Source: Candidatus Eiseniibacteriota bacterium (lineage in GTDB: Bacteria > Patescibacteriota > Microgenomatia > Levybacterales > UBA12049). From it: a stretch of 64,000 nt of DNA. The number at the start of each line of letters is the position of its first letter. The first letter of the stretch is position 1. The stretch lies in the NCBI GenBank assembly GCA_035631115.1, contig DASQJJ010000006.1, positions 11,551 through 75,550 of the forward strand. The letters run 5' to 3'. The notes beneath the pieces are model-generated. The model made no database searches. It had not been told where the DNA came from and saw only the letters and a program-made list of their open reading frames with translations. Below are positions 1 to 64,000 of this stretch, in pieces. Both the position numbers and the translations under genes were made by a program.

Positions 1-95
1 TAGTTTGGCGCAGCTCCAAGATTCCAACCTTTTCATCACTGCTATATATTAGTATAGCAAAGAAAAGCAAGATTTGTCAACTTTGAGATCCTTCA

Positions 96-656
96 CTAAC
101 GTTCAGGATAATTGCTTAACGCAATTAATTTTGGCAGCATTGCACGGGTTTTTAGCTTTCTTTCTAAAATGCTTTCAATAACAGAAGACATCTGCAGTTG
201 CGCACTTCTTTCGGACCAATACCCAAGCGTTGTAAGAAGAGCAATTTCAAATTCATGGATTCTTTCGGCTACATTGCAGTCTCCGCACAAATCAAATAAG
301 ACACTACTCAGTAAATCAAAAACGTGCCCATTTTCCTGTCCTTCTGGACATAATCCATCTACCAATTCACACAAATGATACGCAAAACCAATCTTTGTTA
401 AGTCTTGTTTTAACTCGCCAAAACTTTCTTTTGTCATTACTTCTGTCAGAATAGGCATGCCCTTACCTTGATACAAGGACAAAATTGAATAGTTAAGAGG
501 CTCTATGTGAGAAGACCTTTTACTGGTAATTTTTCGAACCCCTGCTGCTTTTATAGACATTTTTCCAAATTTTCGGGTAAAAATGGTAAGAATTCTATCT
601 GCCTCTCCACTATTGCGGCGTTTTAAAACAATTCCTTCAACGACAATTCGATTCAT
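96..656 (-). CDS. recO: DNA repair protein RecO
   Basis: 186 aa; N-terminal OB-fold signature MNRIVVEGIVLKRRNSGEADRILTIFTRKFGKMSIKAAG followed by Cys-rich region (CPEG...CGDC) typical of RecO. Confidence 0.8.
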   Translation of the reverse strand: MNRIVVEGIVLKRRNSGEADRILTIFTRKFGKMSIKAAGVRKITSKRSSHIEPLNYSILSLYQGKGMPILTEVMTKESFGELKQDLTKIGFAYHLCELVDGLCPEGQENGHVFDLLSSVLFDLCGDCNVAERIHEFEIALLTTLGYWSERSAQLQMSSVIESILERKLKTRAMLPKLIALSNYPER

Positions 657-662
657 GGGCAG

Positions 663-2624
663 TTATCTTACGGCAAGATTGAGTGTTTTATCGGTATCGA
701 GAGTAAAGGAATCAACTTGTCTGTTTCCCACGTTTACTGTGTAGACGATTCCATCGGTTCCTGGTTGTTTTTGAATTAAGACAGGTAAGTTACTTGAGCT
801 TACCTTGAATGGCAATTCATAGCTTATCGTATATGTTGCTGCCCCTAGTGGGCGTACTGTTACAAATCCTTCAAAGACTGTTTTACCTAATTCGTCGTAT
901 GAGATAACTTTTACCTCCGAGCCAGTACTGCTTACCAGCTTACTTCCTTTTGGTACGTACACTCGTACAACGTCTCGTTGTATTGCATTTAGACAGAGTC
1001 CTCCATGCTCAAGATTACAATCAGATGGGGCGAATGGATTTTTGTAGCTCAGCGTTACTGTTTTGGTTACACTTCCATCGCCTTTTACTTCGTATTTAGT
1101 GTCTACACTTTCTTTAATAAAAAGGTTAGACTTTGCACCGCCAAAATTTGAATCATTTACATGAAGATAATCTCCTGTAAAAGCAACTATTCTCCCTGCA
1201 GCATTTAAGGATTCAAGGCCAGATTGTGCATCTTTATCTACAAGATTAAACATAATATGTTTTTGATTAATCTCATTAATCATTGTCTGGAATAATGGAC
1301 CCCAGTATAACTTTGGAGAAGAAGCAAATGCTTTTTGCATAATGGCATATAACAAGTCTCCAATAATACCTTTTCTGTTTGATTTAATATATCCAACGGG
1401 CGTATCCGCATATTCTTCCATAGCATAAATAACCTGTGCACACTTGCACTGTGGATCTTCTTTTGTGGTAAAGTGTCCACCATCAACGTCTATATCTCCT
1501 AGAATATTCATTGCGGCAACTAATACGTGCGTATCTAGAGCAATAATACCGCTTACTGGTACATATCCTCCTGCTTTTACGTAAAGCTTATTAAAATCTT
1601 CCATTGATTGCTTAAAGTCAGGAGACATATTCGTATCGCGTAAATTCCATAATGGCTCTTTGGGCAAGTATTTTTGAATAATGCGTGGAGATGCAGGCTT
1701 ATTACCAATGGTTGCGTCTAGATTATATATGTCACTTGACGAATCAACGTGAATAACGCCTTTTTCTAAGCGGAATATAGCGTATGCAGTAATAAATCCA
1801 CCCGTAGGACGCAGTTCTTTATCGTTTTGGAATAACACTAAATATTTTGTCTCTTTTGGCTCGCCAAGAAGTCCTGGCAATACTTTTATAAGAGGCTTTG
1901 CCTCATTAACAAATGTTGTTGCTTCATCAACACCTGTCCGTACTCCTTTTAAGGTATCTTGCACCCTTTGACCTCCTAAAAGTGCTGGGTAGTGACCTGG
2001 ATTAACCTGGTCAATTTCTTTTTGCACAAGATTTAGCTGAGCTCCAATCTCATCTATTTTGGGGGTTACTTTACTCATGGTTGTCACTGCTGTTTGAATT
2101 CTATCTTGTGCCGACCCTCCAACAAAACTATGTGCACCCTTAAGGCCTAATACATCCGCATATGGCTTAATACTATCAACCAAAATCTGTGCCGCCTGGA
2201 GACCATAGACACTTGCATTGGTTAAATGAAGTACATCTGAGTAATAAAAATTCATCAAAGGGACAAAATTGAGATATCCCATATTTTGGACAGATTTTTG
2301 CGTCTTAAGAAGCTCTGGTCTTACCGCTGCCAATTGAGTTGAGGCATCTTCAACATTCTGCTGTTTTAGGGATGCGATAGCAACCTTGGCAACTGCATAA
2401 GTCTTTTTTGCTTGATTGAGCGCTGCAAATCCAGGAATAATAATTCCAAAAAGGACAAATAAAACAACAAATCCGAGTACACCAAGAGCAATATAGGATT
2501 TTCTGCCAAGTTTTAGTCGTTTTTTTGATCTCATGCTAACAAAGTTTGTAGATGTTGTTTTTTTATTCTGAGAAGAAGCTTTCTCCAAATCCATTTTTTC
2601 AAATCCATCCATACGATTAATCAT
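663..2624 (-). CDS. DUF4012-like membrane-anchored protein (N-terminal TM, large extracytoplasmic domain)
   Basis: 653 aa; single N-terminal TM (IALGVLGFVVLFVLFGIIIPGF); motif LVLFQNDKELRPTGGFITAYAIF resembles the conserved 'QN.aElR.tGGfiGsy' core of DUF4012 proteins found beside polysaccharide loci. Confidence 0.55.
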   Translation of the reverse strand: MINRMDGFEKMDLEKASSQNKKTTSTNFVSMRSKKRLKLGRKSYIALGVLGFVVLFVLFGIIIPGFAALNQAKKTYAVAKVAIASLKQQNVEDASTQLAAVRPELLKTQKSVQNMGYLNFVPLMNFYYSDVLHLTNASVYGLQAAQILVDSIKPYADVLGLKGAHSFVGGSAQDRIQTAVTTMSKVTPKIDEIGAQLNLVQKEIDQVNPGHYPALLGGQRVQDTLKGVRTGVDEATTFVNEAKPLIKVLPGLLGEPKETKYLVLFQNDKELRPTGGFITAYAIFRLEKGVIHVDSSSDIYNLDATIGNKPASPRIIQKYLPKEPLWNLRDTNMSPDFKQSMEDFNKLYVKAGGYVPVSGIIALDTHVLVAAMNILGDIDVDGGHFTTKEDPQCKCAQVIYAMEEYADTPVGYIKSNRKGIIGDLLYAIMQKAFASSPKLYWGPLFQTMINEINQKHIMFNLVDKDAQSGLESLNAAGRIVAFTGDYLHVNDSNFGGAKSNLFIKESVDTKYEVKGDGSVTKTVTLSYKNPFAPSDCNLEHGGLCLNAIQRDVVRVYVPKGSKLVSSTGSEVKVISYDELGKTVFEGFVTVRPLGAATYTISYELPFKVSSSNLPVLIQKQPGTDGIVYTVNVGNRQVDSFTLDTDKTLNLAVR

Positions 2625-2652
2625 ACGGAACTTTCACGTTGTTTGTCAAATA

Positions 2653-3318
2653 TTAGAGAGCACCTTTGCCCGAAATCATCGCCCATGGAGTTTGGAGAAT
2701 TATAGCAATATCATACATGATTGATCTTTTATGTACATACTCCGCGTCCATAGCAATCCTTTTATCAAAATTTATTTGCGACCGTCCACTCACTTGCCAG
2801 AATCCTGTAAGGCCAGGCTTTACCGACAACACGACTTTTACTGCATCTTTTGTGCTTGGGTAATTTTTCTGCTGATCTCTGAGCTCGTCTGGGTAATATG
2901 CACGAGGACCAACCAAACTCATATCTCCCATTAAAATATTAACTAGTTGCGGAACCTCGTCTAATGAATATTTTCTAATAATTCTTCCAACAGGGGTAAT
3001 TCGAGGATCGTTTTTTAATTTATAGCTTCCTTTTTTATAATCCTCAAAAAGATTGGCAAATTGAGGATTTTCCCTAAGGATTTCATGTGCATTTCGCACC
3101 ATAGAGCGAAATTTATACATTTTAAAAAGCTTTCCGCTTTTACCCACTCTCTGCGGGGTATCTGCCAAAATAGGTCCAGGAGAGCTTAACCAAATAGCAA
3201 TAATAACAATTATGATAACCGGAGAGAAAATAACAAGCAAGAAAAGGGCAAAAAGAATATCCAATAGTCTTTTTGTTGCTTCGTATAGTTGGCTTTTTTT
3301 CACTTCTTTCACTGGCAT
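2653..3318 (-). CDS. polyprenyl-phosphate sugar phosphotransferase (bacterial sugar transferase, WbaP/WcaJ C-terminal-domain type); initiating enzyme
   Basis: 221 aa; N-terminal TM then KRLLDILFA...PVIIIVIIAIWLSSPGPIL...KLFKMYKFRSM...DEVPQLVNILMGDMSLVGPR, the Bac_transf family signature. Confidence 0.85.
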   Translation of the reverse strand: MPVKEVKKSQLYEATKRLLDILFALFLLVIFSPVIIIVIIAIWLSSPGPILADTPQRVGKSGKLFKMYKFRSMVRNAHEILRENPQFANLFEDYKKGSYKLKNDPRITPVGRIIRKYSLDEVPQLVNILMGDMSLVGPRAYYPDELRDQQKNYPSTKDAVKVVLSVKPGLTGFWQVSGRSQINFDKRIAMDAEYVHKRSIMYDIAIILQTPWAMISGKGAL

Positions 3319-3321
3319 AGA

Positions 3322-4407
3322 TTATGTTAGGTGCTCTAAATCTGTGCCATTTAATTTTTCGACAAATTTCTTAATTTTGGGTACAGAATCCTTTGGACAC
3401 ACGAGGATAACATCTTTTGTATTCACCACAATCATATCTTTTAAATCAATTCCCACCACTAATTGGTGGGTAAAATTGTACATAAGAGTATCTGTACAAT
3501 CTTCGACAGCAACTTCTCCTTTTGTGACATTTTCTGTTTCGGTATCTGACAAGGCTTCTTTAAGCGCTTCCCATGCTCCAATATCACTCCATCCTAAATC
3601 TATAGAAATAACTCTCCCAAAAGAGGGGTCCATCTTTTCCAAAACAGCATTATCGAAGCTTATTTTTTCTATCTTCGGGTACATTTCATGAAGTTTTGCT
3701 TCGTATGCGTCTGTGCCATATGCTAATTGGATTTCTTGAAGATCTTTAAAGAGCTCTGGAGAAAACTGCTTAAAAAGCTTCCACAAAAATCGTGGAGTAG
3801 TAACAAAATATCCTAAATTCCATCCATGCTTTCCATCTTTTACCCATTTTTCTGCCGTTGACAAATGTGGTCTGTACATAAAGCTTTTAAATGCATGTAA
3901 AGGAAAGTCCCCTTCTGCCTCTGTTGCATCTTCGAATTCAATATAGCCAAGATTTTGATTGGGAAAACGAGGCTTTTGGGCAACAAAAACTATTTTTTCG
4001 GGATTTTTTTTCACGTATTTTTCTGCAGCGCGTAAAACGTCTCTAAATAATGCCTCTTCCCGTACCAAATGGTCACTTCCCCATAAGAGTGCAATCGGCT
4101 CGTCTGGATTGGTTTTTTCAAAAAGGGAGGTTACTAGACCTACTGCTGGACCCACATCTCTCATCTCTGGCTCAACAAGTACGTGGTCTTTTGGTAATTC
4201 AGGCAACTGAAGACTTACATGATCTGCGTAATGCGCTCCTGTAGAAATATAAATATCATTCCATCCGTAGGTTGGAAAAAGCTTACCTACAGTAATCTGA
4301 AGCATTGTCTTGTCCCCTATTATTTTTTCAAATTGCTTCGGAGCATTTTTTCTAGAGAGTGGCCATAGCCTACTTCCAACTCCTCCTGCAAACATAACAA
4401 TCTTCAT
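3322..4407 (-). CDS. manC: mannose-1-phosphate guanylyltransferase (GDP-mannose pyrophosphorylase)
   Basis: 361 aa; MKIVMFAGGVGSRLWPLSRKNAPKQF nucleotidyltransferase loop and overall length/organisation of ManC/GMP family. Confidence 0.8.
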   Translation of the reverse strand: MKIVMFAGGVGSRLWPLSRKNAPKQFEKIIGDKTMLQITVGKLFPTYGWNDIYISTGAHYADHVSLQLPELPKDHVLVEPEMRDVGPAVGLVTSLFEKTNPDEPIALLWGSDHLVREEALFRDVLRAAEKYVKKNPEKIVFVAQKPRFPNQNLGYIEFEDATEAEGDFPLHAFKSFMYRPHLSTAEKWVKDGKHGWNLGYFVTTPRFLWKLFKQFSPELFKDLQEIQLAYGTDAYEAKLHEMYPKIEKISFDNAVLEKMDPSFGRVISIDLGWSDIGAWEALKEALSDTETENVTKGEVAVEDCTDTLMYNFTHQLVVGIDLKDMIVVNTKDVILVCPKDSVPKIKKFVEKLNGTDLEHLT

Positions 4408-5543
4408 AAATTTTTTAGCACTTGTTTTACTTGCTTTTGTACATTCTTTCGAAACTCTTTTTCGGTAAATCTTAGGGCTTCTTTTTTACAAGTATGACTA
4501 TTATACCGGCTCGCGCGAAACCTTTTCAATACCCCAACAAGACTGTCCACTGTTTGCCTGTCAAAAAATATTCCTGTTTTACCTTCTCTGATTATTTCTA
4601 CTGCTCCTCCTGCTTTGTAAGCAATAACTGGCTTACCAAAAGAAAGCGCTTCTACCATAGTAAGTCCAAAATCCTCTTTTCCAGGAAAAATAAGCGCTTT
4701 ACAATTGGCATAATATAAAGCAAGCTGTTGGTCGCTTACTTTCCCAGTAAAATGAACAGTCGGACCAGCAAACTCCTTAAGATACCGACTATCTCCATCT
4801 CCTACAATAACTAACGACGCATTTAATTTTGTAGCAGCCTTCACAGCTAAATCAATTCTCTTATAGCTCGTAAAAGGAGAGAGACGCGAGACAACCAAAA
4901 AATATCCCTTTTCAAAAAGTCTCGTCTTTGTAGCTTTTGGAATACGAGGAATTGATGGATATACAACAACAGATTCTTGACCATAGTATTTTTTTATTCT
5001 CCTGCTGACTTCTTTTGAAATCGCAATGTAGCTGTTGGGAAAAGAAGCAATATATCTATCCCATTTTCTTAATATCCAAATAAGCGGATATGTAAGAAAG
5101 CGAAAATCTGTATTGGAAAAGTATTCATTGTATCCACTCCATAAATACCTTGTCGGAGTAAGACAAATACATATATGCACTGTGTCCTTGGGAAGAAGAA
5201 TACCTTTTGCAAATTCACTTGTTACAGAAATAACCAGGTCGTACTTTTTAAAGGAAAATGATGCAAAGGCAAATGGCATAAGGAAGGGAAAAAGCTCGTG
5301 ATGAGATTTTATAAAAGGGATACGTTGCAAAAAAGATGTACGGACACGAAATGTCTTTGCCCACTGTGCTTTTTTCTTGTCATACACCGATGTGTATAAA
5401 GGAGCATTCGGAAAGATTTTGTGAAGGGATAATAATACCCTCTCAGCTCCTCCCCATTTATTAACACGATCATAGACTATTGCAACTTTCATAAAAGTGT
5501 ATATGCGGGCAGTATTACCAACTAGGCAGAGGTAGAAAAACAA
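4404..5543 (-). CDS. glycosyltransferase family 4 (GT-B)
   Basis: C-terminal EGFGLTMVEALSFGKPVIAYKAGGAVEII motif; likely true start at internal Met (MKVAIVYDRV, ~5492) because the annotated N-terminus overlaps the upstream gene. Confidence 0.8.
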   Translation of the reverse strand: MFFYLCLVGNTARIYTFMKVAIVYDRVNKWGGAERVLLSLHKIFPNAPLYTSVYDKKKAQWAKTFRVRTSFLQRIPFIKSHHELFPFLMPFAFASFSFKKYDLVISVTSEFAKGILLPKDTVHICICLTPTRYLWSGYNEYFSNTDFRFLTYPLIWILRKWDRYIASFPNSYIAISKEVSRRIKKYYGQESVVVYPSIPRIPKATKTRLFEKGYFLVVSRLSPFTSYKRIDLAVKAATKLNASLVIVGDGDSRYLKEFAGPTVHFTGKVSDQQLALYYANCKALIFPGKEDFGLTMVEALSFGKPVIAYKAGGAVEIIREGKTGIFFDRQTVDSLVGVLKRFRASRYNSHTCKKEALRFTEKEFRKNVQKQVKQVLKNL

Positions 5544-6658
5544 CTTTCATATAAAGAATATGTTAGTTGTGCCATTTTTTTCCATGAGAATGTCTTTGCT
5601 CTTTTTACTCCTGCCTCTTTTTTCTGATTAATATGCGTAACTTCATGGTTATACGCTATCATAAGTGTTTTGGCAATATTTTCTTTATTGTATGGGTCAA
5701 AATATACTGCCGATTCTCCACACACCTCCAAAAAGGAAGGAATTTCAGAGCAGAGGACAAGACATTTGTGATGCATCGCCTCAAGTGCTGGCAACCCAAA
5801 ACCCTCCATAAGAGATGGTGCAACCAGGGCTATCGCATGATGGTACATATAAGAAAGCTGCGAGTCTGTTGTGTGTTTGTAAAAAAGAATATTGGAAAAT
5901 TGTCGTTGTTGTATTTCTTTTTCTAATTTCTTAGAAAAATAGTCTTCTTTCCCAACCAAAATAAGATGGACTTCTGCGTGTGTTTTTTGCACTGCGGCAA
6001 AGGCTTCTATAAGTCTTAAAACATTCTTGTGCGGATAGACATTCCCAACATACAGAAAATATTTTTCTGGCACATCAATTTTTTCTTGTGTTTCAAATTT
6101 TTGGTCTATTCCTTCTGGTGTTATCGATACCTTTTCAGGTTGTGGGTGATAATGATCTATTATTTCCTGCTTGGTTGCACCACTAACAGCAATTATTTTT
6201 TGAGAATGGGCAATAGCATTTTTTAAGACAAATTTATATCCCACTTGCTTAAGGAAATATAACGGCGCAAATAATGTTGAAGCTTTCCCTGTTGAAAAAT
6301 GATCGATTATTAAATCGTGAATAGTAATAACAAATTTTCCTTTATACGAGATTGGGTATGAAAAATAAGGAAAATGAACAAGGTCTAATTTTTGCTCTTC
6401 AAGTATCTTTTTAAATTCTTTTTGCTCGTCAAATGTATGCCAGCGAATATCTGCCAAAACTTTTCTAAAATTCTCCCCAGGAAGCGGGACAGACTCATAT
6501 TCTTCCTTACGGAAAAATAATATATACTCATTTTTGGTGTCTATTTCTGAAAGTTGAAGTACTAAATTACGAATATATCGTCCGACCCCTGTCTCGTACC
6601 ACAACCGACAATCAATTCCAATTTTCATATTATTTTGTATTTTTTTTGTGTAATGCAT
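5522..6658 (-). CDS. glycosyltransferase family 4 (GT-B)
   Basis: MKIGIDCRLW N-terminus (probable true start ~6628), C-terminal EGFGLPALEAMHHKCLVLCSEIPSFLEV. Confidence 0.8.
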   Translation of the reverse strand: MHYTKKIQNNMKIGIDCRLWYETGVGRYIRNLVLQLSEIDTKNEYILFFRKEEYESVPLPGENFRKVLADIRWHTFDEQKEFKKILEEQKLDLVHFPYFSYPISYKGKFVITIHDLIIDHFSTGKASTLFAPLYFLKQVGYKFVLKNAIAHSQKIIAVSGATKQEIIDHYHPQPEKVSITPEGIDQKFETQEKIDVPEKYFLYVGNVYPHKNVLRLIEAFAAVQKTHAEVHLILVGKEDYFSKKLEKEIQQRQFSNILFYKHTTDSQLSYMYHHAIALVAPSLMEGFGLPALEAMHHKCLVLCSEIPSFLEVCGESAVYFDPYNKENIAKTLMIAYNHEVTHINQKKEAGVKRAKTFSWKKMAQLTYSLYESCFSTSA

Positions 6659-7562
6659 CTATTCCCTTCATCACTAACCAGGAAAGTATTGGGTGATGAG
6701 ATGAATAGTTTTTCTTGTAAAAAATTCTCATTGCGTCAAAGCGCCAGCCTTGTACCTTTTTACGAATGTCATTATTGGCTGTTGTAATATTTTGCGAGTG
6801 TTTTTTTATACCACTAGATACACCACCTAAATGTAAAATTTTTACATCAGGTACATAATATATTTTGTATCCTTCTTGCCACACGTCATAACAAAATTGT
6901 AAATCTTCCCCATAGAAAAAATAATCCTCATCCCACCATCCAATTTTCTCTCCAACATCTCGTCTTGTAAGCAAAAATGCTCCAACACCTGCAGGAATTG
7001 TGTGAATTCTTGCTAGGTCTTCCCATCCTCTGGTGTACCCTGCAAAGACCCGAGAATGAGGGAATAATTTTTCTAGGCCCGAAAAATGAGTAAATGCATT
7101 CCAGGGCGTAGGAAAGCCTCTATGCGACGCCTCATCTATTGCACCACTAGGAATTTCCACTCGACACGTACTTACTCCTGCATCTGGTGTATTGTCCATA
7201 AATTCAATCATTCGAGTGAGGGTTTTGGGATACACAATCGTATCAGGGTTAAGGAATAAAACATACTTTCCTTTTGCATACGGGACACCTTTATTATTTC
7301 CTGCAGCAAATCCAATATTTCCCCCATTATCAACAACATCAAAAAATTTTGTCTTTGTTGTTTTTTGGTATTCTTGAAACATTTGTAGCGATTTATCTGG
7401 AGAAGCATTGTCGGTAAGGATTATTTGGAAGACCCCAGATGCTGTTTCTTTTGGGTAATTAGTTTCAATCGACCTCACCGCCTCAAGAGTAATGAGTTTT
7501 GTATTGTAATTAAGAATAATTATGGACAGATGTGGTGTATTATTTTTTGATTGCTTCATCAT
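6630..7562 (-). CDS. glycosyltransferase family 2 (GT-A)
   Basis: LSIIILNYNTKLITLEAVRSI...ILTDNASPD... DxD-containing GT-A core. Confidence 0.75.
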   Translation of the reverse strand: MMKQSKNNTPHLSIIILNYNTKLITLEAVRSIETNYPKETASGVFQIILTDNASPDKSLQMFQEYQKTTKTKFFDVVDNGGNIGFAAGNNKGVPYAKGKYVLFLNPDTIVYPKTLTRMIEFMDNTPDAGVSTCRVEIPSGAIDEASHRGFPTPWNAFTHFSGLEKLFPHSRVFAGYTRGWEDLARIHTIPAGVGAFLLTRRDVGEKIGWWDEDYFFYGEDLQFCYDVWQEGYKIYYVPDVKILHLGGVSSGIKKHSQNITTANNDIRKKVQGWRFDAMRIFYKKNYSSHHPILSWLVMKGIDALHKKNTK

Positions 7563-8748
7563 ATACCTCCTCTAACTGTTTTGTAATTTTTTCCCATGAA
7601 TATTGCTCTTCAATTAATTGTCTCGCTTGTTTTCTTATTGTATTATATAGTTTTGTATTATCTAAAAGTGCTACAAGAGCACTGCACAGTTCTTGAGAAG
7701 TTTGCCCAATAAGTGCGTGTTTTTTATTTTTCGCGTTAAGTCCCTCTATTCCAAGCTGTGTTGTTACAACAGGAACCCCACTAGACATTGCCTCCAAAAT
7801 TTTATAGCTTGTTCCACCCCCAACTCGAATAGGAGACAACAGAATGTCTGCATGTTTATAAATATCTGATGTTTTGTGAGAAGCGTTTTCATCAAAAATA
7901 ATACTTTGACTCGCGTATTTTTTAATAGTATTTGGTATATGTTTGCCAACAATCAATAATTTTATTCTTCCTCTATTTTTATTTTCTCTTTTTTCTATAA
8001 GTGGCCATATGTCTTTGAGTATCCACAGTGCAGTATTTCTATTTTGAATCCACTTAAAGTCCCCCATAAAAAGAATTGTCTTCTCAACTTTTTTGTTTTT
8101 ACCCTGAGCGAGTGGAGCGAGTCGAACGGGCTTATATGGGAAATCCGAAAGATTAACGCCATTTGGCACGACTTTACTGTCTATCCTCATTTGCTTTGCC
8201 TCAACCTCCGATACACCAACAACCTCTGCTGCATTTTCCCATGCTTTTTTCTCCCAGTATTTTATTTTCTCAACATCAATTTGGAGAAGTGGCTTAAGAA
8301 GAAATGGCGCATTGTCAACAAATCGCTGATACACTGCATACTCTATGTTGTGCTCTACCAAAACAATTGGTACTGTTGTGTCAGGTACATTTTGTGCAAC
8401 ATAAAATGTCTCAATATGAACAACATCAAACACCTCATCTTTTAGAAGCTTTGTGAGTATTGTCTTCATATGTGGCAGTGTATGTCCTGCAAGAAGAAAT
8501 GGCAAAGAAGAAATGGCAGTTTTTACTACCACTTCCGCAGACCATTGTTTTTTTCTATCAACAACAAAAATTTCTTTACAGAATTTTCTTACAGCATCTA
8601 TGTCTTCTTTTGTTTGGTGTGTTCTTTTTTCGCAAACAAGCGTTATTTCGTGTCGCTTGGAAAGCTCTTTAATAAGATTAAATAGCCGAATGTGACCACC
8701 AGAAAAAAGTGGATACGGAAGAAATGACGAGACGATAAGCACTCTCAT
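7540..8748 (-). CDS. glycosyltransferase family 4 (GT-B)
   Basis: MRVLIVSSFLPYPLFSGGHIRLFNL N-domain and C-terminal GGTSYKILEAMSSGVPVVTT motif. Confidence 0.8.
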   Translation of the reverse strand: MRVLIVSSFLPYPLFSGGHIRLFNLIKELSKRHEITLVCEKRTHQTKEDIDAVRKFCKEIFVVDRKKQWSAEVVVKTAISSLPFLLAGHTLPHMKTILTKLLKDEVFDVVHIETFYVAQNVPDTTVPIVLVEHNIEYAVYQRFVDNAPFLLKPLLQIDVEKIKYWEKKAWENAAEVVGVSEVEAKQMRIDSKVVPNGVNLSDFPYKPVRLAPLAQGKNKKVEKTILFMGDFKWIQNRNTALWILKDIWPLIEKRENKNRGRIKLLIVGKHIPNTIKKYASQSIIFDENASHKTSDIYKHADILLSPIRVGGGTSYKILEAMSSGVPVVTTQLGIEGLNAKNKKHALIGQTSQELCSALVALLDNTKLYNTIRKQARQLIEEQYSWEKITKQLEEVYDEAIKK

Positions 8749-10190
8749 TGTTTGTGATGTAAATTTATAATAAGATACTGCGGTGTTACTGCAACAACTT
8801 TATAGTCCTTTCCAAATCCATTCAAATCATTTGGTGTTGGATTTGGAATAACAATATAGTCAGCTCCCATTTTTATCATATCTTCAAGCGGCTTCTCCAA
8901 ACTCGCCCAACCAAAACGATTTGTCTGATAGAGAAGTGTCGAATCACCATTATAAAAAGTGAGGATTTTTGCATTCTTAGGTGTTACTCTATCGACTGCT
9001 TTCCCGGCAACAACAATATTTGGATTATTAATATTAAAGAAATCTCTCACAGAATACCACCCAAAGGCAATAGAAAATAAGCAGCAAACACAGAGAAGTA
9101 CCCATCCAGCATATGTATTGACTACCTCCTTTGAGGACACAAAAAGAAACTCGCTACCAAGCCCCAAAAGTATTACAACACTTGGCATTATGACCAATTG
9201 ATAGTAGTCATGCTGAACATTTCCTCTCGCAATAACGGTAAGGTATACTAAGCTTGATACGAAAAAAGATAAGAAAAATCCAATATGCTTTTTCTTTGCA
9301 ATAATCCCGATAACCAATAATGCTACTCCCCAATACCCTAAGATAAGCCTTCCCATTCTCTCAGCGAATAACCAGTAAAAAAACGATCCTGTAAAACGAA
9401 TGTTACCTCCATTAAAAAGCCAATCATTTGCAGGAATTCCTTCTGGATACTGAAGCATCCACAATCTCCATGCGACAAAAGGCGTTATAGCGAGAATCAA
9501 ATAAGCATATATTTGCCATTTGAGAAAAAATGCAAAGCCAAATTTTTTCCAAAGAAGATACAAAAATGGTAAGGCATAAAAAAGCGCATATGGCATAATA
9601 AGAATAGATGCTGTAATAAGAAAAAGCGAAATACAAAAAAATAGATACTTCTTACCAGTCGATTGCACATCTAGGAAGAGGTCAAAAAAATAGACACTTC
9701 CTAGTAGTGTTGCCAGCATTGAAGATGCTGGGAGTATTGTTCGGGAATAGTAAATAACAAATGGTAAGAAGGCGTAAAAAAAGACTGCAAAGTATCCAGA
9801 TGTTTTGCTTGCATATTTTTTACAAAGAAGGTAGATAAAAATCATTACAAAAAGAGAGGAGAAAATTGTAACAAGTCGTCCCCATTCCTCAAGAGTAAAA
9901 TGACCAAGTAATACATACAATCCTGCCTGAGCAGTATTGTAGAGTGGGAATTCTGCAAAGAAATATCCTTTTGGATTTTCATATTTTCCATCGGTTTGGA
10001 CATTGGAAATATTGTCAATTCGCGGATGCAGCAAATCAAATCCATATTTAACAAAATTTCGCGATACTGAAGACGTATCTGCTTGTCTCCAAGAATGCCA
10101 GTCTGCAATGGGACCAGAAAATCGATAGAGTCGTACCGTAAAAGCCCCAATAAGAAGAAGCGTTAGAAGAATAATTTCCAATTTTTTCAT
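8745..10190 (-). CDS. GT-C fold membrane glycosyltransferase (PMT_2/ArnT-like, family 39-like)
   Basis: 481 aa polytopic; N-terminal loop motif DWHSWRQADTSSVSRNFVKYG typical of lipid-carrier-dependent GT-C enzymes; many TM helices; C-terminal soluble tail. Confidence 0.55.
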   Translation of the reverse strand: MKKLEIILLTLLLIGAFTVRLYRFSGPIADWHSWRQADTSSVSRNFVKYGFDLLHPRIDNISNVQTDGKYENPKGYFFAEFPLYNTAQAGLYVLLGHFTLEEWGRLVTIFSSLFVMIFIYLLCKKYASKTSGYFAVFFYAFLPFVIYYSRTILPASSMLATLLGSVYFFDLFLDVQSTGKKYLFFCISLFLITASILIMPYALFYALPFLYLLWKKFGFAFFLKWQIYAYLILAITPFVAWRLWMLQYPEGIPANDWLFNGGNIRFTGSFFYWLFAERMGRLILGYWGVALLVIGIIAKKKHIGFFLSFFVSSLVYLTVIARGNVQHDYYQLVIMPSVVILLGLGSEFLFVSSKEVVNTYAGWVLLCVCCLFSIAFGWYSVRDFFNINNPNIVVAGKAVDRVTPKNAKILTFYNGDSTLLYQTNRFGWASLEKPLEDMIKMGADYIVIPNPTPNDLNGFGKDYKVVAVTPQYLIINLHHKQ

Positions 10191-10194
10191 TACT

Positions 10195-13100
10195 TTAATA
10201 TTCTAGTAACTGATAATCCTTATCAAAATCAAAAACATATTCATTATTAAGAATAATGCTTGGGTGAGAGTGCTTTATTGCTAAAGATTCGTCAACGTCT
10301 TTGGTCTTTACAACCTTTATCGAATCGTCTCGATATACAAACCATAATCCATCATCAAATCCAACGGGGAAAATCCACGCGTTTCCATATCGCGTTGGCA
10401 TATGAGAAATATACAGCGTTGCATGACTTGGCATATATTCCTTGACTACTCGAAAGTATGCCAACGCACTATATGTTGCAGCACTTGCTTTATTCCACTG
10501 ACTCAATTCACTGGTGATTGCATTTTTTGCATACAGGAAAAATACAATTCCCACCACTGCTATGGCAATTTTTATTGAAAGATTTCTCTGGCCACCGGCA
10601 GGCAGGTTTTTTGCTTTTTGCACTAATGTGCGAAGCAGTGCAATGACAACAAAAACAAATCCCAAAGACCCTAGATAGCTATATCTTTCGCTAAGATTTC
10701 CTAGTCCTAAAAATGGTAAAAGAGCAATAAAGCCAAATAGAAACCCAAACAATACGAATCTCAACAAATCAGTATCTACCTTTTTCCATAATTTATAGCA
10801 GGCAAGTACAACAACCACCAACATACTAACAAGTCCAAGGCCAACCCAAAGTGCATGCATTTTTGCGACCTGCCTTATTGCAAATTGCCATGCAACCACT
10901 TTCTCTCCAATAAAGGATGCAAGGAGATAATTTGTATAATTCGCAATAAAATTTGGAATAAGGTGAGAAAGACTATATGAATAGTCTCCACCAAGTGCCG
11001 CAACATGTGCTGACGAACGAATAAAAAGATATATACCATCAAAAATAATAAATGGTACAAGAGAAATAATTGTATTTTTTGTAAGCTTTTTCTTTAAAAG
11101 GAATACGTCTGTTATAAGAAAAAGTAATGGCAAGACGACTCCCATTTCGTAGGTAAAAAGACCCAACACGCCTAATAAAAGCGACAAAACATATAATGCT
11201 CTTGATTGTTTTTGTCTCCAATATACATACGCAACAAGCGCGTAGACCATAAAAAGCGTTGACCAGCTAATGGACAGGGTGGAAATCCAAAAAAGTACTT
11301 CTGAATGAACTGGCAAAATGAGATAGATTGCTGACAAAGTCCATGCCCAGAGTTTTTTCTTAAAAAGTGCCATTCCCAACAAATAGACTCCAATTCCTAT
11401 AAAGAAATGGACAAAAATTCCAATTGTATGGTACCCAACAGGTTGGAAAGAAAATACTGAGTACATGACAAACATAATAATTTTTGCTAAGGGCCGGTAG
11501 AAAAACCCTTGCGCATCATAAAACCATCGTGCAATATCTCCCGGGTGTGCTGTTGCTCCCCACTTAAGCCAAGTAAAATCATCTGCTACAAAAAAGTTAG
11601 TGAGTCCTCCTCCAAATACAACAAACACAAGAATACAAAGCACTAAGAGAAGGAAAAAATGAGATGACAAAACTTTTCTAAGATTTTGCATATAGACAAC
11701 ACGCTTGGGGAGCGTAAGTGAAAGTCCACCAATAACTACACCCAAAAGTATCCAGAGTGTCTCAGCCACTTTGGACGCCTCAAACACGTCTATAAGTCCG
11801 GCGTTAAGTATAAGGCCCACAACGCCTCCCACTGTTCCCAAGGCAAGATATCTGGTTGTTGGAGAAGTTTCTGGAAGTACTTCTCTGAGAAAAATTGCAA
11901 AAACAATAAATATAAGCGCAAATGTTGCAAAACCTATAAATCCTGATTCGCCAAGAAGACGCAAGTAGTCGTTGTCTGTTGCGAGGGTAATTGTTGAATA
12001 ACCTTTTCCAAAAGGAGGATCTGTCATAAATGCAGCCCAAGCATTAGGCCATTCAGCCTGAAAACGAGTAGTAAATGAAATGTCATAGACCAGTGCTTTT
12101 TGGGTAAGAAAATTCCCCGACACTGTTGAAATCTCGAGTCCTCCATTGGCAAGCTTAAGTCGCTGAGCCTCAGAAGTACGTATGGGACTTCTTATGTATG
12201 CATTTGTTGTTGCAACTGCTGTTTGGGAAAATGTAATAAAACTAGACCCTGTTGGAAGATTTTGTGTGGGAGGAGGTGCCTCAACAACAACTGAATCATT
12301 TTTGGAAATTTTCTTTTTAAGACTATCTGGTAAATTATTCTCTGCAAGACCAACAACTCTTCCCTGATTATCTGTGATAACACTAACAACTCGGAAAGTC
12401 TCCAGGAAACGCTTTGCCGTAGACCCTGAGAAAATAAGAAGAAACGCAATGCTTAAGAGTACCACTGGAAGAAGAAGTTTCTTTTTTTTCATGAGTATAA
12501 GAGAAACAGTCGCACCAACTAAATATGCACTAAAAGATACGCGAGACGCAGTGAAAAGAAGAAGCATAAGTGAGGTAATAAATAAAATTCCAACACCAAT
12601 CTTTGCTGCGACTTTTTTTACTAATACAAAAATACCAAGAAGCACGGGCAACATAACTACCAAAAACGCTGCTAAATCATAATGTCCTCCAAATGTTGAG
12701 GTAATTCGTGCTTCCTGAGGCAGACATAACGCTAAGCCTTTTGCAAATTCCTCGTTACCTGTTTGGAAAGATGGAAAACAATATGAGAAATGCTCAAAAA
12801 ATTTAGGGAATATACCCCACAGCACTAAGTAAAACCGTTGCCCAAATCCGTACAAAACAACGGCAGAAAGCGCAATGCACGTAACAATAATAAAATCCCT
12901 AATGTCCTTTGCACTCCGAATAGTTGAAAAAGCAATAAAGAATAAAATCATATACTCTATTCTTCTTCCATATTCAAGAATTGCTAAATGTGGGAAAAAT
13001 CCAACCAAATGTGGTCCAATAAATACAAGCGAAATAAGAAGAGATATCAATCCAGAAAGCCAGTAGATAGCAACCGGGATACCTACGGGCAGAGGCAATT

Positions 13101-13296
13101 TTACTTTTCTTCGCAGAAGTTGTACTAACCAAATAATAACAAGAGACGCAATAATAAAATCTTCAAGGCGAATGTACACCCATGTTCGGACGATGTGAAT
13201 ACTAGGAAGCTTTGGATAGAGTTGGACAAATGCAAAAGTGAACAAAACACCAATTTTAAGAATAGTATTATCTAACCACGTTAAGAGCTTTTTCAT
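10195..13296 (-). CDS. fusion protein: O-antigen ligase-like (Wzy_C) N-terminal half + PMT_2/ArnT-like GT-C C-terminal half
   Basis: 1033 aa, >20 predicted TM segments. N-half: ...LFTASRVSFSAYLVGATVSLIL... and GKGYSTITLATDNDYLRLLGESGFIGFATFALIF, which resembles the WaaL/Wzy_C terminal motif. C-half: FVADDFTWLKWG...FYRPLAKIIMFVMYSVFSFQPVGYHTIGIFVHF matches the 34674..36362 protein (QDEWLGSG...DARPLTRLIGVLF...YYGIFLH). Confidence 0.5.
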   Translation of the reverse strand: MKKLLTWLDNTILKIGVLFTFAFVQLYPKLPSIHIVRTWVYIRLEDFIIASLVIIWLVQLLRRKVKLPLPVGIPVAIYWLSGLISLLISLVFIGPHLVGFFPHLAILEYGRRIEYMILFFIAFSTIRSAKDIRDFIIVTCIALSAVVLYGFGQRFYLVLWGIFPKFFEHFSYCFPSFQTGNEEFAKGLALCLPQEARITSTFGGHYDLAAFLVVMLPVLLGIFVLVKKVAAKIGVGILFITSLMLLLFTASRVSFSAYLVGATVSLILMKKKKLLLPVVLLSIAFLLIFSGSTAKRFLETFRVVSVITDNQGRVVGLAENNLPDSLKKKISKNDSVVVEAPPPTQNLPTGSSFITFSQTAVATTNAYIRSPIRTSEAQRLKLANGGLEISTVSGNFLTQKALVYDISFTTRFQAEWPNAWAAFMTDPPFGKGYSTITLATDNDYLRLLGESGFIGFATFALIFIVFAIFLREVLPETSPTTRYLALGTVGGVVGLILNAGLIDVFEASKVAETLWILLGVVIGGLSLTLPKRVVYMQNLRKVLSSHFFLLLVLCILVFVVFGGGLTNFFVADDFTWLKWGATAHPGDIARWFYDAQGFFYRPLAKIIMFVMYSVFSFQPVGYHTIGIFVHFFIGIGVYLLGMALFKKKLWAWTLSAIYLILPVHSEVLFWISTLSISWSTLFMVYALVAYVYWRQKQSRALYVLSLLLGVLGLFTYEMGVVLPLLFLITDVFLLKKKLTKNTIISLVPFIIFDGIYLFIRSSAHVAALGGDYSYSLSHLIPNFIANYTNYLLASFIGEKVVAWQFAIRQVAKMHALWVGLGLVSMLVVVVLACYKLWKKVDTDLLRFVLFGFLFGFIALLPFLGLGNLSERYSYLGSLGFVFVVIALLRTLVQKAKNLPAGGQRNLSIKIAIAVVGIVFFLYAKNAITSELSQWNKASAATYSALAYFRVVKEYMPSHATLYISHMPTRYGNAWIFPVGFDDGLWFVYRDDSIKVVKTKDVDESLAIKHSHPSIILNNEYVFDFDKDYQLLEY

Positions 13297-14242
13297 AAGT
13301 TGACGAAAGATATTCGTTTTTTATTAGCTTTCCTAATAATACCAGAATGCGTGCCTTAGTTTGAAGTAGGAGTTTTACAAGTACTTGCTGTGTTCTACTT
13401 TTATGCTTTTGGTAAAAATAGAGGATTCCCTCATAAATATGAACAATCGCAAAGCTTCTACTACTACTTCCTTGGTCTTTGTGAATAATTTCTATTTCGG
13501 GAAAAGTCCAATTTGTTTTGCCCATTAGGTGCACTCGATAACACAACTCCATATCTTCTGTATACATAAAAATCTTTTCATCAAATCCTTTTAATTTTTC
13601 AAAAAGTACTTTCGTCATCATAAAGCATGCGCCTTTTACCCAATCTACTTGTTGAGGCTTTTGCTCTGTTGTTTTTGCAGAATCCAACCTTTCTTTGCCA
13701 AGAAGCAGTAATAATACTTGGGGTAAGGAATAGAATGCACCAAATGAGTGCTGCATTGTCCCATTTGGATTTTTTAAGACTCCACCCAATACACCAATCT
13801 CCTGATGCTCGCGGAGATAACTCACCATACTTTCTAAGCCTTTCCCAACGACTGTATCGTTGTTGAGAAAAAGCAAATAGTCTCCTTTTGCATGAGCAGC
13901 GCCAAAATTATTTCCTCCACCAAATCCATTATTCTCTTTATGAGAAAGGACATGGACATTTTTATATTTTTCTTTCCTTATTTCTTTCTCAAGAATCTCC
14001 ACCGAATCATCTTGAGAAAAATTATCTACAATAATAAGCTCGAATTCGTCTTTCTCGAAATGTCCCTTATACTCTTTATAAAGAGATTGCATACATACTA
14101 TCGTCAGTAAAGGTTTTTTGTAATTAATCGTAATAATGGATAGATGCATAGAATTAGCGAAACAAAGCAGCTCGACCGAGTTTGTAGGTAAAATTATGAA
14201 GATTTCTTTTTCTAATTTCTTTTGCTGGTACTCCGCCGACAA
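13268..14242 (-). CDS. glycosyltransferase family 2 (GT-A)
   Basis: LSIITINYKKPLLTIVCMQSL...IIVDNFSQDDS; alternative start at Met32 (ATG at 14149..14147) gives a 4-bp spacing to the upstream acetyltransferase stop instead of an 89-bp overlap. Confidence 0.75.
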   Translation of the reverse strand: MSAEYQQKKLEKEIFIILPTNSVELLCFANSMHLSIITINYKKPLLTIVCMQSLYKEYKGHFEKDEFELIIVDNFSQDDSVEILEKEIRKEKYKNVHVLSHKENNGFGGGNNFGAAHAKGDYLLFLNNDTVVGKGLESMVSYLREHQEIGVLGGVLKNPNGTMQHSFGAFYSLPQVLLLLLGKERLDSAKTTEQKPQQVDWVKGACFMMTKVLFEKLKGFDEKIFMYTEDMELCYRVHLMGKTNWTFPEIEIIHKDQGSSSRSFAIVHIYEGILYFYQKHKSRTQQVLVKLLLQTKARILVLLGKLIKNEYLSSTYEKALNVVR

Positions 14243-14747
14243 TAGAATTTTCCTCTACGTCTTTTGTTACAACAGCACCTGCTCCAACTACTGCACCCTT
14301 TGCAATATGGACACCTGGTAAAATTATTGCACGAGGACCAATAAATACATAATCGTCAATGATAACTTCGCCTGTTATTGCTCTAAAATCTTCTCTCTCT
14401 ATATCATGCTGGGCGTTATAAATCATTACCTCACTGGCAATATCTACATGATTTCCAATGGATAATTTTGCTCTTCCATCCAGTACCACATTCTCTCCAA
14501 TAATTGTATCTTCCCCAAGGGACACATTTCTTGTGTCATAAAAAACAGCGCCAATATGAATTGCAGACCCTTTGCCTATTTTTACACCACCAAGACGATA
14601 AAAGAATCGTCTTACATGGTGAGATGGTACATATCCTACAAATCTAACAACCATCATTTCAAATTCTAAATCCATTGCGTCCATACGCCTCAGCAATTTA
14701 ACCACTATTTCTTTTAAAGATAATGTTTTACCGTTTCTGTCTTTCAT
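14154..14747 (-). CDS. hexapeptide-repeat (LbH) sugar O-acetyltransferase
   Basis: 197 aa; tandem hexapeptide repeats IGKGSAIHIGAVFYDTRNVSLGEDTIIGENVVLDG...IGNHVDIASEVMIYN, maltose/galactoside/WcaF-type acetyltransferase fold. Confidence 0.75.
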   Translation of the reverse strand: MKDRNGKTLSLKEIVVKLLRRMDAMDLEFEMMVVRFVGYVPSHHVRRFFYRLGGVKIGKGSAIHIGAVFYDTRNVSLGEDTIIGENVVLDGRAKLSIGNHVDIASEVMIYNAQHDIEREDFRAITGEVIIDDYVFIGPRAIILPGVHIAKGAVVGAGAVVTKDVEENSIVGGVPAKEIRKRNLHNFTYKLGRAALFR

Positions 14748-14782
14748 AATTTTGTTCGGGGTCCTGTCGACTCGTCACCCCT

Positions 14783-15907
14783 CTATGCTTTATTATTGCT
14801 TGCCACTTGTTGTAAAACTTCTAGTGTTTCTTTTGCTGTTTTTTCCCAAGAAAATTTCTTCACCTGCTCAAACCCTTTTTTTACCATTTCCTCTCGTAAT
14901 TTTGGATTGTCTAGTAATTTTTGTATTGCTTTCGTAATCTCATTAACATCTTCTGGGTTAACATAGAGAGCGCCGTCTCCTCCAGCTTCTGGTAACGAAG
15001 AGACATTACTGGTAATAACTGGCGTACCATATTTCATTGCCTCAACAACAGGCAGCCCAAATCCTTCATACAGACTTGGCAAAACAAACATCATTGCATG
15101 CTTATAAAGCGAAGGCAAATCGTCATTGCCTACAAATTCCAAGAATTTTACATCCTCTTCAACTCCAAATTTTTGTGGTGCAGCAAGAATCTCTTCATAT
15201 AACCATCCCTTTTTCCCAACAATCACGAGCTCTATCTTCTTTTCTTCATTATTTTTTAACATACTAAATGCCTCTATGAGTCGTGCAATATTTTTCCTTG
15301 GCTGAAGTGTCCCAACGAATAATATGTAGTTTTCGCCAATCCCAAACTTTTTCTGCATGTCTTTTTTATTAACTGCATTATTCATATTGCTTAATTCATT
15401 TTTTATTCCTGGATACGTTACGACCACCTTTTTTGGATTTTTTTGATACATCTGAATTATATCATTTCTTGATGCATTGCTTATGGTAAAGACACGCGAT
15501 GCATTTTTTACTGAGTACTTCGTCCAGGACGTTAACTGGTACAAATCTCTTCTTGCAAAAAGCTCTGGAAAATGAAGATATGACACATCCATTACGGCAA
15601 TTGCTGTTGGTATTGGGCAAAATCGCGGCGCATAATGAGTCGGTGAAAAAAATACATCTGGACGGGGAAAGTGAGTAAATAAGTATAACGGAAGACCTAT
15701 CTGTGTCCATAGTTTTTTTGGACCAACAAGAACATATTTCCATCCAGGTCTTTGTTTGGGCATATCTTCCCGGGGTGGATGTTTTAAATAAATATGGAAT
15801 TCAATTGAGGCTGTTTTGTAAAACTGGAGAAGCAGCTGATATGCATATTCTCCTATTCCTACTCTATTCTGCTGATTTGCCTCATTTCCATCTATACCAA
15901 TAATCAT
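14783..15907 (-). CDS. glycosyltransferase family 4 (GT-B)
   Basis: full N-domain ([21 protein letters not shown]...VVVTYPGI) and C-domain [38 protein letters not shown]. Confidence 0.8.
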
Positions 15908-15910
15908 ATT

Positions 15911-16441
15911 TTATATTCCAGGATAAATTACCGCTAATCGCTTTTCTGGGATACCCAGTATTTCCATAGCATCTTTTTTTGTTGCTTTCGAGATGCAGAT
16001 AATTCTCTCCACTTCTTTTTTAACCCACTCTAATCTTGCTTTCTGAACTTTCACTATCTTCGCGTCTGTTTCTTGTGGGTATGTGTATACAATCATGTCG
16101 TACAAAATGGTAACTTTCTTTGCTTTGGTTGGAGGCTGTGTCCAATCGGATGAAATAAATACATCTACCGGACCAATAAGCCATTCTATCGGTACAAGAT
16201 GTAGTTTGTTCCAAAGAATATTTAAAAAGGTTGGTGGAAATTTAAAAATTTTAAATTGAACTTTTGAATTTGATTGAAAATTAAAAATTGAAAATTGAAA
16301 ATTTTTCCGCATTGAGGAATAGAAAAGAATATACTCGTTTTCTTTATCCTGTTGAACCAAGTTCTGAACAAGATTAGTAAGGTATGTTGCCACCCCTGTC
16401 CCCTGATAGGCTAGTTGAGAAATATCTATTCCAATTTTCAT
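15911..16441 (-). CDS. GT4 N-terminal-domain-only protein (truncated paralog or remnant); contains heptamer repeat tract
   Basis: 176 aa; MKIGIDISQLAYQGTGVATYLTNL...RLAVIYPGI then stop, 3 bp before the next full GT4 start; low-complexity insert RKNFQFSIFNFQSNSKVQFKIFKF encoded by the 16229..16305 repeat. Confidence 0.5.
   Translation of the reverse strand: MKIGIDISQLAYQGTGVATYLTNLVQNLVQQDKENEYILFYSSMRKNFQFSIFNFQSNSKVQFKIFKFPPTFLNILWNKLHLVPIEWLIGPVDVFISSDWTQPPTKAKKVTILYDMIVYTYPQETDAKIVKVQKARLEWVKKEVERIICISKATKKDAMEILGIPEKRLAVIYPGI
16229..16305. repeat. AT-rich imperfect heptamer tract, (TTGAAAA)-type x4 at 16274..16301, in-frame inside CDS 15911..16441
   Basis: tttgattgaaaattaaaaattgaaaattgaaaatttttcc; about 36/38 identity to the core of the 18466..18526 repeat. 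Confidence 0.8.
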
Positions 16442-16659
16442 ATCTTCTTTTTATTGTGAAGCAAAAAAAGAAAAATTGCCAGAAGTAAGCATATACCACC
16501 ATAGTAGGTAAATCTTTCCGCAGTAAAAAATACCCAGGAAGCAAAAAGCGGCATAGAAATAACTATACATCCTAACCCAGCTGCTACTACATAATAAGGA
16601 TTTCTCTTCCAAAGAAGGAAAGCGAGAAAAATAACAAAGATAATATCCTGAATTTTCAT
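16438..16659 (-). CDS. small two-TM membrane protein (DUF2304-like partner of polyprenol-phosphate GT2)
   Basis: 73 aa, two hydrophobic helices; immediately downstream of and 4-bp overlapping a GtrB-like GT2, the usual context of DUF2304. Confidence 0.35.
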   Translation of the reverse strand: MKIQDIIFVIFLAFLLWKRNPYYVVAAGLGCIVISMPLFASWVFFTAERFTYYGGICLLLAIFLFLLHNKKKI

Positions 16660-17627
16660 GTACCAATAACGATTTCTTCTTTACTTCTTGTATCACTCCT
16701 ATACCTCAAGCGGAAATGTGTTGCATGATCTACGGTAGAAAATCGTGTCATGGTATTAAGAAAAAGATCTGCCAAAAATCCTGCAACAAGCACTTGAAGT
16801 CCTGCCAACAACAAAACTATTCCCAAAAAAAGCAAAGGTCTTGTTCCTATAGAATGTCCAGAGAAATGCACAAAAGAAAGGTAAACCAAAACGATAATGC
16901 CAATAAAAGAGAGAATACCTCCTAGCATACCAAAGAAGTGCAAAGGTCTTCTTCCATACTTTGTTAGGAAAAGCATAGTAAGAATATCTGGTAAATCTTT
17001 CCACAATTTCGAAAATCCATACTTTGATTTACCATATGCCCTTTCGCTATGGGCAACAGCAACCTCTGTAACAATAAATCCTTCTCCAAAAACAAGGAGT
17101 GGAATAAAGCGATGCATTCCTCCATATAGACGAAGACTCTTTGCTGCATCACTTGTGTAGAGTTTAAGACCACAATTGTAGTCGTGAAGTTGCAATCCCC
17201 AAAAAATGCTTGCAAAAAAATTAAATAACCTTGATGAAACCACTTTTTGTATTGGATCTTTTCTTTTTTTTCTCCATCCACAGACAAGGTCGTATCCTTC
17301 TCTTGCTTTTTTATAGAGTGTTTGGATTTCCTCTGGTCTATCTTGTAAATCCGCATCGAGAGTAACAATATATTCTCCTTTTGCCATTTGAAATCCAAGC
17401 GTTAATGCTTCTGATTTTCCCTGATTTTTCCTAAAGGAAAAGAGTTTTATTTTTTTATCTCTCTGAGTCATTTTCTTAAGAAAATCAAGACTTCCATCTG
17501 TAGACCCATCATCAATGAAAAGTATTTCGTATTGCTTGTCTAGTTTCTGCAGGGCTTTTTGCAATTCTGGAAGAAAGTGGGGCAGACTCTCGTATTCATT
17601 AAAAACAGGAATAACTGCACTAATCAT
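16656..17627 (-). CDS. polyprenol-phosphate sugar synthase (GtrB/ArnC/DPM1-like GT2 with C-terminal TM pair)
   Basis: MISAVIPVFNEYESLPHFLPEL...YEILFIDDGSTDGS...VTLDADLQDRPEEI...CGWRKKRKD plus two C-terminal TM helices (LHFFGMLGGILSFIGIIVLVYL / LLFLGIVLLLAGLQVLVAGFLADLF). Confidence 0.75.
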   Translation of the reverse strand: MISAVIPVFNEYESLPHFLPELQKALQKLDKQYEILFIDDGSTDGSLDFLKKMTQRDKKIKLFSFRKNQGKSEALTLGFQMAKGEYIVTLDADLQDRPEEIQTLYKKAREGYDLVCGWRKKRKDPIQKVVSSRLFNFFASIFWGLQLHDYNCGLKLYTSDAAKSLRLYGGMHRFIPLLVFGEGFIVTEVAVAHSERAYGKSKYGFSKLWKDLPDILTMLFLTKYGRRPLHFFGMLGGILSFIGIIVLVYLSFVHFSGHSIGTRPLLFLGIVLLLAGLQVLVAGFLADLFLNTMTRFSTVDHATHFRLRYRSDTRSKEEIVIGT

Positions 17628-19684
17628 CCTTGTATTTTACCATTTTTACCCATAAATAAGCCAGCATATCCAAAAAGTACCAGTAATCCTGCCACAATAA
17701 GAGTGGCTATACTTATTTGTACTCCCTGCTCTACCCATTGCTGAGGCTTGTACACAATAGTTATGTCGTAATTTCCATCTTTGGGCAAGATGAAGCTATT
17801 AAATCTTTTGTCAAAGAGTGTGGAGTCAATCGATTTTCCTCCCACTTGTGCCTGCCAGAATGGGTCGTACATATCCGAGAAAATAAGCATTTCCCCTTTT
17901 GTAACATTTTGCACATTAACAGCATATTGAGTTGTTGCATTTTGCATAAAAAAACTTTTTCCTTGCCCTGTCAGCCAAAAATGATTCTTTACTTGACTCA
18001 GGGCGAATACATGTATTTTTCCAAAACCATTAAGTTCAGTAAGATACGACAATCTACGTACTTCTCTTACAGTATCCAAATAAACTTTCTGGTCGTATTT
18101 TCTATCGGTGAGAAAAAACTCACCCTGACTATCATATGGGACCACGACATACCCAATACTTGCTTCTCGCAATTCATTCTCTGTTTTGTTTTCATGTAAT
18201 GCATCTAACACTCCGGATATACTTGCAACGTTAAAAAAGTTATACGCGTCAACAGAAGGATGATTTTCCGAAATGTGTGCACCGAATTTTTGTGGTTGTG
18301 GTACCCAAAGTATGCGGCCAAAACTACTTTGATTATTTAAAAATGTGTCAAGCGTAGTATATTCCTTAGGAAAAGTATGTTGCTGAAATGTCCCCCCAAG
18401 CTGTCCAACAACAGCTGGCCGAACTAGAAAAACCAGACAGCCTACGAAAAGTAAGAAAAACATAATTTGAAAATTGAAAATTTTTGGTTTGATTGAAAAT
18501 TTAAAATTGAAAGTTGAAAATTTTTCTTTTTGAGATAACCAATTAGATGTTTTAAAAATAGTAAATGGAATCAATACCGAATATGATATTGCAATTATCA
18601 TGTACCACTTGGTCGGGTCTCGAAACATAATAAAACCAGGTACATGATCAAAAAGCCAAATGTACGTATTGCCAAATGGATCATTTGCGCCTTTTGCCAG
18701 AAATACTCCAAGCAGTCCAATTAATGAAAAGAATAAAATAGCTAGTTTTTCTTTCTTTTGCTTGATATCTATGAAAAATAATGATCCAAAGGCAAGAATC
18801 GGGAGCAAAAGAAATTCCCACCTCATAAAATGAGTAAAACCAAATATATTTTCAGGCCAATTTGGATGCAAAAGACCTAGCGCATCCTCAAATTTTGCAA
18901 AACTAAAAAATTGAATTGATTTTGAAGATGTGTAAATATCACCAAATTGACGAATTGCCTTCCCATGCGTAAGAAGTGTTGGTAAGAGCCAAAATGCATG
19001 GAGACCAATAATAAGTATTCCGGAAAGAGTAAAAAGAAGGAAATATTTTTTTACTTTTTCTCCAGTGAGGCCTGGTAATTCAAAAACGAATCTCAGCGTG
19101 AGAAGAAAAAGCAGTATATATCCAATACGGATATCTAAAAGAAAAATAAGAGAAAAAACCAAAGAAAAAATAACTGCACTTCTCAGTGTAATTTTTTGAA
19201 GGAGTTCTTCGAATGCGATAAAACCAAATGGAGCAAGACTGTAGGATAAGGCAATACCTGTTTGGCCTCCTCCTACTAAAAGAAGTGCATATGTGTTGGC
19301 GATATAAAGAAACCCCGCCAAAAGAGCAAAAACCTTTGACTTAAAAAAATAAAAATACAGAGACCATGCAGAAAGAAAACCAAAAAGAAGATATGGCCAA
19401 AACCAAAATATTTTTTCATACCAATTCCAACCTAGAAAGAGTGCCGTTTTTATTGTGGCAAGAAAATAAGATTCTAACCATAGCGTTGATAAATTGCTTG
19501 CACCCATTCCCATATGTCTTCCATCCCATGCAGGGAGATTGTTAATGTCAAGAATTGCTCGGTTCCAATAATAAACCCAGTCTCCACTTACGAGTAAATT
19601 CCCGGAAAACCAATTTTTGAAGACAAGCAGCAGGGGTATAAAAATAACAACAAAAAGAATAAATGTACCCAAGAATTTTTTCAT
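17624..19684 (-). CDS. large polytopic membrane protein, YfhO-like/GT-C-like, C-terminal beta domain + TM anchor; contains heptamer repeat tract
   Basis: 686 aa; about 10 N-terminal TM helices, C-terminal ...DPFWQAQVGGKSIDSTLFDKRFNSFILPKDGNYDITIVYKPQQW... then TM anchor, like the YfhO C-terminus; in-frame low-complexity insert KFSTFNFKFSIKPKIFNFQ from repeat 18466..18526. Confidence 0.5.
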   Translation of the reverse strand: MKKFLGTFILFVVIFIPLLLVFKNWFSGNLLVSGDWVYYWNRAILDINNLPAWDGRHMGMGASNLSTLWLESYFLATIKTALFLGWNWYEKIFWFWPYLLFGFLSAWSLYFYFFKSKVFALLAGFLYIANTYALLLVGGGQTGIALSYSLAPFGFIAFEELLQKITLRSAVIFSLVFSLIFLLDIRIGYILLFLLTLRFVFELPGLTGEKVKKYFLLFTLSGILIIGLHAFWLLPTLLTHGKAIRQFGDIYTSSKSIQFFSFAKFEDALGLLHPNWPENIFGFTHFMRWEFLLLPILAFGSLFFIDIKQKKEKLAILFFSLIGLLGVFLAKGANDPFGNTYIWLFDHVPGFIMFRDPTKWYMIIAISYSVLIPFTIFKTSNWLSQKEKFSTFNFKFSIKPKIFNFQIMFFLLFVGCLVFLVRPAVVGQLGGTFQQHTFPKEYTTLDTFLNNQSSFGRILWVPQPQKFGAHISENHPSVDAYNFFNVASISGVLDALHENKTENELREASIGYVVVPYDSQGEFFLTDRKYDQKVYLDTVREVRRLSYLTELNGFGKIHVFALSQVKNHFWLTGQGKSFFMQNATTQYAVNVQNVTKGEMLIFSDMYDPFWQAQVGGKSIDSTLFDKRFNSFILPKDGNYDITIVYKPQQWVEQGVQISIATLIVAGLLVLFGYAGLFMGKNGKIQG
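18466..18526. repeat. AT-rich imperfect heptamer tract, (TTGAAAA)x2 + tttgattgaaaatttaaaattgaaagttgaaaattttt, in-frame inside CDS 17624..19684
   Basis: read directly; shares a ~40-bp near-identical core with 16268..16305. Confidence 0.8.
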
Positions 19685-19690
19685 GTATTT

Positions 19691-20725
19691 TTAGAAACCT
19701 CTTACAGTATATACCTGTTTTAGGGTCTTGGAATATTCCTTTACTCTTCCTCGTCCTTTTACATTTTGAATATATATGTCTCTTACTAATTTTAAAACAA
19801 ATTTCGGAGTGCAATATGCTGCAATAAGAGTTGCCCAATAACGCATAGACCATGTATATGAAGGATTAAGCTCTCTAAGTCTTTTAGCGTACTTAAGAAG
19901 ATTGCTATTGTTTGAGTTGTATTTAATTATTGCTAAAAAATTAACATTTATTGCAACCTGCCTATTCAGTGTTTTTCTATAACATTTTTCTCCTGCCACT
20001 TTTCGGATAACTTCATATACTTTTTCCCATGATAACTTACCATTTACAACAAAATGTGCTGGGTGTTTGTCTTGATGAGACCAGGAAGCAACAATAGAAT
20101 GAGAGTACAAGAAAAAGCCTCCTTGTGCCTCAAGACTTCTAAAACATATTTCAAACCATGGAATAAATTCTGAATCGATTATGGAAATTCTTTTGGGATA
20201 TATATTTTTAAAAACGATTCCTGTTATAAAGTGCAGATCAATTTTATCTATATAATCAACCGCTTCCTCAGGACTTGCATGGGCCTTAAATGCAAGGTCT
20301 TTCGTAATAAATTTGTTTCTTACGTAGTCAAATATATCTTTCTTGTCAAAGGTTTGATAGACATAATTAATTCGAATAAGTCCATAATTATACTTTTTAA
20401 TAAGGTCGTATGTCTTCTGTAGAACATCATCATACAAAAGATAATCATCATCACCGTGAAGAAATACATATTCTCCTCTTACATATTCCAAAACTTTTCC
20501 AATATTTTTGACAGCTCCAAGATTTTTCTTATTACGGTAATAACGAATTCTCTTATCCTTAAGGGACATGATGCGTTTTTGCGTTTCGTCTGTTGACCCA
20601 TCGTCACAGACAATAACTTCAAAATCCTTGAATGACTGCGCAAGGATCCTTTTTACTGCAAACTCTACATCTTCTGCTCTATTGTAGGTTGCGATGGGTA
20701 TTGAAAAAAATGGTCTTTTATTCAT
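19691..20725 (-). CDS. glycosyltransferase family 2 (GT-A)
   Basis: FSIPIATYNRAEDVEFAVKRILAQSFKDFEVIVCDDGSTDET. Confidence 0.75.
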   Translation of the reverse strand: MNKRPFFSIPIATYNRAEDVEFAVKRILAQSFKDFEVIVCDDGSTDETQKRIMSLKDKRIRYYRNKKNLGAVKNIGKVLEYVRGEYVFLHGDDDYLLYDDVLQKTYDLIKKYNYGLIRINYVYQTFDKKDIFDYVRNKFITKDLAFKAHASPEEAVDYIDKIDLHFITGIVFKNIYPKRISIIDSEFIPWFEICFRSLEAQGGFFLYSHSIVASWSHQDKHPAHFVVNGKLSWEKVYEVIRKVAGEKCYRKTLNRQVAINVNFLAIIKYNSNNSNLLKYAKRLRELNPSYTWSMRYWATLIAAYCTPKFVLKLVRDIYIQNVKGRGRVKEYSKTLKQVYTVRGF

Positions 20726-21821
20726 GTAATTTTTCTATCATTCTCAATGCCGTAACAAATCTTTGCCTGTCATTTTCTATACCTTTTGCATTATAGTACC
20801 CAGATACCGACCTTGTCGCAACTTTTACAAGCATAATCCGAAGAAAGTAAAACCAAAAGAGATATGAGGATTGTAATACACTGCTATCCATACCCAAACC
20901 ATTACAAAAGCTTTGAAAATACTTTTGCTGCTTTTTCTCAAAAAGAAATGTATTAACAAAAGCAACTTCCCATAATAGATCCCCTATTATTGTATCTTCC
21001 CAATCAAGAATTGCCTTTATTTTTGTCTTATGGAAAATTACATTTCTCGTAGCAAGATCGTTGTGAATAAGTACCATTGGTCTTTCATTAAGATTCATTG
21101 AATTTTCCGAAAAGATTCTTTCTATGATTTGCTTTGATTTTTTTGTAATTACTTTTAACGAATAGGTTTTGCTAATATGCTTTGATAAGTTTGTATAAAA
21201 AAATTCTTCCCAATTAGATGAGATTCCTGAAAATTCTCCTTTTTTTAAAAGTGCTGTCATACTAAGCAGCCCAACTCCCTTCAATGGAATCGAATGAATT
21301 TTTTTAAGTACTCTTCCTAAATTTGTATATACGTCATTTAACGCAGAGTATCTTTTATCTTCTAGCGTATCTCCTTCTATAAATTCCATAATCATAAAGT
21401 CAAACGGATAGTATTTTCGTGAAACATCAACTAAAAATATTTTCACTGATGGCATATGAAGCTGTTTCAAGGCATTCTGTATTTTTTCTTCTGTAAAAAA
21501 TGTAAAATCTGTATAAAGACTTTGCAAAGCACTCACACGTAACACATATGTATGTTTTTTTGTGACCACCTTATACAAAACGTGGTATGTACTTTTTGTA
21601 GAAATTAAAGAATACTGCATAACAGTTTCATTACATGAGTCACGGAAAATAGTATTAATATATAGTGGAATACTCGCAAAGATTTTTTCTTTCTCTTTTA
21701 TCAACTCTTGCTCCAAAAAAAGAATGTCTGCCTTGGGATAAAATACTTTCTTACGAATAGAAGAAAAGTGTTTTAAAGAATTCTCGGAGAAATTAAAACT
21801 TTTTGTAGTCAAAGTATTCAT
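20718..21821 (-). CDS. APH/choline-kinase-fold phosphotransferase (putative sugar or small-molecule kinase)
   Basis: 367 aa; beta3 Lys (VLYKV...YVLRV), hinge FMIMEFIEGDTLE, catalytic loop LIHNDLATRNVIF, and ILDWEDTIIGDLLWEVA (the D-W-E region). Confidence 0.6.
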   Translation of the reverse strand: MNTLTTKSFNFSENSLKHFSSIRKKVFYPKADILFLEQELIKEKEKIFASIPLYINTIFRDSCNETVMQYSLISTKSTYHVLYKVVTKKHTYVLRVSALQSLYTDFTFFTEEKIQNALKQLHMPSVKIFLVDVSRKYYPFDFMIMEFIEGDTLEDKRYSALNDVYTNLGRVLKKIHSIPLKGVGLLSMTALLKKGEFSGISSNWEEFFYTNLSKHISKTYSLKVITKKSKQIIERIFSENSMNLNERPMVLIHNDLATRNVIFHKTKIKAILDWEDTIIGDLLWEVAFVNTFLFEKKQQKYFQSFCNGLGMDSSVLQSSYLFWFYFLRIMLVKVATRSVSGYYNAKGIENDRQRFVTALRMIEKLHE

Positions 21822-22710
21822 TCATGTATGTTGTCAGTGATTTTATCTCATCATGCTCTTTTTTTGACAACTCTTTTATTTTTTCTATGTTGTATGCAAC
21901 CGTTGGGTATTGAATTGTTCCCCATGGATATTGATTGTCTAATTTTTTACCATTCCAGGAAGGATACAAAAGATTTTCTTCAAAGGGTATTCCTAATGTT
22001 GTAGAAAGGGTTGTAAAAAACTTTTTAGGGTTTGCGATAAGGTCCTCAAATTTTACAGTAATCACATTATTAGGAAAAAGAGTTGCATAATTAATCGCAG
22101 ATAGCTGAGTGACATTCCACGTATGTATATACCGTTGCAAAGATAATGGAGCAGGTCTATGCTTTGTTTCTGCATACGCAGAGTATGGATTTCTTACAAT
22201 GTGAATTATTTTTGCATTTGGAAAATCTGCAATAATTTTCTCTGCATCCAGAATTTGTACAGGATTATATCCAACATATATTTCCTCTTTTCCGCTACCA
22301 TTATAATTTTTCCATGCCAAAAATGTTGATTTGTAAAATGCCTCTATAGCGTTTGCCCTGGTAATATTTTTTCCTAGAAGCTTTACGAAGATTTTCTTTC
22401 TTTCTTTGTCATTTAAAGAAATTTGCACTTCTTTAAATTTACTCATGTGTGGTGCTTTTGTCCTAACTTTTACTTCTTCATCCCAAATATCTTCATACAT
22501 TTGCTCCGGTGTTTCCCCTAACTGAAATTGAGACCATCTATATTTATGGGGAACAAAAGAAGATAAGTAGTCACATATATTTTTTGTCCCTACTTGTGAT
22601 TCAAAAGGGTATACAAAAAGTTTGGAATGTCCATCAAGATGTCTCTGTAGTGTATTTCCACCATTCTCATACATAGCGGAAATCATAAAAAGTTTGAAAG
22701 ATTTTGCCAT
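21793..22710 (-). CDS. sulfotransferase-like protein
   Basis: 305 aa; N-terminal FMISAMYENGGNTLQRHLDGH resembles the PAPS 5-prime phosphate-binding loop of Sulfotransfer_3; KIIHIVRNPYSAYAETK resembles the 3-prime phosphate-binding RNPrD..S motif. Confidence 0.45.
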   Translation of the reverse strand: MAKSFKLFMISAMYENGGNTLQRHLDGHSKLFVYPFESQVGTKNICDYLSSFVPHKYRWSQFQLGETPEQMYEDIWDEEVKVRTKAPHMSKFKEVQISLNDKERKKIFVKLLGKNITRANAIEAFYKSTFLAWKNYNGSGKEEIYVGYNPVQILDAEKIIADFPNAKIIHIVRNPYSAYAETKHRPAPLSLQRYIHTWNVTQLSAINYATLFPNNVITVKFEDLIANPKKFFTTLSTTLGIPFEENLLYPSWNGKKLDNQYPWGTIQYPTVAYNIEKIKELSKKEHDEIKSLTTYMNEYFDYKKF

Positions 22711-22714
22711 ATTT

Positions 22715-23713
22715 TTATTTTATAGAGAGCTTATCATAATGTATTTCTTCCTGCCAAGCAACAGTTAATTCCAAACCTTCTTTAAGAGAATATTCTGGTC
22801 TCCATCCCAAAATTCTTTTAATTTTTGCATTGTTTCCAAACCAATCTATAATATCCCAATTTCTATTTTTCATCGTAGAAAATTGTGGATTTTCAGAAAT
22901 TTCAAACATTTTCTTTACCATAAAGGCAAGTGTTTTTATTTTTGTTTTCTTACCCGTTGCAACATTAAATACCTCACCATACATTCTTTTTTGCATTTTT
23001 GCCGCACTTATCACAAAAGCGGAAACAACATCATCTATGTAGATAAAGTCACGAGATATCTTAGGGTCAACAAAATTTGGCAACGTCTTATGTATTGCCT
23101 TGGAAACCAAAACAGGCATTAGCCTATCAGGCTCTTCCCAAGGTCCATATGCCGAATACAGCCTCAGATGCACCACAGGAAGGTGCTCTACTTTTCCATA
23201 GTACTTGAGCAAATAATAATTCCCAACCTTAGAAACAGCGTAATGGCTATTTGGGATAAGCTCTCCTGTTTCTTTTGGACCCTTTGCATTGAGGCCATAT
23301 TCAGACTGGGACCCCGCATGGATATATGCTTTAAATGGTATCTTTTTTAACTCCTCGAGAATATTTACTGTAGAGAGCGCATTTGTCTTATATATTTCCT
23401 TATAGTCACTTTGCTTTGCATATGCACCGTATGCTGCTAAGTTAAAAACAGTAAGCGGTTTTACTTTCTTAAATATTTTTTCTATGTCTTTTGTATTTGT
23501 AATATCAGAATCAATAATATTTTTTGTAGGTATTTTTGCAAGGCGAAATCTCCAATTCTTTTTTTTATTTCTTGAAACTCCAAAAACATCTTTTCTATAT
23601 GTAAGAAGCGTCTTTAGAAGGTTAACTCCAATAAATCCTCCACTTCCCAGGATAAGAATTGGTCCATGGAGTTTTTTTATGTGGGCACGTAGCGATGCGC
23701 GGCTTTGTCTCAT
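22715..23713 (-). CDS. NAD(P)-dependent sugar epimerase/dehydratase/reductase (extended SDR)
   Basis: ILILGSGGFIGVNLL Rossmann motif; catalytic YAVSKVGNYYL (YxxxK). Confidence 0.75.
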   Translation of the reverse strand: MRQSRASLRAHIKKLHGPILILGSGGFIGVNLLKTLLTYRKDVFGVSRNKKKNWRFRLAKIPTKNIIDSDITNTKDIEKIFKKVKPLTVFNLAAYGAYAKQSDYKEIYKTNALSTVNILEELKKIPFKAYIHAGSQSEYGLNAKGPKETGELIPNSHYAVSKVGNYYLLKYYGKVEHLPVVHLRLYSAYGPWEEPDRLMPVLVSKAIHKTLPNFVDPKISRDFIYIDDVVSAFVISAAKMQKRMYGEVFNVATGKKTKIKTLAFMVKKMFEISENPQFSTMKNRNWDIIDWFGNNAKIKRILGWRPEYSLKEGLELTVAWQEEIHYDKLSIK

Positions 23714-24216
23714 CTAATTAAATTAACATACCAAGGCTTGTTTTCTTTTAGTATTTTTTTAACAACCTGAGGAATCTCATCTATTGTTTTGGGCCACAAA
23801 GGAGTAATGTTGGAAAAAATCTTCATCACTTCTTTATCTTCTTCTACCCAGTGAGTAATGCCATCTTCTTTATAGTTTCTTTCTCTACCCGAACCAATCA
23901 ACCTAACAGGCGCAGATTCGTAGTTGATGTAATTTCTTATTGTTTCAAAGGGTCTATACAAAAGAAATGTTGTTGCTGTATACACAAGGGGTATTTTTCC
24001 CTCTTGTGCCAATCCTACAGCTATTCCTATCATTGCCTGCTCCGATGCACCTACATTAATAAATCTATTTGGAAAATCACGTCTCACATCATCCCACATG
24101 CGATAACCAAAATCACCAACAATAACCCAAATGTCTTTATTTTTTTTCATATGCTTATATACTTCATGGGCAAATGCAGCCCGCATCAATCTTTTATAAA
24201 TTGGTATTATTTTCAT
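23710..24216 (-). CDS. transketolase C-terminal section (pyrimidine-binding domain only, short)
   Basis: 168 aa; ...WVIVGDFGYRMWDD...INVGASEQAMIGIAVGLAQEGKIPLVYTATTFLLYRPFE... matches the Transket_pyr domain; lacks the usual C-terminal TKC domain. Confidence 0.65.
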   Translation of the reverse strand: MKIIPIYKRLMRAAFAHEVYKHMKKNKDIWVIVGDFGYRMWDDVRRDFPNRFINVGASEQAMIGIAVGLAQEGKIPLVYTATTFLLYRPFETIRNYINYESAPVRLIGSGRERNYKEDGITHWVEEDKEVMKIFSNITPLWPKTIDEIPQVVKKILKENKPWYVNLIR

Positions 24217-24983
24217 ATACGTAACATCTTGAGTGCTTTTTCGTAATCATTTTCATTCATTGCATAATAATGTGCATCCTGTCCTTTAAGAAAAGGTAGC
24301 TGGTCACTTGTTGTATGAGCAAATACAAGCATAGACTTTGATGATTTTACTTGTAATGCTCTCATAATTTCCTTCATATCATGGCCTTGTACTTCAATGG
24401 ATTTTATTCCAAATGCTTTTAGTCTTTGATAGAGTTTTTTTGTTTCTATTGCGCTAAATGCACCCCATCCATTTGCATTGACAATAATTTTTAGATTAGG
24501 AATTTCTAAGTCAACAATTATTCTTAATGCCTCCCAAATACTTCCCTCTGCACACTCACCGTCTGAGATAGCGCAGTATATTGTTCTTTTTTTATTAGCA
24601 AGTGCTATACCAATTGCAATAGGTAAGCCTTGACCAAGACTACCTGATGACACGTGAATATCTATTTCTGGATTTCTATCTGGATGAATATGAAGTTCTT
24701 GTATACTGTCTTTGTCTTTTATTTTTTTATACTTTTCTAGAATTGTGTATAGAGCAATTCCAGCATGACCATTGGACAAAATAAATTTGTCATTTCTTTT
24801 TTTTATCTTATAGATGCAATCAATAATATCGACAACACTCAAACATGATCCAATGTGTGACAAATTTTGAGCATAGCTTATTTCAAGAATTCTTTTCCTT
24901 GTTTCTTTCTGCTCTTTTGTAAGAAGACTAAGATTAAATCTTTTCATTGACTCATGAGGACAGGTACATGCAATTATACACAA
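24213..24983 (-). CDS. transketolase N-terminal section (ThDP-binding)
   Basis: SNGHAGIALYTILEKY...HPDRNPEIDIHVSSGSLGQGLPIAIGIALANK...CAISDGECAEGSIWEAL...NANGWGAF, ThDP-binding fold; probable true start at MKRFNLSLL (~24947). Confidence 0.75.
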   Translation of the reverse strand: MCIIACTCPHESMKRFNLSLLTKEQKETRKRILEISYAQNLSHIGSCLSVVDIIDCIYKIKKRNDKFILSNGHAGIALYTILEKYKKIKDKDSIQELHIHPDRNPEIDIHVSSGSLGQGLPIAIGIALANKKRTIYCAISDGECAEGSIWEALRIIVDLEIPNLKIIVNANGWGAFSAIETKKLYQRLKAFGIKSIEVQGHDMKEIMRALQVKSSKSMLVFAHTTSDQLPFLKGQDAHYYAMNENDYEKALKMLRI

Positions 24984-25059
24984 AAACTCTTCCTTGTATA
25001 GAGCATATCTACATTGATGTCTTGCAAAGAGAGTGGTCTCTTGAGAAAATGCAGAGCAT

Positions 25060-25767
25060 ATGACAATAACCTACTCTATTATTCTTCCTATTTATCACCA
25101 ATCAAACCAAATAGAGACACTTGTCTCGTCCTATGGAAATGGTCTTAAAAGACTTAAAGATTCATTTGAAATTATTCTTGTCATTAATGGTGCAGATACA
25201 GAGTCATACGATATTGCCAAAAAACTTACACAAAAAAATTCCTTTTTAAAAGTTGTCTATTTGAAAGATGCCGGCTGGGGAAATTCAATTATTGAAGGAA
25301 TAAAGACTGCACAGGGTAAATTTATTTGTTATACAAATTCAGCCAGAACAAGAATTTCTGATTTAATTACTATTCTTACCTACTCTAAAAACAATCCATC
25401 GGTTGTTATTAAAGCAACAAGAATACTTCACCTCAATCTTTTACGAAAGCTCGGATCCACCCTGTACAACATTGAATGCCGATTGCTTCTCCATACTCCT
25501 GTATGGGATGTTAATGGTACTCCAAAAGTAATGCCATCTCATGTTGCGAAAAAGATAGGCCTTACATCCAAAGGAGATTTGATTGACGCAGAGCTTATCG
25601 CAAAATGTGTATGGAATAATATTCCTATACTCGAGGTTCCTATTCTTTTTCCACCGAGATTTGGAGGAAATAGTACAACGCGGGTATTTTCTGCATTAAA
25701 AATGTATGCAGGCGTTTTGCAAATTAAAGATATGCTAAAAAGACAGACTTCTTTACGAAAAAAGTAA
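25060..25767 (+). CDS. GT2-family glycosyltransferase (short DPM/GtrB-like form)
   Basis: 235 aa; YSIILPIYHQSNQIETLVSSY...EIILVINGADTES...WDVNGTPKVM; only plus-strand gene within the first 31 kb; overlaps the convergent 900-aa gene by 44 bp. Confidence 0.55.
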   Translation: MTITYSIILPIYHQSNQIETLVSSYGNGLKRLKDSFEIILVINGADTESYDIAKKLTQKNSFLKVVYLKDAGWGNSIIEGIKTAQGKFICYTNSARTRISDLITILTYSKNNPSVVIKATRILHLNLLRKLGSTLYNIECRLLLHTPVWDVNGTPKVMPSHVAKKIGLTSKGDLIDAELIAKCVWNNIPILEVPILFPPRFGGNSTTRVFSALKMYAGVLQIKDMLKRQTSLRKK

Positions 25768-28426
25768 CTCCCAACCATAGTAAAAATCCACCCAAGGAAA
25801 ATATTGTTACAAAAAATCCAAGCAGAAATGTCTTTGAAAAAAATGAAAAAACATAGGTGTGTTGTCCCGGCCTTGTCTTAACTTCTAAAAATCTATTGTT
25901 TTCCAAGTGAGCTTTTTTCCCATCAATAGTAACACTCCACCCGGGGTAATAACTTTCCAAAAGTGAAAGAATCGCAGGCTGATCACTCCCTTCTCTAATT
26001 GTTATTGTATTTACTCCAAAAGAGGCTATTGTTTTTTTTATTACCTCTCCTTTATTTGTAATAAGTTGTGAGAATGGGCGCGCATCATGCACTTTGAATA
26101 TTATTGTGTCCTCATTTACATACGCCTTAGTAGAATCCCACGGAAGACTTGTGACAATATTGTGCGGAGAAATTACGTATCCTGGCAATATATCGTGATA
26201 TGTAGATGGTGGAGGATAAGAAACATGAGTATAACTGCTTACCAAACTATTCTTAAGCAGCAATCCATAATTTGTATTGAGAAGGAGTGTATTATACTGA
26301 TATGCCAAGTCATAGGGTACAAGATGAATATTATTTACAACTAGCACGAGAGATTGATTAGCATTATCCTTTTGTATCCATTTAAAAACATCCGAGTAGA
26401 GAGGGTAATTCAATGTGTCAATTTTTTGATCTGTAACCAACTGGGGCTTTATTAAAATAGTCTCAAAGAAAATGATGGCTACCACAAGATTTAATACGAG
26501 AACAACAAGTATCAATATTTTTCTTTTACTTAGAAAGTCACGACAGAATAGTCCAAAGAAAAGAAGAAGAATCACAGAAAGATAAGCAAAGATTCTACTT
26601 GGGACTCGATAGTACTGCAAAAAACTAACTGCACTAACTAACCAATGAAAAGGATTCCATTTCCACGCAGGCATGGAAATAGAAATAAAGAGCAAGAAGA
26701 GAATGGGTAGCAAAATATACTTTCTGCTCAATACGATTTTTCTTTTAAGGAATACCCACACAAAACCTAAAAGGGTAAATGGACCAATAAACGAAATTTT
26801 CTCCAAATCTCCCCATGCTGTAGATATATATTGTTTCAAATTAACAGCGGCAAATGGAGCATCAAACGGAATAAAAATATACCTAAGCATTCCAACGATA
26901 TTCATGCTTCCAGTAAAAGGATCTCTGCTTTTCTCAAGATAGTTTGTCAATTCAAGATAGGGAATAATTTTTACTGATGCAAAAAGAAGAAAAAACAAAA
27001 CAGAAATTCCCAGATAGACTGATGCCCTTTTATCTTTAAAAAGAAAAAAGATAAGGATTACCCCCAATCCATACAGAGTATACGTTGCTGTGTATGTTTC
27101 TCCAGAAAACAAGAATAGTGCGATTTCTAATCCCGCGACTCCTGACCAAAATAGATTTTTTTTATCTATTACTTTTTGCAATGAAAAAATCACAAATGGC
27201 AATAATGGATACGATAGTGTTTTTTCAATTTGCCCAGTATCTAATTTTGCTGCTAGATAAGAACTCGATGCATATGTCAGCGCAATAAACAAAGATAAAT
27301 ATGAAGAGTTAAGATACCTTTTCGTAAGTATATACATAGATTCACAGGCAAAAAATATAACAAGAAGGTACATAATTTTTAATGCAGTATCGTAGGGAAA
27401 TACAAGAAGAGGAATAGCAACCAACGGGTTATATACTCCATAGAGAGGATCTGCAACAGTAGGTATTCCCTGAACAACATATGGGTTCCATAAGGGAAAG
27501 GCATGATGTTGTAAGAGAGAGTTTTTAAAATAAAGATGAGGAACATCATTTCCATTCAAGTCATTCGCCCTTACGACATGCGTTGTTAGGAGAATGGGGC
27601 TTAGAATGATAATACTAAAAAGGAAAAATAATACGTGTAAACCAAATGCGCGTACATATTTATTTTTTATCTCGAAAAATATGGGTATTTTTTCATCCTC
27701 TTTGGTTATGGAGATTCTTTTTTTGGAACTTTTTCTTCGTGAATACACTATTAGCGCGATTGTCCTAACAATTTTTTGTATTGTATCTTGTATTGTTGTA
27801 TCTAGTTTTTGACCATTTCTTTTATTGAGCACGTAAAGAAAGTAAACAAACAAAGGAATAAGATAGATACTCGACAATACGAGCGAATCTGGATTAGAAA
27901 AAAGCATGCGCGTTCTCTTAAAAAATAAGAATAAAAAGTCTTTTGGAGAATATAAGAATTGCTTGGAGTATACATATTTACTTGTAAAGAAATCTCCCAC
28001 ATTCAGAGTATTCGGAGAAGCATTTGGTATTGTTGTAACAAACTCATATTGTCTTCCCTTTGAATTTGTAATTGAAGGAAATCCAAATACAAGAAAACCC
28101 TTTTCATTTACCTGATTTACCTCTGTTTGGGTAGAGTAAAACGAATGTGAATTATTTTTTTCTCTTAGTGCAAATGTAATCAGACCGCGGCCAGTACTAT
28201 TTGGCTTTATCTCCCCTACAACTCTTATAGCAATAATACCTAAGTTATTTTCCTCTGCAATAAATGATCCAGTTGTTCTATTGGCCTTATCATTTTGTTG
28301 AGATAAAGAATGCTTATACACAATTATGGTAAAAGGACTATAGGGATTAATAAAAATAGCGGCAAAAAACCAAAAAATGATGTAAATAAATATTGCGAGA
28401 AATTGTAATCTATATTTTGTGATCAT
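25724..28426 (-). CDS. YfhO-like polytopic membrane glycosyltransferase candidate with extra N-terminal TM + beta-rich domain
   Basis: 900 aa. The N-terminal ~230 aa (…ENNLGIIAIRV…FGFPSITNSKGRQYEFVT…) is paralogous to the standalone 28442..29554 protein. This is followed by a multi-TM core and a C-terminal SYYPGWSVTIDGKKAHLENNRFLEVKTRPGQHTYVFSF plus TM anchor, the YfhO hallmark. Confidence 0.55.
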   Translation of the reverse strand: MITKYRLQFLAIFIYIIFWFFAAIFINPYSPFTIIVYKHSLSQQNDKANRTTGSFIAEENNLGIIAIRVVGEIKPNSTGRGLITFALREKNNSHSFYSTQTEVNQVNEKGFLVFGFPSITNSKGRQYEFVTTIPNASPNTLNVGDFFTSKYVYSKQFLYSPKDFLFLFFKRTRMLFSNPDSLVLSSIYLIPLFVYFLYVLNKRNGQKLDTTIQDTIQKIVRTIALIVYSRRKSSKKRISITKEDEKIPIFFEIKNKYVRAFGLHVLFFLFSIIILSPILLTTHVVRANDLNGNDVPHLYFKNSLLQHHAFPLWNPYVVQGIPTVADPLYGVYNPLVAIPLLVFPYDTALKIMYLLVIFFACESMYILTKRYLNSSYLSLFIALTYASSSYLAAKLDTGQIEKTLSYPLLPFVIFSLQKVIDKKNLFWSGVAGLEIALFLFSGETYTATYTLYGLGVILIFFLFKDKRASVYLGISVLFFLLFASVKIIPYLELTNYLEKSRDPFTGSMNIVGMLRYIFIPFDAPFAAVNLKQYISTAWGDLEKISFIGPFTLLGFVWVFLKRKIVLSRKYILLPILFLLFISISMPAWKWNPFHWLVSAVSFLQYYRVPSRIFAYLSVILLLFFGLFCRDFLSKRKILILVVLVLNLVVAIIFFETILIKPQLVTDQKIDTLNYPLYSDVFKWIQKDNANQSLVLVVNNIHLVPYDLAYQYNTLLLNTNYGLLLKNSLVSSYTHVSYPPPSTYHDILPGYVISPHNIVTSLPWDSTKAYVNEDTIIFKVHDARPFSQLITNKGEVIKKTIASFGVNTITIREGSDQPAILSLLESYYPGWSVTIDGKKAHLENNRFLEVKTRPGQHTYVFSFFSKTFLLGFFVTIFSLGGFLLWLGVTFFVKKSVFLAYL

Positions 28427-28441
28427 ATTTCTCTGGAGATT

Positions 28442-29554
28442 TTATTTCCTATTTCGCCAGATAATTTGTGCTACAGCAATGACAAGGAAAAAGTATGCCC
28501 ACATTGAGGTTTTATTTTCTTGAGCAATATTACCCAGTACAATGTCTAATTCAGAGAGTAGTAGGAAAAGAAGGGCAAATAATAAAGAAATTTTTAATGA
28601 AATCTTATCTTTTACAATTGCAATTATCCAAAACCCAAGAAGTCCTAGCGCAATTCCGTAGTAGATTGATTGGAGAAGAAAAATGTCTGCAGTAATAAGT
28701 GTAATTGTAAAAGATCCCAAGAAACTTCTTTTCAAGTAATTTTGAAGAAGAAAATTTGTGTTTTTTGAACCAACACCAACACCTTTAAGGGTTTTGCCGG
28801 ACAATTGTGAAAGAAAAAAAGCAATATGACGCGATGTATAAAGTAACATAAAAAGTATGTAGTACACCAATGGAAGTATAAAAATTGACGTCGATAGTAA
28901 AACTTGTGGATACATAAAAACAGATACAATCTTTTTATATGGCATGACCATATACAACTTTTTCCCGGATATTTCTTTTTTTGAAAAGATATATCTCGTA
29001 ACAAAAGAATCATGCCCATTAATAATCGCTATAGCATTTGTCTTATCTCCATTAAGAGAGAGTAACTCGAATTCGTATATTTTCCCTTTAGAGCTACCTA
29101 TTTTAGGAAATCCAAACACAATAGATTCATCTTCTCTCAGGGAGCCTACATTATAAATATTCTCGTAATACCAATTTTGTGTGCCCACTTCTTTAATATG
29201 AAATTTTAAGTACAATGGCTCATCAGGCTGTGCAACCAGACTTCGACTAACATGAATTGTTACAATACCAAGATTATCTTCTTGTGACACAAATTCTCCA
29301 ATTACCTTTGTCCCTTTAAGAAGGATGTTATCTTTCGGTAAATGAGTATACTCCTTATTGCTGTGTGGATATATTAAGGTTGTAAATCCTCCCTGCGGAT
29401 TTGCAAATAATGCTCCTGCAAACCATATAAAAAATAATAAAACAGGCACCACAAGCCACAAAAAGATTGTTAATAACAATGATCTATGAGTGATATTATT
29501 TTTTCTTGGCATATTTTTTCGACTGAAATAACATATATGCAATAATTCCCCCAA
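28442..29554 (-). CDS. membrane protein paralogous to the N-terminal module of the 900-aa YfhO-like protein (unknown function)
   Basis: 370 aa; N-terminal TM, domain ...QEDNLGIVTIHVSRS...FGFPKIGSSKGKIYEFELLSL..., then 4-5 C-terminal TM helices; probable true start MPRKNNITH (~29512). Confidence 0.5.
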   Translation of the reverse strand: MGELLHICYFSRKNMPRKNNITHRSLLLTIFLWLVVPVLLFFIWFAGALFANPQGGFTTLIYPHSNKEYTHLPKDNILLKGTKVIGEFVSQEDNLGIVTIHVSRSLVAQPDEPLYLKFHIKEVGTQNWYYENIYNVGSLREDESIVFGFPKIGSSKGKIYEFELLSLNGDKTNAIAIINGHDSFVTRYIFSKKEISGKKLYMVMPYKKIVSVFMYPQVLLSTSIFILPLVYYILFMLLYTSRHIAFFLSQLSGKTLKGVGVGSKNTNFLLQNYLKRSFLGSFTITLITADIFLLQSIYYGIALGLLGFWIIAIVKDKISLKISLLFALLFLLLSELDIVLGNIAQENKTSMWAYFFLVIAVAQIIWRNRK

Positions 29555-31922
29555 CTATTAATAAGGTAGTAATGATTCCAACATAAAATCCTTCCTGTGG
29601 AAGAAAATAAACAGCAACTTTTATGTCTATTGACCCGTCTCTATTTTTCTTATAAAAAGTTGTGTTGTAGTCCCTTTGAATATCTTTTGGATCAATTTTC
29701 CACATATTGTTATATTTTGGGGAAAATATATGTGTTTTTTCAGCTAATCGCGGCTTGAAAAGATAAGATAATTCACTCAGTTGAAACAATCCATCTGCAG
29801 AACTGCATTCAGAAACTCCTTGCATTACTTTAATAATAGAGTTTTTGCATTGAGTGGGCTCCTCATATCTTTCTAGGTATAATTTCCACCCATCATGATA
29901 TGAGTCTAAGAATTGTAATTCATCCACAGACGTAAGGTGCATGTAAACAATATATTTTATGGGACTTATTTTTTGAAAATACCCTTGAGAAAAATGAAAA
30001 AGTATATTTGGCTTTTTTACCGAGTATAATTCGTAGTTACCCGACGAGCTGACAAAAAGCCTTTTGTCTGTAATTTCATCGAGAAAAGTCTTGTCTTGAT
30101 TTTTTAATGAATTTCCACCAGAAAAAAGGTAAGACTTTTTAACTTCCTGGGGAATATTTTTTGTTACCAATACAACATCTATATTATATTTGTAGTAAAA
30201 ATTTCGAAGGCCTTCATAGTCTCTGTTGGCAATAAGATTCCACATCTTCCCAGATTCTTCATGAGAAAAAGACAAGTCTCCGGAAAAATCATTAATTCCT
30301 GTAAAAAATTTTGTTGGTGATGTTCCGGCAAAAACGTTATTTGTTGTGTCATCCTTAACAACTGCATACCCGGCAATATTGAGCGGGAAATTAAGAATAT
30401 TAGCTGTTGGGTCTGTACTTTTCTTAACTTGCATGAGAAATTGTGAATATTCTTGAGGAAAAGAAATAGTCCTGTATATATTGCTTGTTGTCCAAAGAGG
30501 ACTATTTATGGTTCTTTTTAGAGGAATTGCATTAATGACTATTATCAGAAGAGTACACAAAATAATTAAAAAGCTGTATTTCGAAAATTTTCTCAATACA
30601 ATAAAAAGAGAAAATGCAATCAAAAGAGAATATATAAGAATGAATCCTAAAGCAAATTTGTCAAATGCATTTCGAAACATCATAAAGCCGGGAATGTAAC
30701 CCATAAGAAGAAATACTTCCTTTAAAGGCCCTATATTAACCGTATAAAAAAATAATGATAGGAGAAAACCTATTAGTATAAGAAAATACATCTTTTTCTC
30801 TGATGTATTAAGTGCCTTTTTCCAAAGAAAAATTCCTGCAAATACAATACTTACGTAGATTGTATTAAGAAAAAACATTTTGTCGTAAAACGCAATAAAA
30901 ATAGTACGCAAATCCCAATCATGGGTAAATGTTAAGTCTCTATGGAATAAATTAAGAAATGGAAAAGTAATATTACCTGTTGAGGTTTGTACAACTGTAT
31001 CTCTAAATGTGCTTGCCCTATCACTAATTAAGCTTCCAATACTATTCCCTTTTATGAGAAATTGCATAATAAATGGAATAGTCCAATAGGACTGAGATAG
31101 AAAAATACATCCAAAAAAAATAATACTTCGTATAATAAATGTTTTTATTAGTTGTCTATTGAAAAATAGGAGCCCAAAGGGAAGGGTGAGAAAAAGAGGA
31201 AGTAACAACCCCGCAATCCATGGAATACTATAAAATCCTAGAGAAAGAAATATACAAACAACAACTGTTACTACTACATAGGAAAATGTGCCCGTTTTTA
31301 CGTATTTGATAAAATTCCAGGCAATAAATGGAAATAATCCTACAAGCCATGCCGACATAAGAAAAACAGAAAGTTGATTTATAATAAGAATTGGAGAAAG
31401 GATATAGAAAAATGTACTAGTATATTGCTCCACATATGTGGACCTTGGCAATAACTCTTTTATTAATTTTTGGAAATATATAAAGCCTAAAATAATTGGC
31501 AAAGAAAACGACAGGTAATCAATGACAGCCCTAGATTTTATAACTACAAATAGCCCTGACCAAACAAGAGCAAATGGAAAGGAAAAATGATTTGGCGTAT
31601 AGCTTGCAACTGAAGAAAGATTTATCCAAGAAAAAAAAGACATCGCTTTAAGATACTCCCAAGGATATGCATAAATTAACCTTGTATCATCTCCTCCAAC
31701 GAATAATTTTCCTTGAAAAAGATAATACGGTAATGCGAGAAGAATACATATTGTTATACTATTAACAAGAATATTTTTGTATTTTCCAAAAAAGGTAAAA
31801 GTAGTATTCATTCTGAGAACTTTCATATTGTAGCAAAAAAAGGAATATGATACAGTAGTGATCTCACAGACTTTATGAAACATGTTTTGGTAACCGGTGG
31901 AGCAGGATTTATTGGAAGTCAC
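29496..31922 (-). CDS. large polytopic membrane protein, probable GT-C/YfhO-like glycosyltransferase
   Basis: 808 aa; N-terminal loop LFVGGDDTRLIYAYPWEYL; more than 12 TM helices; C-terminal soluble region LDSYHDGWKLYLERYEEP... and terminal TM anchor; true start probably MKVLRMNTT (ATG 31826) or MNTTFTFF (31810) because the annotated N-terminus overlaps the divergent epimerase gene. Confidence 0.5.
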   Translation of the reverse strand: MTSNKSCSTGYQNMFHKVCEITTVSYSFFCYNMKVLRMNTTFTFFGKYKNILVNSITICILLALPYYLFQGKLFVGGDDTRLIYAYPWEYLKAMSFFSWINLSSVASYTPNHFSFPFALVWSGLFVVIKSRAVIDYLSFSLPIILGFIYFQKLIKELLPRSTYVEQYTSTFFYILSPILIINQLSVFLMSAWLVGLFPFIAWNFIKYVKTGTFSYVVVTVVVCIFLSLGFYSIPWIAGLLLPLFLTLPFGLLFFNRQLIKTFIIRSIIFFGCIFLSQSYWTIPFIMQFLIKGNSIGSLISDRASTFRDTVVQTSTGNITFPFLNLFHRDLTFTHDWDLRTIFIAFYDKMFFLNTIYVSIVFAGIFLWKKALNTSEKKMYFLILIGFLLSLFFYTVNIGPLKEVFLLMGYIPGFMMFRNAFDKFALGFILIYSLLIAFSLFIVLRKFSKYSFLIILCTLLIIVINAIPLKRTINSPLWTTSNIYRTISFPQEYSQFLMQVKKSTDPTANILNFPLNIAGYAVVKDDTTNNVFAGTSPTKFFTGINDFSGDLSFSHEESGKMWNLIANRDYEGLRNFYYKYNIDVVLVTKNIPQEVKKSYLFSGGNSLKNQDKTFLDEITDKRLFVSSSGNYELYSVKKPNILFHFSQGYFQKISPIKYIVYMHLTSVDELQFLDSYHDGWKLYLERYEEPTQCKNSIIKVMQGVSECSSADGLFQLSELSYLFKPRLAEKTHIFSPKYNNMWKIDPKDIQRDYNTTFYKKNRDGSIDIKVAVYFLPQEGFYVGIITTLLIVGGIIAYMLFQSKKYAKKK
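31827..31874. promoter_or_regulatory. short divergent intergenic region, expected to carry promoters for the minus-strand 31826..96 operon and the plus-strand 31875..34062 genes
   Basis: 48-bp AT-rich gap between divergent starts (assuming the 808-aa gene starts at 31826); contains tatgat -10-like hexamer; no experimental support. Confidence 0.3.
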
Positions 31923-32831
31923 GTTGTTGATGAATTGTTAGAAAGAAAATATTCCGTTACAGTTTTTGATAATTTAGCTTCTGGAAAAAAAGAATACATT
32001 AATAAGAAGGCAACATTTATCAAAGGTGATGTTTCTCAGAAGAGTCAGGTGGAAAAGTTGTTATCAGGTAGTTCTTTTGATGTAATTCTTCACATAGCGG
32101 GTCAACCATCCATTGTTAATTCATTTACTAATCCAGAGTTGGATTTTGGTACAAACTTTATTGGCAGTGTCAACATGATAATGGGAGCTGTAAAACACAA
32201 CATAGATAGATTTCTCTATGCATCATCAATGACTGTTTATGGAAATCCAATACGACTTCCCATTAGAGAAGAAGATGCGTGTGTTCCTATTAATTATTAC
32301 GGCATTGCAAAGTACGCAGCAGAAAGATTTATTCATACAACCGCTAGTAGAGTGGATTTGGAAAGTCCATTGAATGTAACTTCATTCCGTATGTTTAATG
32401 TATATGGCCCACGACAATCTCTTACTAACCCGTATCAGGGAGTACTTGCTATTTTTATGGGAAACGTCTTAAGAAACGAGCCAATAACCATTTATGGAGA
32501 TGGGAAGCAGGCAAGGGATTTTGTATATGTTAAAGATGTGGCTCGCATGTGGGTTGATGCAATCGAAAACAAGAAAAGTTTTGGGAAGGTATTTAACATT
32601 GGATTTGGACGCCAAACGGGAATGTTAGATCTCGCGAAAACTGTCATACACGCATGTGGAAAAAATTCCAAAACATATCCTATTCTTTTTAAATCAACAC
32701 GGTCTGGTGATCAACGATTTGTTGAAGCAGATATAACAGAGGCAAAGAAATATTTACGTTTTTCACCAACAACTTCTCTAGAGAATGGTATTAAAAAAAC
32801 ACTTGATTGGGCACAAAAGTATGCCAAATAA
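31875..32831 (+). CDS. NAD-dependent sugar-nucleotide epimerase/dehydratase (extended SDR)
   Basis: MKHVLVTGGAGFIGSHVVDEL; catalytic YGIAKYAAERF; SSMTVYGNP. Confidence 0.8.
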   Translation: MKHVLVTGGAGFIGSHVVDELLERKYSVTVFDNLASGKKEYINKKATFIKGDVSQKSQVEKLLSGSSFDVILHIAGQPSIVNSFTNPELDFGTNFIGSVNMIMGAVKHNIDRFLYASSMTVYGNPIRLPIREEDACVPINYYGIAKYAAERFIHTTASRVDLESPLNVTSFRMFNVYGPRQSLTNPYQGVLAIFMGNVLRNEPITIYGDGKQARDFVYVKDVARMWVDAIENKKSFGKVFNIGFGRQTGMLDLAKTVIHACGKNSKTYPILFKSTRSGDQRFVEADITEAKKYLRFSPTTSLENGIKKTLDWAQKYAK

Positions 32832-34062
32832 AAATTTATACAATAATTCATCTATTCTTATTGCAACATTTTCTCCGTGGAAAAATAACATCCGAGCTGC
32901 AACAAATGGCATGATTGAACCAATGCTCTCCTACATGTTGCCCAATTTTAAAGAAACATGGCTTATAGACCAGCCCTATCCGGGAAGTGACAAAATTTTT
33001 CCAACAATAGAGGAATATATTGGCAAAAAGCTGAAAAGAATTGAAAAAACCACTTTTTTTATATTACCTCTTCTCCCTTTTCTTTATTTTACAAATAAAC
33101 CTGGTACACAGATTGCCCACAAAATAAGGGACTTCTTAAGTGTTATTGAAACAGGCTTAAAACGAAAGAAAAAATTTGACATTTTTGTTGGACTGGAAAG
33201 TATAAACGCCCTTGCAGGGATAGTCTTGAAAAAAATGGGACGAGTTTCAACGGTTATCTATTATGTGTCAGACTACTCTCCAAAAAGATTTAATAATACT
33301 TTTATTAACAACTTTTATTTATGGCTCGATAGAATGGCAGCAATGCACTGTGATTACATTTGGGATGTTTCCCCGGCAATGCAACCTGCTAGGATTAGCG
33401 TTGGACTCAATCCTCAAAAGAGCGCACCAATTATTCTTGTACCGAATGCTCTATTTGAGAATCAGCTTATATATGTACCATTTGAAAAAAGAGAAAAAAA
33501 ATCCGTTGTATTTGTAGGTACACTAGGTCTTGAAAATGGGCCTGATATTGCTATAGAAGCATTTAGAGAGGTTGTTAAAAGTATTAAGGATGCCACATTG
33601 CACATTATTGGCGGTGGTGGTCAAGGATTTGAAGCAGAATATTTACAAAAACTAATTAAAAAATATAGTCTTGAAAAAAATGTTATCTTTCATGGCCCTA
33701 TATGGGATTTGCCTAAACTCTCCTCAATGATATCTCACTATCAAATAGGTCTTGCTCCTTACAAAAGATTTGAAGGATCTATACGACTTTATGGTGATGC
33801 AACAAAATTACGCATTTATGCAGCATCGGGTCTGGCAATCATTGCAACAGACGTCCCCCCATTAGGAAAAGAGTTATCTGAAAGGAAAGCAGCTGTAATT
33901 GTAAAAAGTAATAAAGATGCGCTTGCAAAAGCAATTATCCAATTACTAGAAGCGCCACAAAAAATTAAAAAAATGACTGAATATAGTAAAAAATATGCTA
34001 AAAATAATATCTGGGACAATACATACAGAAATGCTTTGTTAGGGATTGAGAAAACTAACTAA
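32785..34062 (+). CDS. glycosyltransferase (GT4-like GT-B, atypical N-domain)
   Basis: C-terminal domain VVFVGTLGLENGPDIAIEAFREV...LHIIGGGG...VIFHGPIWD...IGLAPYK...YGDATKLRIYAASGLAIIATDV. Confidence 0.6.
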   Translation: MVLKKHLIGHKSMPNKNLYNNSSILIATFSPWKNNIRAATNGMIEPMLSYMLPNFKETWLIDQPYPGSDKIFPTIEEYIGKKLKRIEKTTFFILPLLPFLYFTNKPGTQIAHKIRDFLSVIETGLKRKKKFDIFVGLESINALAGIVLKKMGRVSTVIYYVSDYSPKRFNNTFINNFYLWLDRMAAMHCDYIWDVSPAMQPARISVGLNPQKSAPIILVPNALFENQLIYVPFEKREKKSVVFVGTLGLENGPDIAIEAFREVVKSIKDATLHIIGGGGQGFEAEYLQKLIKKYSLEKNVIFHGPIWDLPKLSSMISHYQIGLAPYKRFEGSIRLYGDATKLRIYAASGLAIIATDVPPLGKELSERKAAVIVKSNKDALAKAIIQLLEAPQKIKKMTEYSKKYAKNNIWDNTYRNALLGIEKTN

Positions 34063-34699
34063 TCTCTTTTACAGCAAATATGTGGTACGCATATTTTGGA
34101 AAAAAATATAATATTGGCTCGGAAATAAAAGCAATAATTGCCCATAAAACCCAAGGCTTGTATTGAATCATTGCATGAATACCACGTATATACTTTAGAC
34201 CCCTAAGCCCATATACCCTATATCCTAATGCCTTCAAATCATGTATGTGCCACCCTGACTTATGCTTTTGATGCGGATTTCCAAACAATATCTCCTGAGG
34301 ATAAAATCCGTTGGGAGTCATAATGATAACTCTTTTTTTGGCAATTTTCTCCATTTGCCCTATCATTTTCTGTGCCTCAGTCTTTGTTAGGTGCTCTATA
34401 ACATCTAGAGCAATAACATCGTCAAAACTTTTTTTAGGAAAAAAATTTTGCAAATTTCTAATATCTCCAACTATATATTTATTATGATTTTTTGCCTTCT
34501 TACTTACTTGTATGCAGTCTCTAAAAACATCAATCCCTGTTGACGTAAATGTACCTCTAATTTTCCCCAAAATTGAATTGTATCCACATCCTACATCAAG
34601 CACAGAAGAAGAACCAGCAATGGAGTTTTTGACCGCTTGCTTATAGAACTCATTATTGAAAAATTCAATTACGTTATTTATCTTCATTAGACAGCTCAT
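34055..34699 (-). CDS. class I SAM-dependent methyltransferase
   Basis: VLDVGCGYNSILGKI (motif I) and DVIALDVIEHL (motif II/III). Confidence 0.7.
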   Translation of the reverse strand: MSCLMKINNVIEFFNNEFYKQAVKNSIAGSSSVLDVGCGYNSILGKIRGTFTSTGIDVFRDCIQVSKKAKNHNKYIVGDIRNLQNFFPKKSFDDVIALDVIEHLTKTEAQKMIGQMEKIAKKRVIIMTPNGFYPQEILFGNPHQKHKSGWHIHDLKALGYRVYGLRGLKYIRGIHAMIQYKPWVLWAIIAFISEPILYFFPKYAYHIFAVKEIS

Positions 34700-36362
34700 C
34701 TCGCGTCTGCTCTGTTATATTCTGTAATTTCATTTTTTTAGAATCGTAATAGAATGCATGAATATCATCCCAGCTAAAATGGTAGGTGCTTTTTGCCTCC
34801 TTAAGATGGTCGAAAGATGTGTAGTATCCATATGATACATCATTAACCTTTGTATACCCTTCACTCCCAAGAGTCCATAAATATCCATTAATTAATAATT
34901 GCTTGGGCATTCTGCCCGTATTGTAATACAAGACAGGAACAGAATAACCAAAGCCATGCTGAAATGGAACGGTATTCGTATCCTTCCACCATTTTCTATC
35001 GCTAGTAAAGTAAAACACATTTACATTTTCTTTAAGCGTGGGTAATTCATTAATCAACTGCGCTATAAACCCTTTTCTTTCTGAGGCTATGACAACTTGT
35101 GTTTGTATGTCTTGCTTAATTTCATTGACATGAAGAAACATAAGGTAGACAAATACCAAAGCAAAAGCGAGTTTTAGCGTAAAAAACTTTTTGTTTATTA
35201 AAAAAATGTTCTTTGCAATATATCCGACAAGGATTCCTCCTGCAGCCAAAGGAATGTAATAATATCGAGGCTCCATGTATGCAAAGGTTTTTCCAATAAT
35301 AATATAGGGAATGATGGATAAGAAGAATAAGGAAATAATAAAAAGAACAATATGTCTTGATTTTTTATCAAATTTTATTTCTATTCCAATATATATGAGA
35401 AGTAAAAAAGATCCAATAGTAGAAAGCATGTCCAAAACAACTGTCTCTCCAATAAGGTCAAAATGATCTGTTATGTATGGATAGTAAACTTTCATAAAAT
35501 CATATGCAATAGAAAGTGCGCTGTATTGAGGAATAAACATAAGAGAAAGACTTGTCATCGGATACATAATAAAACGAGCTATCATTGACTGTACAAAAAA
35601 CAATTTCCCCTGATTAATACTTGCATACACAGGGGAATTAAAGAGGTCTCTAGGCGTTAGGGCTGGAATAATAATTTCAACAATACGATACAAAACGAAA
35701 AGGATTATAAAAATTATAAAAGGAGAGAAAATTTTTATATATTTTTTAGTTTCAATCTTTTTTCTAAAAATAAATGGCATAATTGGAAGAAAAGCAAAAA
35801 GAAATATTCCACTTTCTTTGAAATAAAGAGATAAAAGTGCAAAGAAGAGAGATATAAAGGCAAACCTTACTTTATTATTCTCAATAAATAGTAAGAAAAG
35901 ATATATCGATAAAAAAATACAAACTGATGCAGGCTGTAACCCAAAAGACGCTGCAAACCATGTAATTGACTGGTGTGAAACACTATTGAGGGCAAAAAAA
36001 ACTGTTCCTACAAATGCTGCCAATGTATTCTTAAGGAGTTTTTTAATAATCAAATAAACAAGCAGTGAGTTAACAATGTGTAAGAAAATTCCATAGTATG
36101 CATAGGGAGCAGGATTAAAAGAAAACTTTACTGTAAATAGAACCCCAATAAGCCTTGTGAGGGGTCTTGCATCTGCAAACAATATCTGTAAAGGAGACAA
36201 TCCATGAGTAATTGCACCATATCCTAATGCCAGTACTTGTCCAGAACCCAACCATTCATCCTGTTGAAAAAAAGTCTTAGGTAAATCCCAAAAAGTATAT
36301 AAAATTGCTATGCAAATTAAAAGGAAAAGTATCGCGCTTAAAGAAAAAAAATATTTCTTCAT
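34674..36362 (-). CDS. GT-C fold membrane glycosyltransferase (PMT_2/ArnT-like)
   Basis: 562 aa; first loop FFQQDEWLGSGQ...DARPLTRLIGVLFTVKF...YYGIFLHIVNSLLVYLI; about 13 TM helices; C-terminal periplasmic domain. Confidence 0.55.
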   Translation of the reverse strand: MKKYFFSLSAILFLLICIAILYTFWDLPKTFFQQDEWLGSGQVLALGYGAITHGLSPLQILFADARPLTRLIGVLFTVKFSFNPAPYAYYGIFLHIVNSLLVYLIIKKLLKNTLAAFVGTVFFALNSVSHQSITWFAASFGLQPASVCIFLSIYLFLLFIENNKVRFAFISLFFALLSLYFKESGIFLFAFLPIMPFIFRKKIETKKYIKIFSPFIIFIILFVLYRIVEIIIPALTPRDLFNSPVYASINQGKLFFVQSMIARFIMYPMTSLSLMFIPQYSALSIAYDFMKVYYPYITDHFDLIGETVVLDMLSTIGSFLLLIYIGIEIKFDKKSRHIVLFIISLFFLSIIPYIIIGKTFAYMEPRYYYIPLAAGGILVGYIAKNIFLINKKFFTLKLAFALVFVYLMFLHVNEIKQDIQTQVVIASERKGFIAQLINELPTLKENVNVFYFTSDRKWWKDTNTVPFQHGFGYSVPVLYYNTGRMPKQLLINGYLWTLGSEGYTKVNDVSYGYYTSFDHLKEAKSTYHFSWDDIHAFYYDSKKMKLQNITEQTRDELSNEDK

Positions 36363-36364
36363 TA

Positions 36365-37417
36365 TTAAAAATGTCCTGAGGTAGCAATTTCTTTAATGAT
36401 TGCATCGTTATTATACGTATACCTCCACAAAGGGTAATGTGATTCGAATTTTGATACATCAGAGATGTACCAAATATGATCCCCAACTCTATTTTTTTGT
36501 ATATATTTCACTTTTGCTTTCTTTCCTAAGATTTCTTCTGCTTTTTCTATGGCCTCAAGCATAGATGTATTTGAGTGTCTCGACCCACCTATATTATACA
36601 CTTCACCAGATCGTGGCTTTTTATAGACATGGTAGAAAGCATTCACCAAATCATACGAATGAATATTGTCTCGCACTTGCTTTCCTTTATACCCAAAAAT
36701 GGTGTAGGGTGTACCTGTGGCAACGCATTTAATAAGGTATGCGAGAAACCCATGTAATTGTGTCCCACTGTGTGCGGGGCCGGTAAGACACCCTCCGCGA
36801 AACACAGCGGTATGGAGACCAAAATATTTTCCATACTCCTGCACCATAATATCCGCTGCCACCTTGGATGCACCAAAAATACTATGCTTAGAATTATCAA
36901 TACTCATATTTTCATCAATCCCTTTGTAATACTCATGACCTTTTGGAAGCTCAAATCTTTTTTCCAACTCTATAAGAGGAAGGGTATTTGGTCTATCCCC
37001 GTAGACTTTATTTGTTGAAGTAAAAATAAATACTGCATCAGGCGAGTAATTGCGATAATGCTCAAGCATATGAAGAGTCCCGAGAGCATTTACCCCAAAA
37101 TCTGTTAATGGCTCTTTGGCAGCCCAATCGTGAGAAGGTTGCGCAGCTGCGTGAATAATCAAGTCAAACTTTGTTTTCTTAAATATTTTTCTTAGCCCTT
37201 CATTGTCCCTTATGTCAACAGCATAATGATTATATTGGTCTTTAAGAGACTTTTTGAGATTTTTTCTTGACCAATCAGTGCTTGCTTCTTCTCCAAAATA
37301 ATATGCCCTCATATTATTATCTATCCCATGAATTTCAAAACCTTTTTTAGCAAAAAACTTTGTTGCCTCAGATCCAATAAGCCCAGCCGAACCAGTAATT
37401 AATACTTTTTTCGTCAT
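36365..37417 (-). CDS. CDP-tyvelose-2-epimerase-like extended SDR (sugar-nucleotide epimerase)
   Basis: Recalled similarity to Salmonella Tyv: [73 protein letters not shown]. Confidence 0.6.
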
Positions 37418-37806
37418 ATAAGTGTATATCGCTTCATTACTCCAGGAGGCTCATTTGCAAACTTAACCATTATTCCAACATGATTTGCTAAATTTTTCAC
37501 TGCATGAGGTACGTTTGAGGGTAAAATTATAAAAAAATGTTTTCCCTCTACAAACATATTCATTGAATGTACCTTTTTTTTCTTATCCATCCAATATAAA
37601 ACAAGACCAGGGGTCATTGCAAGGAAAGCCTCTGAATGCTTATGGCTATGATTGCCCGCAATAACTCCAGAAGGTAAGCTCATAGAAATTTTCTCAATCC
37701 ATGTATAAGGAGATTTGAATGGTACATCTGTTATATCCATAACATACATACCATTGTTTTTCTCGTATAACGGTTTGATAGTTATTTTATATGGTGTTTT
37801 TCTCAT
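37414..37806 (-). CDS. cupin-fold sugar-nucleotide isomerase/epimerase (FdtA/WxcM-like)
   Basis: 130 aa; His-rich cupin motif [20 protein letters not shown]; size and context (directly downstream of an SDR, 4-bp overlap). Confidence 0.45.
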
Positions 37807-38639
37807 ATTGCATTTTTAGGATAAAATTTATAGAAAAGCATACCGGTAATCACAGCAATCGTCTTGAGAACATACAAGAGTATTCCTCCAAAAAAGACGT
37901 CTGGTCTTTTTATCACTTCCCATCGAAAGTAACTTCTTCGTGGTAAGCTGTGTAAAATGGTTGTTTGTGTTGATACCTTAAGAGTTCCTCCATACAACTT
38001 ACCGTATCTCATAAATTTTTTAAAAAATACCCAAAAATCATCAACTTCTTTGTGTTTTATCCCTTCCCCTTCGAGTCGCCCAATAAATTTTAACTTTGAA
38101 TGATTTTTTCCATACAATACCGCGTCATCTAAAATAGAAAGGGTCTTAGGCCATTTGAAGCGTAATAAATCTTCTCTTTTGTACATTCTGGGAATTTCTG
38201 CACCAAGGAACGGATTATTATCATGGCCTGAGACAACAACCCATCTGTCGTTAGCAAGAAGTCTTTTAATAAGTGTATTTTTCCCCGAGACAGATTCCTC
38301 ATGAAAGATAAGTCCATCGTATTTTTCTTTTTCCATTTTTTTAACCGCTCTTTCAATAACCGTTTTTCCAATCCATTGATCTGAATCAAGTGTCATAACA
38401 TATTTCCCTTTTGCTTTTTTAACCACCACATAACGTGCTCTACCTAGTTCTTTTCCATAACAAATTATTGCATTATATTTTTTGGCAATTTTTATTGTAT
38501 CATCTGTACTTCCCCCATCCCCAACAAGAACCTCAATTCTTTTGTATGTTTGCTTTTCTAAAGATTCAAAAGTTTTTGTAATTGTTTTTGCAGAATTAAG
38601 GGTAGAAATAGAAATGGATACAATTGGCATTTTATTCAT
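37803..38639 (-). CDS. glycosyltransferase family 2 (GT-A)
   Basis: MPIVSISISTLNSAKTITKTFESLEKQTYKRIEVLVGDGGSTDDT...TLDSDQW. Confidence 0.75.
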   Translation of the reverse strand: MNKMPIVSISISTLNSAKTITKTFESLEKQTYKRIEVLVGDGGSTDDTIKIAKKYNAIICYGKELGRARYVVVKKAKGKYVMTLDSDQWIGKTVIERAVKKMEKEKYDGLIFHEESVSGKNTLIKRLLANDRWVVVSGHDNNPFLGAEIPRMYKREDLLRFKWPKTLSILDDAVLYGKNHSKLKFIGRLEGEGIKHKEVDDFWVFFKKFMRYGKLYGGTLKVSTQTTILHSLPRRSYFRWEVIKRPDVFFGGILLYVLKTIAVITGMLFYKFYPKNAI

Positions 38640-38659
38640 AGGTTGAATACTATCACACT

Positions 38660-39772
38660 TTATGATGAAAGAAAATTATTTTTAATTATACTTAGGCTAT
38701 TTTTTGCAGCTTTATCCCAGGTCAGAGAATCTGCCCATAGTAGGCTTTCTTTTTCCATTTTTTTCCTTAGTTTTTGGTTTTTGAGTATTTGTTCTATTTT
38801 GTCGATGAAGTCTTCGTTGCTTGCAGCAAGAAAACCAGTTTTGTTATTTTTAATTGCATCCGAAAGTCCTGGAACTTTAAATGCAACCGCAGGTGTTCCA
38901 TATGAGTTGGCTTCTATTATTGAAATTCCCCACCCTTCATTAAGAGACGGATTGACAATCATCCATGACTTTCTAAGAAATATCCTTTTTTCTTTCTCGG
39001 AAATTGGCCCTAAAATATGAATGTTTCTTTTAAATCCATTTTTCATAATTAAGTCGCTAATAAATGGCGCCTCTGTTCCCCATCCAGCCAATAAAATTCT
39101 AATTTTTGGAATACGCTTTATAATTTCTGGGAATGCATTCACTAGAATATCCAGTCTTTTATATTTTTTTATTCTTCCTAAATAAATTATTGTAGGGTGG
39201 CTATATTTTGCAGTTTTCTTAAGAAAAGCTGGTGATGCTTTCATGACTCCTGGCTCAACAATCGAAATTTTATTTTTAGAAAAACCAATTTCTATTAATT
39301 TACCTTTTGTGCTTTGAGAGATTGCCATAACTTCAGTGTTAAAATAAAGAACGGGAAAGATAAATTTCTCAATCAAGAATCCTATTATATTTAGTGGAAA
39401 TGGAAGCTCATAAAAAAATTGTTTACCGTGTACATGGTACACAAGTACAATTTTCTTCTTTAACGAAAAAAGAGGAGTAAAAAAAGGTACGCCATTTTCG
39501 ATATCTACTACAAAATCCGTATTTTTATTGAGCTTAGTTAGATACATAAATGGTGCCCAAAAATAGACTGAAAATCTTCCGCCTTTTCTTACAATCCTGA
39601 CTCCATCAATTACCTCTTCTTTGGGAAGTTTTTTTTCAGGATCATTGGCACAAAAAAGTGTGACTGTATTACCTTTTTTTAACCATCTTTTTGCCAGCTC
39701 GTGGACGTATATCTCTCCTCCTCCTGCCCAACTACTTTTTATATCTCTCCAGTTGAAAATAAGAATATTCAT
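38660..39772 (-). CDS. glycosyltransferase family 4 (GT-B)
   Basis: MNILIFNWRDIKSSWAGGGEIYVHEL...EGWGISIIEANSYGTPAVAFKVPGLSDAI. Confidence 0.8.
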   Translation of the reverse strand: MNILIFNWRDIKSSWAGGGEIYVHELAKRWLKKGNTVTLFCANDPEKKLPKEEVIDGVRIVRKGGRFSVYFWAPFMYLTKLNKNTDFVVDIENGVPFFTPLFSLKKKIVLVYHVHGKQFFYELPFPLNIIGFLIEKFIFPVLYFNTEVMAISQSTKGKLIEIGFSKNKISIVEPGVMKASPAFLKKTAKYSHPTIIYLGRIKKYKRLDILVNAFPEIIKRIPKIRILLAGWGTEAPFISDLIMKNGFKRNIHILGPISEKEKRIFLRKSWMIVNPSLNEGWGISIIEANSYGTPAVAFKVPGLSDAIKNNKTGFLAASNEDFIDKIEQILKNQKLRKKMEKESLLWADSLTWDKAAKNSLSIIKNNFLSS

Positions 39773-39781
39773 GCAGTTAGA

Positions 39782-40657
39782 TCATTTGATATTTGTGGAA
39801 AGCGTGATACTTTTCCATGCTGTCATTGGAATACCCTTGAGTAAATCAAGCTCCCACAACGTCATTCTCCTCGTGTTATTAATAATAAACCACCAGAAGT
39901 TTCTAAATTGCATCAATATGTCAAAATCTTTTTTCCCTTGTAAATTTGCTTTTACAACCTCTCTGTCAGAATACTTATTTGCTTTTTTTCCTAAGAAAAA
40001 TTCCATAACTTCCATAGGAAAAAAATATGTGAAAAGAGTAATTAACTGAAAAAGTGCATGCTCGGAATACGCTCTTTTGGAAATTTTAAAATTGTATTTT
40101 TTAAGTAATTCTGCTATATACTCATGGGTAAATTCAGGATGAATATGTCCATAACGTCTAAAAGTCATTGTTTTTCCAATACCAATTTTTTGCCAAAACC
40201 ATGTATGTGTAAATTGTTGACCTTCTGTAGGAACCAATAGAAAAAATTTCCCATTCTTTTTAAGAATCCTCTTTACTTCTTTCATAAAAAAATCAACATC
40301 GGGAATATGTTCTAAAACATCCATGCACGTTATTGCATCGAATGTATTATTTTTATAAGGTAACTTTTTGTTGCGAATAACTGCATACGTCACTTTTCCA
40401 CTGCCTAATTTTTTTGCGTAAGTAATAGCTTGCTTACTCACATCACACCCATATATTTTTATTCCAGGGTAGTAATAAGAAAAACTTTCTGTTGTTATGC
40501 CCCCACCACTACCAATATCAAGAAGTTTGCCTTTTCGCATTTTAAGAAAGTCCGTAAGTCTTTTTAATCGATAGTCATCAACAAAGCTTCTTTTGAAACC
40601 TTTTTTTAAATCCGGAACTCCCATAAAGACATCTTCGTAATTAAATTTCTTTTTCAT
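39782..40657 (-). CDS. class I SAM-dependent methyltransferase
   Basis: LLDIGSGGGITTESF and DAITCMDVLEHIPD. Confidence 0.7.
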   Translation of the reverse strand: MKKKFNYEDVFMGVPDLKKGFKRSFVDDYRLKRLTDFLKMRKGKLLDIGSGGGITTESFSYYYPGIKIYGCDVSKQAITYAKKLGSGKVTYAVIRNKKLPYKNNTFDAITCMDVLEHIPDVDFFMKEVKRILKKNGKFFLLVPTEGQQFTHTWFWQKIGIGKTMTFRRYGHIHPEFTHEYIAELLKKYNFKISKRAYSEHALFQLITLFTYFFPMEVMEFFLGKKANKYSDREVVKANLQGKKDFDILMQFRNFWWFIINNTRRMTLWELDLLKGIPMTAWKSITLSTNIK

Positions 40658-40661
40658 ACTA

Positions 40662-41513
40662 TTATTTATGTTTTCTCAGGAATCTGTTGATCTTACCAGA
40701 AATAATACCCGATGCAAAAGGAATTTCCTTCAAAGATAACAAAACCATTGATCCAATGCTTTGTTTTATTAAGTCCTTCCTAAATAAACCTCTTCGAAAC
40801 CGCATTGTCCTTTTTCTAAAAAATTCATCATAACCAGTACTATCTACGTTAACGCTAAGGTATCCCCAGCGGTAGAATTTTCTCCAAAGCTCACTCCATG
40901 TTCCTGGTTCCATATGTTTTACTGCGTTTTTAATATACCCGACACGTTTACTTATTTTCCATGCTTCAAGGTATAAAATCGCATGATCTTGCAGACTTGC
41001 TTTATCTATGGACCTGGACGGAACTCGTTGGTATGCCTTCAAGATAAGGGACTTTTTAAAAAATCTGGGAAGTATCACGCTTGTATAAGGATCTAAATCA
41101 TTTGCTTTATCAACCAACTGCCTGTCCAAATAAAAAAGTTTTTCAAGAAGTGTTTTTTTACTGTAGACATCTTCCCCTAATGCTACCATGTCTTTTTTTT
41201 GTGCAATTTCATTAATACACTTTTTTATTGTTTCTTTTCCTAAAATTTGATCACTGTCTAGAATGAGTACGAAAGTTCCATGAGATTTTTTAGCACCTTC
41301 AAATCTTGCTCTCATGAGTGAGCCCTTACTAACCAGTATATTTTTAACGCCAAATTTTTGGGCAACAGCAATAGTTTTGTCTGACGAACCTCCATCAATA
41401 ATGTTTATTTCTACATGTTTATATGATTGGTCTTTAATTGCCTGGAGACATTTGGGCAAGAATGCTTCACTGTTGTAAGTGGGAATAGATATTGTAACAA
41501 GAGGATTTTTCAT
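40662..41513 (-). CDS. glycosyltransferase family 2 (GT-A)
   Basis: VTISIPTYNSEAFLPKCLQAIKDQSYKHVEINIIDGGSSDKT...ILDSDQ. Confidence 0.75.
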   Translation of the reverse strand: MKNPLVTISIPTYNSEAFLPKCLQAIKDQSYKHVEINIIDGGSSDKTIAVAQKFGVKNILVSKGSLMRARFEGAKKSHGTFVLILDSDQILGKETIKKCINEIAQKKDMVALGEDVYSKKTLLEKLFYLDRQLVDKANDLDPYTSVILPRFFKKSLILKAYQRVPSRSIDKASLQDHAILYLEAWKISKRVGYIKNAVKHMEPGTWSELWRKFYRWGYLSVNVDSTGYDEFFRKRTMRFRRGLFRKDLIKQSIGSMVLLSLKEIPFASGIISGKINRFLRKHK

Positions 41514-41593
41514 ATATGCATCTTAGTGTGTCGAATTGAACTATCCTATCATAGGATTAGTAGACTTACAATAAGCTTTCTGCTCTTATACAT

Positions 41594-42913
41594 TTATTGC
41601 TCGTTGTAAAGCAGTGTTGACCATAAAGTAAGAAGAAGAATCCATCCAAAATTTATATACGAAAAAACGAAAGCAAGCTTTTGTGTTTTGGAAAAAAATA
41701 GTGGAAAAAGCGTTATTCCAGAGAGTACAAGAAAAAAACGGAAAACGAAAAAGGAAAATCCCAAAACTTGCGCCCAAGATGTGTTGAGCATAGAAAGTCC
41801 TGTAAAAAGAAGGAAGAAAAATGTTAGTAGATAATTCTTATTAAAGTATTCCTTTATAAAAAGAGCCAGGGAAACAACAAGGAATGGATAAAAAGGATAT
41901 CGATACCATCCATGACCTGGCTCATTTGGTATTGCATAAACAAAAATTGCAAAGTACGCAAGAAGCGGAAATAATACAAAGATATGTTTTCGAAAGTCCT
42001 TAACTGCTACAATAAAAAACGATATCCATCCAAAGTATATCCATCCATCCGTAAAAAGTCTGTCTGTTAAGACTGGATAAGTAAATAAAGCAAACATGCT
42101 GTTAAAGGAAATATCATATCTATTTAGCTGTAATTTCCATAGATTAAAAAATAATTCTTTGTCAAAATATATTCCATACATAAAAAATATTGAAAAAATT
42201 GTTAGTACAATTGCAAGAAAAACCCAGATATCTCTATATTTTCGAAAGAAAAGAAAAAGTAAAACAATAGCAAGCGTTGCCGCCCCCCAAGGCACTTTTG
42301 CTAGAAGTAGTAATCCACACAAAATTGCAGCCCAATTGCGAAACCAAACATTCTTATTTTTTATATATTTTGCAACAAGAAATAAAGTAAAAAGAAAAAA
42401 AGGTATAAAAAAATTCTCATTTTCAACTAACCGAGATCCAACAACAACGGATGGAATAATTGCATACAAAAATGATGAGAGTAATGCAGTCCTTTCTCCA
42501 TACATATCTTTTACAAAAAGGAAAAGGATTCCTATGCTCAACACACCCAGTAGTAAAGATAATCCTCGAATATGAACAAGGTCTACATGAAACATATCTT
42601 TCACCCCACTCAAAATCGCATACCCGCCAACCACCAAGCCAAACAAAGGTGGATGCTCTAGGTACGGCGTGACAAGGCGGAAATGTGTATGTTGATAGGT
42701 AATATCTTTTGCATGAGTGTATTGCGGGTGTGGAGACCACGAAGTAGGCACATGATGCTGAATAAGACTCACTCCCTGCCATGCCCATGCATATTCATCA
42801 AATGTTGCTCCAAGCCGAGGCCATTCATATAAATTGTTACTTCGTAGCAAAAATCCAAGAAGCAAAATACCTAATAAAACGACATACTGCCATTTTTTAA
42901 AAAATTTATCCAC
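41594..42913 (-). CDS. GT-C fold membrane glycosyltransferase (PMT_2/ArnT-like)
   Basis: 439 aa; first loop WPRLGATFDEYAWAWQG (DE motif), >10 TM helices. Confidence 0.55.
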   Translation of the reverse strand: MDKFFKKWQYVVLLGILLLGFLLRSNNLYEWPRLGATFDEYAWAWQGVSLIQHHVPTSWSPHPQYTHAKDITYQHTHFRLVTPYLEHPPLFGLVVGGYAILSGVKDMFHVDLVHIRGLSLLLGVLSIGILFLFVKDMYGERTALLSSFLYAIIPSVVVGSRLVENENFFIPFFLFTLFLVAKYIKNKNVWFRNWAAILCGLLLLAKVPWGAATLAIVLLFLFFRKYRDIWVFLAIVLTIFSIFFMYGIYFDKELFFNLWKLQLNRYDISFNSMFALFTYPVLTDRLFTDGWIYFGWISFFIVAVKDFRKHIFVLFPLLAYFAIFVYAIPNEPGHGWYRYPFYPFLVVSLALFIKEYFNKNYLLTFFFLLFTGLSMLNTSWAQVLGFSFFVFRFFLVLSGITLFPLFFSKTQKLAFVFSYINFGWILLLTLWSTLLYNEQ

Positions 42914-44012
42914 GGCTTGTTACCTCCTTAATTAATTGAATGCTTTTCATCGTTGCATTCTTCCATGTTAAGCTTGTTGCCCATTGGAATGCATTCTGTT
43001 GAAAAGTTTTATACTTTTTTTTATCTTCTACAAGAAGAAGCGACTCTCTAGCCATTTCATACGGAGAATTCGTCGACAAAACAATACCTGTTATATTATT
43101 TTTGACACTATCTCGAAGTCCCGCAACATTATAGACAACTGATGGGGTGTTTTGACTTGCTGCTTCTATAACAACGAGGCCCCATCCTTCTTTTACCGAA
43201 GCGTGAAGTAAAATATGTGCTCTGCCAAGAAGTGAAAATTTTTCATTCTCTGAAACAGCTCCAAAAAATGTTGTACATTTTTCTATTCCATATTCTCTTG
43301 TCATTTGCTGTAACTTTTTTATGTAGTCTTTTTCACCCTTTCCAACAATCCAAAGTTTTGCATCTATATCTTCTCTGTGAATAAACCCAAATGCCTTAAT
43401 AACTTCCTCTACGCCTTTCATTCTGACAACACGACTCACAAAAATGAAAGTTTTGTTTTTTTCTTTTTGTAATTCTTTTTTTTGATGAGTAGGTATCATA
43501 GGACAAGGTATTGCAAGACAATTTTTAATTTTAAATCCATATTTTATTAATTCATTAACTGTCGAAGGTGCATCTGTCCATAACGGTATATTTTTATAAA
43601 AAGGAATGTAAAATGTTTCAAGAAATCTCCCAATAACGTTTATGGGAAAAGGATACATATAGTCCCAAATTTCGCTCGCTATCTCATGTATAAAAAATAT
43701 TTTTGGCCTTCTTACAAATAATGGAGTAAAGAATGGGATACCATGTGCCTCATCAATAACCAGGTTGAATGTGATTCCAGAAAAAAAATAGAAAAATACT
43801 GCCCAAAAGAAAATAGTCACACTATTCCCTCTTCTCACGACAGTAATTCCGTCAATTTTTTCTTCTCTTAAAGCTTTTTTAAAAGAAGATGCAAGCCACC
43901 AAACGTGATATCCTGCCTGTACCCACGCTTTTGCATGCTGAAGAGTCACTATTTCTGCACCGCCTGCCTTTGGATTCTTGGGATCTCTCCAGTTGAGAAG
44001 AAGAATATTCAT
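42906..44012 (-). CDS. glycosyltransferase family 4 (GT-B)
   Basis: MNILLLNWRDPKNPKAGGAEI...EGWGLVVIEAASQNTPSVVYNVAGLRDSV. Confidence 0.8.
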   Translation of the reverse strand: MNILLLNWRDPKNPKAGGAEIVTLQHAKAWVQAGYHVWWLASSFKKALREEKIDGITVVRRGNSVTIFFWAVFFYFFSGITFNLVIDEAHGIPFFTPLFVRRPKIFFIHEIASEIWDYMYPFPINVIGRFLETFYIPFYKNIPLWTDAPSTVNELIKYGFKIKNCLAIPCPMIPTHQKKELQKEKNKTFIFVSRVVRMKGVEEVIKAFGFIHREDIDAKLWIVGKGEKDYIKKLQQMTREYGIEKCTTFFGAVSENEKFSLLGRAHILLHASVKEGWGLVVIEAASQNTPSVVYNVAGLRDSVKNNITGIVLSTNSPYEMARESLLLVEDKKKYKTFQQNAFQWATSLTWKNATMKSIQLIKEVTSRG

Positions 44013-44015
44013 ATG

Positions 44016-44834
44016 CTAAACAACATTTACTCTGAAGTTAAGCTCAGGATCGTATCGCCATTTTCGCTGAGCGGAGTCGTCATAATACCTGAGAATTCTT
44101 AATCGATAAAAAACCGCCATTGTGTCCCATAACATCTTCCCAATTGTATCTAAGAAGTTTTTTGATGTTATTGAAGACCACTGTCCAAATGTTAACTCAA
44201 TTGGTGCTTCATAAATTTTTTTGTATCCTAAATGATATGCAACAGAGAGAATTTCTATATCAAATGCGTATCTTTTAACTAATAGTCTCGGTAGTACATC
44301 TTCCAAAACATCCCTTTTAAAAAGTTTTAGTCCCACTTGCGTATCGGAAAGGGAAAGACCAAACAACAACTTTACAAGACTTCTATATCCCCAAGACAAA
44401 ACTTTTCTTTGCCAAGGATATTTAACCTTAGATAAAGGATGCAATTTAGACCCAATAACAATGTCTGCGTTATTTTTTATCATTATATCTGAGAGAAGCT
44501 TCAGTCCTTTTGGGTTTAAATCCATTCCAGCATCTAAAAATGCGATCATGCTTCCTTTAGAATTTGCCATTCCATACCGCACAGCATATCCTTTCCCATA
44601 ATTGTGCTTGTATCCAACAACCTTTACATGAGGAATTTTTTTCTGCTTAAGAATAGTTTCTGTATTATCCAGATGACCATCTATAACAACAATTATCTCG
44701 TATGGATTATTAAAGGAGTCTATAACTTTTTTTATCGATTCAATGTCTCTAATTATTGTTTTTTCTTGCTTGTATGATGGAATAATGAGAGAAAGAAATG
44801 AATTAATTTTTTTGTTTTTGCGGTCCATACTCAT
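44016..44834 (-). CDS. GT2 glycosyltransferase, polyprenol-phosphate glucosyl/mannosyl-transferase-like (Alg5/DPM1-like soluble form)
   Basis: FLSLIIPSYKQEKTI...YEIIVVIDGHLDNT...FLDAGMDL...SDTQVGLKLFKRDVLEDVLP (resembles the D.QcGFK.f motif of DPG/DPM synthases). Confidence 0.6.
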   Translation of the reverse strand: MSMDRKNKKINSFLSLIIPSYKQEKTIIRDIESIKKVIDSFNNPYEIIVVIDGHLDNTETILKQKKIPHVKVVGYKHNYGKGYAVRYGMANSKGSMIAFLDAGMDLNPKGLKLLSDIMIKNNADIVIGSKLHPLSKVKYPWQRKVLSWGYRSLVKLLFGLSLSDTQVGLKLFKRDVLEDVLPRLLVKRYAFDIEILSVAYHLGYKKIYEAPIELTFGQWSSITSKNFLDTIGKMLWDTMAVFYRLRILRYYDDSAQRKWRYDPELNFRVNVV

Positions 44835-46080
44835 TCATGTAATATAGCAAAAGCACTACAAAGAGCACAAGGCTGAGAATAAGAGAAAAGGTAACAACCT
44901 GTCTTATGGTTGCGTGGAAAAGCGTAATACCTATTGCCTGGATACAAGCCCCTCCTAGTGCAATATAGGAGACAGCAGTCTTTTTTATGGAAAGGAGAAA
45001 ATTGATAAGTATATTGAGAAGACTGAAAATGCAAAGATAGAGACCAAACCAACCAAGAAGAGGTGCTCCTGATATGTACTGTTTCCCAAGCACAAAACCA
45101 ATAATTGCTTCAGGAAATAGAAAATATACTAATGAAAGAAGGAGTGAAGGAACTAAAACAAGTAAAAATGATGCATATAAGAGTCCCTGAGCATTTCTTT
45201 TTTCATGAATACGTTTAATAACAAGTGGAAACATAACGCTTCCAATGGGAGCTGAAAAGTAAAAAATAATTCTTCCAAGTACCGATAATCCACTATAGAG
45301 CGCTGCATCTGCTGAAGGAAGAAAATGCTTTACTAAAAGAGCGTCTGTTGAGGTAAATGAAAAAAGAGAAAATACGGCAACTGCCGTTGGGAAACCGTAT
45401 GTGAGAATTTCTTTCGTATGAATTGTTGTTTTTGCTTGCCTAATAAATAGATGTCTTAATGGAATAAATGTTAAAAGAAATGGAATAAGAAAACTGAGAA
45501 AATATCCAAATAAAATACCGTCCAATCCAAAACCTAAAAGTATAACGACAACTCCTATGAATAATTTTGTAATACCACCCAAGCTTGTTGTGAGGGAAAG
45601 AAATTTAAACTCCAGTAAACTCTGTAAAAAGGCAATATTTGTATTACTCATATATACTCCTGCAATAACTGCTCCGGCAAGAATGATTTCAAACATATTT
45701 TTTATGTGAAGGAAACTTCCAATAAACGGAGAGAAAATAACAAAACCTGCAAAAAGAGTAATAGCAATTATCCCTATCTTTAGGTTAGACTGCCAAAAAA
45801 GTTCTGCAGCATATTCTTTTTGCTTTTTGGAAAAATATCTTGTGGCAAATTGCACAATCGTAGGAATAAAAGCTTGTGCTGGCATACTTACCCATGTAAT
45901 GAGAGTAAGAAGCACTGCAATATCTGCATAACTACCACGTGACAGATGTCTTGGTAAAAAAACACTTAAAGCAAATGCGCAAATATTTGCTGCTGTTGTG
46001 CCAAGAAAAAGAAAAGAACTTTCAGAAACAAGTTCATGCCTTACTACTTTGGTTGTTAGCTGAAGCAATTTATCTTTCAT
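44803..46080 (-). CDS. Wzx-like oligosaccharide flippase (MOP superfamily polysaccharide biosynthesis protein)
   Basis: 425 aa, about 12 TM helices, N-terminal LLQLTTKVVRHELVSESSFLFLGTTAANICAFALSVFLPRHLSRGSYADIAVLLTL typical of PST-family flippases. Confidence 0.65.
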   Translation of the reverse strand: MKDKLLQLTTKVVRHELVSESSFLFLGTTAANICAFALSVFLPRHLSRGSYADIAVLLTLITWVSMPAQAFIPTIVQFATRYFSKKQKEYAAELFWQSNLKIGIIAITLFAGFVIFSPFIGSFLHIKNMFEIILAGAVIAGVYMSNTNIAFLQSLLEFKFLSLTTSLGGITKLFIGVVVILLGFGLDGILFGYFLSFLIPFLLTFIPLRHLFIRQAKTTIHTKEILTYGFPTAVAVFSLFSFTSTDALLVKHFLPSADAALYSGLSVLGRIIFYFSAPIGSVMFPLVIKRIHEKRNAQGLLYASFLLVLVPSLLLSLVYFLFPEAIIGFVLGKQYISGAPLLGWFGLYLCIFSLLNILINFLLSIKKTAVSYIALGGACIQAIGITLFHATIRQVVTFSLILSLVLFVVLLLYYMNEYGPQKQKN

Positions 46081-47128
46081 TTTGGGTAACTTTTTTATAT
46101 ACGTCTACTGTCTGATTTGCTGTTTTTTCCCATGAGAATTTTTTTGCTTGCAACAATCCCTTCTGGGACAATTTTTTTGCAAGCTGCCTATCACCAATCA
46201 CTTTCTGAATTGCTTGGGCCATAGCAGACACATCATAAGAGTCTACGATATATGCGCTGTCTCCCGCAACCTCTCTTAGAGATCCTTTACTACTGGTAAT
46301 AACCGGACATCCACTCTGCATAGCCTCTAGAATAGGCAACCCAAATCCTTCATACAACGAAGGCATAACAAATACACTTGCCAAATTGTATAATGCAATT
46401 AAATCCTCATCATCAACAAACCCCAAAAATCGGATTTGTTGACTATTTGCTTTTTGCAACGCTCTAACTTCCTTAATATCCTTCGCCCATTTATTTGAAA
46501 CATCTACAGATTCATCTACAAGAGATTTACCTACCATAACAAGGGGAATAGTTGTCCGCAAAACTGCCTTAACGAGAGTAGGCAAATTCTTATTCGGAGT
46601 TGCGTCTCCCACATACAACACAAATGAATCTGGCAATTTATATTTATTTTTAACTTGTGTCTTGTACTCTGTATCCTGCATCTTGTAAAAATGTTCATCT
46701 GCTGCAAGGTAAATACTGTCTATTCTTTCTGGCTTGATGTGCAAGAGTGTTTCTATATCTTTTTTGGAAGATTTTGAGTCGGTAATAATATTTCCAATCT
46801 TTCGTAAAGATCTTTTTTGCAAAAACCATATAAATTTTCCTTTTGGACCAATTGGGAAAAGGTTGGGAAAAAGTAAAGGTGTAACATCGTGCACTGTAAC
46901 AACTGTTTTTCTTTTTTCATTTAGTGGAAGCGTTAGGGAGAAAGGATCGAAGTATGGATAGTGGATAATATCTACGTCCCGAGGAATTGTCTTTTGATTG
47001 ATAAATTCAAAATAATCGTTTTCAGGATGATATTTTTTAAGCGAATTTAAGAGATTTTTTACATAAAATCCAACGCCTCGAATTGCATGCCCCGAGGAAA
47101 GTGGAGAAACATCTATTGCAACCTTCAT
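46070..47128 (-). CDS. glycosyltransferase family 4 (GT-B)
   Basis: MKVAIDVSPLSSGHAIRGVGFYVKNL...EGFGLPILEAMQSGCPVITSSKGSLREVAGDSAYIVD. Confidence 0.8.
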   Translation of the reverse strand: MKVAIDVSPLSSGHAIRGVGFYVKNLLNSLKKYHPENDYFEFINQKTIPRDVDIIHYPYFDPFSLTLPLNEKRKTVVTVHDVTPLLFPNLFPIGPKGKFIWFLQKRSLRKIGNIITDSKSSKKDIETLLHIKPERIDSIYLAADEHFYKMQDTEYKTQVKNKYKLPDSFVLYVGDATPNKNLPTLVKAVLRTTIPLVMVGKSLVDESVDVSNKWAKDIKEVRALQKANSQQIRFLGFVDDEDLIALYNLASVFVMPSLYEGFGLPILEAMQSGCPVITSSKGSLREVAGDSAYIVDSYDVSAMAQAIQKVIGDRQLAKKLSQKGLLQAKKFSWEKTANQTVDVYKKVTQNER

Positions 47129-48093
47129 AGGTTTTCTTTGCTATAAAACTCCCACGCAGTCTTAACAATTGTCTCCAAATCTGAATGTTGGGGATTCCAT
47201 CCCATTACTTCTTTTGCCTTACTATTATCTGCAAGAAGCACTGCAGGATCCCCTGGTCTTCTGTGCTCTTGTATCATGTCTATATTGAGACCGGTTATTT
47301 TTTTTACCATTTCTACTACCTCTTTGTTGGAATATCCTTTATTCGTACCGAGATTAAATGCATTTGATGCATTAGATTTCTCAAGGTACTCAATTGCCAG
47401 GATATGAGCAGTTGCTAAATCTTCTACATGGATATAATCTCGTACACACGTCCCATCTTTTGTTGGATAGTCTGTGCCAAAGAGAGAAAATGGCTTTCCT
47501 TCCTGTGCTTTTTTTATTGCAACAGGAATAATATGCGTCTCTGGCATATGATTTTCCCCAATACTACCATCCAGGGATGCTCCTGCTGCATTGAAATAGC
47601 GAAGAGCAATGAATTTTATGTCTAATATTCTGTCGTACCATTCTAAGATTGTCTCAAACATTAACTTTGACTCTCCATACACATTTACAGGATTTTTTTT
47701 GTCGTCTTCTTTAATAGGCGTACTCTCTGGCATTCCAAAAATTGCAGCTGTGGAGGAGAAAACAATGTGTTTGATATTTCTTTTCTTCATATATTCAAGG
47801 AGATTAAGTCCGCCTTGCAAGTTGTTTTGGAAGTACTTGGCAGGGTCTTTCATGGACTCTGCCACGCTTAGGTGAGCTGCAAAATGAATAACACCATCAA
47901 AATCGTACGAATCCAGCTGAGACAAATCCTCAGGATGCAAGAGATCTCCTACAATTAGAGGACAGGAAACGACTTCTTTATGTCCTTGGATAAGATTGTC
48001 AAAAACAACTACCTCCATCCCCTTTTCAAGAAGTCTTTTTACCGTAACGCTTCCTATATATCCTGCACCGCCTGTTACTAGTATCTTTTTCAT
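47125..48093 (-). CDS. galE: UDP-glucose 4-epimerase
   Basis: MKKILVTGGAGYIGSVTVKRLLEKGMEVVVFDNL...YGESKLMFETIL (YxxxK) and C-terminal GalE-like region DYPTKDGTCVRDYIHVEDLA. Confidence 0.8.
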   Translation of the reverse strand: MKKILVTGGAGYIGSVTVKRLLEKGMEVVVFDNLIQGHKEVVSCPLIVGDLLHPEDLSQLDSYDFDGVIHFAAHLSVAESMKDPAKYFQNNLQGGLNLLEYMKKRNIKHIVFSSTAAIFGMPESTPIKEDDKKNPVNVYGESKLMFETILEWYDRILDIKFIALRYFNAAGASLDGSIGENHMPETHIIPVAIKKAQEGKPFSLFGTDYPTKDGTCVRDYIHVEDLATAHILAIEYLEKSNASNAFNLGTNKGYSNKEVVEMVKKITGLNIDMIQEHRRPGDPAVLLADNSKAKEVMGWNPQHSDLETIVKTAWEFYSKENL

Positions 48094-48851
48094 GATTTTT
48101 TTAGGTATTTTTTATAACTAACAGCAAATCGAATAGACGAAAAGAAGGAAAAAATAACTCCCTGCCATCCATCAAGTATTGCTTTGTGTCGTATTGTTGT
48201 CCAGAAAAACCAAAAAATAGGTTTTCCTACCATATATTCTAGCATAGTAACAGGATCTTTGGATAAATTTTTGTCCTTGTACTGATTTGCGATAAAATCA
48301 GTATATCGATTAAATCGAAGCAAATACCTTTTAAATGACGGGTCTGCAATATGAATAAGTGGCTCGCGCAGATATCCTGTTTTGCCATTAACAACAGCTT
48401 GCTCATGCACGTCCTTTTGCGGCAGTTTTCCCAACCCATTCTTATACAGGCGTAGCGTGTAATCTGGATACACTCCACCTTTCATAAGAAATCTTCCCAA
48501 AAACCAATTCTTTCGAGGAATCCAATACCCTACCATGTCTGAATTCTCAATTTTTTCTCCAATTTCTTTTGCAAGCTGAGGTGTTACGCGTTCGTCTGCA
48601 TCAAGTTGCAAAATCCAATCTTTTGTTGCCATATCTATTGCCTTTTGCTTATTAACATGAAACATTGGATTATTCTCGGTAATTGTTACTTTTGCCCCGA
48701 ATTTTTTTGCAATTTCAACGGTATTATCCGTAGATGATCCGTCAACGATAATTATTTCGTCTGCAAAATTTTGTACTGATTCAAGACAATCAGACAAATT
48801 CTTTTCTTCGTTAAATGTGGCAAGTACTACAGAGACTGTTTGTTTTTTCAT
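48090..48851 (-). CDS. GT2 glycosyltransferase (WaaE/KdtX-like)
   Basis: MKKQTVSVVLATFNEEKNLSDCLESV...DEIIIVDGSSTDNTVEIAKKFGAKV...WILQLDADERV...GVYPDYTLRLYKN...VHE; the ORF-track start at 49064 overlaps the upstream gene, and Met72 (ATG 48851..48849) follows that gene's stop directly. Confidence 0.7.
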   Translation of the reverse strand: MKKQTVSVVLATFNEEKNLSDCLESVQNFADEIIIVDGSSTDNTVEIAKKFGAKVTITENNPMFHVNKQKAIDMATKDWILQLDADERVTPQLAKEIGEKIENSDMVGYWIPRKNWFLGRFLMKGGVYPDYTLRLYKNGLGKLPQKDVHEQAVVNGKTGYLREPLIHIADPSFKRYLLRFNRYTDFIANQYKDKNLSKDPVTMLEYMVGKPIFWFFWTTIRHKAILDGWQGVIFSFFSSIRFAVSYKKYLKKS

Positions 48852-48853
48852 AT

Positions 48854-50494
48854 TTACTTGGAAAATCTTTTTAATAGAAACAAAAACAATAATCCACCAA
48901 TACCAATAAGAGAAAGAATATCTCCAAACAACCGAAATTTGGACTCCTGATAAGCTACAGATACCGTGTGTGTCCCATCTGGAACAAGAAATGTCATTAG
49001 TCCTCGATACATTGGGTCCTGAAACTCTACGCCAACTTGTTTTCCATCCACTGTTACCCTCCACCCAGGAAAATACAATGTATTTTCTAAAAGTCTACTT
49101 TCTCCCTGAGAGGAAACAATGTAGGAATGCATTGTGACAAAACGTTTCTCTTGTGTGACGAGTGCATTCCCTGATATTGGCTCTAAGGGCTTGTCAAATC
49201 TTCCTAGCATAAATCGCACAGACCATACTGGAGCACTTTCTCCTGTATCTGTTGTGCTATTGTATATACCTGTAAAAAATGATTCAGGCTTTTCTGCATA
49301 AGATTTTGCATGAAAATACTCTCTACTTAAGAAGAGCAGAATACAACAGAGAGATACTACAACAACATATTTTTTTACTCCGGATATTTGTGCTACACAA
49401 AATCCTCCAAGAAGAGAAATAGTAACAACTGGAACCGCCAAAAATCTCCATGGAAATTGAAAGTTTTGCAGGAGCATTACTTTTTGCCAAATAAATTGAG
49501 CATATGGAAGCATAAGAAAAATTGCTGCAGCAGTATATAGAATAAGCCCTCCGAGAAAAACTCTTTTTACTTTTTCTTTTTTCCAAAACCTGAGTAGCAA
49601 TACTATACTTGCAACAAGTACAATCCAGTACACAATGCCAAGTTGCATGCTTGGCGTACCATAGCTCCATTTCCCATAGAAAAGCTGCGAAAAATCAACA
49701 AATCTACTTGCGTATTCTCCTTTTGTTACAATATTCCGAAGTGTATATTGACCTTCTAGAAGAGCCGGAACCCAGAAGAAACTGCTCAAAAGAAATCCAA
49801 AAAAAATACTACCAAATAACCATATCATTGTTTTTCTTTTCCACGTATCAAGCCAGATGAGATAAAGCATATATATAATTAGTAAGGGCGTTACCATAAG
49901 GGCAATTGCATTATGAGACAAAATAAGTAGCGCTACGGAAATCGATGCAAAGATGAATCTAGATAGCGTCTTCTTTTCAAAAACAAGATACATTCCCAGT
50001 AGAGCAAGTGGAATAAAGACAAAAGCAACATGCTCACCAATATCTCCGCGTACGTATAAATCAACAAAACGATAGGGTGCGTACATATATAATATTCCCG
50101 AAACAATACCAGATGTGTATCCCCATTGTTTTTGGGCAAACAGATACATTCCTACGCCAGATGCAATCATTGCGATTGCAAAGACAAGCTTTGTGCTTTC
50201 CACAAATGAAAACCCAAAGAAATGGAGGAGGGACGCAACATATGAAGGGAATGGATACAAGAATTCAAGAATGGGATGCCCATATCCCCAATTTAAATTT
50301 TCTGCCCATCTGGGGATAAGTATTCCTTCAGATAAATTCTGATAAAAATTTGCTATTCTGGCAATGTGATCCTGCCCATCATGGGTAACAGCAAATCCTG
50401 GATGCAATAAGTCCACAATAGCAAGTAGTCCAAAAAGCAAAACTATTAGTACAGATATTCTTGAAATCATATGTATTACTCCCTTATTGTCCAT
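48854..50494 (-). CDS. YfhO-like polytopic membrane glycosyltransferase candidate
   Basis: 546 aa; N-terminal DGQDHIARIANFYQNLSEGILIPRWAENLNWGYGHPILEFLYPFPSY; C-terminal LYFPGWRVTVDGKQVGVEFQDPMYRGLMTFLVPDGTHTVSVAYQ then TM anchor. Confidence 0.55.
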   Translation of the reverse strand: MDNKGVIHMISRISVLIVLLFGLLAIVDLLHPGFAVTHDGQDHIARIANFYQNLSEGILIPRWAENLNWGYGHPILEFLYPFPSYVASLLHFFGFSFVESTKLVFAIAMIASGVGMYLFAQKQWGYTSGIVSGILYMYAPYRFVDLYVRGDIGEHVAFVFIPLALLGMYLVFEKKTLSRFIFASISVALLILSHNAIALMVTPLLIIYMLYLIWLDTWKRKTMIWLFGSIFFGFLLSSFFWVPALLEGQYTLRNIVTKGEYASRFVDFSQLFYGKWSYGTPSMQLGIVYWIVLVASIVLLLRFWKKEKVKRVFLGGLILYTAAAIFLMLPYAQFIWQKVMLLQNFQFPWRFLAVPVVTISLLGGFCVAQISGVKKYVVVVSLCCILLFLSREYFHAKSYAEKPESFFTGIYNSTTDTGESAPVWSVRFMLGRFDKPLEPISGNALVTQEKRFVTMHSYIVSSQGESRLLENTLYFPGWRVTVDGKQVGVEFQDPMYRGLMTFLVPDGTHTVSVAYQESKFRLFGDILSLIGIGGLLFLFLLKRFSK

Positions 50495-52119
50495 GCATAC
50501 AGTGATGGTTGTCCATCAAGACTATAAAAGACTTCCTTAATTATAGTATTTTTCCTTTTTGTATTGGTAACATACAATGTGTCTTTTTTTGTTGGATTGG
50601 GACCAATCATATGAAAGTATATGGTATCAATAACATGCGTTTCTTGAAATCCACCTGATTTTGTACCACCATTTTTTATGTACCTTGCTGGATCATACAT
50701 ACTATTAAAGAGGTAGAGCATATATGACTGATATCCATTATTTCTATTTGTTATGTCTACATATTGGTATGCGTTTTTTTCTTTTACAACATACGTCATT
50801 GCCTTACTTAACGCATACTGAAATGACTCTGATTGTCTTATGGGGAATACTACAAAATAGTTTACGATGAATTGATATAACCCACTCAGTACGACAACTG
50901 AGAAAAGCAGTACAAAACCAAAATATACTGGCCTGCTATGTTTTTGTAAAAATGACAAACTCATATTAATACCTAATGCAGTAATAATTTGAGGCACAGG
51001 AAGAAGCGTGTATGCTCTCATTGCGTGCGGAGCTTGTGTCGTAAGACCAGGTGCCAAAAAGTCTATCCCTGTCCATGCAAGAAGAAGTACGGTAACTTTC
51101 TTATTAATGCTTTTCGAAAGAAAAAGCAGGAAGATTCCTATGAAAAGAAATGGCGCCTCCCATACGTAAAGAAGTCCAGTATTAGGCGCTTTAAACTGCT
51201 CATCTCCAGAATTACCAAAAAGCCAAGGAAGACTAAAGTGAGAAAGATAGTTTTGAATGAAAATTTCCCCAGTGATAACTCTTCTATTATTAAGTATTTC
51301 ACCTATGTAGTTATTATGTTGCTTTGCATATAAGATATCTTTTGCTGATTGTGCGTACCGTGGATTATCGGTAAAAACTGATGTTCCTTTTAGACGGATA
51401 AGTCCACCTGGAGACAATGAAACAACAACCATTGGAATACTAATAAGTATGAATAATGCAAATCCTACAAGTGCATGTTTTTTTACTTCCAGAATATTTT
51501 TCCAAAAAAGAATAATAAGCACAAAAAGAATGCATGGAGTGAATACCTTTTCACTTTGATATCCGTAAAAGGTTAACCCAAAAAAAAGAAAAGATCCCAT
51601 GAGAGTCCATGGATTTTTACTCCTTAAAAAAGAGGTGAAAAGAAGGAGTGCTACTACAACTAAGGTTAATCCCAAATTTACTTCGTGACCAAGTCTTGAT
51701 AGATATATATGCCATGGGGAAATTGCTAAAAGAAACATAGCAAGCAGTGCAATGTATTCCTTTTTTTTGTGAGTTACTAAAAGATTCTTAGTAAGAAAAT
51801 ATGTCATAATAACTGTTGCAATAGACATAATTACAGAAGGAAGTCTTACAGACAGAACCTGAAGACCAAATATTTTTACGAAAGGAATTACCGTGTACAC
51901 ATACAATGCAGGTCTATAATCATCATATGCACGAAGAAGTATGGGCAGGAAGTATCCATACTCATCTCTTCCAGTATGGAGAATTGAGTATGCATTCCAA
52001 CCAATAGTCGCTTCATCTAGAGATGCGCTCGGCGGAATTAATGACAGAAATGAAAATCGAAGAGCAATTGCCAAAAGTATAATAAAAACAAAAAGTATTT
52101 TTCTTACCATATTACTCAC
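50476..52119 (-). CDS. GT-C fold membrane glycosyltransferase (PMT_2/ArnT-like), tandem paralog 1 of 3
   Basis: 547 aa; SLDEATIGWNAYSILHTGRDEYGYFLPILLRAYDDYRPALYVY first-loop motif. Confidence 0.6.
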   Translation of the reverse strand: MSNMVRKILFVFIILLAIALRFSFLSLIPPSASLDEATIGWNAYSILHTGRDEYGYFLPILLRAYDDYRPALYVYTVIPFVKIFGLQVLSVRLPSVIMSIATVIMTYFLTKNLLVTHKKKEYIALLAMFLLAISPWHIYLSRLGHEVNLGLTLVVVALLLFTSFLRSKNPWTLMGSFLFFGLTFYGYQSEKVFTPCILFVLIILFWKNILEVKKHALVGFALFILISIPMVVVSLSPGGLIRLKGTSVFTDNPRYAQSAKDILYAKQHNNYIGEILNNRRVITGEIFIQNYLSHFSLPWLFGNSGDEQFKAPNTGLLYVWEAPFLFIGIFLLFLSKSINKKVTVLLLAWTGIDFLAPGLTTQAPHAMRAYTLLPVPQIITALGINMSLSFLQKHSRPVYFGFVLLFSVVVLSGLYQFIVNYFVVFPIRQSESFQYALSKAMTYVVKEKNAYQYVDITNRNNGYQSYMLYLFNSMYDPARYIKNGGTKSGGFQETHVIDTIYFHMIGPNPTKKDTLYVTNTKRKNTIIKEVFYSLDGQPSLYAWTIRE

Positions 52120-53788
52120 CTCTTACAATTTCTATAGCTCCCTCATTGTTAAGGTACTCTATCCTCTTAAGTGCTGTAGTACTCTCCGAAAAATCACTTG
52201 GTCTACCAACATAAAGAATATTTGAATCTTTCTTTTCGTCTTTCCAGTTGATTGGGCGGAATTCATATTTTCCGAAAGAGTGATTTTCTCGAAATCCGCC
52301 AGATGCAAAGCGTGTTTCTTTTTGATATAAGTTTGGGTCATAACGCAAGTAAAATAAGAAAAACATGTACGACTGATCTAGTGGTGGCTGATTGGAAACA
52401 ATAACGTGCTTAGCAGGTAATTTCGAAATAGTTGCTATTGCTTCCTGATACCCATACTGCCAATCTAGCGAATTATAGTAATTTTGTTGAACAAAATATT
52501 GGTCCAGGAAATATATAAAATTAAAAAGAAAAATGCAAAATGAAAAAAGAATGACTAAATATTTAATTTGTATTTTTGCTATGTGGTATGTACTTCTTAG
52601 TAACTTTTCAAAAACAGTAAAGACTCCAAATGCGATAAATATTTGGAAAGTGGGAAGAAAATTAAGAGTTCGTACCGCATGAGGAACTCCTGTTGTAACT
52701 GATGCAGGAAGTGGAGCAAGTAAAAACCACCCAAATATAAAAATCTTTGTGTTAAGGGAATATTTTGAAAAAAGAAAACAATATATACCAATAAGCAGAA
52801 ATGGTAATTCCCAAAGATACAACAATCCCATAAATGGTGCGTGGTGTCTACTCACATCCCCATTAAGAAAAAGCCACCGCAGGTCAAAATGCGTTAGGTA
52901 ATTTGCAATAATCTCCTTTCCATATATAACGCGCCTATTATCAATGAGTAGGCCTACATAATCATGATTCTCTTTGTCTTGTCTGACTCTCAGGCTTGTT
53001 TGTGTCGAATTGCTCGTATCGGAAAATACAGAAACACCTTTTGCACGGGCCAGCGCATTGGTATTAGTTGCTAAATAAAATCCTAATGGCATAACAAGAA
53101 TAAGTCCAACAAGAATAGAAGAGAAAAGATACTTTTTTGAAACCTTCTTTATATTGTTAAAAGAAATAAAAATAAGAAGGCAGACGAAAAGTGGAACAAA
53201 AACTTTTTCACTTTGATATACATATAACGACGCGACAAAAGCAATTACGGACAAAGGCAATAGGTAGTACTTCTGCATTCCTTTGAGAAAAAAATATGCT
53301 CCAATAATATTAAGAGATAAACCAACATTAGATTCAAATCCAATTCTTGAAAATTGTATATGCCAGGGTGAAAGCGCTAAGAGAAGCGCAATAAGGAAAG
53401 ATAATTTATTATTATGGAATAGGTCCCTGCATAAAAAATAAACAACAACCACAGTTGTTATACCAAAAAGAATTGACGGCATTCTCACCGCCTCTATACT
53501 GAGTCCAAAAATAAAAAGGGATGGAATAATAAGATAGCTATAGAGCGCGGGTTTGTAATCATCAAATGATCGAAGCACTATTGGCATAAATTGACCATAT
53601 TCGTCTCTTCCCGTGTGCAAAATAGAGTAAGCATTGTATCCCAGGGCTGCTTCATCCCAATCTGGCGAAGGAGGCACATGCCCAACCAGAAATAGACGCA
53701 GAGCAGAAGTTACAATAATTAAAAGTATTACGAGAAAATATGTTTTTGTTATTTGAAATTTGAAATTTGAAATTTGAAATTTTTTCAT
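52112..53788 (-). CDS. GT-C fold membrane glycosyltransferase (PMT_2/ArnT-like), tandem paralog 2 of 3; 5-prime heptamer repeat tract
   Basis: 558 aa; DWDEAALGYNAYSILHTGRDEYGQFMPIVLRSFDDYKPALYSY; N-terminal extension MKKFQISNFKFQITK encoded by (ATTTGAA)x4 at 53751..53778. Confidence 0.6.
   Translation of the reverse strand: MKKFQISNFKFQITKTYFLVILLIIVTSALRLFLVGHVPPSPDWDEAALGYNAYSILHTGRDEYGQFMPIVLRSFDDYKPALYSYLIIPSLFIFGLSIEAVRMPSILFGITTVVVVYFLCRDLFHNNKLSFLIALLLALSPWHIQFSRIGFESNVGLSLNIIGAYFFLKGMQKYYLLPLSVIAFVASLYVYQSEKVFVPLFVCLLIFISFNNIKKVSKKYLFSSILVGLILVMPLGFYLATNTNALARAKGVSVFSDTSNSTQTSLRVRQDKENHDYVGLLIDNRRVIYGKEIIANYLTHFDLRWLFLNGDVSRHHAPFMGLLYLWELPFLLIGIYCFLFSKYSLNTKIFIFGWFLLAPLPASVTTGVPHAVRTLNFLPTFQIFIAFGVFTVFEKLLRSTYHIAKIQIKYLVILFSFCIFLFNFIYFLDQYFVQQNYYNSLDWQYGYQEAIATISKLPAKHVIVSNQPPLDQSYMFFLFYLRYDPNLYQKETRFASGGFRENHSFGKYEFRPINWKDEKKDSNILYVGRPSDFSESTTALKRIEYLNNEGAIEIVRGE
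53751..53778. repeat. perfect heptanucleotide tract (ATTTGAA)x4 followed by ATTTTTT, inside codons 4-13 of CDS 52112..53788
   Basis: read directly: atttgaa atttgaa atttgaa atttgaa attttttcat(ATG on minus strand at 53788..53786). Confidence 0.9.
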
Positions 53789-55392
53789 AGTGTATATGCA
53801 ACCAGCGATGGTTGACCATTTTGTAAAAGAAATTTCTTAAGGACAATTGCATGCTCTGGTAATTCAGATGGGCTAACAATGTACAGCGTATTCTTCATTG
53901 CAACAATCTCTTTAGGAAAATTGTATTTCCCTACTTTCTCAACATTCACAAATCCAAATGCATCTCTTGTTATTGTACTTGTCGCTCTAAATGTAGTGGG
54001 ATTAATTTTTTCATAGAAAAGAGTATACATGTATGGTCTGCCAAGTGCAGAAGTAAAAACCACGTGTGCATACTCGTTGTCGTGTGTTTTTGCATAGAGT
54101 AGTGCATCTTTATATCCATCTTGCCATTCTCCAGAAAATTCTCTCGAATAATGAGCATAATATCCATGAAGGAAGTAAAAAACAGACAGGGTAAATAATC
54201 CTAAAAATACAGATAACACAATCTTTCTCTGTTTTTTAAAGAAAAAGGATATTTCGACAAGCCCAACTGCACTTAGTATTTGCCAAGTAGGCAAAGCTCC
54301 TTCTGTACGCAAGGCATGTGGCGTCTCCCTAGCAACACCTGCGGGAATAATTGCCAAGAGTAACCAAACAGGAACAATCCACCAGTAATCAATTCTTTTT
54401 CGAAAAAGAAATAAAATACTCACAATAAGTAGTGGTATATCAAGAAGATACAACTGCCCAACATCTCGTGTTGAAAATTTTGGATTTCCATCTCCTGAGA
54501 TAAAGAGAAATGAAGGGTTAAGATTGTCTAAATAGTGTTGTATGTATGCAATACTATAAATAAGCCTTCTATTGTGAATTACTTTTGACCACACTGCATT
54601 TTTATCATTGGCAATTTCCTGATTGGACTGTTTTACAAGTCCAACATCAGAAAAAATATTTACCTCGTTATATCGAAGCTTTGACTGGGGAGAAAGAAAA
54701 AAATGTATGGCAGGTATAAGGAGGATTACACCAATAAGGCTAGCAATACCAACGAGTTTTTTATAATGCAAGATTTGCTTCCAAAATGAAAAGGCAAGAA
54801 GCATTACTAAAAGTGGCGCAACAATACGGGCACTATTGAATGTATACATTGAGAGTATAAAAGATGTTAAAGAAAGAAAAAGAAAAATTGATTTTTTATC
54901 TTGTATCCAAGACACATAAAGCCAGACGCCTACTGCAATAAAAAATGTTGCTATATTTGCCTCAAAGGCGGCCCGAGAAAGCATAATATGCCAAGGAGAT
55001 ACAGCAAGAAATAAGCTTGCCGCAAGACCATACCACTCCTTCTTACTAGATGAAAAGAAAATACGTTTTGTAAGGAAATATGTTACCAATACCATGAGAG
55101 TCCCAAAAAAAGCAGAGGAAAAGCGTGTAGCAAATTCAGTTAATCCAAATACTTTTATTGGAAGTACTTCTAGATATGCATAGATTGGAGGCTTATAGTC
55201 ACCATATGATTCAAGATAATCTAAAGGAAGAAATCGTCCAAACTCATCTTTTCCATCAATTCCTAACGAATATGCATTGTACCCCCAAGCAACCTCGTCC
55301 CATGTGAGTGATGGCGGGAGAGTGCTAAGCTGCCAAAATCTTAAAAAACCCGCTAGAAGCACTATCCCAATAAGTAAGATTGTAGTCTTCAC
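53785..55392 (-). CDS. GT-C fold membrane glycosyltransferase (PMT_2/ArnT-like), tandem paralog 3 of 3
   Basis: 535 aa; LTWDEVAWGYNAYSLGIDGKDEFGRFLPLDYLESYGDYKPPIYAY. Confidence 0.6.
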   Translation of the reverse strand: MKTTILLIGIVLLAGFLRFWQLSTLPPSLTWDEVAWGYNAYSLGIDGKDEFGRFLPLDYLESYGDYKPPIYAYLEVLPIKVFGLTEFATRFSSAFFGTLMVLVTYFLTKRIFFSSSKKEWYGLAASLFLAVSPWHIMLSRAAFEANIATFFIAVGVWLYVSWIQDKKSIFLFLSLTSFILSMYTFNSARIVAPLLVMLLAFSFWKQILHYKKLVGIASLIGVILLIPAIHFFLSPQSKLRYNEVNIFSDVGLVKQSNQEIANDKNAVWSKVIHNRRLIYSIAYIQHYLDNLNPSFLFISGDGNPKFSTRDVGQLYLLDIPLLIVSILFLFRKRIDYWWIVPVWLLLAIIPAGVARETPHALRTEGALPTWQILSAVGLVEISFFFKKQRKIVLSVFLGLFTLSVFYFLHGYYAHYSREFSGEWQDGYKDALLYAKTHDNEYAHVVFTSALGRPYMYTLFYEKINPTTFRATSTITRDAFGFVNVEKVGKYNFPKEIVAMKNTLYIVSPSELPEHAIVLKKFLLQNGQPSLVAYTL

Positions 55393-55471
55393 TATCCTTT
55401 TATTATAGCGTAAGATATACTATTGGAAAGTGTTTCTTTTTAAGAAAAACTATATGCTCTGAGAGGAGTCC
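55393..55471. promoter_or_regulatory. divergent intergenic region between the GT-C triplet operon (minus) and the 55472..57406 GT-C gene (plus)
   Basis: 79-bp AT-rich gap between divergent starts with tatact/tatagc -10-like hexamers. Confidence 0.3.
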
Positions 55472-57406
55472 ATGAATTTATCTATATTACCGACAAATCG
55501 TTGGTTTTTGCTTGCAATTATTCTTATTTCTGCAGGTGTTTTTCGCCTCTTTTACATACAGTATATAGAATTCAAATCAGATGAGGCATTAAATATTCTT
55601 CTTGCTACCCGTCCGCTTTTTCACCACCCATTTGCACCTGCATCATTGGCCTCTAGCGCAGGTATTCTCAACTTTCCCCTTCTTAATTACCTTCTCTTTC
55701 CCATTGTTATTTTTTCAACCTATCCCCCAACAATTTCTTTTGTTATTGCAGTGATTAACGTTGCAGCAATTGGAGGCTATTTCTTACTTTTTTCAAAATA
55801 TCATGGGAAATTGATTGCATTCCTTGCGTCTACAATGATAGCCCTTTCTCCATGGGCAATTCTTTATTCAAGAAAAATTTGGGCTCAAGATTTTTTACTA
55901 CCAATGAGTTTTCCCTTCTTTTTTAGTGTGTACAAAATTTTAGAAGGAAAAAAGCGATATTGGCTATTATTTGGCATAAGCAGTCTTCTGTTGTTGCAAA
56001 TTCATCAGCTTGCTGTCCTACTACCTGCAAGTGTTTTTGTAACACTGCTTATAAAAAGAAAACGTCCATTTTGGAGAATCTTAATTCTTGGCATCCTTAT
56101 TGGAATTATTCCAGCAATTCCCTACTTTCTTTACCAAGTAACAACATATTGTGCGTCATGTCAAAATAGCGTTAGTTTTTTTGCGAGATTTTCATTTCAT
56201 GACCTTGCAATTTTTTTACGTCCTTTGCAGATTCTTTCCATAGGAAATTTTCATACCGAGCTAGGTAATGATTTTGCAATTTTTGCATCTGAGTATCATA
56301 TGCCATACCTTATTAGTAAAATTACCTATCTCGCTTATATTCTCATCCCTATTGGGGCTTTTCTTTTTTGGAAAAAAGAAAAGCTATATGGATTTTTTGC
56401 CAGTATCTGCATAAGCATGCTATTTCTTTACTACATACTTGGCATAGAGCCCCTTATGCATTACTACATTTTTTTCATTCCTTTTCTAGCGCTCTTTTTA
56501 GTGTATCCTCTTTATTACCTTCTAAAGAATTTTCGTCTTCGTATAGTAGGCATCCTTGTCTGCCTTGCTTTTTTTACCGGACTTATTCTATTTGATTACA
56601 GCTTTTTTTCACTTCTTTCCAGAAGAGGAGGACTATCCGGAGAATATGGATCTGGATTTATTTCTGGCGAGCGAGAAAGAGAAAATCAGGTTGTCCAATA
56701 TAAAAATCTGGGAAACTATAATGAGATTCTTATTGCCAGCTATACATCAGGTGGTTGGCTAAAAGGATATATGCCTGTTGGAAAAATGCTTTTTCCGCAT
56801 AATGAATTAGAAAAAAATAGCATTTCCTTGGAAAAAAGCTTTGAAAAAGATCCTCAAAATCCCCTTCTTGACCTACAAGTTACCGCACTGCTTACGAATA
56901 ATTTACCGCCAACCTGGCAGGATGTCCTCAATCTCAGGACAAAAGCAGATGCAAAACCTGTATATGTGAATATATATAAAAGTGTTTTGGATGAGTATTT
57001 GTCTTCGTATTACAAAGGTCTCTATGAATCTCCACAACTTTTACTTTTATACCCTAAGCATTGGATAAAAACAGTTTCTAATAACACCACATTATTAGCA
57101 AGTGAAGAAACAATACTATCTATAGAATCATCAAAGCAACCTCCTATCCAACCTATTCTAGAGGGTACAACACAAGAAATAAGCACAATTTCCATTAAAA
57201 ATGAGCATATGACAAAAATTGATTATAGGGACATCACTGGAGTATGGTATGAAACGTTTTACGGACCTATCGATATTGGAGGACGATATTTTGCTTTTTA
57301 CCTAAAACCAACATCTCTAAAAACAGCAAATGAGGAGTCTCGAATTGCAGGAGACAAAATTACACAGGAAATACTTATATCAGCTACAAACCTTTCCCAA
57401 CAGTAA
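55472..57406 (+). CDS. GT-C fold membrane glycosyltransferase (PMT_2/ArnT-like) with C-terminal soluble domain
   Basis: 644 aa; EFKSDEALNILLATRPLF...LSPWAILYSRKIWAQDFLLP; about 12 TM helices then ~260-aa non-membrane C-terminus. Confidence 0.55.
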   Translation: MNLSILPTNRWFLLAIILISAGVFRLFYIQYIEFKSDEALNILLATRPLFHHPFAPASLASSAGILNFPLLNYLLFPIVIFSTYPPTISFVIAVINVAAIGGYFLLFSKYHGKLIAFLASTMIALSPWAILYSRKIWAQDFLLPMSFPFFFSVYKILEGKKRYWLLFGISSLLLLQIHQLAVLLPASVFVTLLIKRKRPFWRILILGILIGIIPAIPYFLYQVTTYCASCQNSVSFFARFSFHDLAIFLRPLQILSIGNFHTELGNDFAIFASEYHMPYLISKITYLAYILIPIGAFLFWKKEKLYGFFASICISMLFLYYILGIEPLMHYYIFFIPFLALFLVYPLYYLLKNFRLRIVGILVCLAFFTGLILFDYSFFSLLSRRGGLSGEYGSGFISGERERENQVVQYKNLGNYNEILIASYTSGGWLKGYMPVGKMLFPHNELEKNSISLEKSFEKDPQNPLLDLQVTALLTNNLPPTWQDVLNLRTKADAKPVYVNIYKSVLDEYLSSYYKGLYESPQLLLLYPKHWIKTVSNNTTLLASEETILSIESSKQPPIQPILEGTTQEISTISIKNEHMTKIDYRDITGVWYETFYGPIDIGGRYFAFYLKPTSLKTANEESRIAGDKITQEILISATNLSQQ

Positions 57407-58658
57407 TTTTCTTTTCTTCATCTGGCCATAAATAGGCTGTGATAAATACAAGGGACAAATATCCAACATGACTATTGTTAAAATACCGAGCAAAATACCA
57501 AAAAACAAATAAGAAAAGACCATAACACACAATAAGCTTACTTACAGTGGGCTTCTTCCAAAAGTACCAACTGAGAAGAAGTAAAACAGGCAGTCCAATA
57601 CCCAATTGCCACAATTGGAATGGATAGTACATATGGACATCTTTAATAAATCCGAGCTGGTTAAGCACCATTCCAAATCCATACCCAGAGATAGGATAGC
57701 TATGCTCGACGTTTCCCGATAGATAATACACAGTGCTCGCGAGAAACGACTTTGAATCCCAAAGATAAAATGGAACAATGCATATTGCTGCAACCAGTAA
57801 AAAACTACTTATATTTTTGATAAATACCATACCCCTTTCCCACATAGTTTTCTTTTCCCTCAACGCATACTGAAAGATAAACAAAAAATATAACGGGACA
57901 AAAAGCCATGTTGACTGCTTTGTGGCAAAAGATAGAGCAATCGGAATTCCTGACCAAAATAATTTTTTCTTCTGGAGTAAGAAAAATCCTACAAAAAGAA
58001 AGGCGTAGGCGAATATGTCAGACCTTCCTTCTAGGGTATACCCCAACATGGCAGGATTAAAAGCAAGAAGTGTTATAAGAAGACGCTTATTTTCTCCTTC
58101 CTTTGGTACAAAATATGCTGTAACCAAAAGAATGCCAAAAAGTAACCAAAGCACTTCCCTGCTATCGAAATATCCCAATGTATGATTTGAAATAATGTAA
58201 AAAGGTAATGGAAATACCAGGTAAACTGGCTCCATAACAAAATGGTATAAAGCTGGATTTACTTCTGTATCCGAGTAATGCCATGCCTGCATTGGCGTAC
58301 CAAAATATGTTTCTTTATAAGGATTTTTGCCATGAATAAAATACCGTATTGCTGCCTCCTGCTGTAGGATTATGTCATGAACGCCATATACTGGAGCTGT
58401 CTGATGTCTTACCACCATACTTGAGTAAAATCCACTTCCCAAAACAACTACAACAACAAAAAAAAGAAGAGTTGTTTTGATAAAAGAATATGCCTTTTGC
58501 GAAATTGCTAAAAGGTCTGCAACAATATATCCAAGAAGCAGTAAGAAAATAATTCCGAAAAGTATGTATGGAGTATCTCCTGACGAAAGTCGATACTGCA
58601 TAACAAAAAATATTACCAAAGGGAAAAGAATAACAGAGGATAAGGCAATGCGATTCAT
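57384..58658 (-). CDS. polytopic membrane protein, DUF2029/GT87-like mannosyltransferase candidate
   Basis: 424 aa, more than 10 TM helices; LEGRSDIFAYAFLFVGFFLLQKKKLFWSGIPIALSFATKQSTWLFVPLYFL resembles GT87/DUF2029 central region. Confidence 0.4.
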   Translation of the reverse strand: MNRIALSSVILFPLVIFFVMQYRLSSGDTPYILFGIIFLLLLGYIVADLLAISQKAYSFIKTTLLFFVVVVVLGSGFYSSMVVRHQTAPVYGVHDIILQQEAAIRYFIHGKNPYKETYFGTPMQAWHYSDTEVNPALYHFVMEPVYLVFPLPFYIISNHTLGYFDSREVLWLLFGILLVTAYFVPKEGENKRLLITLLAFNPAMLGYTLEGRSDIFAYAFLFVGFFLLQKKKLFWSGIPIALSFATKQSTWLFVPLYFLFIFQYALREKKTMWERGMVFIKNISSFLLVAAICIVPFYLWDSKSFLASTVYYLSGNVEHSYPISGYGFGMVLNQLGFIKDVHMYYPFQLWQLGIGLPVLLLLSWYFWKKPTVSKLIVCYGLFLFVFWYFARYFNNSHVGYLSLVFITAYLWPDEEKKITVGKGL

Positions 58659-61123
58659 ATATTTTTACTTCTCTTAGTAATCGTAAAACCTATAAATAGG
58701 AAAAGCAAGCTACCAATCCCGCATAAAACAAATCCTAGCGCAACGGACTCAGGCTGATAGACAAAAACAACAGTATGTTTTCCCTTTGGTACAGCAACAC
58801 TTCGAAAGGTATAGTCTGTTCTTATGAGTATTGTTGGCTTATTATCTACCATTGCTTTCCACCCTGGATAGTCATTATCTGAAAGAAAAAGAAGTGTATC
58901 TTTATTTGTTGTTACGTCTACAACAACTTTTTCAGGTGAGTATGTTGTAATTTTTGCCTTTCCCTCGATTGGAATAGAAGAAGGAGAAATTTTTGGATTT
59001 CGTACAACAACAACCTGTTTTCTCATATTTGTACTATCACTAAAAAGATAGGAAAATGTTTTTTGAGGGTCAGAAGAAATAATATAATTATCAACTAAAA
59101 ACGCTCTTGGAAATGCTGTCGTATTTTCATAGAGGGAATATATTCCATCTGTCCACACTTTTTGAAATTGTTTTTGTGTATCAAGCGCTATAAATGCTTC
59201 GTCTTCATCTAGATTTCTTGCAGCTATATACTTTACTCCCAATAGATTAAGTGCTTTTGTTAGGTATATATTTCTTTGTATTTCTGAAAGTTTGCCAACT
59301 GTGACAAATTGTGCATCTGCGCGAATTACATTAGGTGTATATGTACCTTTATTTTTGGTTGCCTCAACAAATTCTCCATATCGTTTTATGTAAAATGAAT
59401 CGTACCCTTCTGGGGATTGAAGCGAATAATTTGTAGCAAAATTTCTATCTATATATCCTTGTCCTATACTCCAAAATCTATTTACCCCAATTCGCTTAGA
59501 CAGCTCTGAAATAACTGGAGTGGAAGGATATACAAACCGTCTTTCAGAAAAGTATATATACTTTGTTGCAAAAAGAAAAATACTTACAACAAGAAGAACT
59601 ATATAACCAATACTTTGTATCTTTTTTACACTGACATTTTTTATGAATACAAGGGCTGCAAGCAAAATTACCCCTATAACAAAAACTGTTGGAATAAATA
59701 AGTTGTGATACGTAATTATCGAAAACTCTCCTAGTGGATTTGCTTTTTTTTGAAAAATAACAAAAATCCATCCTGCAGTAAGGCTAAGTATAAGAATAAG
59801 AGAAGAAAAAAATAAAGAAATCTTTGCCTTATTTTCCCTAAACAAATCCCAGCCAAATCCTGCCAAAACGGCAAGAGAAAAAGATGAAAGAATAAATATT
59901 CTCGATGGGAGTATTGTTGAAATGATTGGCAGATGCAAATTGTATAAAAGAAATCTGCTTGTTGGTAAAGACATTCCCAGAGAAAGTGTTATTATCCATG
60001 CAAGAGTAAAAAAAAGACTCACTGGAGATTTTCTCCAGTGCAGTAGCGCAACAAGACCAAAGAAAAGACCGACAACTCCTACAAAAAGCACTTGTTCGTA
60101 ATAGAATCCTTTCCCAAAATAATTATATGTTGCAGGATTTCCAAGAAAGTCAGGAACAATATAGGTAATAAGATGCCAAGGGGCAATAAGGTACGTGTCA
60201 AAAAGGAATTTGGCATCCGTTGTCCCCCTTGCTGAATATTTAAATGATTCTAGGTTAGGGAGAATGTGAGGTGCACTAAGAAGAAACGATATTCCAAATC
60301 CTACAATTACCCATAAAAAGGTTTTTATCTTCTTTGTTTGAAACAGAAGAAAAACAGCCCAAAGAAATGACAAAAGCAGTGCGTAGAGACTACTCTGAAA
60401 CCACCCTGAGAGAATAGAAAGCGTACATCCTCCAACAATACAACCAAACCATATAATTCTTTTCTCCTGGAAAAATCTCTGAATACCCAAAAGAATAAGA
60501 GGTAAGAAAAGGATTGAATACACGGCCATGAAAGACTCTTCTGTTAAAACAAGTAATGTTCCAGAAAATCCAAAGGTTACCGCTCCAATAACTGATGCCA
60601 GTACTGACAATTTTAGTGACCTTAAAAAATAATACGTAAAAATACATGCAAGTAACGGTCCTACGATAACAACCAAAGACCATGCATCAATAAAAGGCAG
60701 AAGAAGAAAAAGTAAGGTAAGTGGAAAAAATACCGCAGATTGATACGTTGCCAAATGGGTATTACCAGCAAAGTCATAGGGATTCCACATAGGTAACTGG
60801 AGTTGCTTTAATGAATCTATAGTTAGGTGACGCAGGGGATAGAAAATGCGAAGACTATCAAAGCCTATTGGCTTATTCGCTGGACCATTTGGATATTCAG
60901 GTAGTGGATACGACTTCCATGGTTGGTAAAATGACACGAGTAAATTTCCTGCAAAAGGGACTTTCCCGGTGGTAAAATACGGATAAAAAACGACACATGT
61001 TACAAAAATAAATAAAAGTATTGGAAATAGGTATATATATTTCTTAAACATTTCTATATTCTTTCTTTCGCAAACCACTCCTGTGTTGCATGATACATTT
61101 CTTTTGAAGAGACTCCAAACCAT
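58655..61123 (-). CDS. YfhO-like polytopic membrane glycosyltransferase candidate
   Basis: 822 aa; C-terminal DNDYPGWKAMVDNKPTILIRTDYTFRSVAVPKGKHTVVFVYQP + TM anchor (close to the YfhO consensus); probable true start MFKKYIYLF (~61051), just after the upstream gene's stop. Confidence 0.6.
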   Translation of the reverse strand: MVWSLFKRNVSCNTGVVCERKNIEMFKKYIYLFPILLFIFVTCVVFYPYFTTGKVPFAGNLLVSFYQPWKSYPLPEYPNGPANKPIGFDSLRIFYPLRHLTIDSLKQLQLPMWNPYDFAGNTHLATYQSAVFFPLTLLFLLLPFIDAWSLVVIVGPLLACIFTYYFLRSLKLSVLASVIGAVTFGFSGTLLVLTEESFMAVYSILFLPLILLGIQRFFQEKRIIWFGCIVGGCTLSILSGWFQSSLYALLLSFLWAVFLLFQTKKIKTFLWVIVGFGISFLLSAPHILPNLESFKYSARGTTDAKFLFDTYLIAPWHLITYIVPDFLGNPATYNYFGKGFYYEQVLFVGVVGLFFGLVALLHWRKSPVSLFFTLAWIITLSLGMSLPTSRFLLYNLHLPIISTILPSRIFILSSFSLAVLAGFGWDLFRENKAKISLFFSSLILILSLTAGWIFVIFQKKANPLGEFSIITYHNLFIPTVFVIGVILLAALVFIKNVSVKKIQSIGYIVLLVVSIFLFATKYIYFSERRFVYPSTPVISELSKRIGVNRFWSIGQGYIDRNFATNYSLQSPEGYDSFYIKRYGEFVEATKNKGTYTPNVIRADAQFVTVGKLSEIQRNIYLTKALNLLGVKYIAARNLDEDEAFIALDTQKQFQKVWTDGIYSLYENTTAFPRAFLVDNYIISSDPQKTFSYLFSDSTNMRKQVVVVRNPKISPSSIPIEGKAKITTYSPEKVVVDVTTNKDTLLFLSDNDYPGWKAMVDNKPTILIRTDYTFRSVAVPKGKHTVVFVYQPESVALGFVLCGIGSLLFLFIGFTITKRSKNI

Positions 61124-62562
61124 AACTGTTTTGTAAATTCTTCTTTAGAAAGACTATCTAGTGTGTACAATGCAACACCATTAATATACATAACAGGCAA
61201 GGAAATTTCCTTCTGTGCTTTCTGGGACGCGGCAATACCAATTCGCATTCCATGCTCTTCATCAACAAGGCCATCCATGTCTGCCGTAAGACTTACCCCA
61301 GAGCTGAGCGTTGCGCTTTGATTATGATAGTCATAAAACGAAAATTTTTTATGTGGGTATTTTCTTGTCAAAGTCCGTACTACTTTTTGTCCAAATGCAT
61401 AGGTAGTATTGGTGCTAAAATTAATTTCTTCAAATACCTTTAAAACACTCCCTGTGATGAGTACGACAAGAATACATACCGTGATAATGGCATACTTTTT
61501 ATATACTTTTGTCAAAATGTATCCTACGAGGATAAATACCCAAGGATGCAGATACATAAGATAGCTCTCGTATAATGGTGTTCGGGAATACCTCATAAAA
61601 AATACGGCAATAACTAGTGCAAAAATAATTCCTCCTATTGTCTTACTTGATCTATCTTTTATGAGAAAAAATACTATTGAAGCAATAAGCAAAATTGCTG
61701 TACCATATCCTACAATTGTGTATCCTCCAATTATTCCTGCAAGGGATTTGGGCCAAAAAAGAAAAATGTATGTTTTCCAATTTCTTCCCAATACATCGAG
61801 AGACACGTTGTATTGGTCATGTAGATAATACTGCAGCATGTTGTGTGTATTAAAAAAATGATGTTGCACATCAAATGTTATTAGAGGAGTAAATGGAATA
61901 AGCAGTCCAACTGTCATGAAAAAAATATATTTAAAAGAAATTCTACCTACCATACCTATTCCAATCAGCAGTGGTATGAGAAGAACTCCTTCTAAGTGAG
62001 TATTAACTGCGATTCCCACACTTAGTCCTGTGAGAAAAAGATAGAAAGATTTTTTTGTCGCAAAAAATCTTTCAAGACAAAAAAGAGAAATCGCTGAGTA
62101 GACAGCTATGGGAGATTGATTTGTTAAGTTAACAGACTGTGAAATATTTGCAGCCGATGTTGCAACAAAAAGTCCAACAATAATTCCCATTGTTTTTCCT
62201 CCTATTTTTTGACCAATATATATAAGCAAATATACGCTCGCGCAATACATGAGAGTAATAAAAATCCATGGGGATAGTATCCACCATGGATTCCATACCA
62301 TCCCAAGGATAATAAGCCAGTACCACTCTGGACCCGTAACAAATGGTCCTGCAGAAGAGAATGGACCAAGGATAGGAAGTGTAAAGTGCAACAATGCATA
62401 TCGTGCAACAAGCGCATCATGAATTTGATCGTATGCAAAACCCCAACGCATGTCGTAATGATAAAAACGCAGGAAAATAGTGAAAAGAAGGATGAAGAGC
62501 GTCGCGATTGTATACCAATTTTTTCTAGAAAAGCGAAAAAGCTGTATTATTTTCTTATTCAT
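61054..62562 (-). CDS. GT-C fold membrane glycosyltransferase candidate
   Basis: 502 aa, about 12 TM helices, N-terminal loop LRFYHYDMRWGFAYDQIHDALVARYALLHFTLPILGPFSSAGPFVTGPEWYW. Confidence 0.45.
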   Translation of the reverse strand: MNKKIIQLFRFSRKNWYTIATLFILLFTIFLRFYHYDMRWGFAYDQIHDALVARYALLHFTLPILGPFSSAGPFVTGPEWYWLIILGMVWNPWWILSPWIFITLMYCASVYLLIYIGQKIGGKTMGIIVGLFVATSAANISQSVNLTNQSPIAVYSAISLFCLERFFATKKSFYLFLTGLSVGIAVNTHLEGVLLIPLLIGIGMVGRISFKYIFFMTVGLLIPFTPLITFDVQHHFFNTHNMLQYYLHDQYNVSLDVLGRNWKTYIFLFWPKSLAGIIGGYTIVGYGTAILLIASIVFFLIKDRSSKTIGGIIFALVIAVFFMRYSRTPLYESYLMYLHPWVFILVGYILTKVYKKYAIITVCILVVLITGSVLKVFEEINFSTNTTYAFGQKVVRTLTRKYPHKKFSFYDYHNQSATLSSGVSLTADMDGLVDEEHGMRIGIAASQKAQKEISLPVMYINGVALYTLDSLSKEEFTKQLWFGVSSKEMYHATQEWFAKERI

Positions 62563-63307
62563 GAAATCGGTAGTAAAACAAAGCTTTCAATGCCTTAACT
62601 CCATCACGAATTGTATGAAGCTTTTTTCCTTCATCATAAGACCTTGGAGTTGTTGTTATTGGTACTTCTTGAATTATTAGTCCGTTTTTGATTAATTTTG
62701 CAGTAAGCTCTGGCTCCAGCTCAAACCCTTTTGCATCTAAGTGTAACTTTTTACCTATTTCTGTTGGGAATAATTTATAGCATGTTTCCATATCGGTAAT
62801 CCATTGTCCATACAAAGCGCTTGTTAATAAGCTTAACATTCTATTACCAACATAATGCAATAAAAATCTTCCTGTCCGTTCTTCTTTTTCTAGATGGGGC
62901 AACCTTTTTAATCTTGTTCCATACACTACGGATGTATTTCCTTTTATTAAAGATGCTAGTATTGCAATTTGCGTTGGATTATATTCTAAGTCTGCATCTT
63001 GAATTATGGAGTAATCACCTGTTGCATGAGAAATTGCAGTAACAATAGCAGCGCCTTTCCCTTTATTGTTTTTATGCTGATAGAAGAAAATATTCTTCTT
63101 TTTCTGGGCGATTTTTTTTAGAATATCTGCTGTTTTATCGCTTGATCCATCGTCAACAATAATTATTTCTTTTTCCATATTTGGAATTGACACATCGGTT
63201 ACTCTTTCAATAACTTGCTGCACTGTCTTTTCCTCATTAAATACGGGAATAAGTATAGATAATTTCATCTTAAGAACTCCTCTTAATAACTTCCCTATCT
63301 GACTCAA
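62555..63307 (-). CDS. polyprenol-phosphate mannosyl/glycosyl-transferase (DPM1/Ppm1-like GT2, soluble)
   Basis: KLSILIPVFNEEKTVQQVIERV...KEIIIVDDGSSDKTADIL...QHKNNKGKGAAIVTAISHATGDYSIIQDADLEYNP. Confidence 0.7.
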   Translation of the reverse strand: MSQIGKLLRGVLKMKLSILIPVFNEEKTVQQVIERVTDVSIPNMEKEIIIVDDGSSDKTADILKKIAQKKKNIFFYQHKNNKGKGAAIVTAISHATGDYSIIQDADLEYNPTQIAILASLIKGNTSVVYGTRLKRLPHLEKEERTGRFLLHYVGNRMLSLLTSALYGQWITDMETCYKLFPTEIGKKLHLDAKGFELEPELTAKLIKNGLIIQEVPITTTPRSYDEGKKLHTIRDGVKALKALFYYRFHE

Positions 63308-64000
63308 CTACCATTCTCTGAATTCTTTGTCTTTCTTGCAAGACTTTTCCCAAATGCCCTACTGCGAGAAAAAATCCATATATCATTCCCATATTCCCTT
63401 TGAATAATGCTTTTAAAAGAAAATAAGGAACAAAAATATAATGACTAAGAAGAATCATTTTATCAGTTGCGTTAAGCCACGTAAAGTAGAATTGATTTCT
63501 ATATGCTATTTTTGTAACGCTAAAAGGGGTGTAATTCTTCTTTATAGATCCTCTGTCGTGTTCGTGACGAACAACACTCTCTTTCTCAAATACAACAGTA
63601 TACCCTGCTTTTTGAGCCCTGTAAGAAAGATCTATATCTTCCCAATAAAATGGGTTATATAATTCATTTAGTCCTCCAATTTTGTCCCAGATTTCTTTTT
63701 TAAATGCACCGCTTCCACATGATACCCAAAGGGTTGTTTTTTTATCTAATTCTCCTGGACCATGAATAAGAAATCCTTTGCGCCATTTTCCAACACCTCT
63801 TCCGCGTAATACAACTTTTTCATTTTCTATACTTTCATCCATACAGCCAACGGCAAAAACCTTTTTGTCGGAAAAATGCTGAAGAAGGGGGAAAAGAAAG
63901 TCTTTACGTGGGACAACATCTGTATTAAGAAGAATAAGTATATCTCCACTTGCTTTCGCAACACCCTTATTGACATTTCCCGAAAACCCCTTATTCTTCC
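63270..64000 (-). CDS. glycosyltransferase family 2, 5-prime partial (runs off window end)
   Basis: Reading frame stays open upstream of the first Met (63842) to the window edge. The upstream part translates to ...GFSGNVNKGVAKASGDILILLNTDVVPRKDFL..., a GT-A N-domain, and continues into SCGSGAFKKEIWDKIGGLNELYNPFYWEDIDLSYRAQKAGY. Confidence 0.65.
   Translation of the reverse strand, partial: KNKGFSGNVNKGVAKASGDILILLNTDVVPRKDFLFPLLQHFSDKKVFAVGCMDESIENEKVVLRGRGVGKWRKGFLIHGPGELDKKTTLWVSCGSGAFKKEIWDKIGGLNELYNPFYWEDIDLSYRAQKAGYTVVFEKESVVRHEHDRGSIKKNYTPFSVTKIAYRNQFYFTWLNATDKMILLSHYIFVPYFLLKALFKGNMGMIYGFFLAVGHLGKVLQERQRIQRMVVESDREVIKRSS

What the first reader, a model, noticed from the sequence alone, without database searches (positions are those of the whole stretch)
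20718..24983. Embedded module: APH-fold kinase, sulfotransferase-like protein, SDR, and split transketolase (N and truncated C sections)
Five consecutive co-directional genes with 4-29 bp overlaps sit within the glycan operon. A ThDP-dependent transketolase split pair beside an SDR suggests two-carbon ketol transfer onto a sugar or sugar-nucleotide, giving a branched or chain-extended sugar. The APH-like kinase and the sulfotransferase-like protein (RNPYSAY 3-prime-PB-like motif) suggest phosphorylated or sulfated glycan decoration. The C section is only 168 aa, lacking the usual C-terminal domain. Split transketolases in polysaccharide loci are known to occur but remain functionally unassigned.
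Basis: partly seen in the sequence, partly recalled or inferred. Interest (0 to 1): 0.6.

Follow-up and report, generated by a model that had tools for sequence, protein, structure and literature searches.

The report
Conserved transketolase-type sugar-tailoring gene cassette
The five genes are real and form a variant of a widespread, uncharacterised gene cassette (split transketolase-like enzyme plus ketoreductase, optionally with a sulfotransferase-fold protein and a kinase) that most likely builds an unusual, probably carbon-branched, sugar for the cell surface.

Summary
Five co-directional minus-strand genes at 20718-24983 encode TK-N, a 168-aa TK-pyr subunit, an extended SDR, a sulfotransferase-fold protein and an APH-fold kinase.

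Comparative data change the reading in four ways.

- The 168-aa subunit is not a truncation. It is a complete Pyr domain from a family of over 1,700 length-conserved proteins, with dN/dS about 0.07 against the closest relative.
- The invariant unit is the split TK plus a ketoreductase, usually followed by an ArnC/GtrB-like polyprenyl-phosphate glycosyltransferase.
- The sulfotransferase-fold gene is a specific accessory of that unit. 20 of 22 long loci anchored on it carry the TK pair. The kinase follows it directly in about half of loci.
- In Chthonomonas and Acidobacteriota the cassette begins with CDP-glucose synthase and a CDP-glucose 4,6-dehydratase-like SDR.

Best explanation (inferred, not shown): the TK-like enzyme adds a two-carbon ketol to an activated keto-sugar and the SDR reduces it. 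The ST and kinase then sulfate or phosphorylate it, or activate a hydroxyl. The product is loaded on polyprenyl phosphate.

No PAPS-supply genes were found in the sequence examined. The ST lacks the canonical catalytic Lys/Arg. TK-type sugar branching has only been proposed in Streptomyces antibiotic pathways. I rate this a new variant of a known kind.

The parts
24213..24947 (-). TK-N: ThDP/PP-domain subunit of a split transketolase-like enzyme. The longest ORF runs to a TTG at 24983; the probable true start is the ATG at 24947 (244 aa).
   Evidence: Pfam Transketolase_N 1.9e-13; NCBIfam NF004559 141 bits. Closest solved structure is the split TK 6YAK. H43, H73, H100, H238, GSLGQG, S140-D-G-E143 and N171 are conserved in at least 90% of both short-type and long-type loci. 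Start inferred.
23710..24216 (-). TK-pyr: 168-aa Pyr-domain subunit that naturally lacks the Transketolase_C domain.
   Evidence: Pfam Transket_pyr, profile positions 5-166 of 174. Over 1,700 homologues; the 120 best listed are 158-173 aa. AF2 model pLDDT 87.9; Foldseek TMq 0.79-0.83 to the Pyr domains of DXS, split TK and human TK. The ThDP-activating Glu E59 and H122 are invariant. dN/dS 0.07 against L004.
22715..23713 (-). SDR2: extended SDR of reductase/epimerase type, the obligate partner of the TK pair.
   Evidence: Pfam Epimerase 8e-42. GSGGFIG and YAVSK motifs. GSQSEYG stands in place of the dehydratase T-D-E signature. Adjacent to TK-N in most related loci. Replaced by a classical adh_short SDR where absent.
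21793..22710 (-). Sulfotransferase-fold protein, CurM-ST/TPST-like, with an atypical phosphosulfate loop.
   Evidence: Pfam Sulfotransfer_3 4e-15. Profile hits to OLS-ST 4GOX and CurM-ST 4GBM. AF2 pLDDT 94.6; all significant Foldseek hits are PAPS sulfotransferases. Invariant E15-N-G-G-N19, E37 and R173-N-P. 20 of 22 long ST-anchored loci carry a TK pair.
20718..21821 (-). APH-fold (eukaryotic-like) kinase, accessory to the ST gene.
   Evidence: Pfam APH 1e-21. HNDLATRN and DWE motifs are visible in the translation. Directly downstream of the ST in 26 of 50 loci. Fast-evolving: 36% identity to the L004 copy and few close homologues.
19691..20725 (-). Soluble GT2 glycosyltransferase, co-transcribed, overlapping the kinase gene by 8 bp.
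   Evidence: Pfam Glycos_transf_2 1e-23; weak resemblance to PglI and TuaG. 82% identical and syntenic in L004. No TM segments.
17624..19684 (-). Polytopic membrane protein (at least 9 hydrophobic segments); candidate extracytoplasmic glycosyltransferase.
   Evidence: No Pfam hit. Hydropathy analysis. Syntenic in L004. Overlaps the ArnC-like GT2 gene by 4 bp.
16656..17627 (-). ArnC/GtrB/PgfS-like GT2, a predicted polyprenyl-phosphate sugar synthase.
   Evidence: NCBIfam ArnC model 170 bits and PgfS 126 bits, both below their equivalog cut-offs. C-terminal hydrophobic segments 228-246 and 259-277. This GT2 type lies next to the TK pair in most related loci.
24973..25000 (-). Promoter-like site upstream of TK-N in the divergent intergenic region. 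Suggestive only.
   Evidence: TATACA-16-TATAAT, 10 of 12 matches. The region as a whole has no excess of such sites: 42 found against 51.6 expected.
25060..25767 (+). Divergently transcribed small GT2, syntenic with the cassette.
   Evidence: Pfam Glycos_transf_2. Homologues lie next to the cassette in L004 (364 bits) and L007 (112 bits).

Best explanation
The five genes are the local form of a widespread cassette that tailors an already activated sugar for a surface glycan. Steps 1-4 below are inferred from family knowledge and gene context; none was shown here.

1. Inferred: the heterodimeric TK-like ThDP enzyme (TK-N plus the C-domain-less TK-pyr) forms a ThDP-bound two-carbon carbanion. 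It adds this to a keto group of a nucleotide-linked sugar, or possibly a polyprenyl-phosphate-linked one. In other phyla the likely substrate is CDP-4-keto-6-deoxyglucose. The result is a C-branched sugar bearing a tertiary alpha-ketol.
2. Inferred: the adjacent SDR reduces the new keto group.
3. Inferred: the ST-fold protein and the APH-fold kinase then modify hydroxyls of this sugar, by sulfation and phosphorylation.
4. Inferred: an ArnC/GtrB-like GT2 loads the product on polyprenyl phosphate, and polytopic membrane glycosyltransferases transfer it outside the cell.

Shown here: gene identities, intact catalytic motifs, purifying selection, and the conserved co-occurrence of these genes.
For: 1. 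The catalytic apparatus is intact and conserved.
- Four His, the SDGE...N ThDP/metal motif, the activating Glu59 and H122 are conserved in at least 90% of both short and long family members.
- dN/dS is 0.07-0.21 for the TK genes.

2. The TK pair always has a ketoreductase partner.
- Nearly every one of the 42 TK-anchored loci has an extended SDR adjacent.
- Where it is absent, a classical adh_short SDR is present instead.
- This mirrors YerE/YerF, and DesAB with DesC or DesE.

3. Context points to an activated sugar.
- An ArnC/PgfS-like GT2 lies next to the pair.
- The core has no kinase or nucleotidyltransferase, so the substrate is already activated.

4. In Chthonomonas and Acidobacteriota the cassette is preceded by glucose-1-phosphate cytidylyltransferase (385 and 345 bits against a cut-off of 300) and a CDP-glucose 4,6-dehydratase-like SDR. 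RfbF is present in 9 of 22 long loci.

5. The residue that reads the acceptor's 2-hydroxyl in classical TK (Asp469 in E. coli TK numbering, quoted from my own knowledge) is not conserved in the long family. The His461 equivalent is Gly. The two phosphate-binding Arg equivalents are kept.

6. There is chemical precedent.
- The split TK DesAB cleaves a ring-borne tertiary alpha-ketol (PMC3735941, PMC12065433).
- Split TKs are proposed to hydroxyacetylate keto-sugars in miharamycin and amipurimycin biosynthesis (PMC12247030).

7. ST linkage: 20 of 22 long ST-anchored loci contain the TK pair.
Against: - No biochemical data exist for any member, and TK-type addition to a sugar ketone has never been shown in vitro (PMC12247030).
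- The window has no 4,6-dehydratase signature SDR and no CDP-glucose synthase. The keto-sugar source in this organism is therefore unknown.
- The donor is undetermined: ketose phosphate, hydroxypyruvate or pyruvate. At fold level the TK-pyr resembles DXS as closely as TK.
- The ST lacks the phosphosulfate-loop Lys/Arg, and no PAPS-supply genes were found.
- The kinase is poorly conserved.
Confidence: 0.5

Rival explanations
1. The pair is an ordinary pentose-phosphate transketolase that happens to lie in a glycan operon.
For: Best family hits are transketolase models. The catalytic His and Glu, and both phosphate-binding Arg equivalents, are retained.
Against: - It scores far below every transketolase equivalog cut-off: 141 against 488 bits.
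- It lacks the C-terminal domain.
- The His461 equivalent is lost.
- It is consistently linked to an SDR, an ArnC-like GT2, methyltransferases and the ST across phyla, never to pentose-phosphate genes.
Confidence: 0.03
2. The chemistry is the same, but the donor is pyruvate as in DXS or E1 enzymes. The enzyme would decarboxylate pyruvate and install an acetyl or 1-hydroxyethyl branch (yersiniose-like) rather than a hydroxyacetyl branch.
For: DXP_synthase_N and E1_dh Pfam hits are nearly as strong as Transketolase_N. Foldseek ranks DXS structures level with split TK for the Pyr subunit. Known sugar-branching ThDP enzymes use 2-keto acids (PMC12247030).
Against: NCBIfam transketolase models score much higher than dxs: 141 against 41.5 bits for TK-N and 59.7 against 39.4 for TK-pyr. 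The closest sequence relative among solved structures is a split TK. The His pair that binds the donor C1-hydroxyl in TK (H43, H238) is conserved in at least 90% of family members.
Confidence: 0.15
3. The TK pair and SDR make a free ketose or alditol phosphate building block. The kinase and other enzymes then activate it, as for CDP-ribitol or CDP-arabinitol. They would not modify an NDP-sugar.
For: Classical TK substrates are sugar phosphates, and the phosphate-binding Arg equivalents are retained. An APH-fold kinase is present here. L026 carries an inositol-monophosphatase-family gene beside the pair.
Against: - Most TK-anchored loci have no kinase and no nucleotidyltransferase next to the pair.
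- Half of the ST-anchored loci lack the kinase.
- The partner is usually an extended, NDP-sugar-type SDR.
- The adjacent ArnC-like GT2 needs an NDP-sugar donor.
- Where a nucleotidyltransferase is present, it is a glucose-1-phosphate cytidylyltransferase paired with a 4,6-dehydratase-like SDR.
Confidence: 0.12
4. Branching and reduction take place after the ArnC-like GT2 has made a polyprenyl-phosphate sugar. This would resemble DprE1/DprE2 acting on decaprenyl-phospho-ribose, or ArnD acting on undecaprenyl-phospho-Ara4FN.
For: The CPR core cassette (SDR, TK pair, ArnC-like GT2) contains no enzyme that obviously supplies an NDP-keto-sugar. The retained Arg residues could bind the lipid-linked phosphate.
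Against: TK-N, TK-pyr and SDR2 are soluble proteins with no membrane segments. In other phyla the cassette is fed by CDP-glucose enzymes, which places the chemistry at nucleotide-sugar level.
Confidence: 0.1

Closest known systems
YerE/YerF pathway for yersiniose A (CDP-3,6-dideoxy-4-keto-glucose plus a ThDP-dependent carboligase, then a reductase) in Yersinia O-antigen
   Same: - A CDP-glucose synthase and a 4,6-dehydratase-like SDR lie upstream in the Chthonomonas and Acidobacteriota versions.
- A ThDP enzyme works with a ketoreductase.
- The product is destined for a surface glycan.
(PMC12247030)
   Different: - The ThDP enzyme here is a split transketolase-family heterodimer, not a decarboxylase/acetolactate-synthase-family flavoenzyme.
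- No E1/E3 3-deoxygenation genes are present; an ST-fold protein and a kinase occupy that position.
- The product is handed to an ArnC-like polyprenyl-phosphate GT2.
Split-gene transketolases proposed for hydroxyacetyl branching in miharamycin and amipurimycin biosynthesis (Streptomyces)
   Same: A split TK next to an oxidoreductase, proposed to add a C2 ketol to a keto-sugar (PMC12247030).
   Different: - Those are in secondary-metabolite clusters, all from Streptomycetes, and are uncharacterised in vitro.
- This cassette is in envelope-glycan loci of Patescibacteria, Omnitrophota, Acidobacteriota and Armatimonadota.
- The beta subunit here lacks the C-terminal domain.
DesAB steroid-17,20-desmolase with DesC or DesE (Clostridium scindens and relatives)
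   Same: A split TK acting on a tertiary alpha-ketol attached to a ring carbon. It is paired with a side-chain ketoreductase whose family varies between organisms (PMC3735941, PMC12065433). Here too the reductase partner is either an extended or a classical SDR.
   Different: DesAB works catabolically, in the cleavage direction, on steroids. It has a full-length C subunit and sits in no glycan context.
Split transketolase of Carboxydothermus hydrogenoformans (PDB 6YAK/6YAJ)
   Same: Closest solved relative by sequence for both subunits (E 8e-19 and 6e-18) and by fold (TMq 0.82, 30% identity).
   Different: Its C chain is 341 aa in the PDB sequence record (299-311 residues resolved in the chains) and includes the Transketolase_C domain. 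The window protein ends at the last strand of the Pyr domain, right after the Arg equivalent to R520 in E. coli TK numbering.
CurM-ST and OLS-ST activating sulfotransferases, and tyrosylprotein sulfotransferases
   Same: - Best profile and fold matches for the ST-like protein.
- Same strand-loop-helix phosphosulfate motif position.
- The R-x-P-Y-S 3'-phosphate motif is present.
- A Glu aligns with the catalytic Glu of CurM-ST.

   Different: - The loop Arg/Lys (PRSGTT or PKSGTT) is replaced by an invariant Asn in ENGGNT.
- Identity is only 10-17%.
- The protein is free-standing and embedded in a sugar pathway.
Arn/Gtr-type three-component glycosylation (ArnC or GtrB GT2, flippase, GT-C transferase)
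   Same: An ArnC/PgfS-like GT2 with C-terminal membrane segments lies adjacent to a polytopic membrane protein. Many PMT_2- and YfhO-like genes are in the window.
   Different: The sugar delivered is made by a TK plus SDR rather than by ArnA/ArnB. No flippase was identified. GT2 scores are below the equivalog cut-offs.

Membership tests
Transketolase superfamily (ThDP-dependent; PP plus Pyr domains) | PP domain with a GDG-X(25-30)-N ThDP/Mg2+ motif and catalytic histidines | tested here: met
   S140-D141-G142...N171, with Ser replacing the first Gly. H43, H73, H100 and H238 are conserved in at least 90% of 43 short-type and 26 long-type sequences. Pfam Transketolase_N is above its cut-off.
Transketolase superfamily (ThDP-dependent; PP plus Pyr domains) | Pyr domain with the cofactor-activating glutamate | tested here: met
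   E59 in G-A-S-E-Q is invariant. The model superposes on the Pyr domains of split TK, DXS and human TK at TMq about 0.8.
Canonical transketolase EC 2.2.1.1 (pentose-phosphate enzyme) | Three-domain architecture including Transketolase_C | tested here: not met
   The protein ends at the Pyr domain, as do 45 family members of 150-190 aa.
Canonical transketolase EC 2.2.1.1 (pentose-phosphate enzyme) | Score above the curated equivalog cut-offs, plus substrate-binding residues His461 and Asp469 (E. coli numbering, quoted from my own knowledge) | tested here: not met
   Best model 141 bits against a cut-off of 488. The His461 equivalent is Gly. The Asp469 equivalent is present here (D118) but variable in the long family.
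Canonical transketolase EC 2.2.1.1 (pentose-phosphate enzyme) | Transfers a ketol between sugar phosphates | not testable with these tools
   Needs an enzyme assay.
PAPS-dependent sulfotransferases | Sulfotransferase fold | tested here: met
   AF2 pLDDT 94.6. All 28 Foldseek hits at E<=1e-3 are sulfotransferases. Pfam Sulfotransfer_3 57 bits.
PAPS-dependent sulfotransferases | 3'-phosphate-binding motif (R-x-P ... S/T) | tested here: met
   R173-N-P-Y-S...T182 is invariant and aligns with V-R-H-P-Y-S of CurM-ST and OLS-ST.
PAPS-dependent sulfotransferases | 5'-phosphosulfate loop with catalytic Lys/Arg (PKxGTT or PRSGTT) | tested here: not met
   The loop reads Y-E-N-G-G-N-T. N16 aligns with the Arg of TPST1 (GVPRSGTTL) and is invariant in all 47 sequences. 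The strand-loop-helix geometry is preserved. The alignment in this segment is low-scoring, so the residue equivalence is tentative.
PAPS-dependent sulfotransferases | PAPS supply in the same genome, and sulfate transfer activity | not testable with these tools
   No cysC, cysN, cysD or sat was seen in the scanned ORFs of the 64-kb window, in about 10 kb beyond its start, or by motif in 1.48 Mb of related loci. The whole genome is not available.
APH / eukaryotic-like kinase fold phosphotransferases | Pfam APH above cut-off with the HxDxxxxN catalytic loop and a DxE/DFG-like metal-binding motif | tested here: met
   78.2 bits against a cut-off of 23.2. H-N-D-L-A-T-R-N and D-W-E are present in the translation.
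APH / eukaryotic-like kinase fold phosphotransferases | Known substrate class (aminoglycoside, choline, fructosamine, anomeric sugar kinase) | tested here: inconclusive
   All specific NCBIfam models score far below their cut-offs. The best PDB hits are weak: 3DXP, the ACAD11 kinase domain and hygromycin kinase.
YerE-type branched-sugar carboligases | Decarboxylase/acetolactate-synthase-family ThDP enzyme (TPP_enzyme_N/M/C) | tested here: not met
   The architecture is TK-N plus Transket_pyr. There is only a weak TPP_enzyme_C hit within the PP domain. This is an analogue, not a member.
ArnC/GtrB-type polyprenyl-phosphate glycosyltransferases (gene 16656-17627) | GT2 catalytic domain plus two C-terminal transmembrane helices, with a score at family level | tested here: inconclusive
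   ArnC model 170 bits against a cut-off of 529; PgfS 126 against 500. Hydrophobic segments at 228-246 and 259-277. The lipid-phosphate acceptor cannot be tested.

The most novel reading that the evidence does not exclude
The ST-fold protein and the kinase may not be decorating enzymes. They may be hydroxyl activators, installing sulfate or phosphate as a leaving group on the TK-branched or 4-keto sugar. Elimination or ring closure would then give a deoxy, unsaturated or bicyclic branched sugar. This would be an oxygen- and PMP/iron-sulfur-independent alternative to the E1/E3 deoxygenation step of the 3,6-dideoxyhexose and yersiniose pathway.

Three observations fit this reading:
- The two genes sit where E1/E3 would sit, between the 4,6-dehydratase-like SDR and the SDR-TK genes.
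- The ST's nearest relatives include sulfation-then-elimination enzymes: CurM-ST, OLS-ST, retinol dehydratase and LGS1.
- The kinase's best, though weak, structural relative is the ACAD10/11-type kinase domain. That this domain phosphorylates a hydroxyl for elimination is from my own knowledge.

The invariant Asn in the phosphosulfate loop could also mean a donor other than PAPS. That would matter in reduced genomes without sulfate activation.
Probability: 0.15. Interest if true: 0.85.

Novelty: new variant of a known kind. Interest (0 to 1): 0.6.

Why it matters
ThDP-dependent C-branching of sugars is established only for YerE-like and E1-like enzymes. For transketolases it is an untested proposal limited to 13 Streptomyces antibiotic clusters (PMC12247030).

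This cassette would extend TK-type sugar chemistry in two ways:
- To cell-envelope glycans of many poorly known phyla: Patescibacteria, Omnitrophota, Elusimicrobia, Acidobacteriota and Armatimonadota.
- To hundreds of metagenomic loci.

It also offers three practical handles:
- A minimal TK (about 244 plus 168 aa, without the C-terminal domain) for enzymology and biocatalysis of tertiary alcohols.
- A large sulfotransferase-fold family with an altered catalytic loop that is genetically tied to the TK.
- A cultured host, Chthonomonas calidirosea, in which the product sugar could be identified.

If sulfation is real in Patescibacteria, it raises the question of where PAPS comes from in such reduced genomes.

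Tried and rejected
**Literature**
- Searches for transketolase together with O-antigen, capsule, CDP-glucose, cytidylyltransferase, sulfotransferase or undecaprenyl phosphate found nothing describing this cassette.
- One search failed on term syntax.
- The primary amipurimycin paper (PMC6774755) is not held, so the proposal is cited from the review.

**Truncation or pseudogene for the 168-aa subunit: rejected**
- The family is length-conserved.
- It shares invariant residues with the long form.
- dN/dS is 0.07.
- The SDR gene starts within 4 bp of the stop, leaving no remnant.

**ST belongs to a different P-loop family: rejected**.

**PAPS-supply genes**
- Pfam scans of most ORFs of at least 120 aa in the window found none.
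- The region beyond the window start has none.
- Regex motifs over 1.48 Mb of loci gave only CysD/CysH-like hits, in L130 and L106.
- This cannot settle the question without whole genomes.

**Look-ups that returned nothing**
- The 100%-identical APH record (P0241) and the gene near the window's end were not on record, so the region beyond the window's far end was not examined.

**Other negatives**
- No tRNA genes or Rfam families in the window.
- Promoter and terminator scans showed no excess over shuffles.

**Not done**
- The kinase structure was not modelled, because only four close homologues were available.
- ORFs 50476-55392 and 63270-63842 were not scanned.

Full report
**Observation**

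The window carries five consecutive minus-strand ORFs at exactly the reported coordinates:
- TK-N, 24213-24983
- TK-pyr, 23710-24216
- an extended SDR, 22715-23713
- a sulfotransferase-like protein, 21793-22710
- an APH-like kinase, 20718-21821

Junction overlaps are 4, 4 and 29 bp. There is a 4-bp gap between the SDR and ST genes. The kinase gene overlaps the following GT2 gene by 8 bp.

All five reach the Pfam gathering thresholds. No specific NCBIfam equivalog is reached for any of them.

The TTG-extended 5' end of TK-N is probably not translated. Homologues are 238-243 aa. An ATG at 24947 would give 244 aa. A promoter-like TATAAT lies inside the extension. That promoter match is only suggestive, because the region has no excess of such sites.

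The module is the 5' end of a long minus-strand transcription unit. Downstream of the five genes come a soluble GT2, a polytopic membrane protein and an ArnC-like GT2. A small GT2 is transcribed divergently upstream of TK-N.

**Setting**

Most ORFs of at least 120 aa across the 64 kb were scanned, and nearly all that match a family are glycan machinery:
- GT1, GT2 and GT4 enzymes
- PMT_2-, YfhO- and GT87-like membrane transferases
- methyltransferases
- a GDP-mannose-pyrophosphorylase-like protein
- a true GalE
- an initiating sugar transferase

There are no tRNA genes or Rfam families. Beyond the window start lie GlyRS and the dcw cluster, so the island is chromosomal.

Relatives are mainly Microgenomates-type Patescibacteria. 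Database labels for the closest records conflict: "uncultured Gammaproteobacteria" and "Ca. Eisenbacteria".

**The short transketolase subunit is a conserved form, not a truncation**

- The search returned 1,703 homologues; the 120 best listed are 158-173 aa and 62-95% identical.
- In the fetched loci the C-subunit lengths are bimodal: 45 fall at 150-190 aa and 27 at 290 aa or more, mostly 290-345 aa.
- Both classes share the same invariant residues: R12, D35, E59, R88, E91, R94, Y115 and H122.
- The AF2 model (pLDDT 87.9) is a complete Pyr domain. It superposes over 160 of 168 residues on split TK, DXS and human TK at TMq about 0.8.
- Against the syntenic relative L004 the gene has dN/dS of about 0.07. 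Synonymous sites are near saturation, so this ratio is approximate, but pN is far below pS.
- TK-N keeps the four catalytic histidines, GSLGQG, an S-D-G-E...N ThDP/metal motif and N171 in both classes.
- Two features differ from classical TK, using E. coli residue numbers from my own knowledge. The His461 equivalent is Gly, and the Asp469 equivalent is variable in the long family. The equivalents of the phosphate-binding Arg358 and Arg520 are retained, the latter as the very last residue of the short protein.

**What the TK pair travels with**

In the 42 genome loci anchored on the short subunit, the recurrent neighbours are an extended SDR and a GT2 of about 315 aa. That GT2 scores as PgfS/ArnC-like, at 239 and 157 bits.

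Where the extended SDR is missing, a classical adh_short SDR follows the pair. An extra gene between the SDR and TK-N in some loci is a SAM methyltransferase.

The window's SDR has GSQSEYG and YAVSK, so it lacks the T-D-E dehydratase signature and is a reductase/epimerase type.

A ketoreductase partner of interchangeable family is what one expects if the TK product is a ketone that must be reduced.

**The ST and kinase belong to the same system**

In the TK-anchored set only L004 and L007 carry them. Anchoring on the ST gives the opposite view.

- All five long contexts fetched showed ST, APH and an SDR followed by TK_N. Four of the five also showed a full-length TK_C and a GT2; in the fifth (Gottesmanbacteria, L049) the locus ends just past TK_N. 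These contexts include cultured Chthonomonas calidirosea, an Acidobacteriota contig, a Gottesmanbacteria MAG and two unnamed assemblies.
- A metagenome scan found 459 relatives. Counting the 85 ST-anchored loci (80 kept from that scan plus the five contexts above), 20 of 22 loci of at least 15 kb carry TK-N within 10 kb.
- 26 of 50 loci have the kinase directly downstream of the ST.
- The rest run ST, SDR, TK-N, TK-C directly.
- 9 of 22 long loci carry a glucose-1-phosphate cytidylyltransferase.
- In Chthonomonas and the Acidobacteriota contig that enzyme exceeds its equivalog cut-off: 385 and 345 bits against 300. It is followed by a CDP-glucose 4,6-dehydratase-like SDR at 215-227 bits, just under the cut-off of 278.

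**Nature of the ST-like protein**

- The family is large (2,407 hits) and about 50-55% identical across phyla.
- A profile search of solved structures finds OLS-ST and CurM-ST, then TPST1.
- The AF2 model (pLDDT 94.6) matches only PAPS sulfotransferases.
- R173-N-P-Y-S aligns with the 3'-phosphate motif of CurM-ST and OLS-ST.
- Y-P-F-E37 aligns with S-P-P-E of CurM-ST, whose Glu I recall as the catalytic base (my own knowledge).
- The phosphosulfate loop reads Y-E-N-G-G-N-T, with N16 in place of the Arg/Lys. This is invariant in all 47 sequences. The strand-loop-helix geometry is kept.
- The alignment in that loop segment is low-scoring, so the residue equivalence is tentative.
- Whether the protein transfers sulfate is open.
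- No PAPS-supply genes were found in the window, in the flank beyond its start, or by motif in the related loci, apart from CysD/CysH-like ORFs in L130 and L106. That is not informative without complete genomes.

**The kinase**

It has the catalytic HxDxxxxN and DWE motifs, but no assignable substrate class. It evolves much faster than its neighbours. It is 36% identical to the L004 copy, against 79-86% for the ST, TK-pyr and GT2 genes. Only four database hits reach E<=1e-10.

**Mechanism (inference)**

The core contains no kinase or nucleotidyltransferase, yet it sits beside a GT2 that needs an NDP-sugar. So the TK and SDR most likely act on an already activated sugar. Where the feeder enzymes are encoded, they make CDP-4-keto-6-deoxyglucose, the classic acceptor type for ThDP-dependent C-branching (YerE; PMC12247030).

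I therefore propose the following sequence:
1. The TK-like enzyme adds a two-carbon ketol to the sugar ketone.
2. The SDR reduces the branch carbonyl.
3. The ST and kinase modify hydroxyls of the product.
4. The ArnC-like GT2 loads the product on polyprenyl phosphate for extracytoplasmic transfer.

Two precedents support this. DesAB is a split TK that handles a ring-borne tertiary alpha-ketol and is paired with a reductase of variable family (PMC3735941, PMC12065433). Split TKs are proposed, though unverified, to hydroxyacetylate keto-sugars in miharamycin and amipurimycin biosynthesis (PMC12247030).

Three points remain unresolved:
- the donor, whether a ketose phosphate, hydroxypyruvate or pyruvate;
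- the keto-sugar source in this organism, since no dehydratase-type SDR or CDP-glucose synthase is in the window;
- whether the chemistry occurs on the nucleotide sugar or on the lipid-linked sugar.

**Rivals**

- A housekeeping transketolase is essentially excluded by score, architecture and context.
- A pyruvate-donor (DXS-like) version and a lipid-linked version are variants of the main idea.
- A free sugar-phosphate route is disfavoured, because the core lacks activating enzymes.
- The most novel reading is that the ST and kinase install leaving groups rather than decorations. It rests on their position in the operon and on the nearest relatives being activation-elimination enzymes. I give it about 0.15.

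**Novelty and verdict**

Split transketolase genes in polysaccharide loci have been noted before without assignment, for example two TK subunits with a methyltransferase and glycosyltransferases in Campylobacter fetus (PMC5013579).

What is new here:
- the definition of a cross-phylum cassette;
- its link to CDP-glucose enzymes and to an ArnC-like GT2;
- the C-domain-less beta subunit;
- the tight genetic coupling of a sulfotransferase-fold family that has an altered catalytic loop.

I rate this a new variant of a known kind (ThDP-dependent sugar branching) and of moderate-to-high interest, because a cultured host and small soluble enzymes make it directly testable.

Noticed in passing
window 20718-21821 vs L004 12357-13469: The APH-like kinase is only 36% identical between the window and its otherwise syntenic relative L004. 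The flanking ST and GT2 genes are 79-82% identical. dN/dS is about 0.4 for the kinase against about 0.08 for its neighbours. This suggests rapid divergence or replacement by a paralogue.
   Followed up: partly
window 24948-24983: The longest TK-N ORF starts at a TTG whose 36-nt extension contains a TATAAT box (24978-24973). The likely start is the ATG at 24947, which has no obvious Shine-Dalgarno sequence.
   Followed up: partly
window 15911-16441 and 14783-15907: A 176-aa ORF has only the N-terminal Glyco_transf_4 half. It lies directly upstream of a complete 374-aa GT4 gene. It may be a split or decayed glycosyltransferase.
   Followed up: no
window 10195-13296, 25724-28426, 29496-31922, 34674-36362, 55472-57406: Several very large ORFs (562-1033 aa) have no Pfam family. 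The one checked by hydropathy (25724-28426, 900 aa) has about ten hydrophobic segments, and it matches genes beside the TK cassette in L003, L004 and L006. These are probably novel GT-C-like transferases.
   Followed up: partly
L026 1843-2745: In a Woesebacteria contig an inositol-monophosphatase-family gene (the family that includes CysQ and IMPase) lies between the short TK pair and a classical SDR. It could be a sugar-phosphate or PAP phosphatase.
   Followed up: no
L130 (about 750-1450 nt from the start of the reverse strand) and L106: CysD-like (SGGKDS) and CysH-like (ECGLH) motif ORFs occur within 10 kb of the ST gene in L130, and a CysH-like motif ORF in L106. These are the only sulfate-assimilation signatures near about 85 ST genes.
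   Followed up: no
L004, L007, L008, L010, P0241: Taxonomic labels of the closest public records conflict. They read 'uncultured Gammaproteobacteria' and 'Candidatus Eisenbacteria', whereas most relatives are Levy-, Davies- and Woesebacteria (Patescibacteria). The labels of the bulk-submitted MAGs look unreliable.
   Followed up: no
window 48090-49064 and 48854-50494: Two co-directional ORFs overlap by 211 bp. The GTG start of the GT2 at 49064 is probably mis-called by the longest-ORF rule.
   Followed up: no
L131 11056-20561 (beyond window position 1): The glycan island abuts RecO, glycyl-tRNA synthetase and the dcw cell-division/cell-wall cluster (MraZ, RsmH, a PBP and three Mur ligases).
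   Followed up: partly

What the first reader, a model, noticed from the sequence alone, without database searches (positions are those of the whole stretch)
25724..29554. Standalone 370-aa membrane protein is a paralog of the N-terminal module fused onto a 900-aa YfhO-like protein
Residues ~1-230 of the 900-aa protein (TM then ...ENNLGIIAIRV...FGFPSITNSKGRQYEFVT...) align with the 370-aa protein (...EDNLGIVTIHV...FGFPKIGSSKGKIYEFELL...), which lies directly downstream. Neither resembles a family I recognise. The module therefore occurs both fused to, and adjacent to, YfhO-like enzymes. It may be an accessory or specificity subunit (for example acceptor binding or chain-length control) for this class of membrane glycosyltransferase.
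Basis: seen in the sequence. Interest (0 to 1): 0.5.

Follow-up and report, generated by a model that had tools for sequence, protein, structure and literature searches.

The report
Sugar-binding-like partner of membrane glycosyltransferases
A previously unnamed membrane protein with a sugar-binding-like outer domain sits next to, or is fused onto, large membrane glycosyltransferases in tiny uncultured bacteria (Patescibacteria), so it is very probably a helper part of those enzymes.

Summary
Residues 5-200 of the 900-aa protein align with the neighbouring 356/370-aa protein (BLASTP E=9e-27, 28% identity).

All three genes lie on the minus strand as a tight operon: 771/808-aa protein, then 356-aa protein, then 900-aa protein.

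- **Module family.** It matches no Pfam or NCBIfam model, yet has about 1,000 clusters at 50% identity. Every named relative is from Patescibacteria.
- **The 808-aa protein.** It is also a distant YfhO relative (hhalign probability 99.6%).
- **Linkage.** The module gene directly follows an 808-type gene in 52 of 80 assessable loci. In a reciprocal test it followed 5 of 5.
- **Fusions.** The module is fused, in at least seven separate clades, to YfhO-like, 808-type, PMT_2 and AftD-like GT-C enzymes.

The best reading is a non-catalytic accessory subunit or domain of GT-C enzymes, probably presenting the acceptor glycan. The function itself is inferred, not tested. I class it as a new variant of a known kind, of moderate interest.

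The parts
29496..31811 (-). 808-type GT-C glycosyltransferase. The maximal ORF is 808 aa from GTG 31922; the likely start is ATG 31811, giving 771 aa. It is a distant YfhO/AftD-like superfamily member and the conserved upstream partner of the module gene.
   Evidence: ORF. The 771-aa database version is P0210. No Pfam or NCBIfam hit. hhalign against a YfhO alignment gives probability 99.6%, E=9e-25, with GGDDTR aligned to the invariant YfhO Asp.
28442..29512 (-). Standalone module protein, 356 aa (370-aa ORF if started at TTG 29554). Proposed accessory subunit.
   Evidence: P0001 is 356 aa at 100% identity. The ATG overlaps the 808-aa gene's stop codon by 17 nt. AlphaFold2 model has pLDDT 90.3 and pTM 0.84.
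29405..29479 (-). TM1 of the 356-aa protein (residues 12-36), preceded by a K/R-rich cytoplasmic N-terminus.
   Evidence: Helix 12-36 in the model. Orientation is inferred from the positive-inside rule.
28988..29380 (-). Extracytoplasmic jelly-roll β-sandwich of the 356-aa protein (residues 45-175), resembling a carbohydrate-binding module. Carries the conserved motifs NNLGI and FGFP.I..SKGK.Y.FE.
28802..28981 (-). Juxtamembrane helices and TM2 of the 356-aa protein (residues 178-237). This is the end of the region shared with the 900-aa protein.
   Evidence: Helices 178-207 and 209-237. The BLASTP alignment ends here.
28448..28759 (-). C-terminal 4-helix membrane bundle of the 356-aa protein (residues 252-355). 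It is absent from the 900-aa protein. Elsewhere it occurs alone (109 aa) beside an 808-type gene, or fused to the C-terminus of an AftD-like GT-C.
   Evidence: Helices 252-279, 285-302, 306-325 and 329-355. L102 109-aa protein matches HMM positions 240-335, E=3e-12. L072 1004-aa protein.
27815..28426 (-). N-terminal module of the 900-aa protein (residues 1-204): TM1 (2-25), β-sandwich (34-152), helices and TM2 (155-204). It is a paralogue of the 356-aa protein's N-part.
27662..27814 (-). K/R-rich, low-confidence cytoplasmic linker of the 900-aa protein (residues 205-255).
   Evidence: pLDDT 41-68 in this stretch. Unfused orthologues P0010-12 begin just after it.
25724..27661 (-). GT-C glycosyltransferase core of the 900-aa protein (residues 256-900), a distant YfhO relative. 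It carries an NDLNGND loop, an FPLWNPY motif, and a C-terminal β-domain followed by a last TM.
25060..25767 (+). Convergent 235-aa GT2 glycosyltransferase, conserved in synteny. It is a candidate polyprenyl-phosphate-sugar synthase that would supply the donor; this assignment is weak.
   Evidence: PF00535, 36.5 bits. Weak AglJ-like match, E=1e-7, far below the cut-off. The same gene is present in syntenic locus L002.

Best explanation
The 356-aa protein is a non-catalytic, membrane-embedded accessory subunit of the GT-C glycosyltransferase encoded just upstream (the 808-type enzyme). The first ~205 residues of the 900-aa protein are the same device built into a second GT-C enzyme.

Proposed mechanism:
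- The GT-C enzyme takes a sugar from a polyprenyl-phosphate-sugar donor on the outer face of the membrane.
- The module's membrane helices dock it onto the enzyme. These are TM1 and TM2, plus the C-terminal 4-helix bundle in the standalone form.
- Its outward-facing β-sandwich, which resembles a carbohydrate-binding module, holds or selects the acceptor glycan or cell-surface polymer next to the active site. This would set acceptor specificity or processivity.

Shown here: the paralogy, the predicted fold, the GT-C nature of both partners, the near-obligate gene adjacency and the repeated fusions.

Inferred: physical docking, topology, glycan binding and the effect on specificity.
For: **Paralogy.** BLASTP E=9e-27. 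The family has 1,039 cluster representatives at E<=1e-3, mostly standalone proteins of 310-370 aa.

**Gene linkage.**
- 52 of 80 assessable standalone module genes have a YfhO-superfamily (808-type) ORF immediately upstream on the same strand, with gaps from -89 to +19 nt.
- In this window the ATG overlaps the upstream stop codon by 17 nt.
- Reciprocal test: for six 808-type genes chosen only for sitting on long contigs, the next gene is a module-family member in 5 of 5 with DNA available. In the sixth, which has no DNA, the next gene is an unannotated 339-aa protein.

**Fusions in several unrelated clades.**
- To a YfhO-like core: P0006-9.
- To 808-type enzymes: P0313, P0103, P0110.
- To PMT_2 enzymes: L082, L087, L098.
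- To an AftD-like GT-C: L072.
- Each fusion clade is closest to standalone proteins rather than to other fusion clades.

**Partners.** Both are GT-C or YfhO-superfamily enzymes with the conserved first-loop Asp motifs.

**Precedent.** AftD and EmbC carry CBMs in cis for acceptor binding (PMC3044687; bioRxiv 10.1101/2019.12.22.885152). [quoted passage not shown]
Against: - No binding or interaction data exist, and a multimer prediction could not be run.
- 808-type and YfhO-like enzymes already carry their own outer β-domain.
- In the most distant 808-type locus (L102) the partner is only the 4-helix bundle, without the sandwich. The membrane part may therefore be the essential element.
- 19 of 80 standalone genes have a different gene immediately upstream.
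- Loci were collected with motif patterns derived from this family, so the sample is biased towards close relatives.
Confidence: 0.55

Rival explanations
1. Donor-side helper. The membrane part, especially the ~100-residue 4-helix bundle, handles the lipid-linked sugar donor. It would flip or channel polyprenyl-phosphate-sugar to the GT-C enzyme, as GtrA/GtcA or ArnE/F do in three-component systems. The sandwich would act as a lid or lipid-binding element.
For: - The 4-helix bundle alone (109 aa) is the partner in L102.
- The bundle is fused to the C-terminus of an AftD-like GT-C in L072.
- Its size and helix count match GtrA-type flippases, described as 3-4 TM proteins in PMC8035078.
- No GtrA-like small polytopic ORF exists in the whole 64-kb island, despite a dozen or more GT-C genes.
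- Seipin, a lipid-binding TM-sandwich-TM protein, is a structural match.
Against: - None of 122 family members hits GtrA, SMR or EamA models in Pfam, even at E<=0.1.
- The 900-aa type and several PMT_2 fusions keep only TM1-sandwich-TM2 and lack the bundle. The sandwich part therefore has a selectable role of its own.
- The best structural matches to the sandwich are CBMs and lectins, not lipid binders.
Confidence: 0.2
2. Chain-length regulator or co-polymerase. A Wzz/PCP-like protein (TM, periplasmic domain, TM) that would control polymer length for a polymerising GT-C enzyme.
For: The TM1, outer domain, TM2 topology is the same as in PCP proteins. The island also holds a Wzy_C-like protein at 10195-13296, a weak match.
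Against: - The outer domain is a ~130-residue β-sandwich, not the long α-helical PCP domain.
- Only 1 of 122 members touches the Wzz model, at E=0.044.
- The linkage is to YfhO, AftD and PMT_2-type transferases, not to Wzy.
Confidence: 0.05
3. Independent surface protein. A membrane-anchored glycan-binding or anchoring protein that merely shares operons with glycan genes and does not work with the GT-C enzyme.
For: The genes sit in very large glycan islands where many gene types are neighbours. 19 of 80 loci have another gene directly upstream.
Against: - Repeated, independent covalent fusions to four GT-C families, at both N- and C-termini.
- Start/stop overlaps with the GT-C gene.
- 5 of 5 in the reciprocal test.
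- Only two of the many GT-C genes in this window carry or adjoin the module, so the link is specific rather than a general feature of the island.
Confidence: 0.08

Closest known systems
Multi-component (three-component) transmembrane glycosylation systems: CsbB / GtcA / YfhO of Bacillus, Staphylococcus and Listeria
   Same: A polytopic GT-C enzyme of the YfhO superfamily acts on the outer face, with GT2 genes nearby that resemble polyprenyl-phosphate-sugar synthases (PMC8035078).
   Different: - The 808-aa and 900-aa proteins do not reach the Pfam YfhO model.
- No GtrA/GtcA flippase is recognisable in the window.
- A fourth element, the module with a CBM-like sandwich, is present. It has no counterpart in the described systems.
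Carbohydrate-binding modules in cis in mycobacterial GT-C arabinosyltransferases (AftD, EmbC)
   Different: - Here the sandwich sits between two membrane helices at the N-terminus, or on a separate protein, rather than in the C-terminal soluble region.
- There is no sequence similarity to those CBMs.
- Glycan binding is untested.
Ost3/Ost6 subunits of eukaryotic oligosaccharyltransferase, and BcsB of bacterial cellulose synthase (analogies only)
   Same: A non-catalytic subunit with an outward-facing substrate-handling domain and membrane helices that dock on the catalytic membrane enzyme. The BcsB carbohydrate-binding domain appears among the Foldseek matches. The comparison with Ost3/6 rests on my own knowledge.
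   Different: The folds are unrelated (thioredoxin in Ost3/6). BcsB partners a GT2 synthase. No homology is claimed.
CBM6 / CBM35 / CBM15 / CBM16 families of glycoside hydrolases
   Different: Identity is 6-12%, with no sequence-profile match. The domain is membrane-tethered at both ends, and its ligand site has not been examined.

Membership tests
YfhO family (Pfam PF09586), for the 900-aa core | Scores above the Pfam gathering threshold for PF09586 | tested here: not met
   hmmscan found no YfhO hit even at E<=1. The window's 822-aa protein scores 83.4 bits.
YfhO family (Pfam PF09586), for the 900-aa core | Detectable homology to true YfhO proteins, including the N-terminal PLWNPY region and the C-terminal YPGW β-domain | tested here: met
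   Two BLASTP HSPs of E=8e-7 against the window's PF09586 protein. Remote hits carry PF09586. A local HMM built from PF09586 proteins gives E=1e-60.
GT-C fold glycosyltransferases, for the 900-aa core | Polytopic GT-C membrane fold | tested here: met
GT-C fold glycosyltransferases, for the 900-aa core and the 808-aa protein | Transfer of a sugar from a polyprenyl-phosphate-linked donor | not testable with these tools
   Only conserved acidic first-loop motifs are seen: NDLNGND, and GGDDTR aligned to the invariant YfhO Asp.
YfhO superfamily, for the 808-aa protein | Profile-level homology to YfhO over most of the length | tested here: met
   hhalign probability 99.6%, E=9e-25, 622 aligned columns. 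However, there is no Pfam hit and no BLASTP similarity to the window's YfhO protein.
Carbohydrate-binding modules (CBM6/35/15-like), for the β-sandwich | β-jelly-roll fold | tested here: met
Carbohydrate-binding modules (CBM6/35/15-like), for the β-sandwich | Sequence membership of a CBM family | tested here: not met
   No CBM model in Pfam hits 122 members. No PDB sequence match.
Carbohydrate-binding modules (CBM6/35/15-like), for the β-sandwich | Binds a carbohydrate | not testable with these tools
   Needs glycan arrays or ITC on the expressed domain.
Wzz / polysaccharide co-polymerase (PF02706) | TM, long α-helical periplasmic domain, TM; match to the Wzz model | tested here: not met
   The topology is alike, but the outer domain is a β-sandwich. 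Only 1 of 122 members touches Wzz, at E=0.044.
GtrA / SMR-type lipid-linked sugar flippases, for the C-terminal 4-helix bundle | Match to GtrA (PF04138) or SMR models | tested here: not met
   Neither model is among the families listed for the 122 members at E<=0.1. Only size and helix number are alike.
GtrA / SMR-type lipid-linked sugar flippases, for the C-terminal 4-helix bundle | Flips polyprenyl-phosphate-sugar | not testable with these tools
   Needs a reconstituted flipping assay.

The most novel reading that the evidence does not exclude
The family is a two-part adaptor specific to Patescibacteria. Its 4-helix bundle would be the missing lipid-linked-sugar flippase or donor-channelling subunit, and its CBM-like sandwich would select the acceptor. 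One small protein would then couple donor delivery and acceptor choice for several GT-C families, giving a new component type in extracytoplasmic glycosylation.
Probability: 0.15. Interest if true: 0.75.

Novelty: new variant of a known kind. Interest (0 to 1): 0.55.

Why it matters
GT-C glycosyltransferases build and decorate cell-surface polymers in all domains of life. How bacterial GT-C enzymes recognise their acceptors is largely unknown. A review has speculated that a separate acceptor-binding protein might exist (PMC8035078).

This family is a concrete, widespread candidate. It has about 1,000 sequence clusters, is nearly always paired with one GT-C clade, and has been fused repeatedly to four GT-C families. 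It gives a testable handle on acceptor recognition.

It would also name a large block of 'hypothetical' genes in the oversized glycosylation islands of Patescibacteria. The surfaces of these organisms probably mediate their attachment to host cells.

Tried and rejected
**Homology searches that found nothing**
- Pfam and NCBIfam scans of the 900-, 370- and 808-aa proteins.
- Pfam on 122 module-family members and on 16 808-type members.
- PDB sequence searches with module, 808-type and YfhO profiles.
- The word-index homologue search for the small protein found only 5 close relatives. The exhaustive profile search was needed to see the family.

**Ideas tested and rejected**
- The module is not a copy of the YfhO or 808-type enzymes' own outer β-domain (hhalign probability <=5%).
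- A Wzz-like chain-length regulator is not favoured, because the fold differs.
- A GtrA-like flippase elsewhere in the window: no small polytopic ORF was found.

**Tool and data limits**
- The first attempt at a genome-contig scan with the 122-sequence alignment failed because no stretch was conserved enough. It was repeated with 7 sequences.
- The afdb50 fold library was unavailable.
- Cluster look-up gave no taxon names.
- Two literature searches, for YfhO in Patescibacteria and for a membrane-anchored accessory CBM with GT-C enzymes, found no description of this family.
Only pTM 0.75 and a low-confidence linker are known.

Full report
**What is at the coordinates.**

Three genes lie head to tail on the minus strand.
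- An 808-aa maximal ORF at 29496-31922. Its likely start is the ATG at 31811, giving 771 aa, as in database protein P0210.
- A 370-aa maximal ORF at 28442-29554. The database version P0001 starts at the ATG at 29512 and is 356 aa.
- A 900-aa ORF at 25724-28426, which is P0006.

The 356-aa gene's ATG overlaps the stop codon of the 808-aa gene by 17 nt. Only 15 nt separate its own stop from the ATG of the 900-aa gene. In transcription order the small gene is therefore downstream of the 808-aa gene and upstream of the 900-aa gene.

A 235-aa GT2 gene converges on the 3' end of the 900-aa gene.

**The observation.**

BLASTP of the 900-aa against the 370-aa protein gives E=9e-27, with 28% identity over 215 columns. 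Residues 5-200 align with 23-237.

None of the three proteins has a Pfam or NCBIfam match.

**What the large proteins are.**

The C-terminal ~650 residues of the 900-aa protein are distantly related to true YfhO proteins.
- Remote hits carry PF09586.
- The window's own PF09586 protein (58655-61123, 83 bits) gives two HSPs of E=8e-7. These cover the PLWNPY region and the C-terminal YPGW β-domain.
- Unfused orthologues of 616-652 aa (P0010-12) start exactly where the core starts.
- The AlphaFold2 model of the whole 900-aa protein has pLDDT 87.4 and pTM 0.75, with a low-confidence K/R-rich linker at residues 205-250.

The 808-aa protein shows no BLASTP similarity to either YfhO-type protein in the window. 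However, a 16-member alignment of its family aligns with a 31-member YfhO alignment at hhalign probability 99.6%, E=9e-25, over 622 columns. Its invariant GGDDTR motif falls on the invariant YfhO aspartate.

'YfhO-like' is therefore right at superfamily level for both proteins, but neither is a Pfam-level member.

**What the module is.**

A profile of the shared region was searched against 1.84 billion cluster representatives. It found 1,039 proteins at E<=1e-3 and 767 at E<=1e-10. Of the best 150, 139 are standalone proteins of about 200-435 aa, and 11 are longer fusions.

None of 122 members has a consistent Pfam hit, and the PDB holds no sequence relative. Genome contigs that carry the family and have a meaningful title are Patescibacteria: Levyibacteriota, Woesebacteria or 'Patescibacteria group'.

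The AlphaFold2 model of the 356-aa protein, built from a 122-sequence alignment, has pLDDT 90.3 and pTM 0.84. It shows:
- TM1 at residues 12-36;
- a β-sandwich at 45-175;
- short helices at 178-207;
- TM2 at 209-237;
- a short loop;
- four further membrane helices at 252-355.

K/R-rich stretches precede TM1 and follow TM2. By the positive-inside rule this places the sandwich outside the cell, on the same face as the GT-C active-site loop. This topology is an inference.

**Linkage to GT-C enzymes.**

I collected 19 genome loci and 75 metagenome loci carrying the family. I called ORFs in them and classified the ORFs with local HMMs.

Of the 80 standalone module genes that were not cut off at their 5' end:

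| Gene immediately upstream, same strand | Count |
|---|---|
| YfhO-superfamily (808-type) ORF | 52 |
| Another module gene | 3 |
| Some other ORF | 19 |
| None | 6 |

- For the 52, gaps range from -89 to +19 nt, and 46 overlap when maximal ORFs are used.
- Three of the 6 'none' cases had under 120 nt of upstream sequence available.
- The sample is biased towards relatives of the query, because the scans used motif patterns from this family.

I therefore ran the reverse test. Six 808-type genes were chosen only for lying on long contigs. The next gene is a module-family member in all 5 loci with DNA:
- three ordinary standalone proteins of 320-358 aa;
- one module protein fused to a C-terminal methyltransferase (565 aa);
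- one 109-aa protein that matches only the C-terminal 4-helix bundle (E=3e-12). This came from the most distant 808-type locus.

The sixth locus had no DNA, but the gene after the 808-type gene there is an unannotated 339-aa protein.

In the syntenic relative L002 the same three-gene order occurs, and locus L001 carries two separate 808-type/module pairs.

**Fusions.**

Besides the 900-aa clade, the module occurs fused as follows.
- The complete module protein is fused N-terminally to 808-type enzymes in P0313 (1,036 aa) and in P0103 and P0110 (1,335 and 1,352 aa). The last two also carry a C-terminal GDSL esterase. P0103 recurs in several independent assemblies.
- The module is fused to PMT_2-type GT-C enzymes above the Pfam threshold in L082, L087 and L098.
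- The 4-helix bundle alone is fused to the C-terminus of an AftD-like GT-C in L072.

BLAST clustering of module regions shows at least seven fusion clades. Each is closest to standalone proteins rather than to other fusion clades, so the fusions arose repeatedly.

The unfused gene order is enzyme first, then module. Most fusions have the module first, so they are not simple read-through artefacts.

Within this window only the 808-aa and 900-aa genes have the module. The 686-aa YfhO-superfamily gene, the true YfhO gene and the many PMT_2 genes do not. The link is therefore clade-specific and not a general property of the island.

**How it most likely works.**

Near-obligate adjacency, start/stop overlap and repeated fusion to four GT-C families are the classic signature of a physically associated subunit. 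I hold that general statement at about 0.85.

The specific mechanism I favour, at 0.55, is as follows. The membrane helices dock the protein on the GT-C enzyme, and the outward CBM-like sandwich captures the acceptor glycan beside the active site.

This parallels the cis CBMs of AftD and EmbC (PMC3044687; bioRxiv 10.1101/2019.12.22.885152). [quoted passage not shown]

The main rival, at 0.2, is a donor-side role for the 4-helix bundle.
- For it: the bundle is the minimal conserved partner (L102), it resembles GtrA-type flippases in size, and no GtrA-like gene exists in the 64-kb island.
- Against it: no sequence similarity to flippase families, and the sandwich part persists in fusions that lack the bundle.

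A Wzz-like regulator and an unrelated surface protein are both unlikely, for the reasons given under the rival explanations.

**Comparison with what is known, and novelty.**

The system fits the frame of multi-component transmembrane glycosylation systems: a GT2 donor synthase, a flippase and a GT-C enzyme. It adds a component not described there.

Two literature searches found no description of this family. I class it as a new variant of a known kind: an uncharacterised but large protein family filling a role known only in cis in mycobacterial enzymes, and by analogy in eukaryotic oligosaccharyltransferase.

Interest is moderate (0.55). The comparative evidence is strong and gives a testable handle on acceptor recognition by bacterial GT-C enzymes. 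The biochemical function is still inferred, and the organisms are uncultured.

Noticed in passing
window 1-64000: Almost the whole window is one glycan-synthesis island with more than a dozen GT-C-type membrane proteins.
- PMT_2-type: 8745-10190, 41594-42913, 48854-50494, 50476-52119, 52112-53788, 53785-55392 and 61054-62562 (the last a weak match).
- A true YfhO at 58655-61123.
- A GT87-like protein at 57384-58658.
- A Wzy_C-like 1,033-aa protein at 10195-13296.
- Many GT2 and GT4 genes.
- No tRNA or Rfam RNA.
   Followed up: partly
window 16656-19684: A 686-aa YfhO-superfamily protein (local HMM E=3e-33 to the 808-type profile) is followed directly by a 323-aa GT2. That GT2 resembles ArnC/PgfS-type polyprenyl-phosphate-sugar synthases over its full length (E=6e-50, below the curated cut-off). 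This is a classic CsbB/YfhO-like pair, and it has no module gene.
   Followed up: partly
window 20718-24983: Five genes sit just downstream of the three-gene operon and are conserved in synteny in L002:
- a split transketolase-like pair (24213-24983 and 23710-24216);
- an epimerase/dehydratase;
- a sulfotransferase (21793-22710);
- an APH/choline-kinase-like phosphotransferase (20718-21821).

Together they suggest an unusual modified, possibly sulfated or phosphorylated, sugar.
   Followed up: no
L102 5672-6001; L072 448-3462: The C-terminal 4-helix bundle of the module protein behaves as an independent unit. It is a 109-aa stand-alone gene after a distant 808-type gene in L102. In L072 it is fused to the C-terminus of an AftD-like GT-C (PF11847, 58.9 bits).
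   Followed up: partly
P0103, P0110; L001 16061-17047; L101 6776-7774: GDSL/SGNH esterase domains recur with this system. They form the C-terminal part of triple fusions (module + 808-type + GDSL). They also occur as separate genes beside 808-type/module pairs. This hints that acylation or de-acylation of the glycan is coupled to the transfer.
   Followed up: no
P0290, P0291, P0304, P0305, P0309, P0286: Some 808-type homologues are 1,040-1,267 aa long because of an insertion of roughly 250-480 residues in the C-terminal outer region. It lies at about profile position 600-670. The insertion is not a module copy, and its nature is unknown.
   Followed up: no
P0064 (1241 aa), P0074 (1307 aa); L019, L074, L091 (893-941 aa): Some proteins have two tandem module copies followed by about 700 unassigned residues. 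A separate clade has one N-terminal module and a polytopic C-terminal part of about 600 aa with no Pfam, YfhO or 808-type HMM match. These may be further GT-C-like partners.
   Followed up: partly
L103 5801-7498: A module protein is fused at its predicted cytoplasmic C-terminus to a class I methyltransferase (565 aa). Separate methyltransferase genes follow the pair in several other loci.
   Followed up: no
window (whole); P0001 and P0006 source names: NCBI names the source MAG 'Candidatus Eisenbacteria bacterium'. However, the GC content is about 35%. All relatives of these genes whose titles carry a real taxon name are Patescibacteria (Levyibacteriota, Woesebacteria). Several other relatives carry the title 'uncultured Gammaproteobacteria bacterium', which I take to be a placeholder. 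The taxon label on this MAG is probably wrong.
   Followed up: no
window 34674-36362 and 55472-57406: Two further large proteins (562 and 644 aa) have no family match. The 562-aa protein has no convincing Pfam or NCBIfam hit. The 644-aa protein has none in Pfam or NCBIfam. The 562-aa gene is conserved in synteny in L002 as a 542-aa gene.
   Followed up: no

What the first reader, a model, noticed from the sequence alone, without database searches (positions are those of the whole stretch)
50476..57406. Tandem triplication of PMT/ArnT-like GT-C genes plus a fourth, divergently oriented paralog
Three consecutive minus-strand genes (547, 558, 535 aa) all carry the first-loop motif (L/W)DE(A/V)..GYNAYS(I/L)..GRDEYG.F.P...R..DDY(R/K)P(A/P)(L/I)Y and overlap each other by 4-8 bp. 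A fourth GT-C gene (55472..57406) reads the other way from a shared 79-bp intergenic region. Only the middle paralog has the heptamer-repeat N-terminal extension. This looks like recent paralog expansion with diversification of periplasmic loops, consistent with acceptor or donor specificity diversification.
Basis: seen in the sequence. Interest (0 to 1): 0.5.

Follow-up and report, generated by a model that had tools for sequence, protein, structure and literature searches.

The report
Ancient three-gene membrane glycosyltransferase array
Three neighbouring genes for membrane sugar-transferring enzymes are real relatives of one another, but they are an old, conserved gene trio found across a whole group of ultra-small bacteria, not a recent duplication, so the finding is largely ordinary.

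Summary
Three adjacent minus-strand genes, here called C (53785-55392), B (52112-53788) and A (50476-52119), are full-length homologs with a GT-C fold. A fourth, divergent gene D (55472-57406) is a much more distant GT-C enzyme.

The 'recent expansion' reading is refuted:
- The paralogs share only 32-40% amino-acid identity.
- Their synonymous sites are saturated.
- Each has positional orthologs at 41-71% identity in other Microgenomates (CPR/Patescibacteria).
- In 82 related loci a tree gives three clean clades, never more than one member per locus per clade, always in the order C-B(-A).

All three keep the same conserved acidic and basic residues in the outside-facing loops. The long outside loop (aa 242-326) is the most clade-specific region.

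Best reading: three co-transcribed glycosyltransferases that use polyprenyl-phosphate-sugar donors, have distinct specificities, and sit in a 64-kb surface-glycan gene cluster.

The 'heptamer extension' of B is a perfect DNA repeat, (AAATTTC)x4.6, directly after the ATG. It belongs to the known class of over-represented 7-nt simple sequence repeats. Here it looks like a stable, translated in-frame insertion. No evidence of phase switching was found.

The parts
53785..55392 (-). Paralog C (535 aa), first gene of the array; GT-C glycosyltransferase (Pfam PMT and PMT_2).
   Evidence: Orthologs at 62-71% identity sit in the same position in L002, L003 and L005. The C clade has 77 sequences from 77 loci and is the outgroup to A+B.
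52112..53788 (-). Paralog B (558 aa), middle gene; GT-C glycosyltransferase. Its start ATG overlaps the stop of C (ATGA).
53751..53782 (-). Perfect heptanucleotide tandem repeat (AAATTTC)x4.6 in codons 2-12 of B. It encodes KFQISNFKFQI, a cytoplasmic N-terminal extension in front of TM1.
   Evidence: Equivalent perfect tracts lie directly after the ATG of B orthologs in L002 (AAATCTC), L007 (AAATTTC), and L043 and L085 (AATTTTC). All are in frame. There is no length change between 95%-identical alleles.
50476..52119 (-). Paralog A (547 aa from the GTG start; probably 544 aa from the ATG at 52110), third gene; GT-C glycosyltransferase, sister to B.
   Evidence: Orthologs at 56-59% identity are in L003 and L005. 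The A clade has 46 sequences from 46 loci. A is absent from the neighbourhood in 34 of 82 loci.
55393..55471 (.). 79-nt divergent intergenic spacer between C and D. A promoter-like TTTCCA-16-TATAAT lies on the minus strand (55429 to 55402), just upstream of the C start.
   Evidence: This is a consensus match only. Promoter-like sites are not enriched over shuffles in this region.
55472..57406 (+). Gene D (644 aa): a distant GT-C glycosyltransferase of a separate family, with a C-terminal beta-rich PsbP-like domain (about aa 515-640).
   Evidence: hhalign against the C/B/A family gives 96.5% probability, E 1e-9. Homologs are named GT39/ArnT family and carry PF13231. AF2 pLDDT is 93.6, and Foldseek hits are to ALG12, OST, PglB, Pmt4, ArnT and PsbP. 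True orthologs, divergent and upstream of C, occur only in L002, L003, L005, L008, L014 and L073.
48854..50494 (-). Next gene of the same transcription unit: a further GT-C-type membrane protein (PTPS_related plus PMT_2), 546 aa. It is conserved downstream of A in relatives.
   Evidence: 60-67% identity orthologs in the same position.
48090..48851 (-). GT2 glycosyltransferase (253 aa), conserved downstream in the same cluster.
57384..62562 (-). Three more GT-C-like membrane genes on the other flank: GT87-like (57384-58658), YfhO family (58655-61123) and a weak PMT_2-like (61054-62562). They are syntenic in relatives.
62555..63307 (-). GT2 resembling polyprenyl/dolichyl-phosphate hexose synthases (AglJ, PpgS, DPhHxTase models, all below cut-off). 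Candidate maker of the lipid-linked sugar donor.
16656..17627 (-). ArnC/PgfS/GtrB-type GT2 with C-terminal TM helices. Second candidate polyprenyl-phosphate-sugar synthase in the window.
   Evidence: full-length match to the ArnC model, 170 bits; PgfS 126 bits; both below the equivalog cut-offs.

Best explanation
C, B and A are three anciently diverged but all catalytically intact GT-C membrane glycosyltransferases. They are transcribed as one unit, with C and B translationally coupled.

Inferred mechanism: cytoplasmic GT2 enzymes encoded in the same 64-kb cluster load a sugar onto polyprenyl phosphate. The lipid-linked sugar is flipped across the membrane. Each GT-C enzyme then transfers the sugar, on the outer face, to a cell-surface acceptor (a protein or a wall/surface glycopolymer). 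The conserved Asp-Glu at the start of the first outside loop acts as the catalytic or acceptor-activating centre.

The three enzymes differ mainly in the long outside loop EL4 and in the C-terminal outside domain. They most likely carry out different steps, or serve different acceptors, in one pathway.

The array arose by two duplications, C versus (A,B) and then A versus B, before the sampled Microgenomates lineages split. It has been kept in the order C-B(-A) ever since.

The heptanucleotide tract in B is a slippage-born, now stable, translated insertion in a permissive cytoplasmic N-terminus. It is not a regulatory switch.
For: Shown:
- Full-length homology, with Pfam PMT_2/PMT above threshold.
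- 57 columns are conserved at 80% or more, with the same residue, in all three clades. They cluster in outside loops: D45, E46, D62, E63 and D77 in EL1; S140-P-W-H143, S147, R148, E152 and N154 in EL2; and P369-H-A371 with R373.
- Ancient origin: saturated synonymous sites, orthologs more similar than paralogs, and three one-per-locus clades with topology (A,B),C.
- The order C-B-A occurs in 43 loci and C-B in 34 of 82. The five loci without C have B near the edge of the locus: at a contig end in L007, L053, L054 and L068, and at the edge of the stored stretch in L025.
- 35 of 77 C/B junctions are ATGA overlaps.
- Clade-specific conservation is concentrated in aa 242-326.
- Candidate polyprenyl-phosphate-sugar synthases, a phosphoglycosyl transferase, epimerases and a flippase-like gene are in the window. 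The flippase-like gene is 44803-46080, whose positional orthologs in L002/L003 carry Pfam Polysacc_synt.
- The repeat is stable. All five orthologous N-terminal tracts are in frame. P0004 and P0184 are 95% identical, have the same length, and differ by one point substitution inside the tract. (AAATTTC)n also occurs as an in-frame insertion in essential genes such as LeuRS, RecR, TsaD and MurD in metagenomes.

Inferred:
- Donor type, from established GT-C biochemistry.
- 11-TM, N-in/C-out topology, from the AF2 helices plus the positive-inside rule.
Against: - No acceptor or sugar can be named. NCBIfam gives only weak sub-threshold hits (Agl23-like, LA_3751/2-like). No PDB chain matches by sequence.
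- Tight C-B coupling and universal co-occurrence fit a heteromeric complex at least as well as independent enzymes.
- The topology is modelled, not measured. The hydrophobic stretch at aa 80-101 could be a TM helix rather than a juxtamembrane helix, which would change which side the loops face.
- The loci were retrieved through the family's own motifs, so they say nothing about genomes that lack the family.
Confidence: 0.7

Rival explanations
1. C and B (with or without A) are subunits of an obligate hetero-oligomeric GT-C complex, as in yeast Pmt1-Pmt2 or mycobacterial EmbA-EmbB, rather than independently acting enzymes.
For: C and B co-occur in every locus where the sequence held extends far enough. 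They are always adjacent in the same order and on the same strand. 35 of 77 junctions are ATGA stop/start overlaps, and most others lie within a few nucleotides, which favours stoichiometric co-expression. Solved relatives of the same fold form such paralog dimers: Pmt1-Pmt2 and EmbA-EmbB appear among the fold hits.
Against: No direct test was possible, because no multimer prediction tool was available. All three keep complete catalytic motifs, so none looks like a purely structural partner. ArnT, an equally close fold match, is not known (from my own knowledge) to need a paralogous partner. Operon adjacency alone is common for sequential pathway enzymes.
Confidence: 0.25
2. The 5' heptanucleotide repeat makes paralog B phase-variable (a contingency locus) by slipped-strand mispairing, as in E. 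coli K1 neuO. This would switch one surface-glycan modification on and off.
For: A perfect 7-nt repeat lies directly after the ATG of a surface-glycan gene, and a change of one unit would shift the frame. Perfect tracts with different units sit at the same site in divergent orthologs (AAATTTC, AAATCTC, AATTTTC), which implies repeat turnover or repeated birth by slippage. neuO is a precedent: an AAGACTC repeat in the 5' coding region (PMC13001214).
Against: There are only 4.6 copies, against 3-53 in neuO, where 20 is the most common and 66% of genomes are OFF. All 5 orthologous N-terminal tracts, and every tract found in C/B/A family genes, lie in intact ORFs of full length; if phase were random, 5 of 5 ON would have probability about 0.004. 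Alleles that are 95% identical keep the same length and differ by a point substitution in the tract. Three allelic pairs in metagenomes show no copy-number change. The same repeat sits in frame inside essential housekeeping genes.
Confidence: 0.07
3. The array is a recent, lineage-specific tandem triplication that is still diversifying.
For: Adjacent same-strand homologs with short overlaps.
Against: Amino-acid identity is 32-40%. Third-codon identity is at chance level. Positional orthologs of each copy occur across the class at higher identity. The tree shows three one-per-locus clades.
Confidence: 0.02
4. The genes are ArnT orthologs that modify a membrane lipid (lipid A-type aminoarabinose addition) for resistance to cationic antimicrobials.
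Against: No NCBIfam ArnT model was hit at E <= 0.01. There is no PDB sequence match. STT3 and Pmt4 match the fold equally well. The ArnC-like hit is far below the equivalog cut-off (170 against 529 bits) and lies 33 kb away. No ArnA/B/D genes were found in the window. CPR bacteria are generally regarded as lacking lipid A (my own knowledge, not tested here).
Confidence: 0.04

Closest known systems
ArnT (CAZy GT83; Cupriavidus metallidurans 5EZM/5F15)
   Different: 10-11% identity and no sequence-level match. There is no arn operon context. Lipid A is unlikely to be the acceptor. Three conserved paralogs occur here instead of one gene.
Protein O-mannosyltransferases (GT39; Pmt1-Pmt2 6P25/6P2R, Pmt4 9E61)
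   Different: No MIR domain was detected (no Pfam hit). Identity is 14%. The acceptor and sugar are unknown. NCBI's 'glycosyltransferase family 39' name for these proteins rests on the PMT_2 profile only.
Mycobacterial embC-embA-embB arabinosyltransferase operon
   Same: A tandem trio of old GT-C paralogs in one operon, acting on cell-envelope glycans with polyprenyl-phosphate sugar donors. EmbA-EmbB form a heterodimer. The Emb proteins are fold relatives.
Three-component extracytoplasmic glycosylation systems (GtrA/GtrB/GtrC; CsbB/GtcA/YfhO; PgfS/PgfM; see PMC11127046)
   Same: A GT2 polyprenyl-phosphate-sugar synthase plus a flippase plus a GT-C transferase. ArnC/PgfS-like and AglJ/PpgS-like GT2 genes and YfhO-family genes are in the same window.
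   Different: There are many GT-C genes per cluster here (at least 11 in 64 kb) and no assignable one-to-one triads. No GtrA/GtcA-type flippase was identified with the searches run.
neuO 5' heptanucleotide VNTR (E. coli K1 capsule O-acetyltransferase; PMC13001214)
   Same: A heptanucleotide tandem repeat inside the 5' coding region of a surface-glycan-modifying enzyme. It is translated into a 7-aa periodic peptide.
   Different: neuO has 3-53 copies, is polymorphic between genomes, and is OFF in about two thirds of them. Here there are 4.6 copies, always in frame, and unchanged between 95%-identical alleles.
Over-represented heptanucleotide simple sequence repeats of bacteria (the 2007 survey of long SSRs in prokaryotic genomes as summarised in PMC4692102 and PMC4679880, which I recall as Mrazek et al.; cyanobacterial tandem heptanucleotides; TAACTGA repeats of Beggiatoaceae)
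   Same: Period 7 is specifically enriched, with few copies per array (2-6). Tracts often lie next to start codons.
   Different: The described cases are mostly intergenic. In these Microgenomates loci, 50 of 53 arrays lie inside ORFs (in frame in the intact C/B/A family genes), recurring at the same cytoplasmic positions of orthologs and paralogs.

Membership tests
GT-C glycosyltransferase superfamily (GT-C_A fold: STT3/ArnT/PMT-like) | Multi-spanning membrane core with the conserved N-terminal GT-C module. Fold similarity to solved members. | tested here: met
GT-C glycosyltransferase superfamily (GT-C_A fold: STT3/ArnT/PMT-like) | Conserved acidic residue(s) at the start of the first extracytoplasmic loop. 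| tested here: met
   D45 and E46 (B numbering) are invariant in 34- and 45-sequence alignments and are conserved at 80% or more in all three clades. The D family has invariant D37 and nearly invariant E38. The outside location is inferred from topology.
GT-C glycosyltransferase superfamily (GT-C_A fold: STT3/ArnT/PMT-like) | Use of a polyprenyl-phosphate(-diphosphate)-linked sugar donor on the outer face of the membrane. | not testable with these tools
   Context only: ArnC/PgfS-like and AglJ/PpgS-like GT2 genes are in the window.
Pfam PMT_2 (PF13231) / PMT (PF02366) | Score above the curated gathering threshold. | tested here: met
   A 42.7, B 44.6 and C 30.6 bits against a cut-off of 26.1. 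C also scores 40.0 bits on PMT against a cut-off of 22.7. D has no hit itself, but many of its homologs carry PF13231.
Protein O-mannosyltransferase (CAZy GT39) in the functional sense | Transfer of mannose from polyprenyl-phosphate-mannose to Ser/Thr of secreted proteins. | not testable with these tools
   Only the DE motif and the fold are shared. No PDB sequence match and no equivalog-level NCBIfam hit.
ArnT (GT83) orthologs | Match to ArnT equivalog models and an arn operon context (ArnA, B, C, D, E/F). | tested here: not met
   No ArnT NCBIfam model was hit at E <= 0.01. Only one distant ArnC-like GT2 was found, far below cut-off. No ArnA/B/D were found in the window.
Recent tandem gene duplication | Paralogs more similar to each other than to orthologs elsewhere, with unsaturated synonymous sites. 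| tested here: not met
SSR-driven phase-variable (contingency) gene, neuO type | Tandem repeat, with a unit length not divisible by three, inside the 5' coding region. | tested here: met
   (AAATTTC)x4.6 at 53751-53782, codons 2-12.
SSR-driven phase-variable (contingency) gene, neuO type | Copy-number polymorphism between strains or populations, including out-of-frame (OFF) alleles. | tested here: not met
   5 of 5 orthologous tracts are in frame. P0004 and P0184 have the same length. Every tract found in a family gene lies in an intact ORF. Three allelic pairs in metagenomes are unchanged. Read-level data were not available.

The most novel reading that the evidence does not exclude
The universally paired, translationally coupled C and B proteins (with A as an accessory third member) form a hetero-oligomeric GT-C complex. 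This would be a bacterial counterpart of Pmt1-Pmt2 or EmbA-EmbB, and a class-wide core machine for surface glycosylation in Microgenomates, organisms whose envelope biochemistry is essentially unknown. A weaker add-on: the heptanucleotide tracts that recur at the same cytoplasmic positions of these enzymes are evolutionarily active slippage sites that occasionally switch or remodel them.
Probability: 0.22. Interest if true: 0.55.

Novelty: new member of a known kind. Interest (0 to 1): 0.3.

Why it matters
The practical value is a corrected annotation. What looks like a fresh triplication is a conserved C-B(-A) module that can serve as a synteny marker and as three defined orthogroups for Microgenomates.

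It singles out a small set of conserved surface-glycosylation enzymes in a lineage that cannot yet be cultured alone. That gives a concrete target for heterologous expression or multimer modelling.

The side observation may interest people who study repeat evolution and CPR protein insertions. Period-7 DNA repeats are written in frame into the cytoplasmic loops and N-termini of these and many other CPR proteins. This extends an already known repeat bias rather than revealing a new mechanism.

Tried and rejected
- Sequence search of the PDB with the family profile and with D found nothing, even at E 1-10.
- NCBIfam gave only sub-threshold hints (Agl23-like, LA_3751/2-like), so no functional name can be taken from it.
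- The promoter/terminator scan gave fewer promoter-like sites than shuffles. The TTTCCA-16-TATAAT in the spacer is therefore only a consensus match.
- The exact B protein is encoded on one contig only, so the window's own strain could not be compared with others.
- I considered explaining the tight 4-5-copy size of the heptamer tracts purely by an in-frame filter (one ancestral unit plus three). I rejected this as the sole cause. In the metagenome sample, which includes non-coding cases, copy number runs continuously from 3 to 5, with only 4 of 124 tracts above 5.
- I considered a link to diversity-generating retroelements, because a bAvd-like gene sits in the syntenic cluster of L005/L006. 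I did not pursue it: nothing in the window resembles such an element, and the repeats are not adenine-specific variants.
- Literature searches for CPR/Microgenomates GT39 or GT-C arrays, and for SSRs in Patescibacteria, found nothing specific.


Full report
**What is there.** The window carries three consecutive minus-strand ORFs: 53785-55392 (C, 535 aa), 52112-53788 (B, 558 aa) and 50476-52119 (A, 547 aa). A plus-strand ORF, 55472-57406 (D, 644 aa), lies across a 79-nt spacer.

The C stop and the B start overlap as ATGA. The 8-nt B/A overlap depends on a GTG start. An in-frame ATG at 52110, preceded by GAGGTGAG, is the more likely start and leaves 1 nt between the genes.

A, B and C all exceed the Pfam gathering score for PMT_2; C also exceeds it for PMT. 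D has no Pfam hit. Pairwise BLASTP over the full length gives A/B 39% (E 2e-108), A/C 32% (9e-79) and B/C 33% (9e-80). The quoted first-loop motif is approximately right: A has GWNAYS, and C has GKDEFG and YGDYKP.

**Where it comes from.** The exact B protein is encoded on one ENA metagenome contig, k141_221736. It is also in NCBI as 'glycosyltransferase family 39 protein' under a 'Candidatus Eisenbacteria' label. Among the listed relatives that carry a source name, nearly all are Patescibacteria/Microgenomates: Levy-, Roizman-, Gottesman- and Woesebacteria. The Eisenbacteria label is therefore probably a binning error.

The whole 64-kb window is glycan-biosynthesis DNA. It holds a phosphoglycosyl transferase, many GT2 and GT4 genes, epimerases/dehydratases, methyl-, sulfo- and acetyltransferases, and at least eleven GT-C-type membrane proteins.

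**Age of the triplication.**
- In three close relatives (L002, L003, L005) the neighbourhood is syntenic: [YfhO or another GT-C]-[GT87-like, not seen in L003]-[D, opposite strand]-C-B-A-[PTPS_related GT-C]-GT2-epimerase-GT4-flippase-like gene-GT2. In L002, A is replaced by an epimerase plus a divergent A-like gene at 38% identity.
- Each window paralog is 56-71% identical to its positional ortholog but only 32-40% identical to its neighbours.
- A scan of one genome per species returned 80 loci from Microgenomates. Adding the three distinct contigs found earlier and the window, and leaving out four duplicate records, gave 83 loci. The longer set, before duplicates were removed, held 2-5 tandem members per locus in all but two cases.
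- A neighbour-joining tree of 246 members gives three clades: A (46 sequences from 46 loci), B (82 from 82) and C (77 from 77). No locus has two members in one clade. A and B are sisters.
- Gene order is C-B-A in 43 loci and C-B in 34. The five loci without C have B near the edge of the locus: at a contig end in L007, L053, L054 and L068, and at the edge of the stored stretch in L025.
- Within the window, third-codon identity at identical four-fold codons is 0.26-0.37, which is the value expected from base composition alone.

The duplications therefore pre-date the radiation of the sampled Microgenomates. 'Recent expansion' is refuted.

**What the proteins are.**
- No PDB chain matches by sequence, and identity to the fold matches is 10-15%.
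- The helices and the positive-inside rule fit an 11-TM, N-in/C-out topology (inferred).
- On that topology the 57 columns conserved in all three clades cluster in outside loops: D45-E46, D62-E63 and D77 in EL1; SPWH, SR, E152 and N154 in EL2; and PHA plus R373. All three paralogs therefore look catalytically competent.
- The region with strong within-clade but weak between-clade conservation is the long outside loop, aa 242-326. It holds 6 of the 16 clade-specific conserved sites. The C-terminal outside domain comes next.

**The fourth gene.** D is not a member of the C/B/A family but is a GT-C enzyme.
- BLASTP to B gives 27% identity over 265 residues (E 8e-8).
- hhalign of the two family alignments gives 96.5% probability (E 1e-9) over the N-terminal 222 columns, with the DE motifs aligned.
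- Many D homologs carry PF13231 and are named GT39/ArnT family.
- Its model (pLDDT 93.6) hits ALG12, OST/PglB/AglB, Pmt4 and ArnT. The C-terminal domain hits PsbP.
- True D orthologs in the divergent position occur only in a subset of loci: L002, L003, L005, L008, L014 and L073.

**Likely mechanism.** By analogy with solved GT-C enzymes and with three-component systems (PMC11127046), a cytoplasmic GT2 makes a polyprenyl-phosphate sugar. Candidates are 16656-17627, which matches the ArnC model over its full length at 170 bits and PgfS at 126 bits, and 62555-63307, which is AglJ/PpgS-like; all of these hits are below the equivalog cut-offs. The lipid-linked sugar is flipped, and C, B and A each transfer it to a surface acceptor. 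The acceptor and the sugar are unknown.

The universal C-B pairing and the frequent ATGA coupling (35 of 77 junctions) leave open a Pmt1-Pmt2/EmbA-EmbB-style heteromer. I could not test this.

**The 'heptamer extension'.** It is a perfect DNA repeat, (AAATTTC)x4.6, at 53751-53782, directly after the ATG of B.
- B orthologs in four other species have perfect x4 tracts at the same place but with other units: AAATCTC in L002, AAATTTC in L007, and AATTTTC in L043 and L085. Other orthologs have decayed versions or none.
- In 1.33 Mb of these loci, perfect repeats of 3 or more copies number 29 for period 7, against 0-1 for periods 5, 6 and 8-12.
- TRF finds 53 period-7 arrays of 2.9-5.7 copies, and 50 of them lie inside ORFs.
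- In the C/B/A family they recur at the N-terminus, at the TM2-TM3 cytoplasmic loop (about aa 114-126), and at aa 370-424. That last site covers the cytoplasmic loop before TM11 and the start of TM11. The same unit is sometimes present in two paralogs of one genome (L023).
93 of them run through ORFs and always read KFQISNF. Some are inside LeuRS, RecR, TsaD and MurD.
- An excess of heptanucleotide SSRs in bacteria is already documented and has been attributed to polymerase slippage (PMC4692102 and PMC4679880).

**Is the repeat a switch?** The closest functional precedent is neuO. Its 5' AAGACTC repeat (3-53 copies) phase-varies and is OFF in 66% of genomes (PMC13001214). Here the evidence points the other way:
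- There are only 4.6 copies.
- All five orthologous tracts are in frame, as is every tract found in a family gene.
- Alleles that are 95% identical (P0004 and P0184) have the same length and differ by a point substitution inside the tract.
- Three allelic pairs in metagenomes are unchanged in copy number.

I read the tract as a slippage-born, translated and now stable insertion in a permissive cytoplasmic N-terminus. Phase variation gets about 7%.

**Verdict.** The genes are already annotated as GT39-family proteins. What is new is the recognition of a class-wide, ancient C-B(-A) module with three orthogroups, and of in-frame heptanucleotide tracts at conserved cytoplasmic sites. Novelty: new member of a known kind. 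Interest: 0.3.

Noticed in passing
window 16273-16303 and 18492-18522 (minus strand); also 52517-52551: Further period-7 DNA repeats (TTTCAAT-type, 4.4 copies, 83-91% matches) lie in frame. One is inside a GT4 fragment (NFQFSIFNFQ) and one inside a 686-aa YfhO-like membrane protein (FSTFNFKFSI). A decayed T-rich period-7 tract covers the start of TM11 of paralog B.
   Followed up: partly
L010, L014, L017, L023, L062, L065, L075, L083 and others: Heptanucleotide tracts recur at the same relative positions (about 0.21 and 0.70) of C/B/A orthologs with different units. In L023 the same unit (ACTTATC) sits at aa 119 of C and aa 116 of B, even though these paralogs are anciently diverged. This suggests either gene conversion limited to the tract or a genome-specific repeat-generating bias. 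Unexplained.
   Followed up: partly
Contig GC ranges from 0.22 to 0.67. The repeat occurs in frame inside housekeeping genes (LeuRS, RecR, TsaD, MurD, PrmC) and about ten times within the first eight codons of an ORF. Mixed arrays with related units (AAATCTC, AAATCCC, GATTTCA) are common.
   Followed up: partly
window 15911-16441 and 14783-15907: A 176-aa ORF that is only the N-terminal half of a GT4 enzyme lies directly upstream of a complete 374-aa GT4 gene. It looks like a truncated duplicate or a pseudogene remnant.
   Followed up: no
whole window 1-64000: Apart from RecO at 96-656, almost every gene is glycan-related. The window holds at least eleven GT-C-type membrane proteins: 8745-10190, 17624-19684, 25724-28426, 41594-42913, 48854-50494, A, B, C, D, 57384-58658, 58655-61123 and 61054-62562. 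There is also a 1033-aa protein with a weak, sub-threshold Wzy_C match.
   Followed up: partly
NCBI record of the source contig; record titles: The window's proteins are deposited under 'Candidatus Eisenbacteria bacterium', although all relatives and the synteny are Microgenomates/Patescibacteria. Many related MAG records are titled 'uncultured Gammaproteobacteria'. Both are probably taxonomic mislabels.
   Followed up: no
L005 16848-17210 and L006 15754-16116: A 120-aa gene with 23S_rRNA_IVP/bAvd domains (the accessory protein type of diversity-generating retroelements) is inserted in the syntenic glycan cluster of one relative. It is absent from the window.
   Followed up: no
window 55472-57406, aa about 515-640 of D: The C-terminal outside domain of D is predicted with high confidence as a beta-rich fold that matches photosystem II PsbP proteins (Foldseek target TM about 0.4-0.54). 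This is an unusual appendage for a GT-C enzyme.
   Followed up: no
window 25724-28426 and 28442-29554: A 900-aa YfhO-like membrane protein and the adjacent 370-aa ORF are paralogous (28-30% identity, E 1e-23 to 1e-25). This is another local duplication, or a split gene, within the cluster.
   Followed up: no
window 48090-49064: The longest-ORF call (324 aa, GTG start) overlaps the upstream gene by about 210 nt. The conserved GT2 gene starts at the internal ATG (48851; 253 aa), as called on the source contig.
   Followed up: yes
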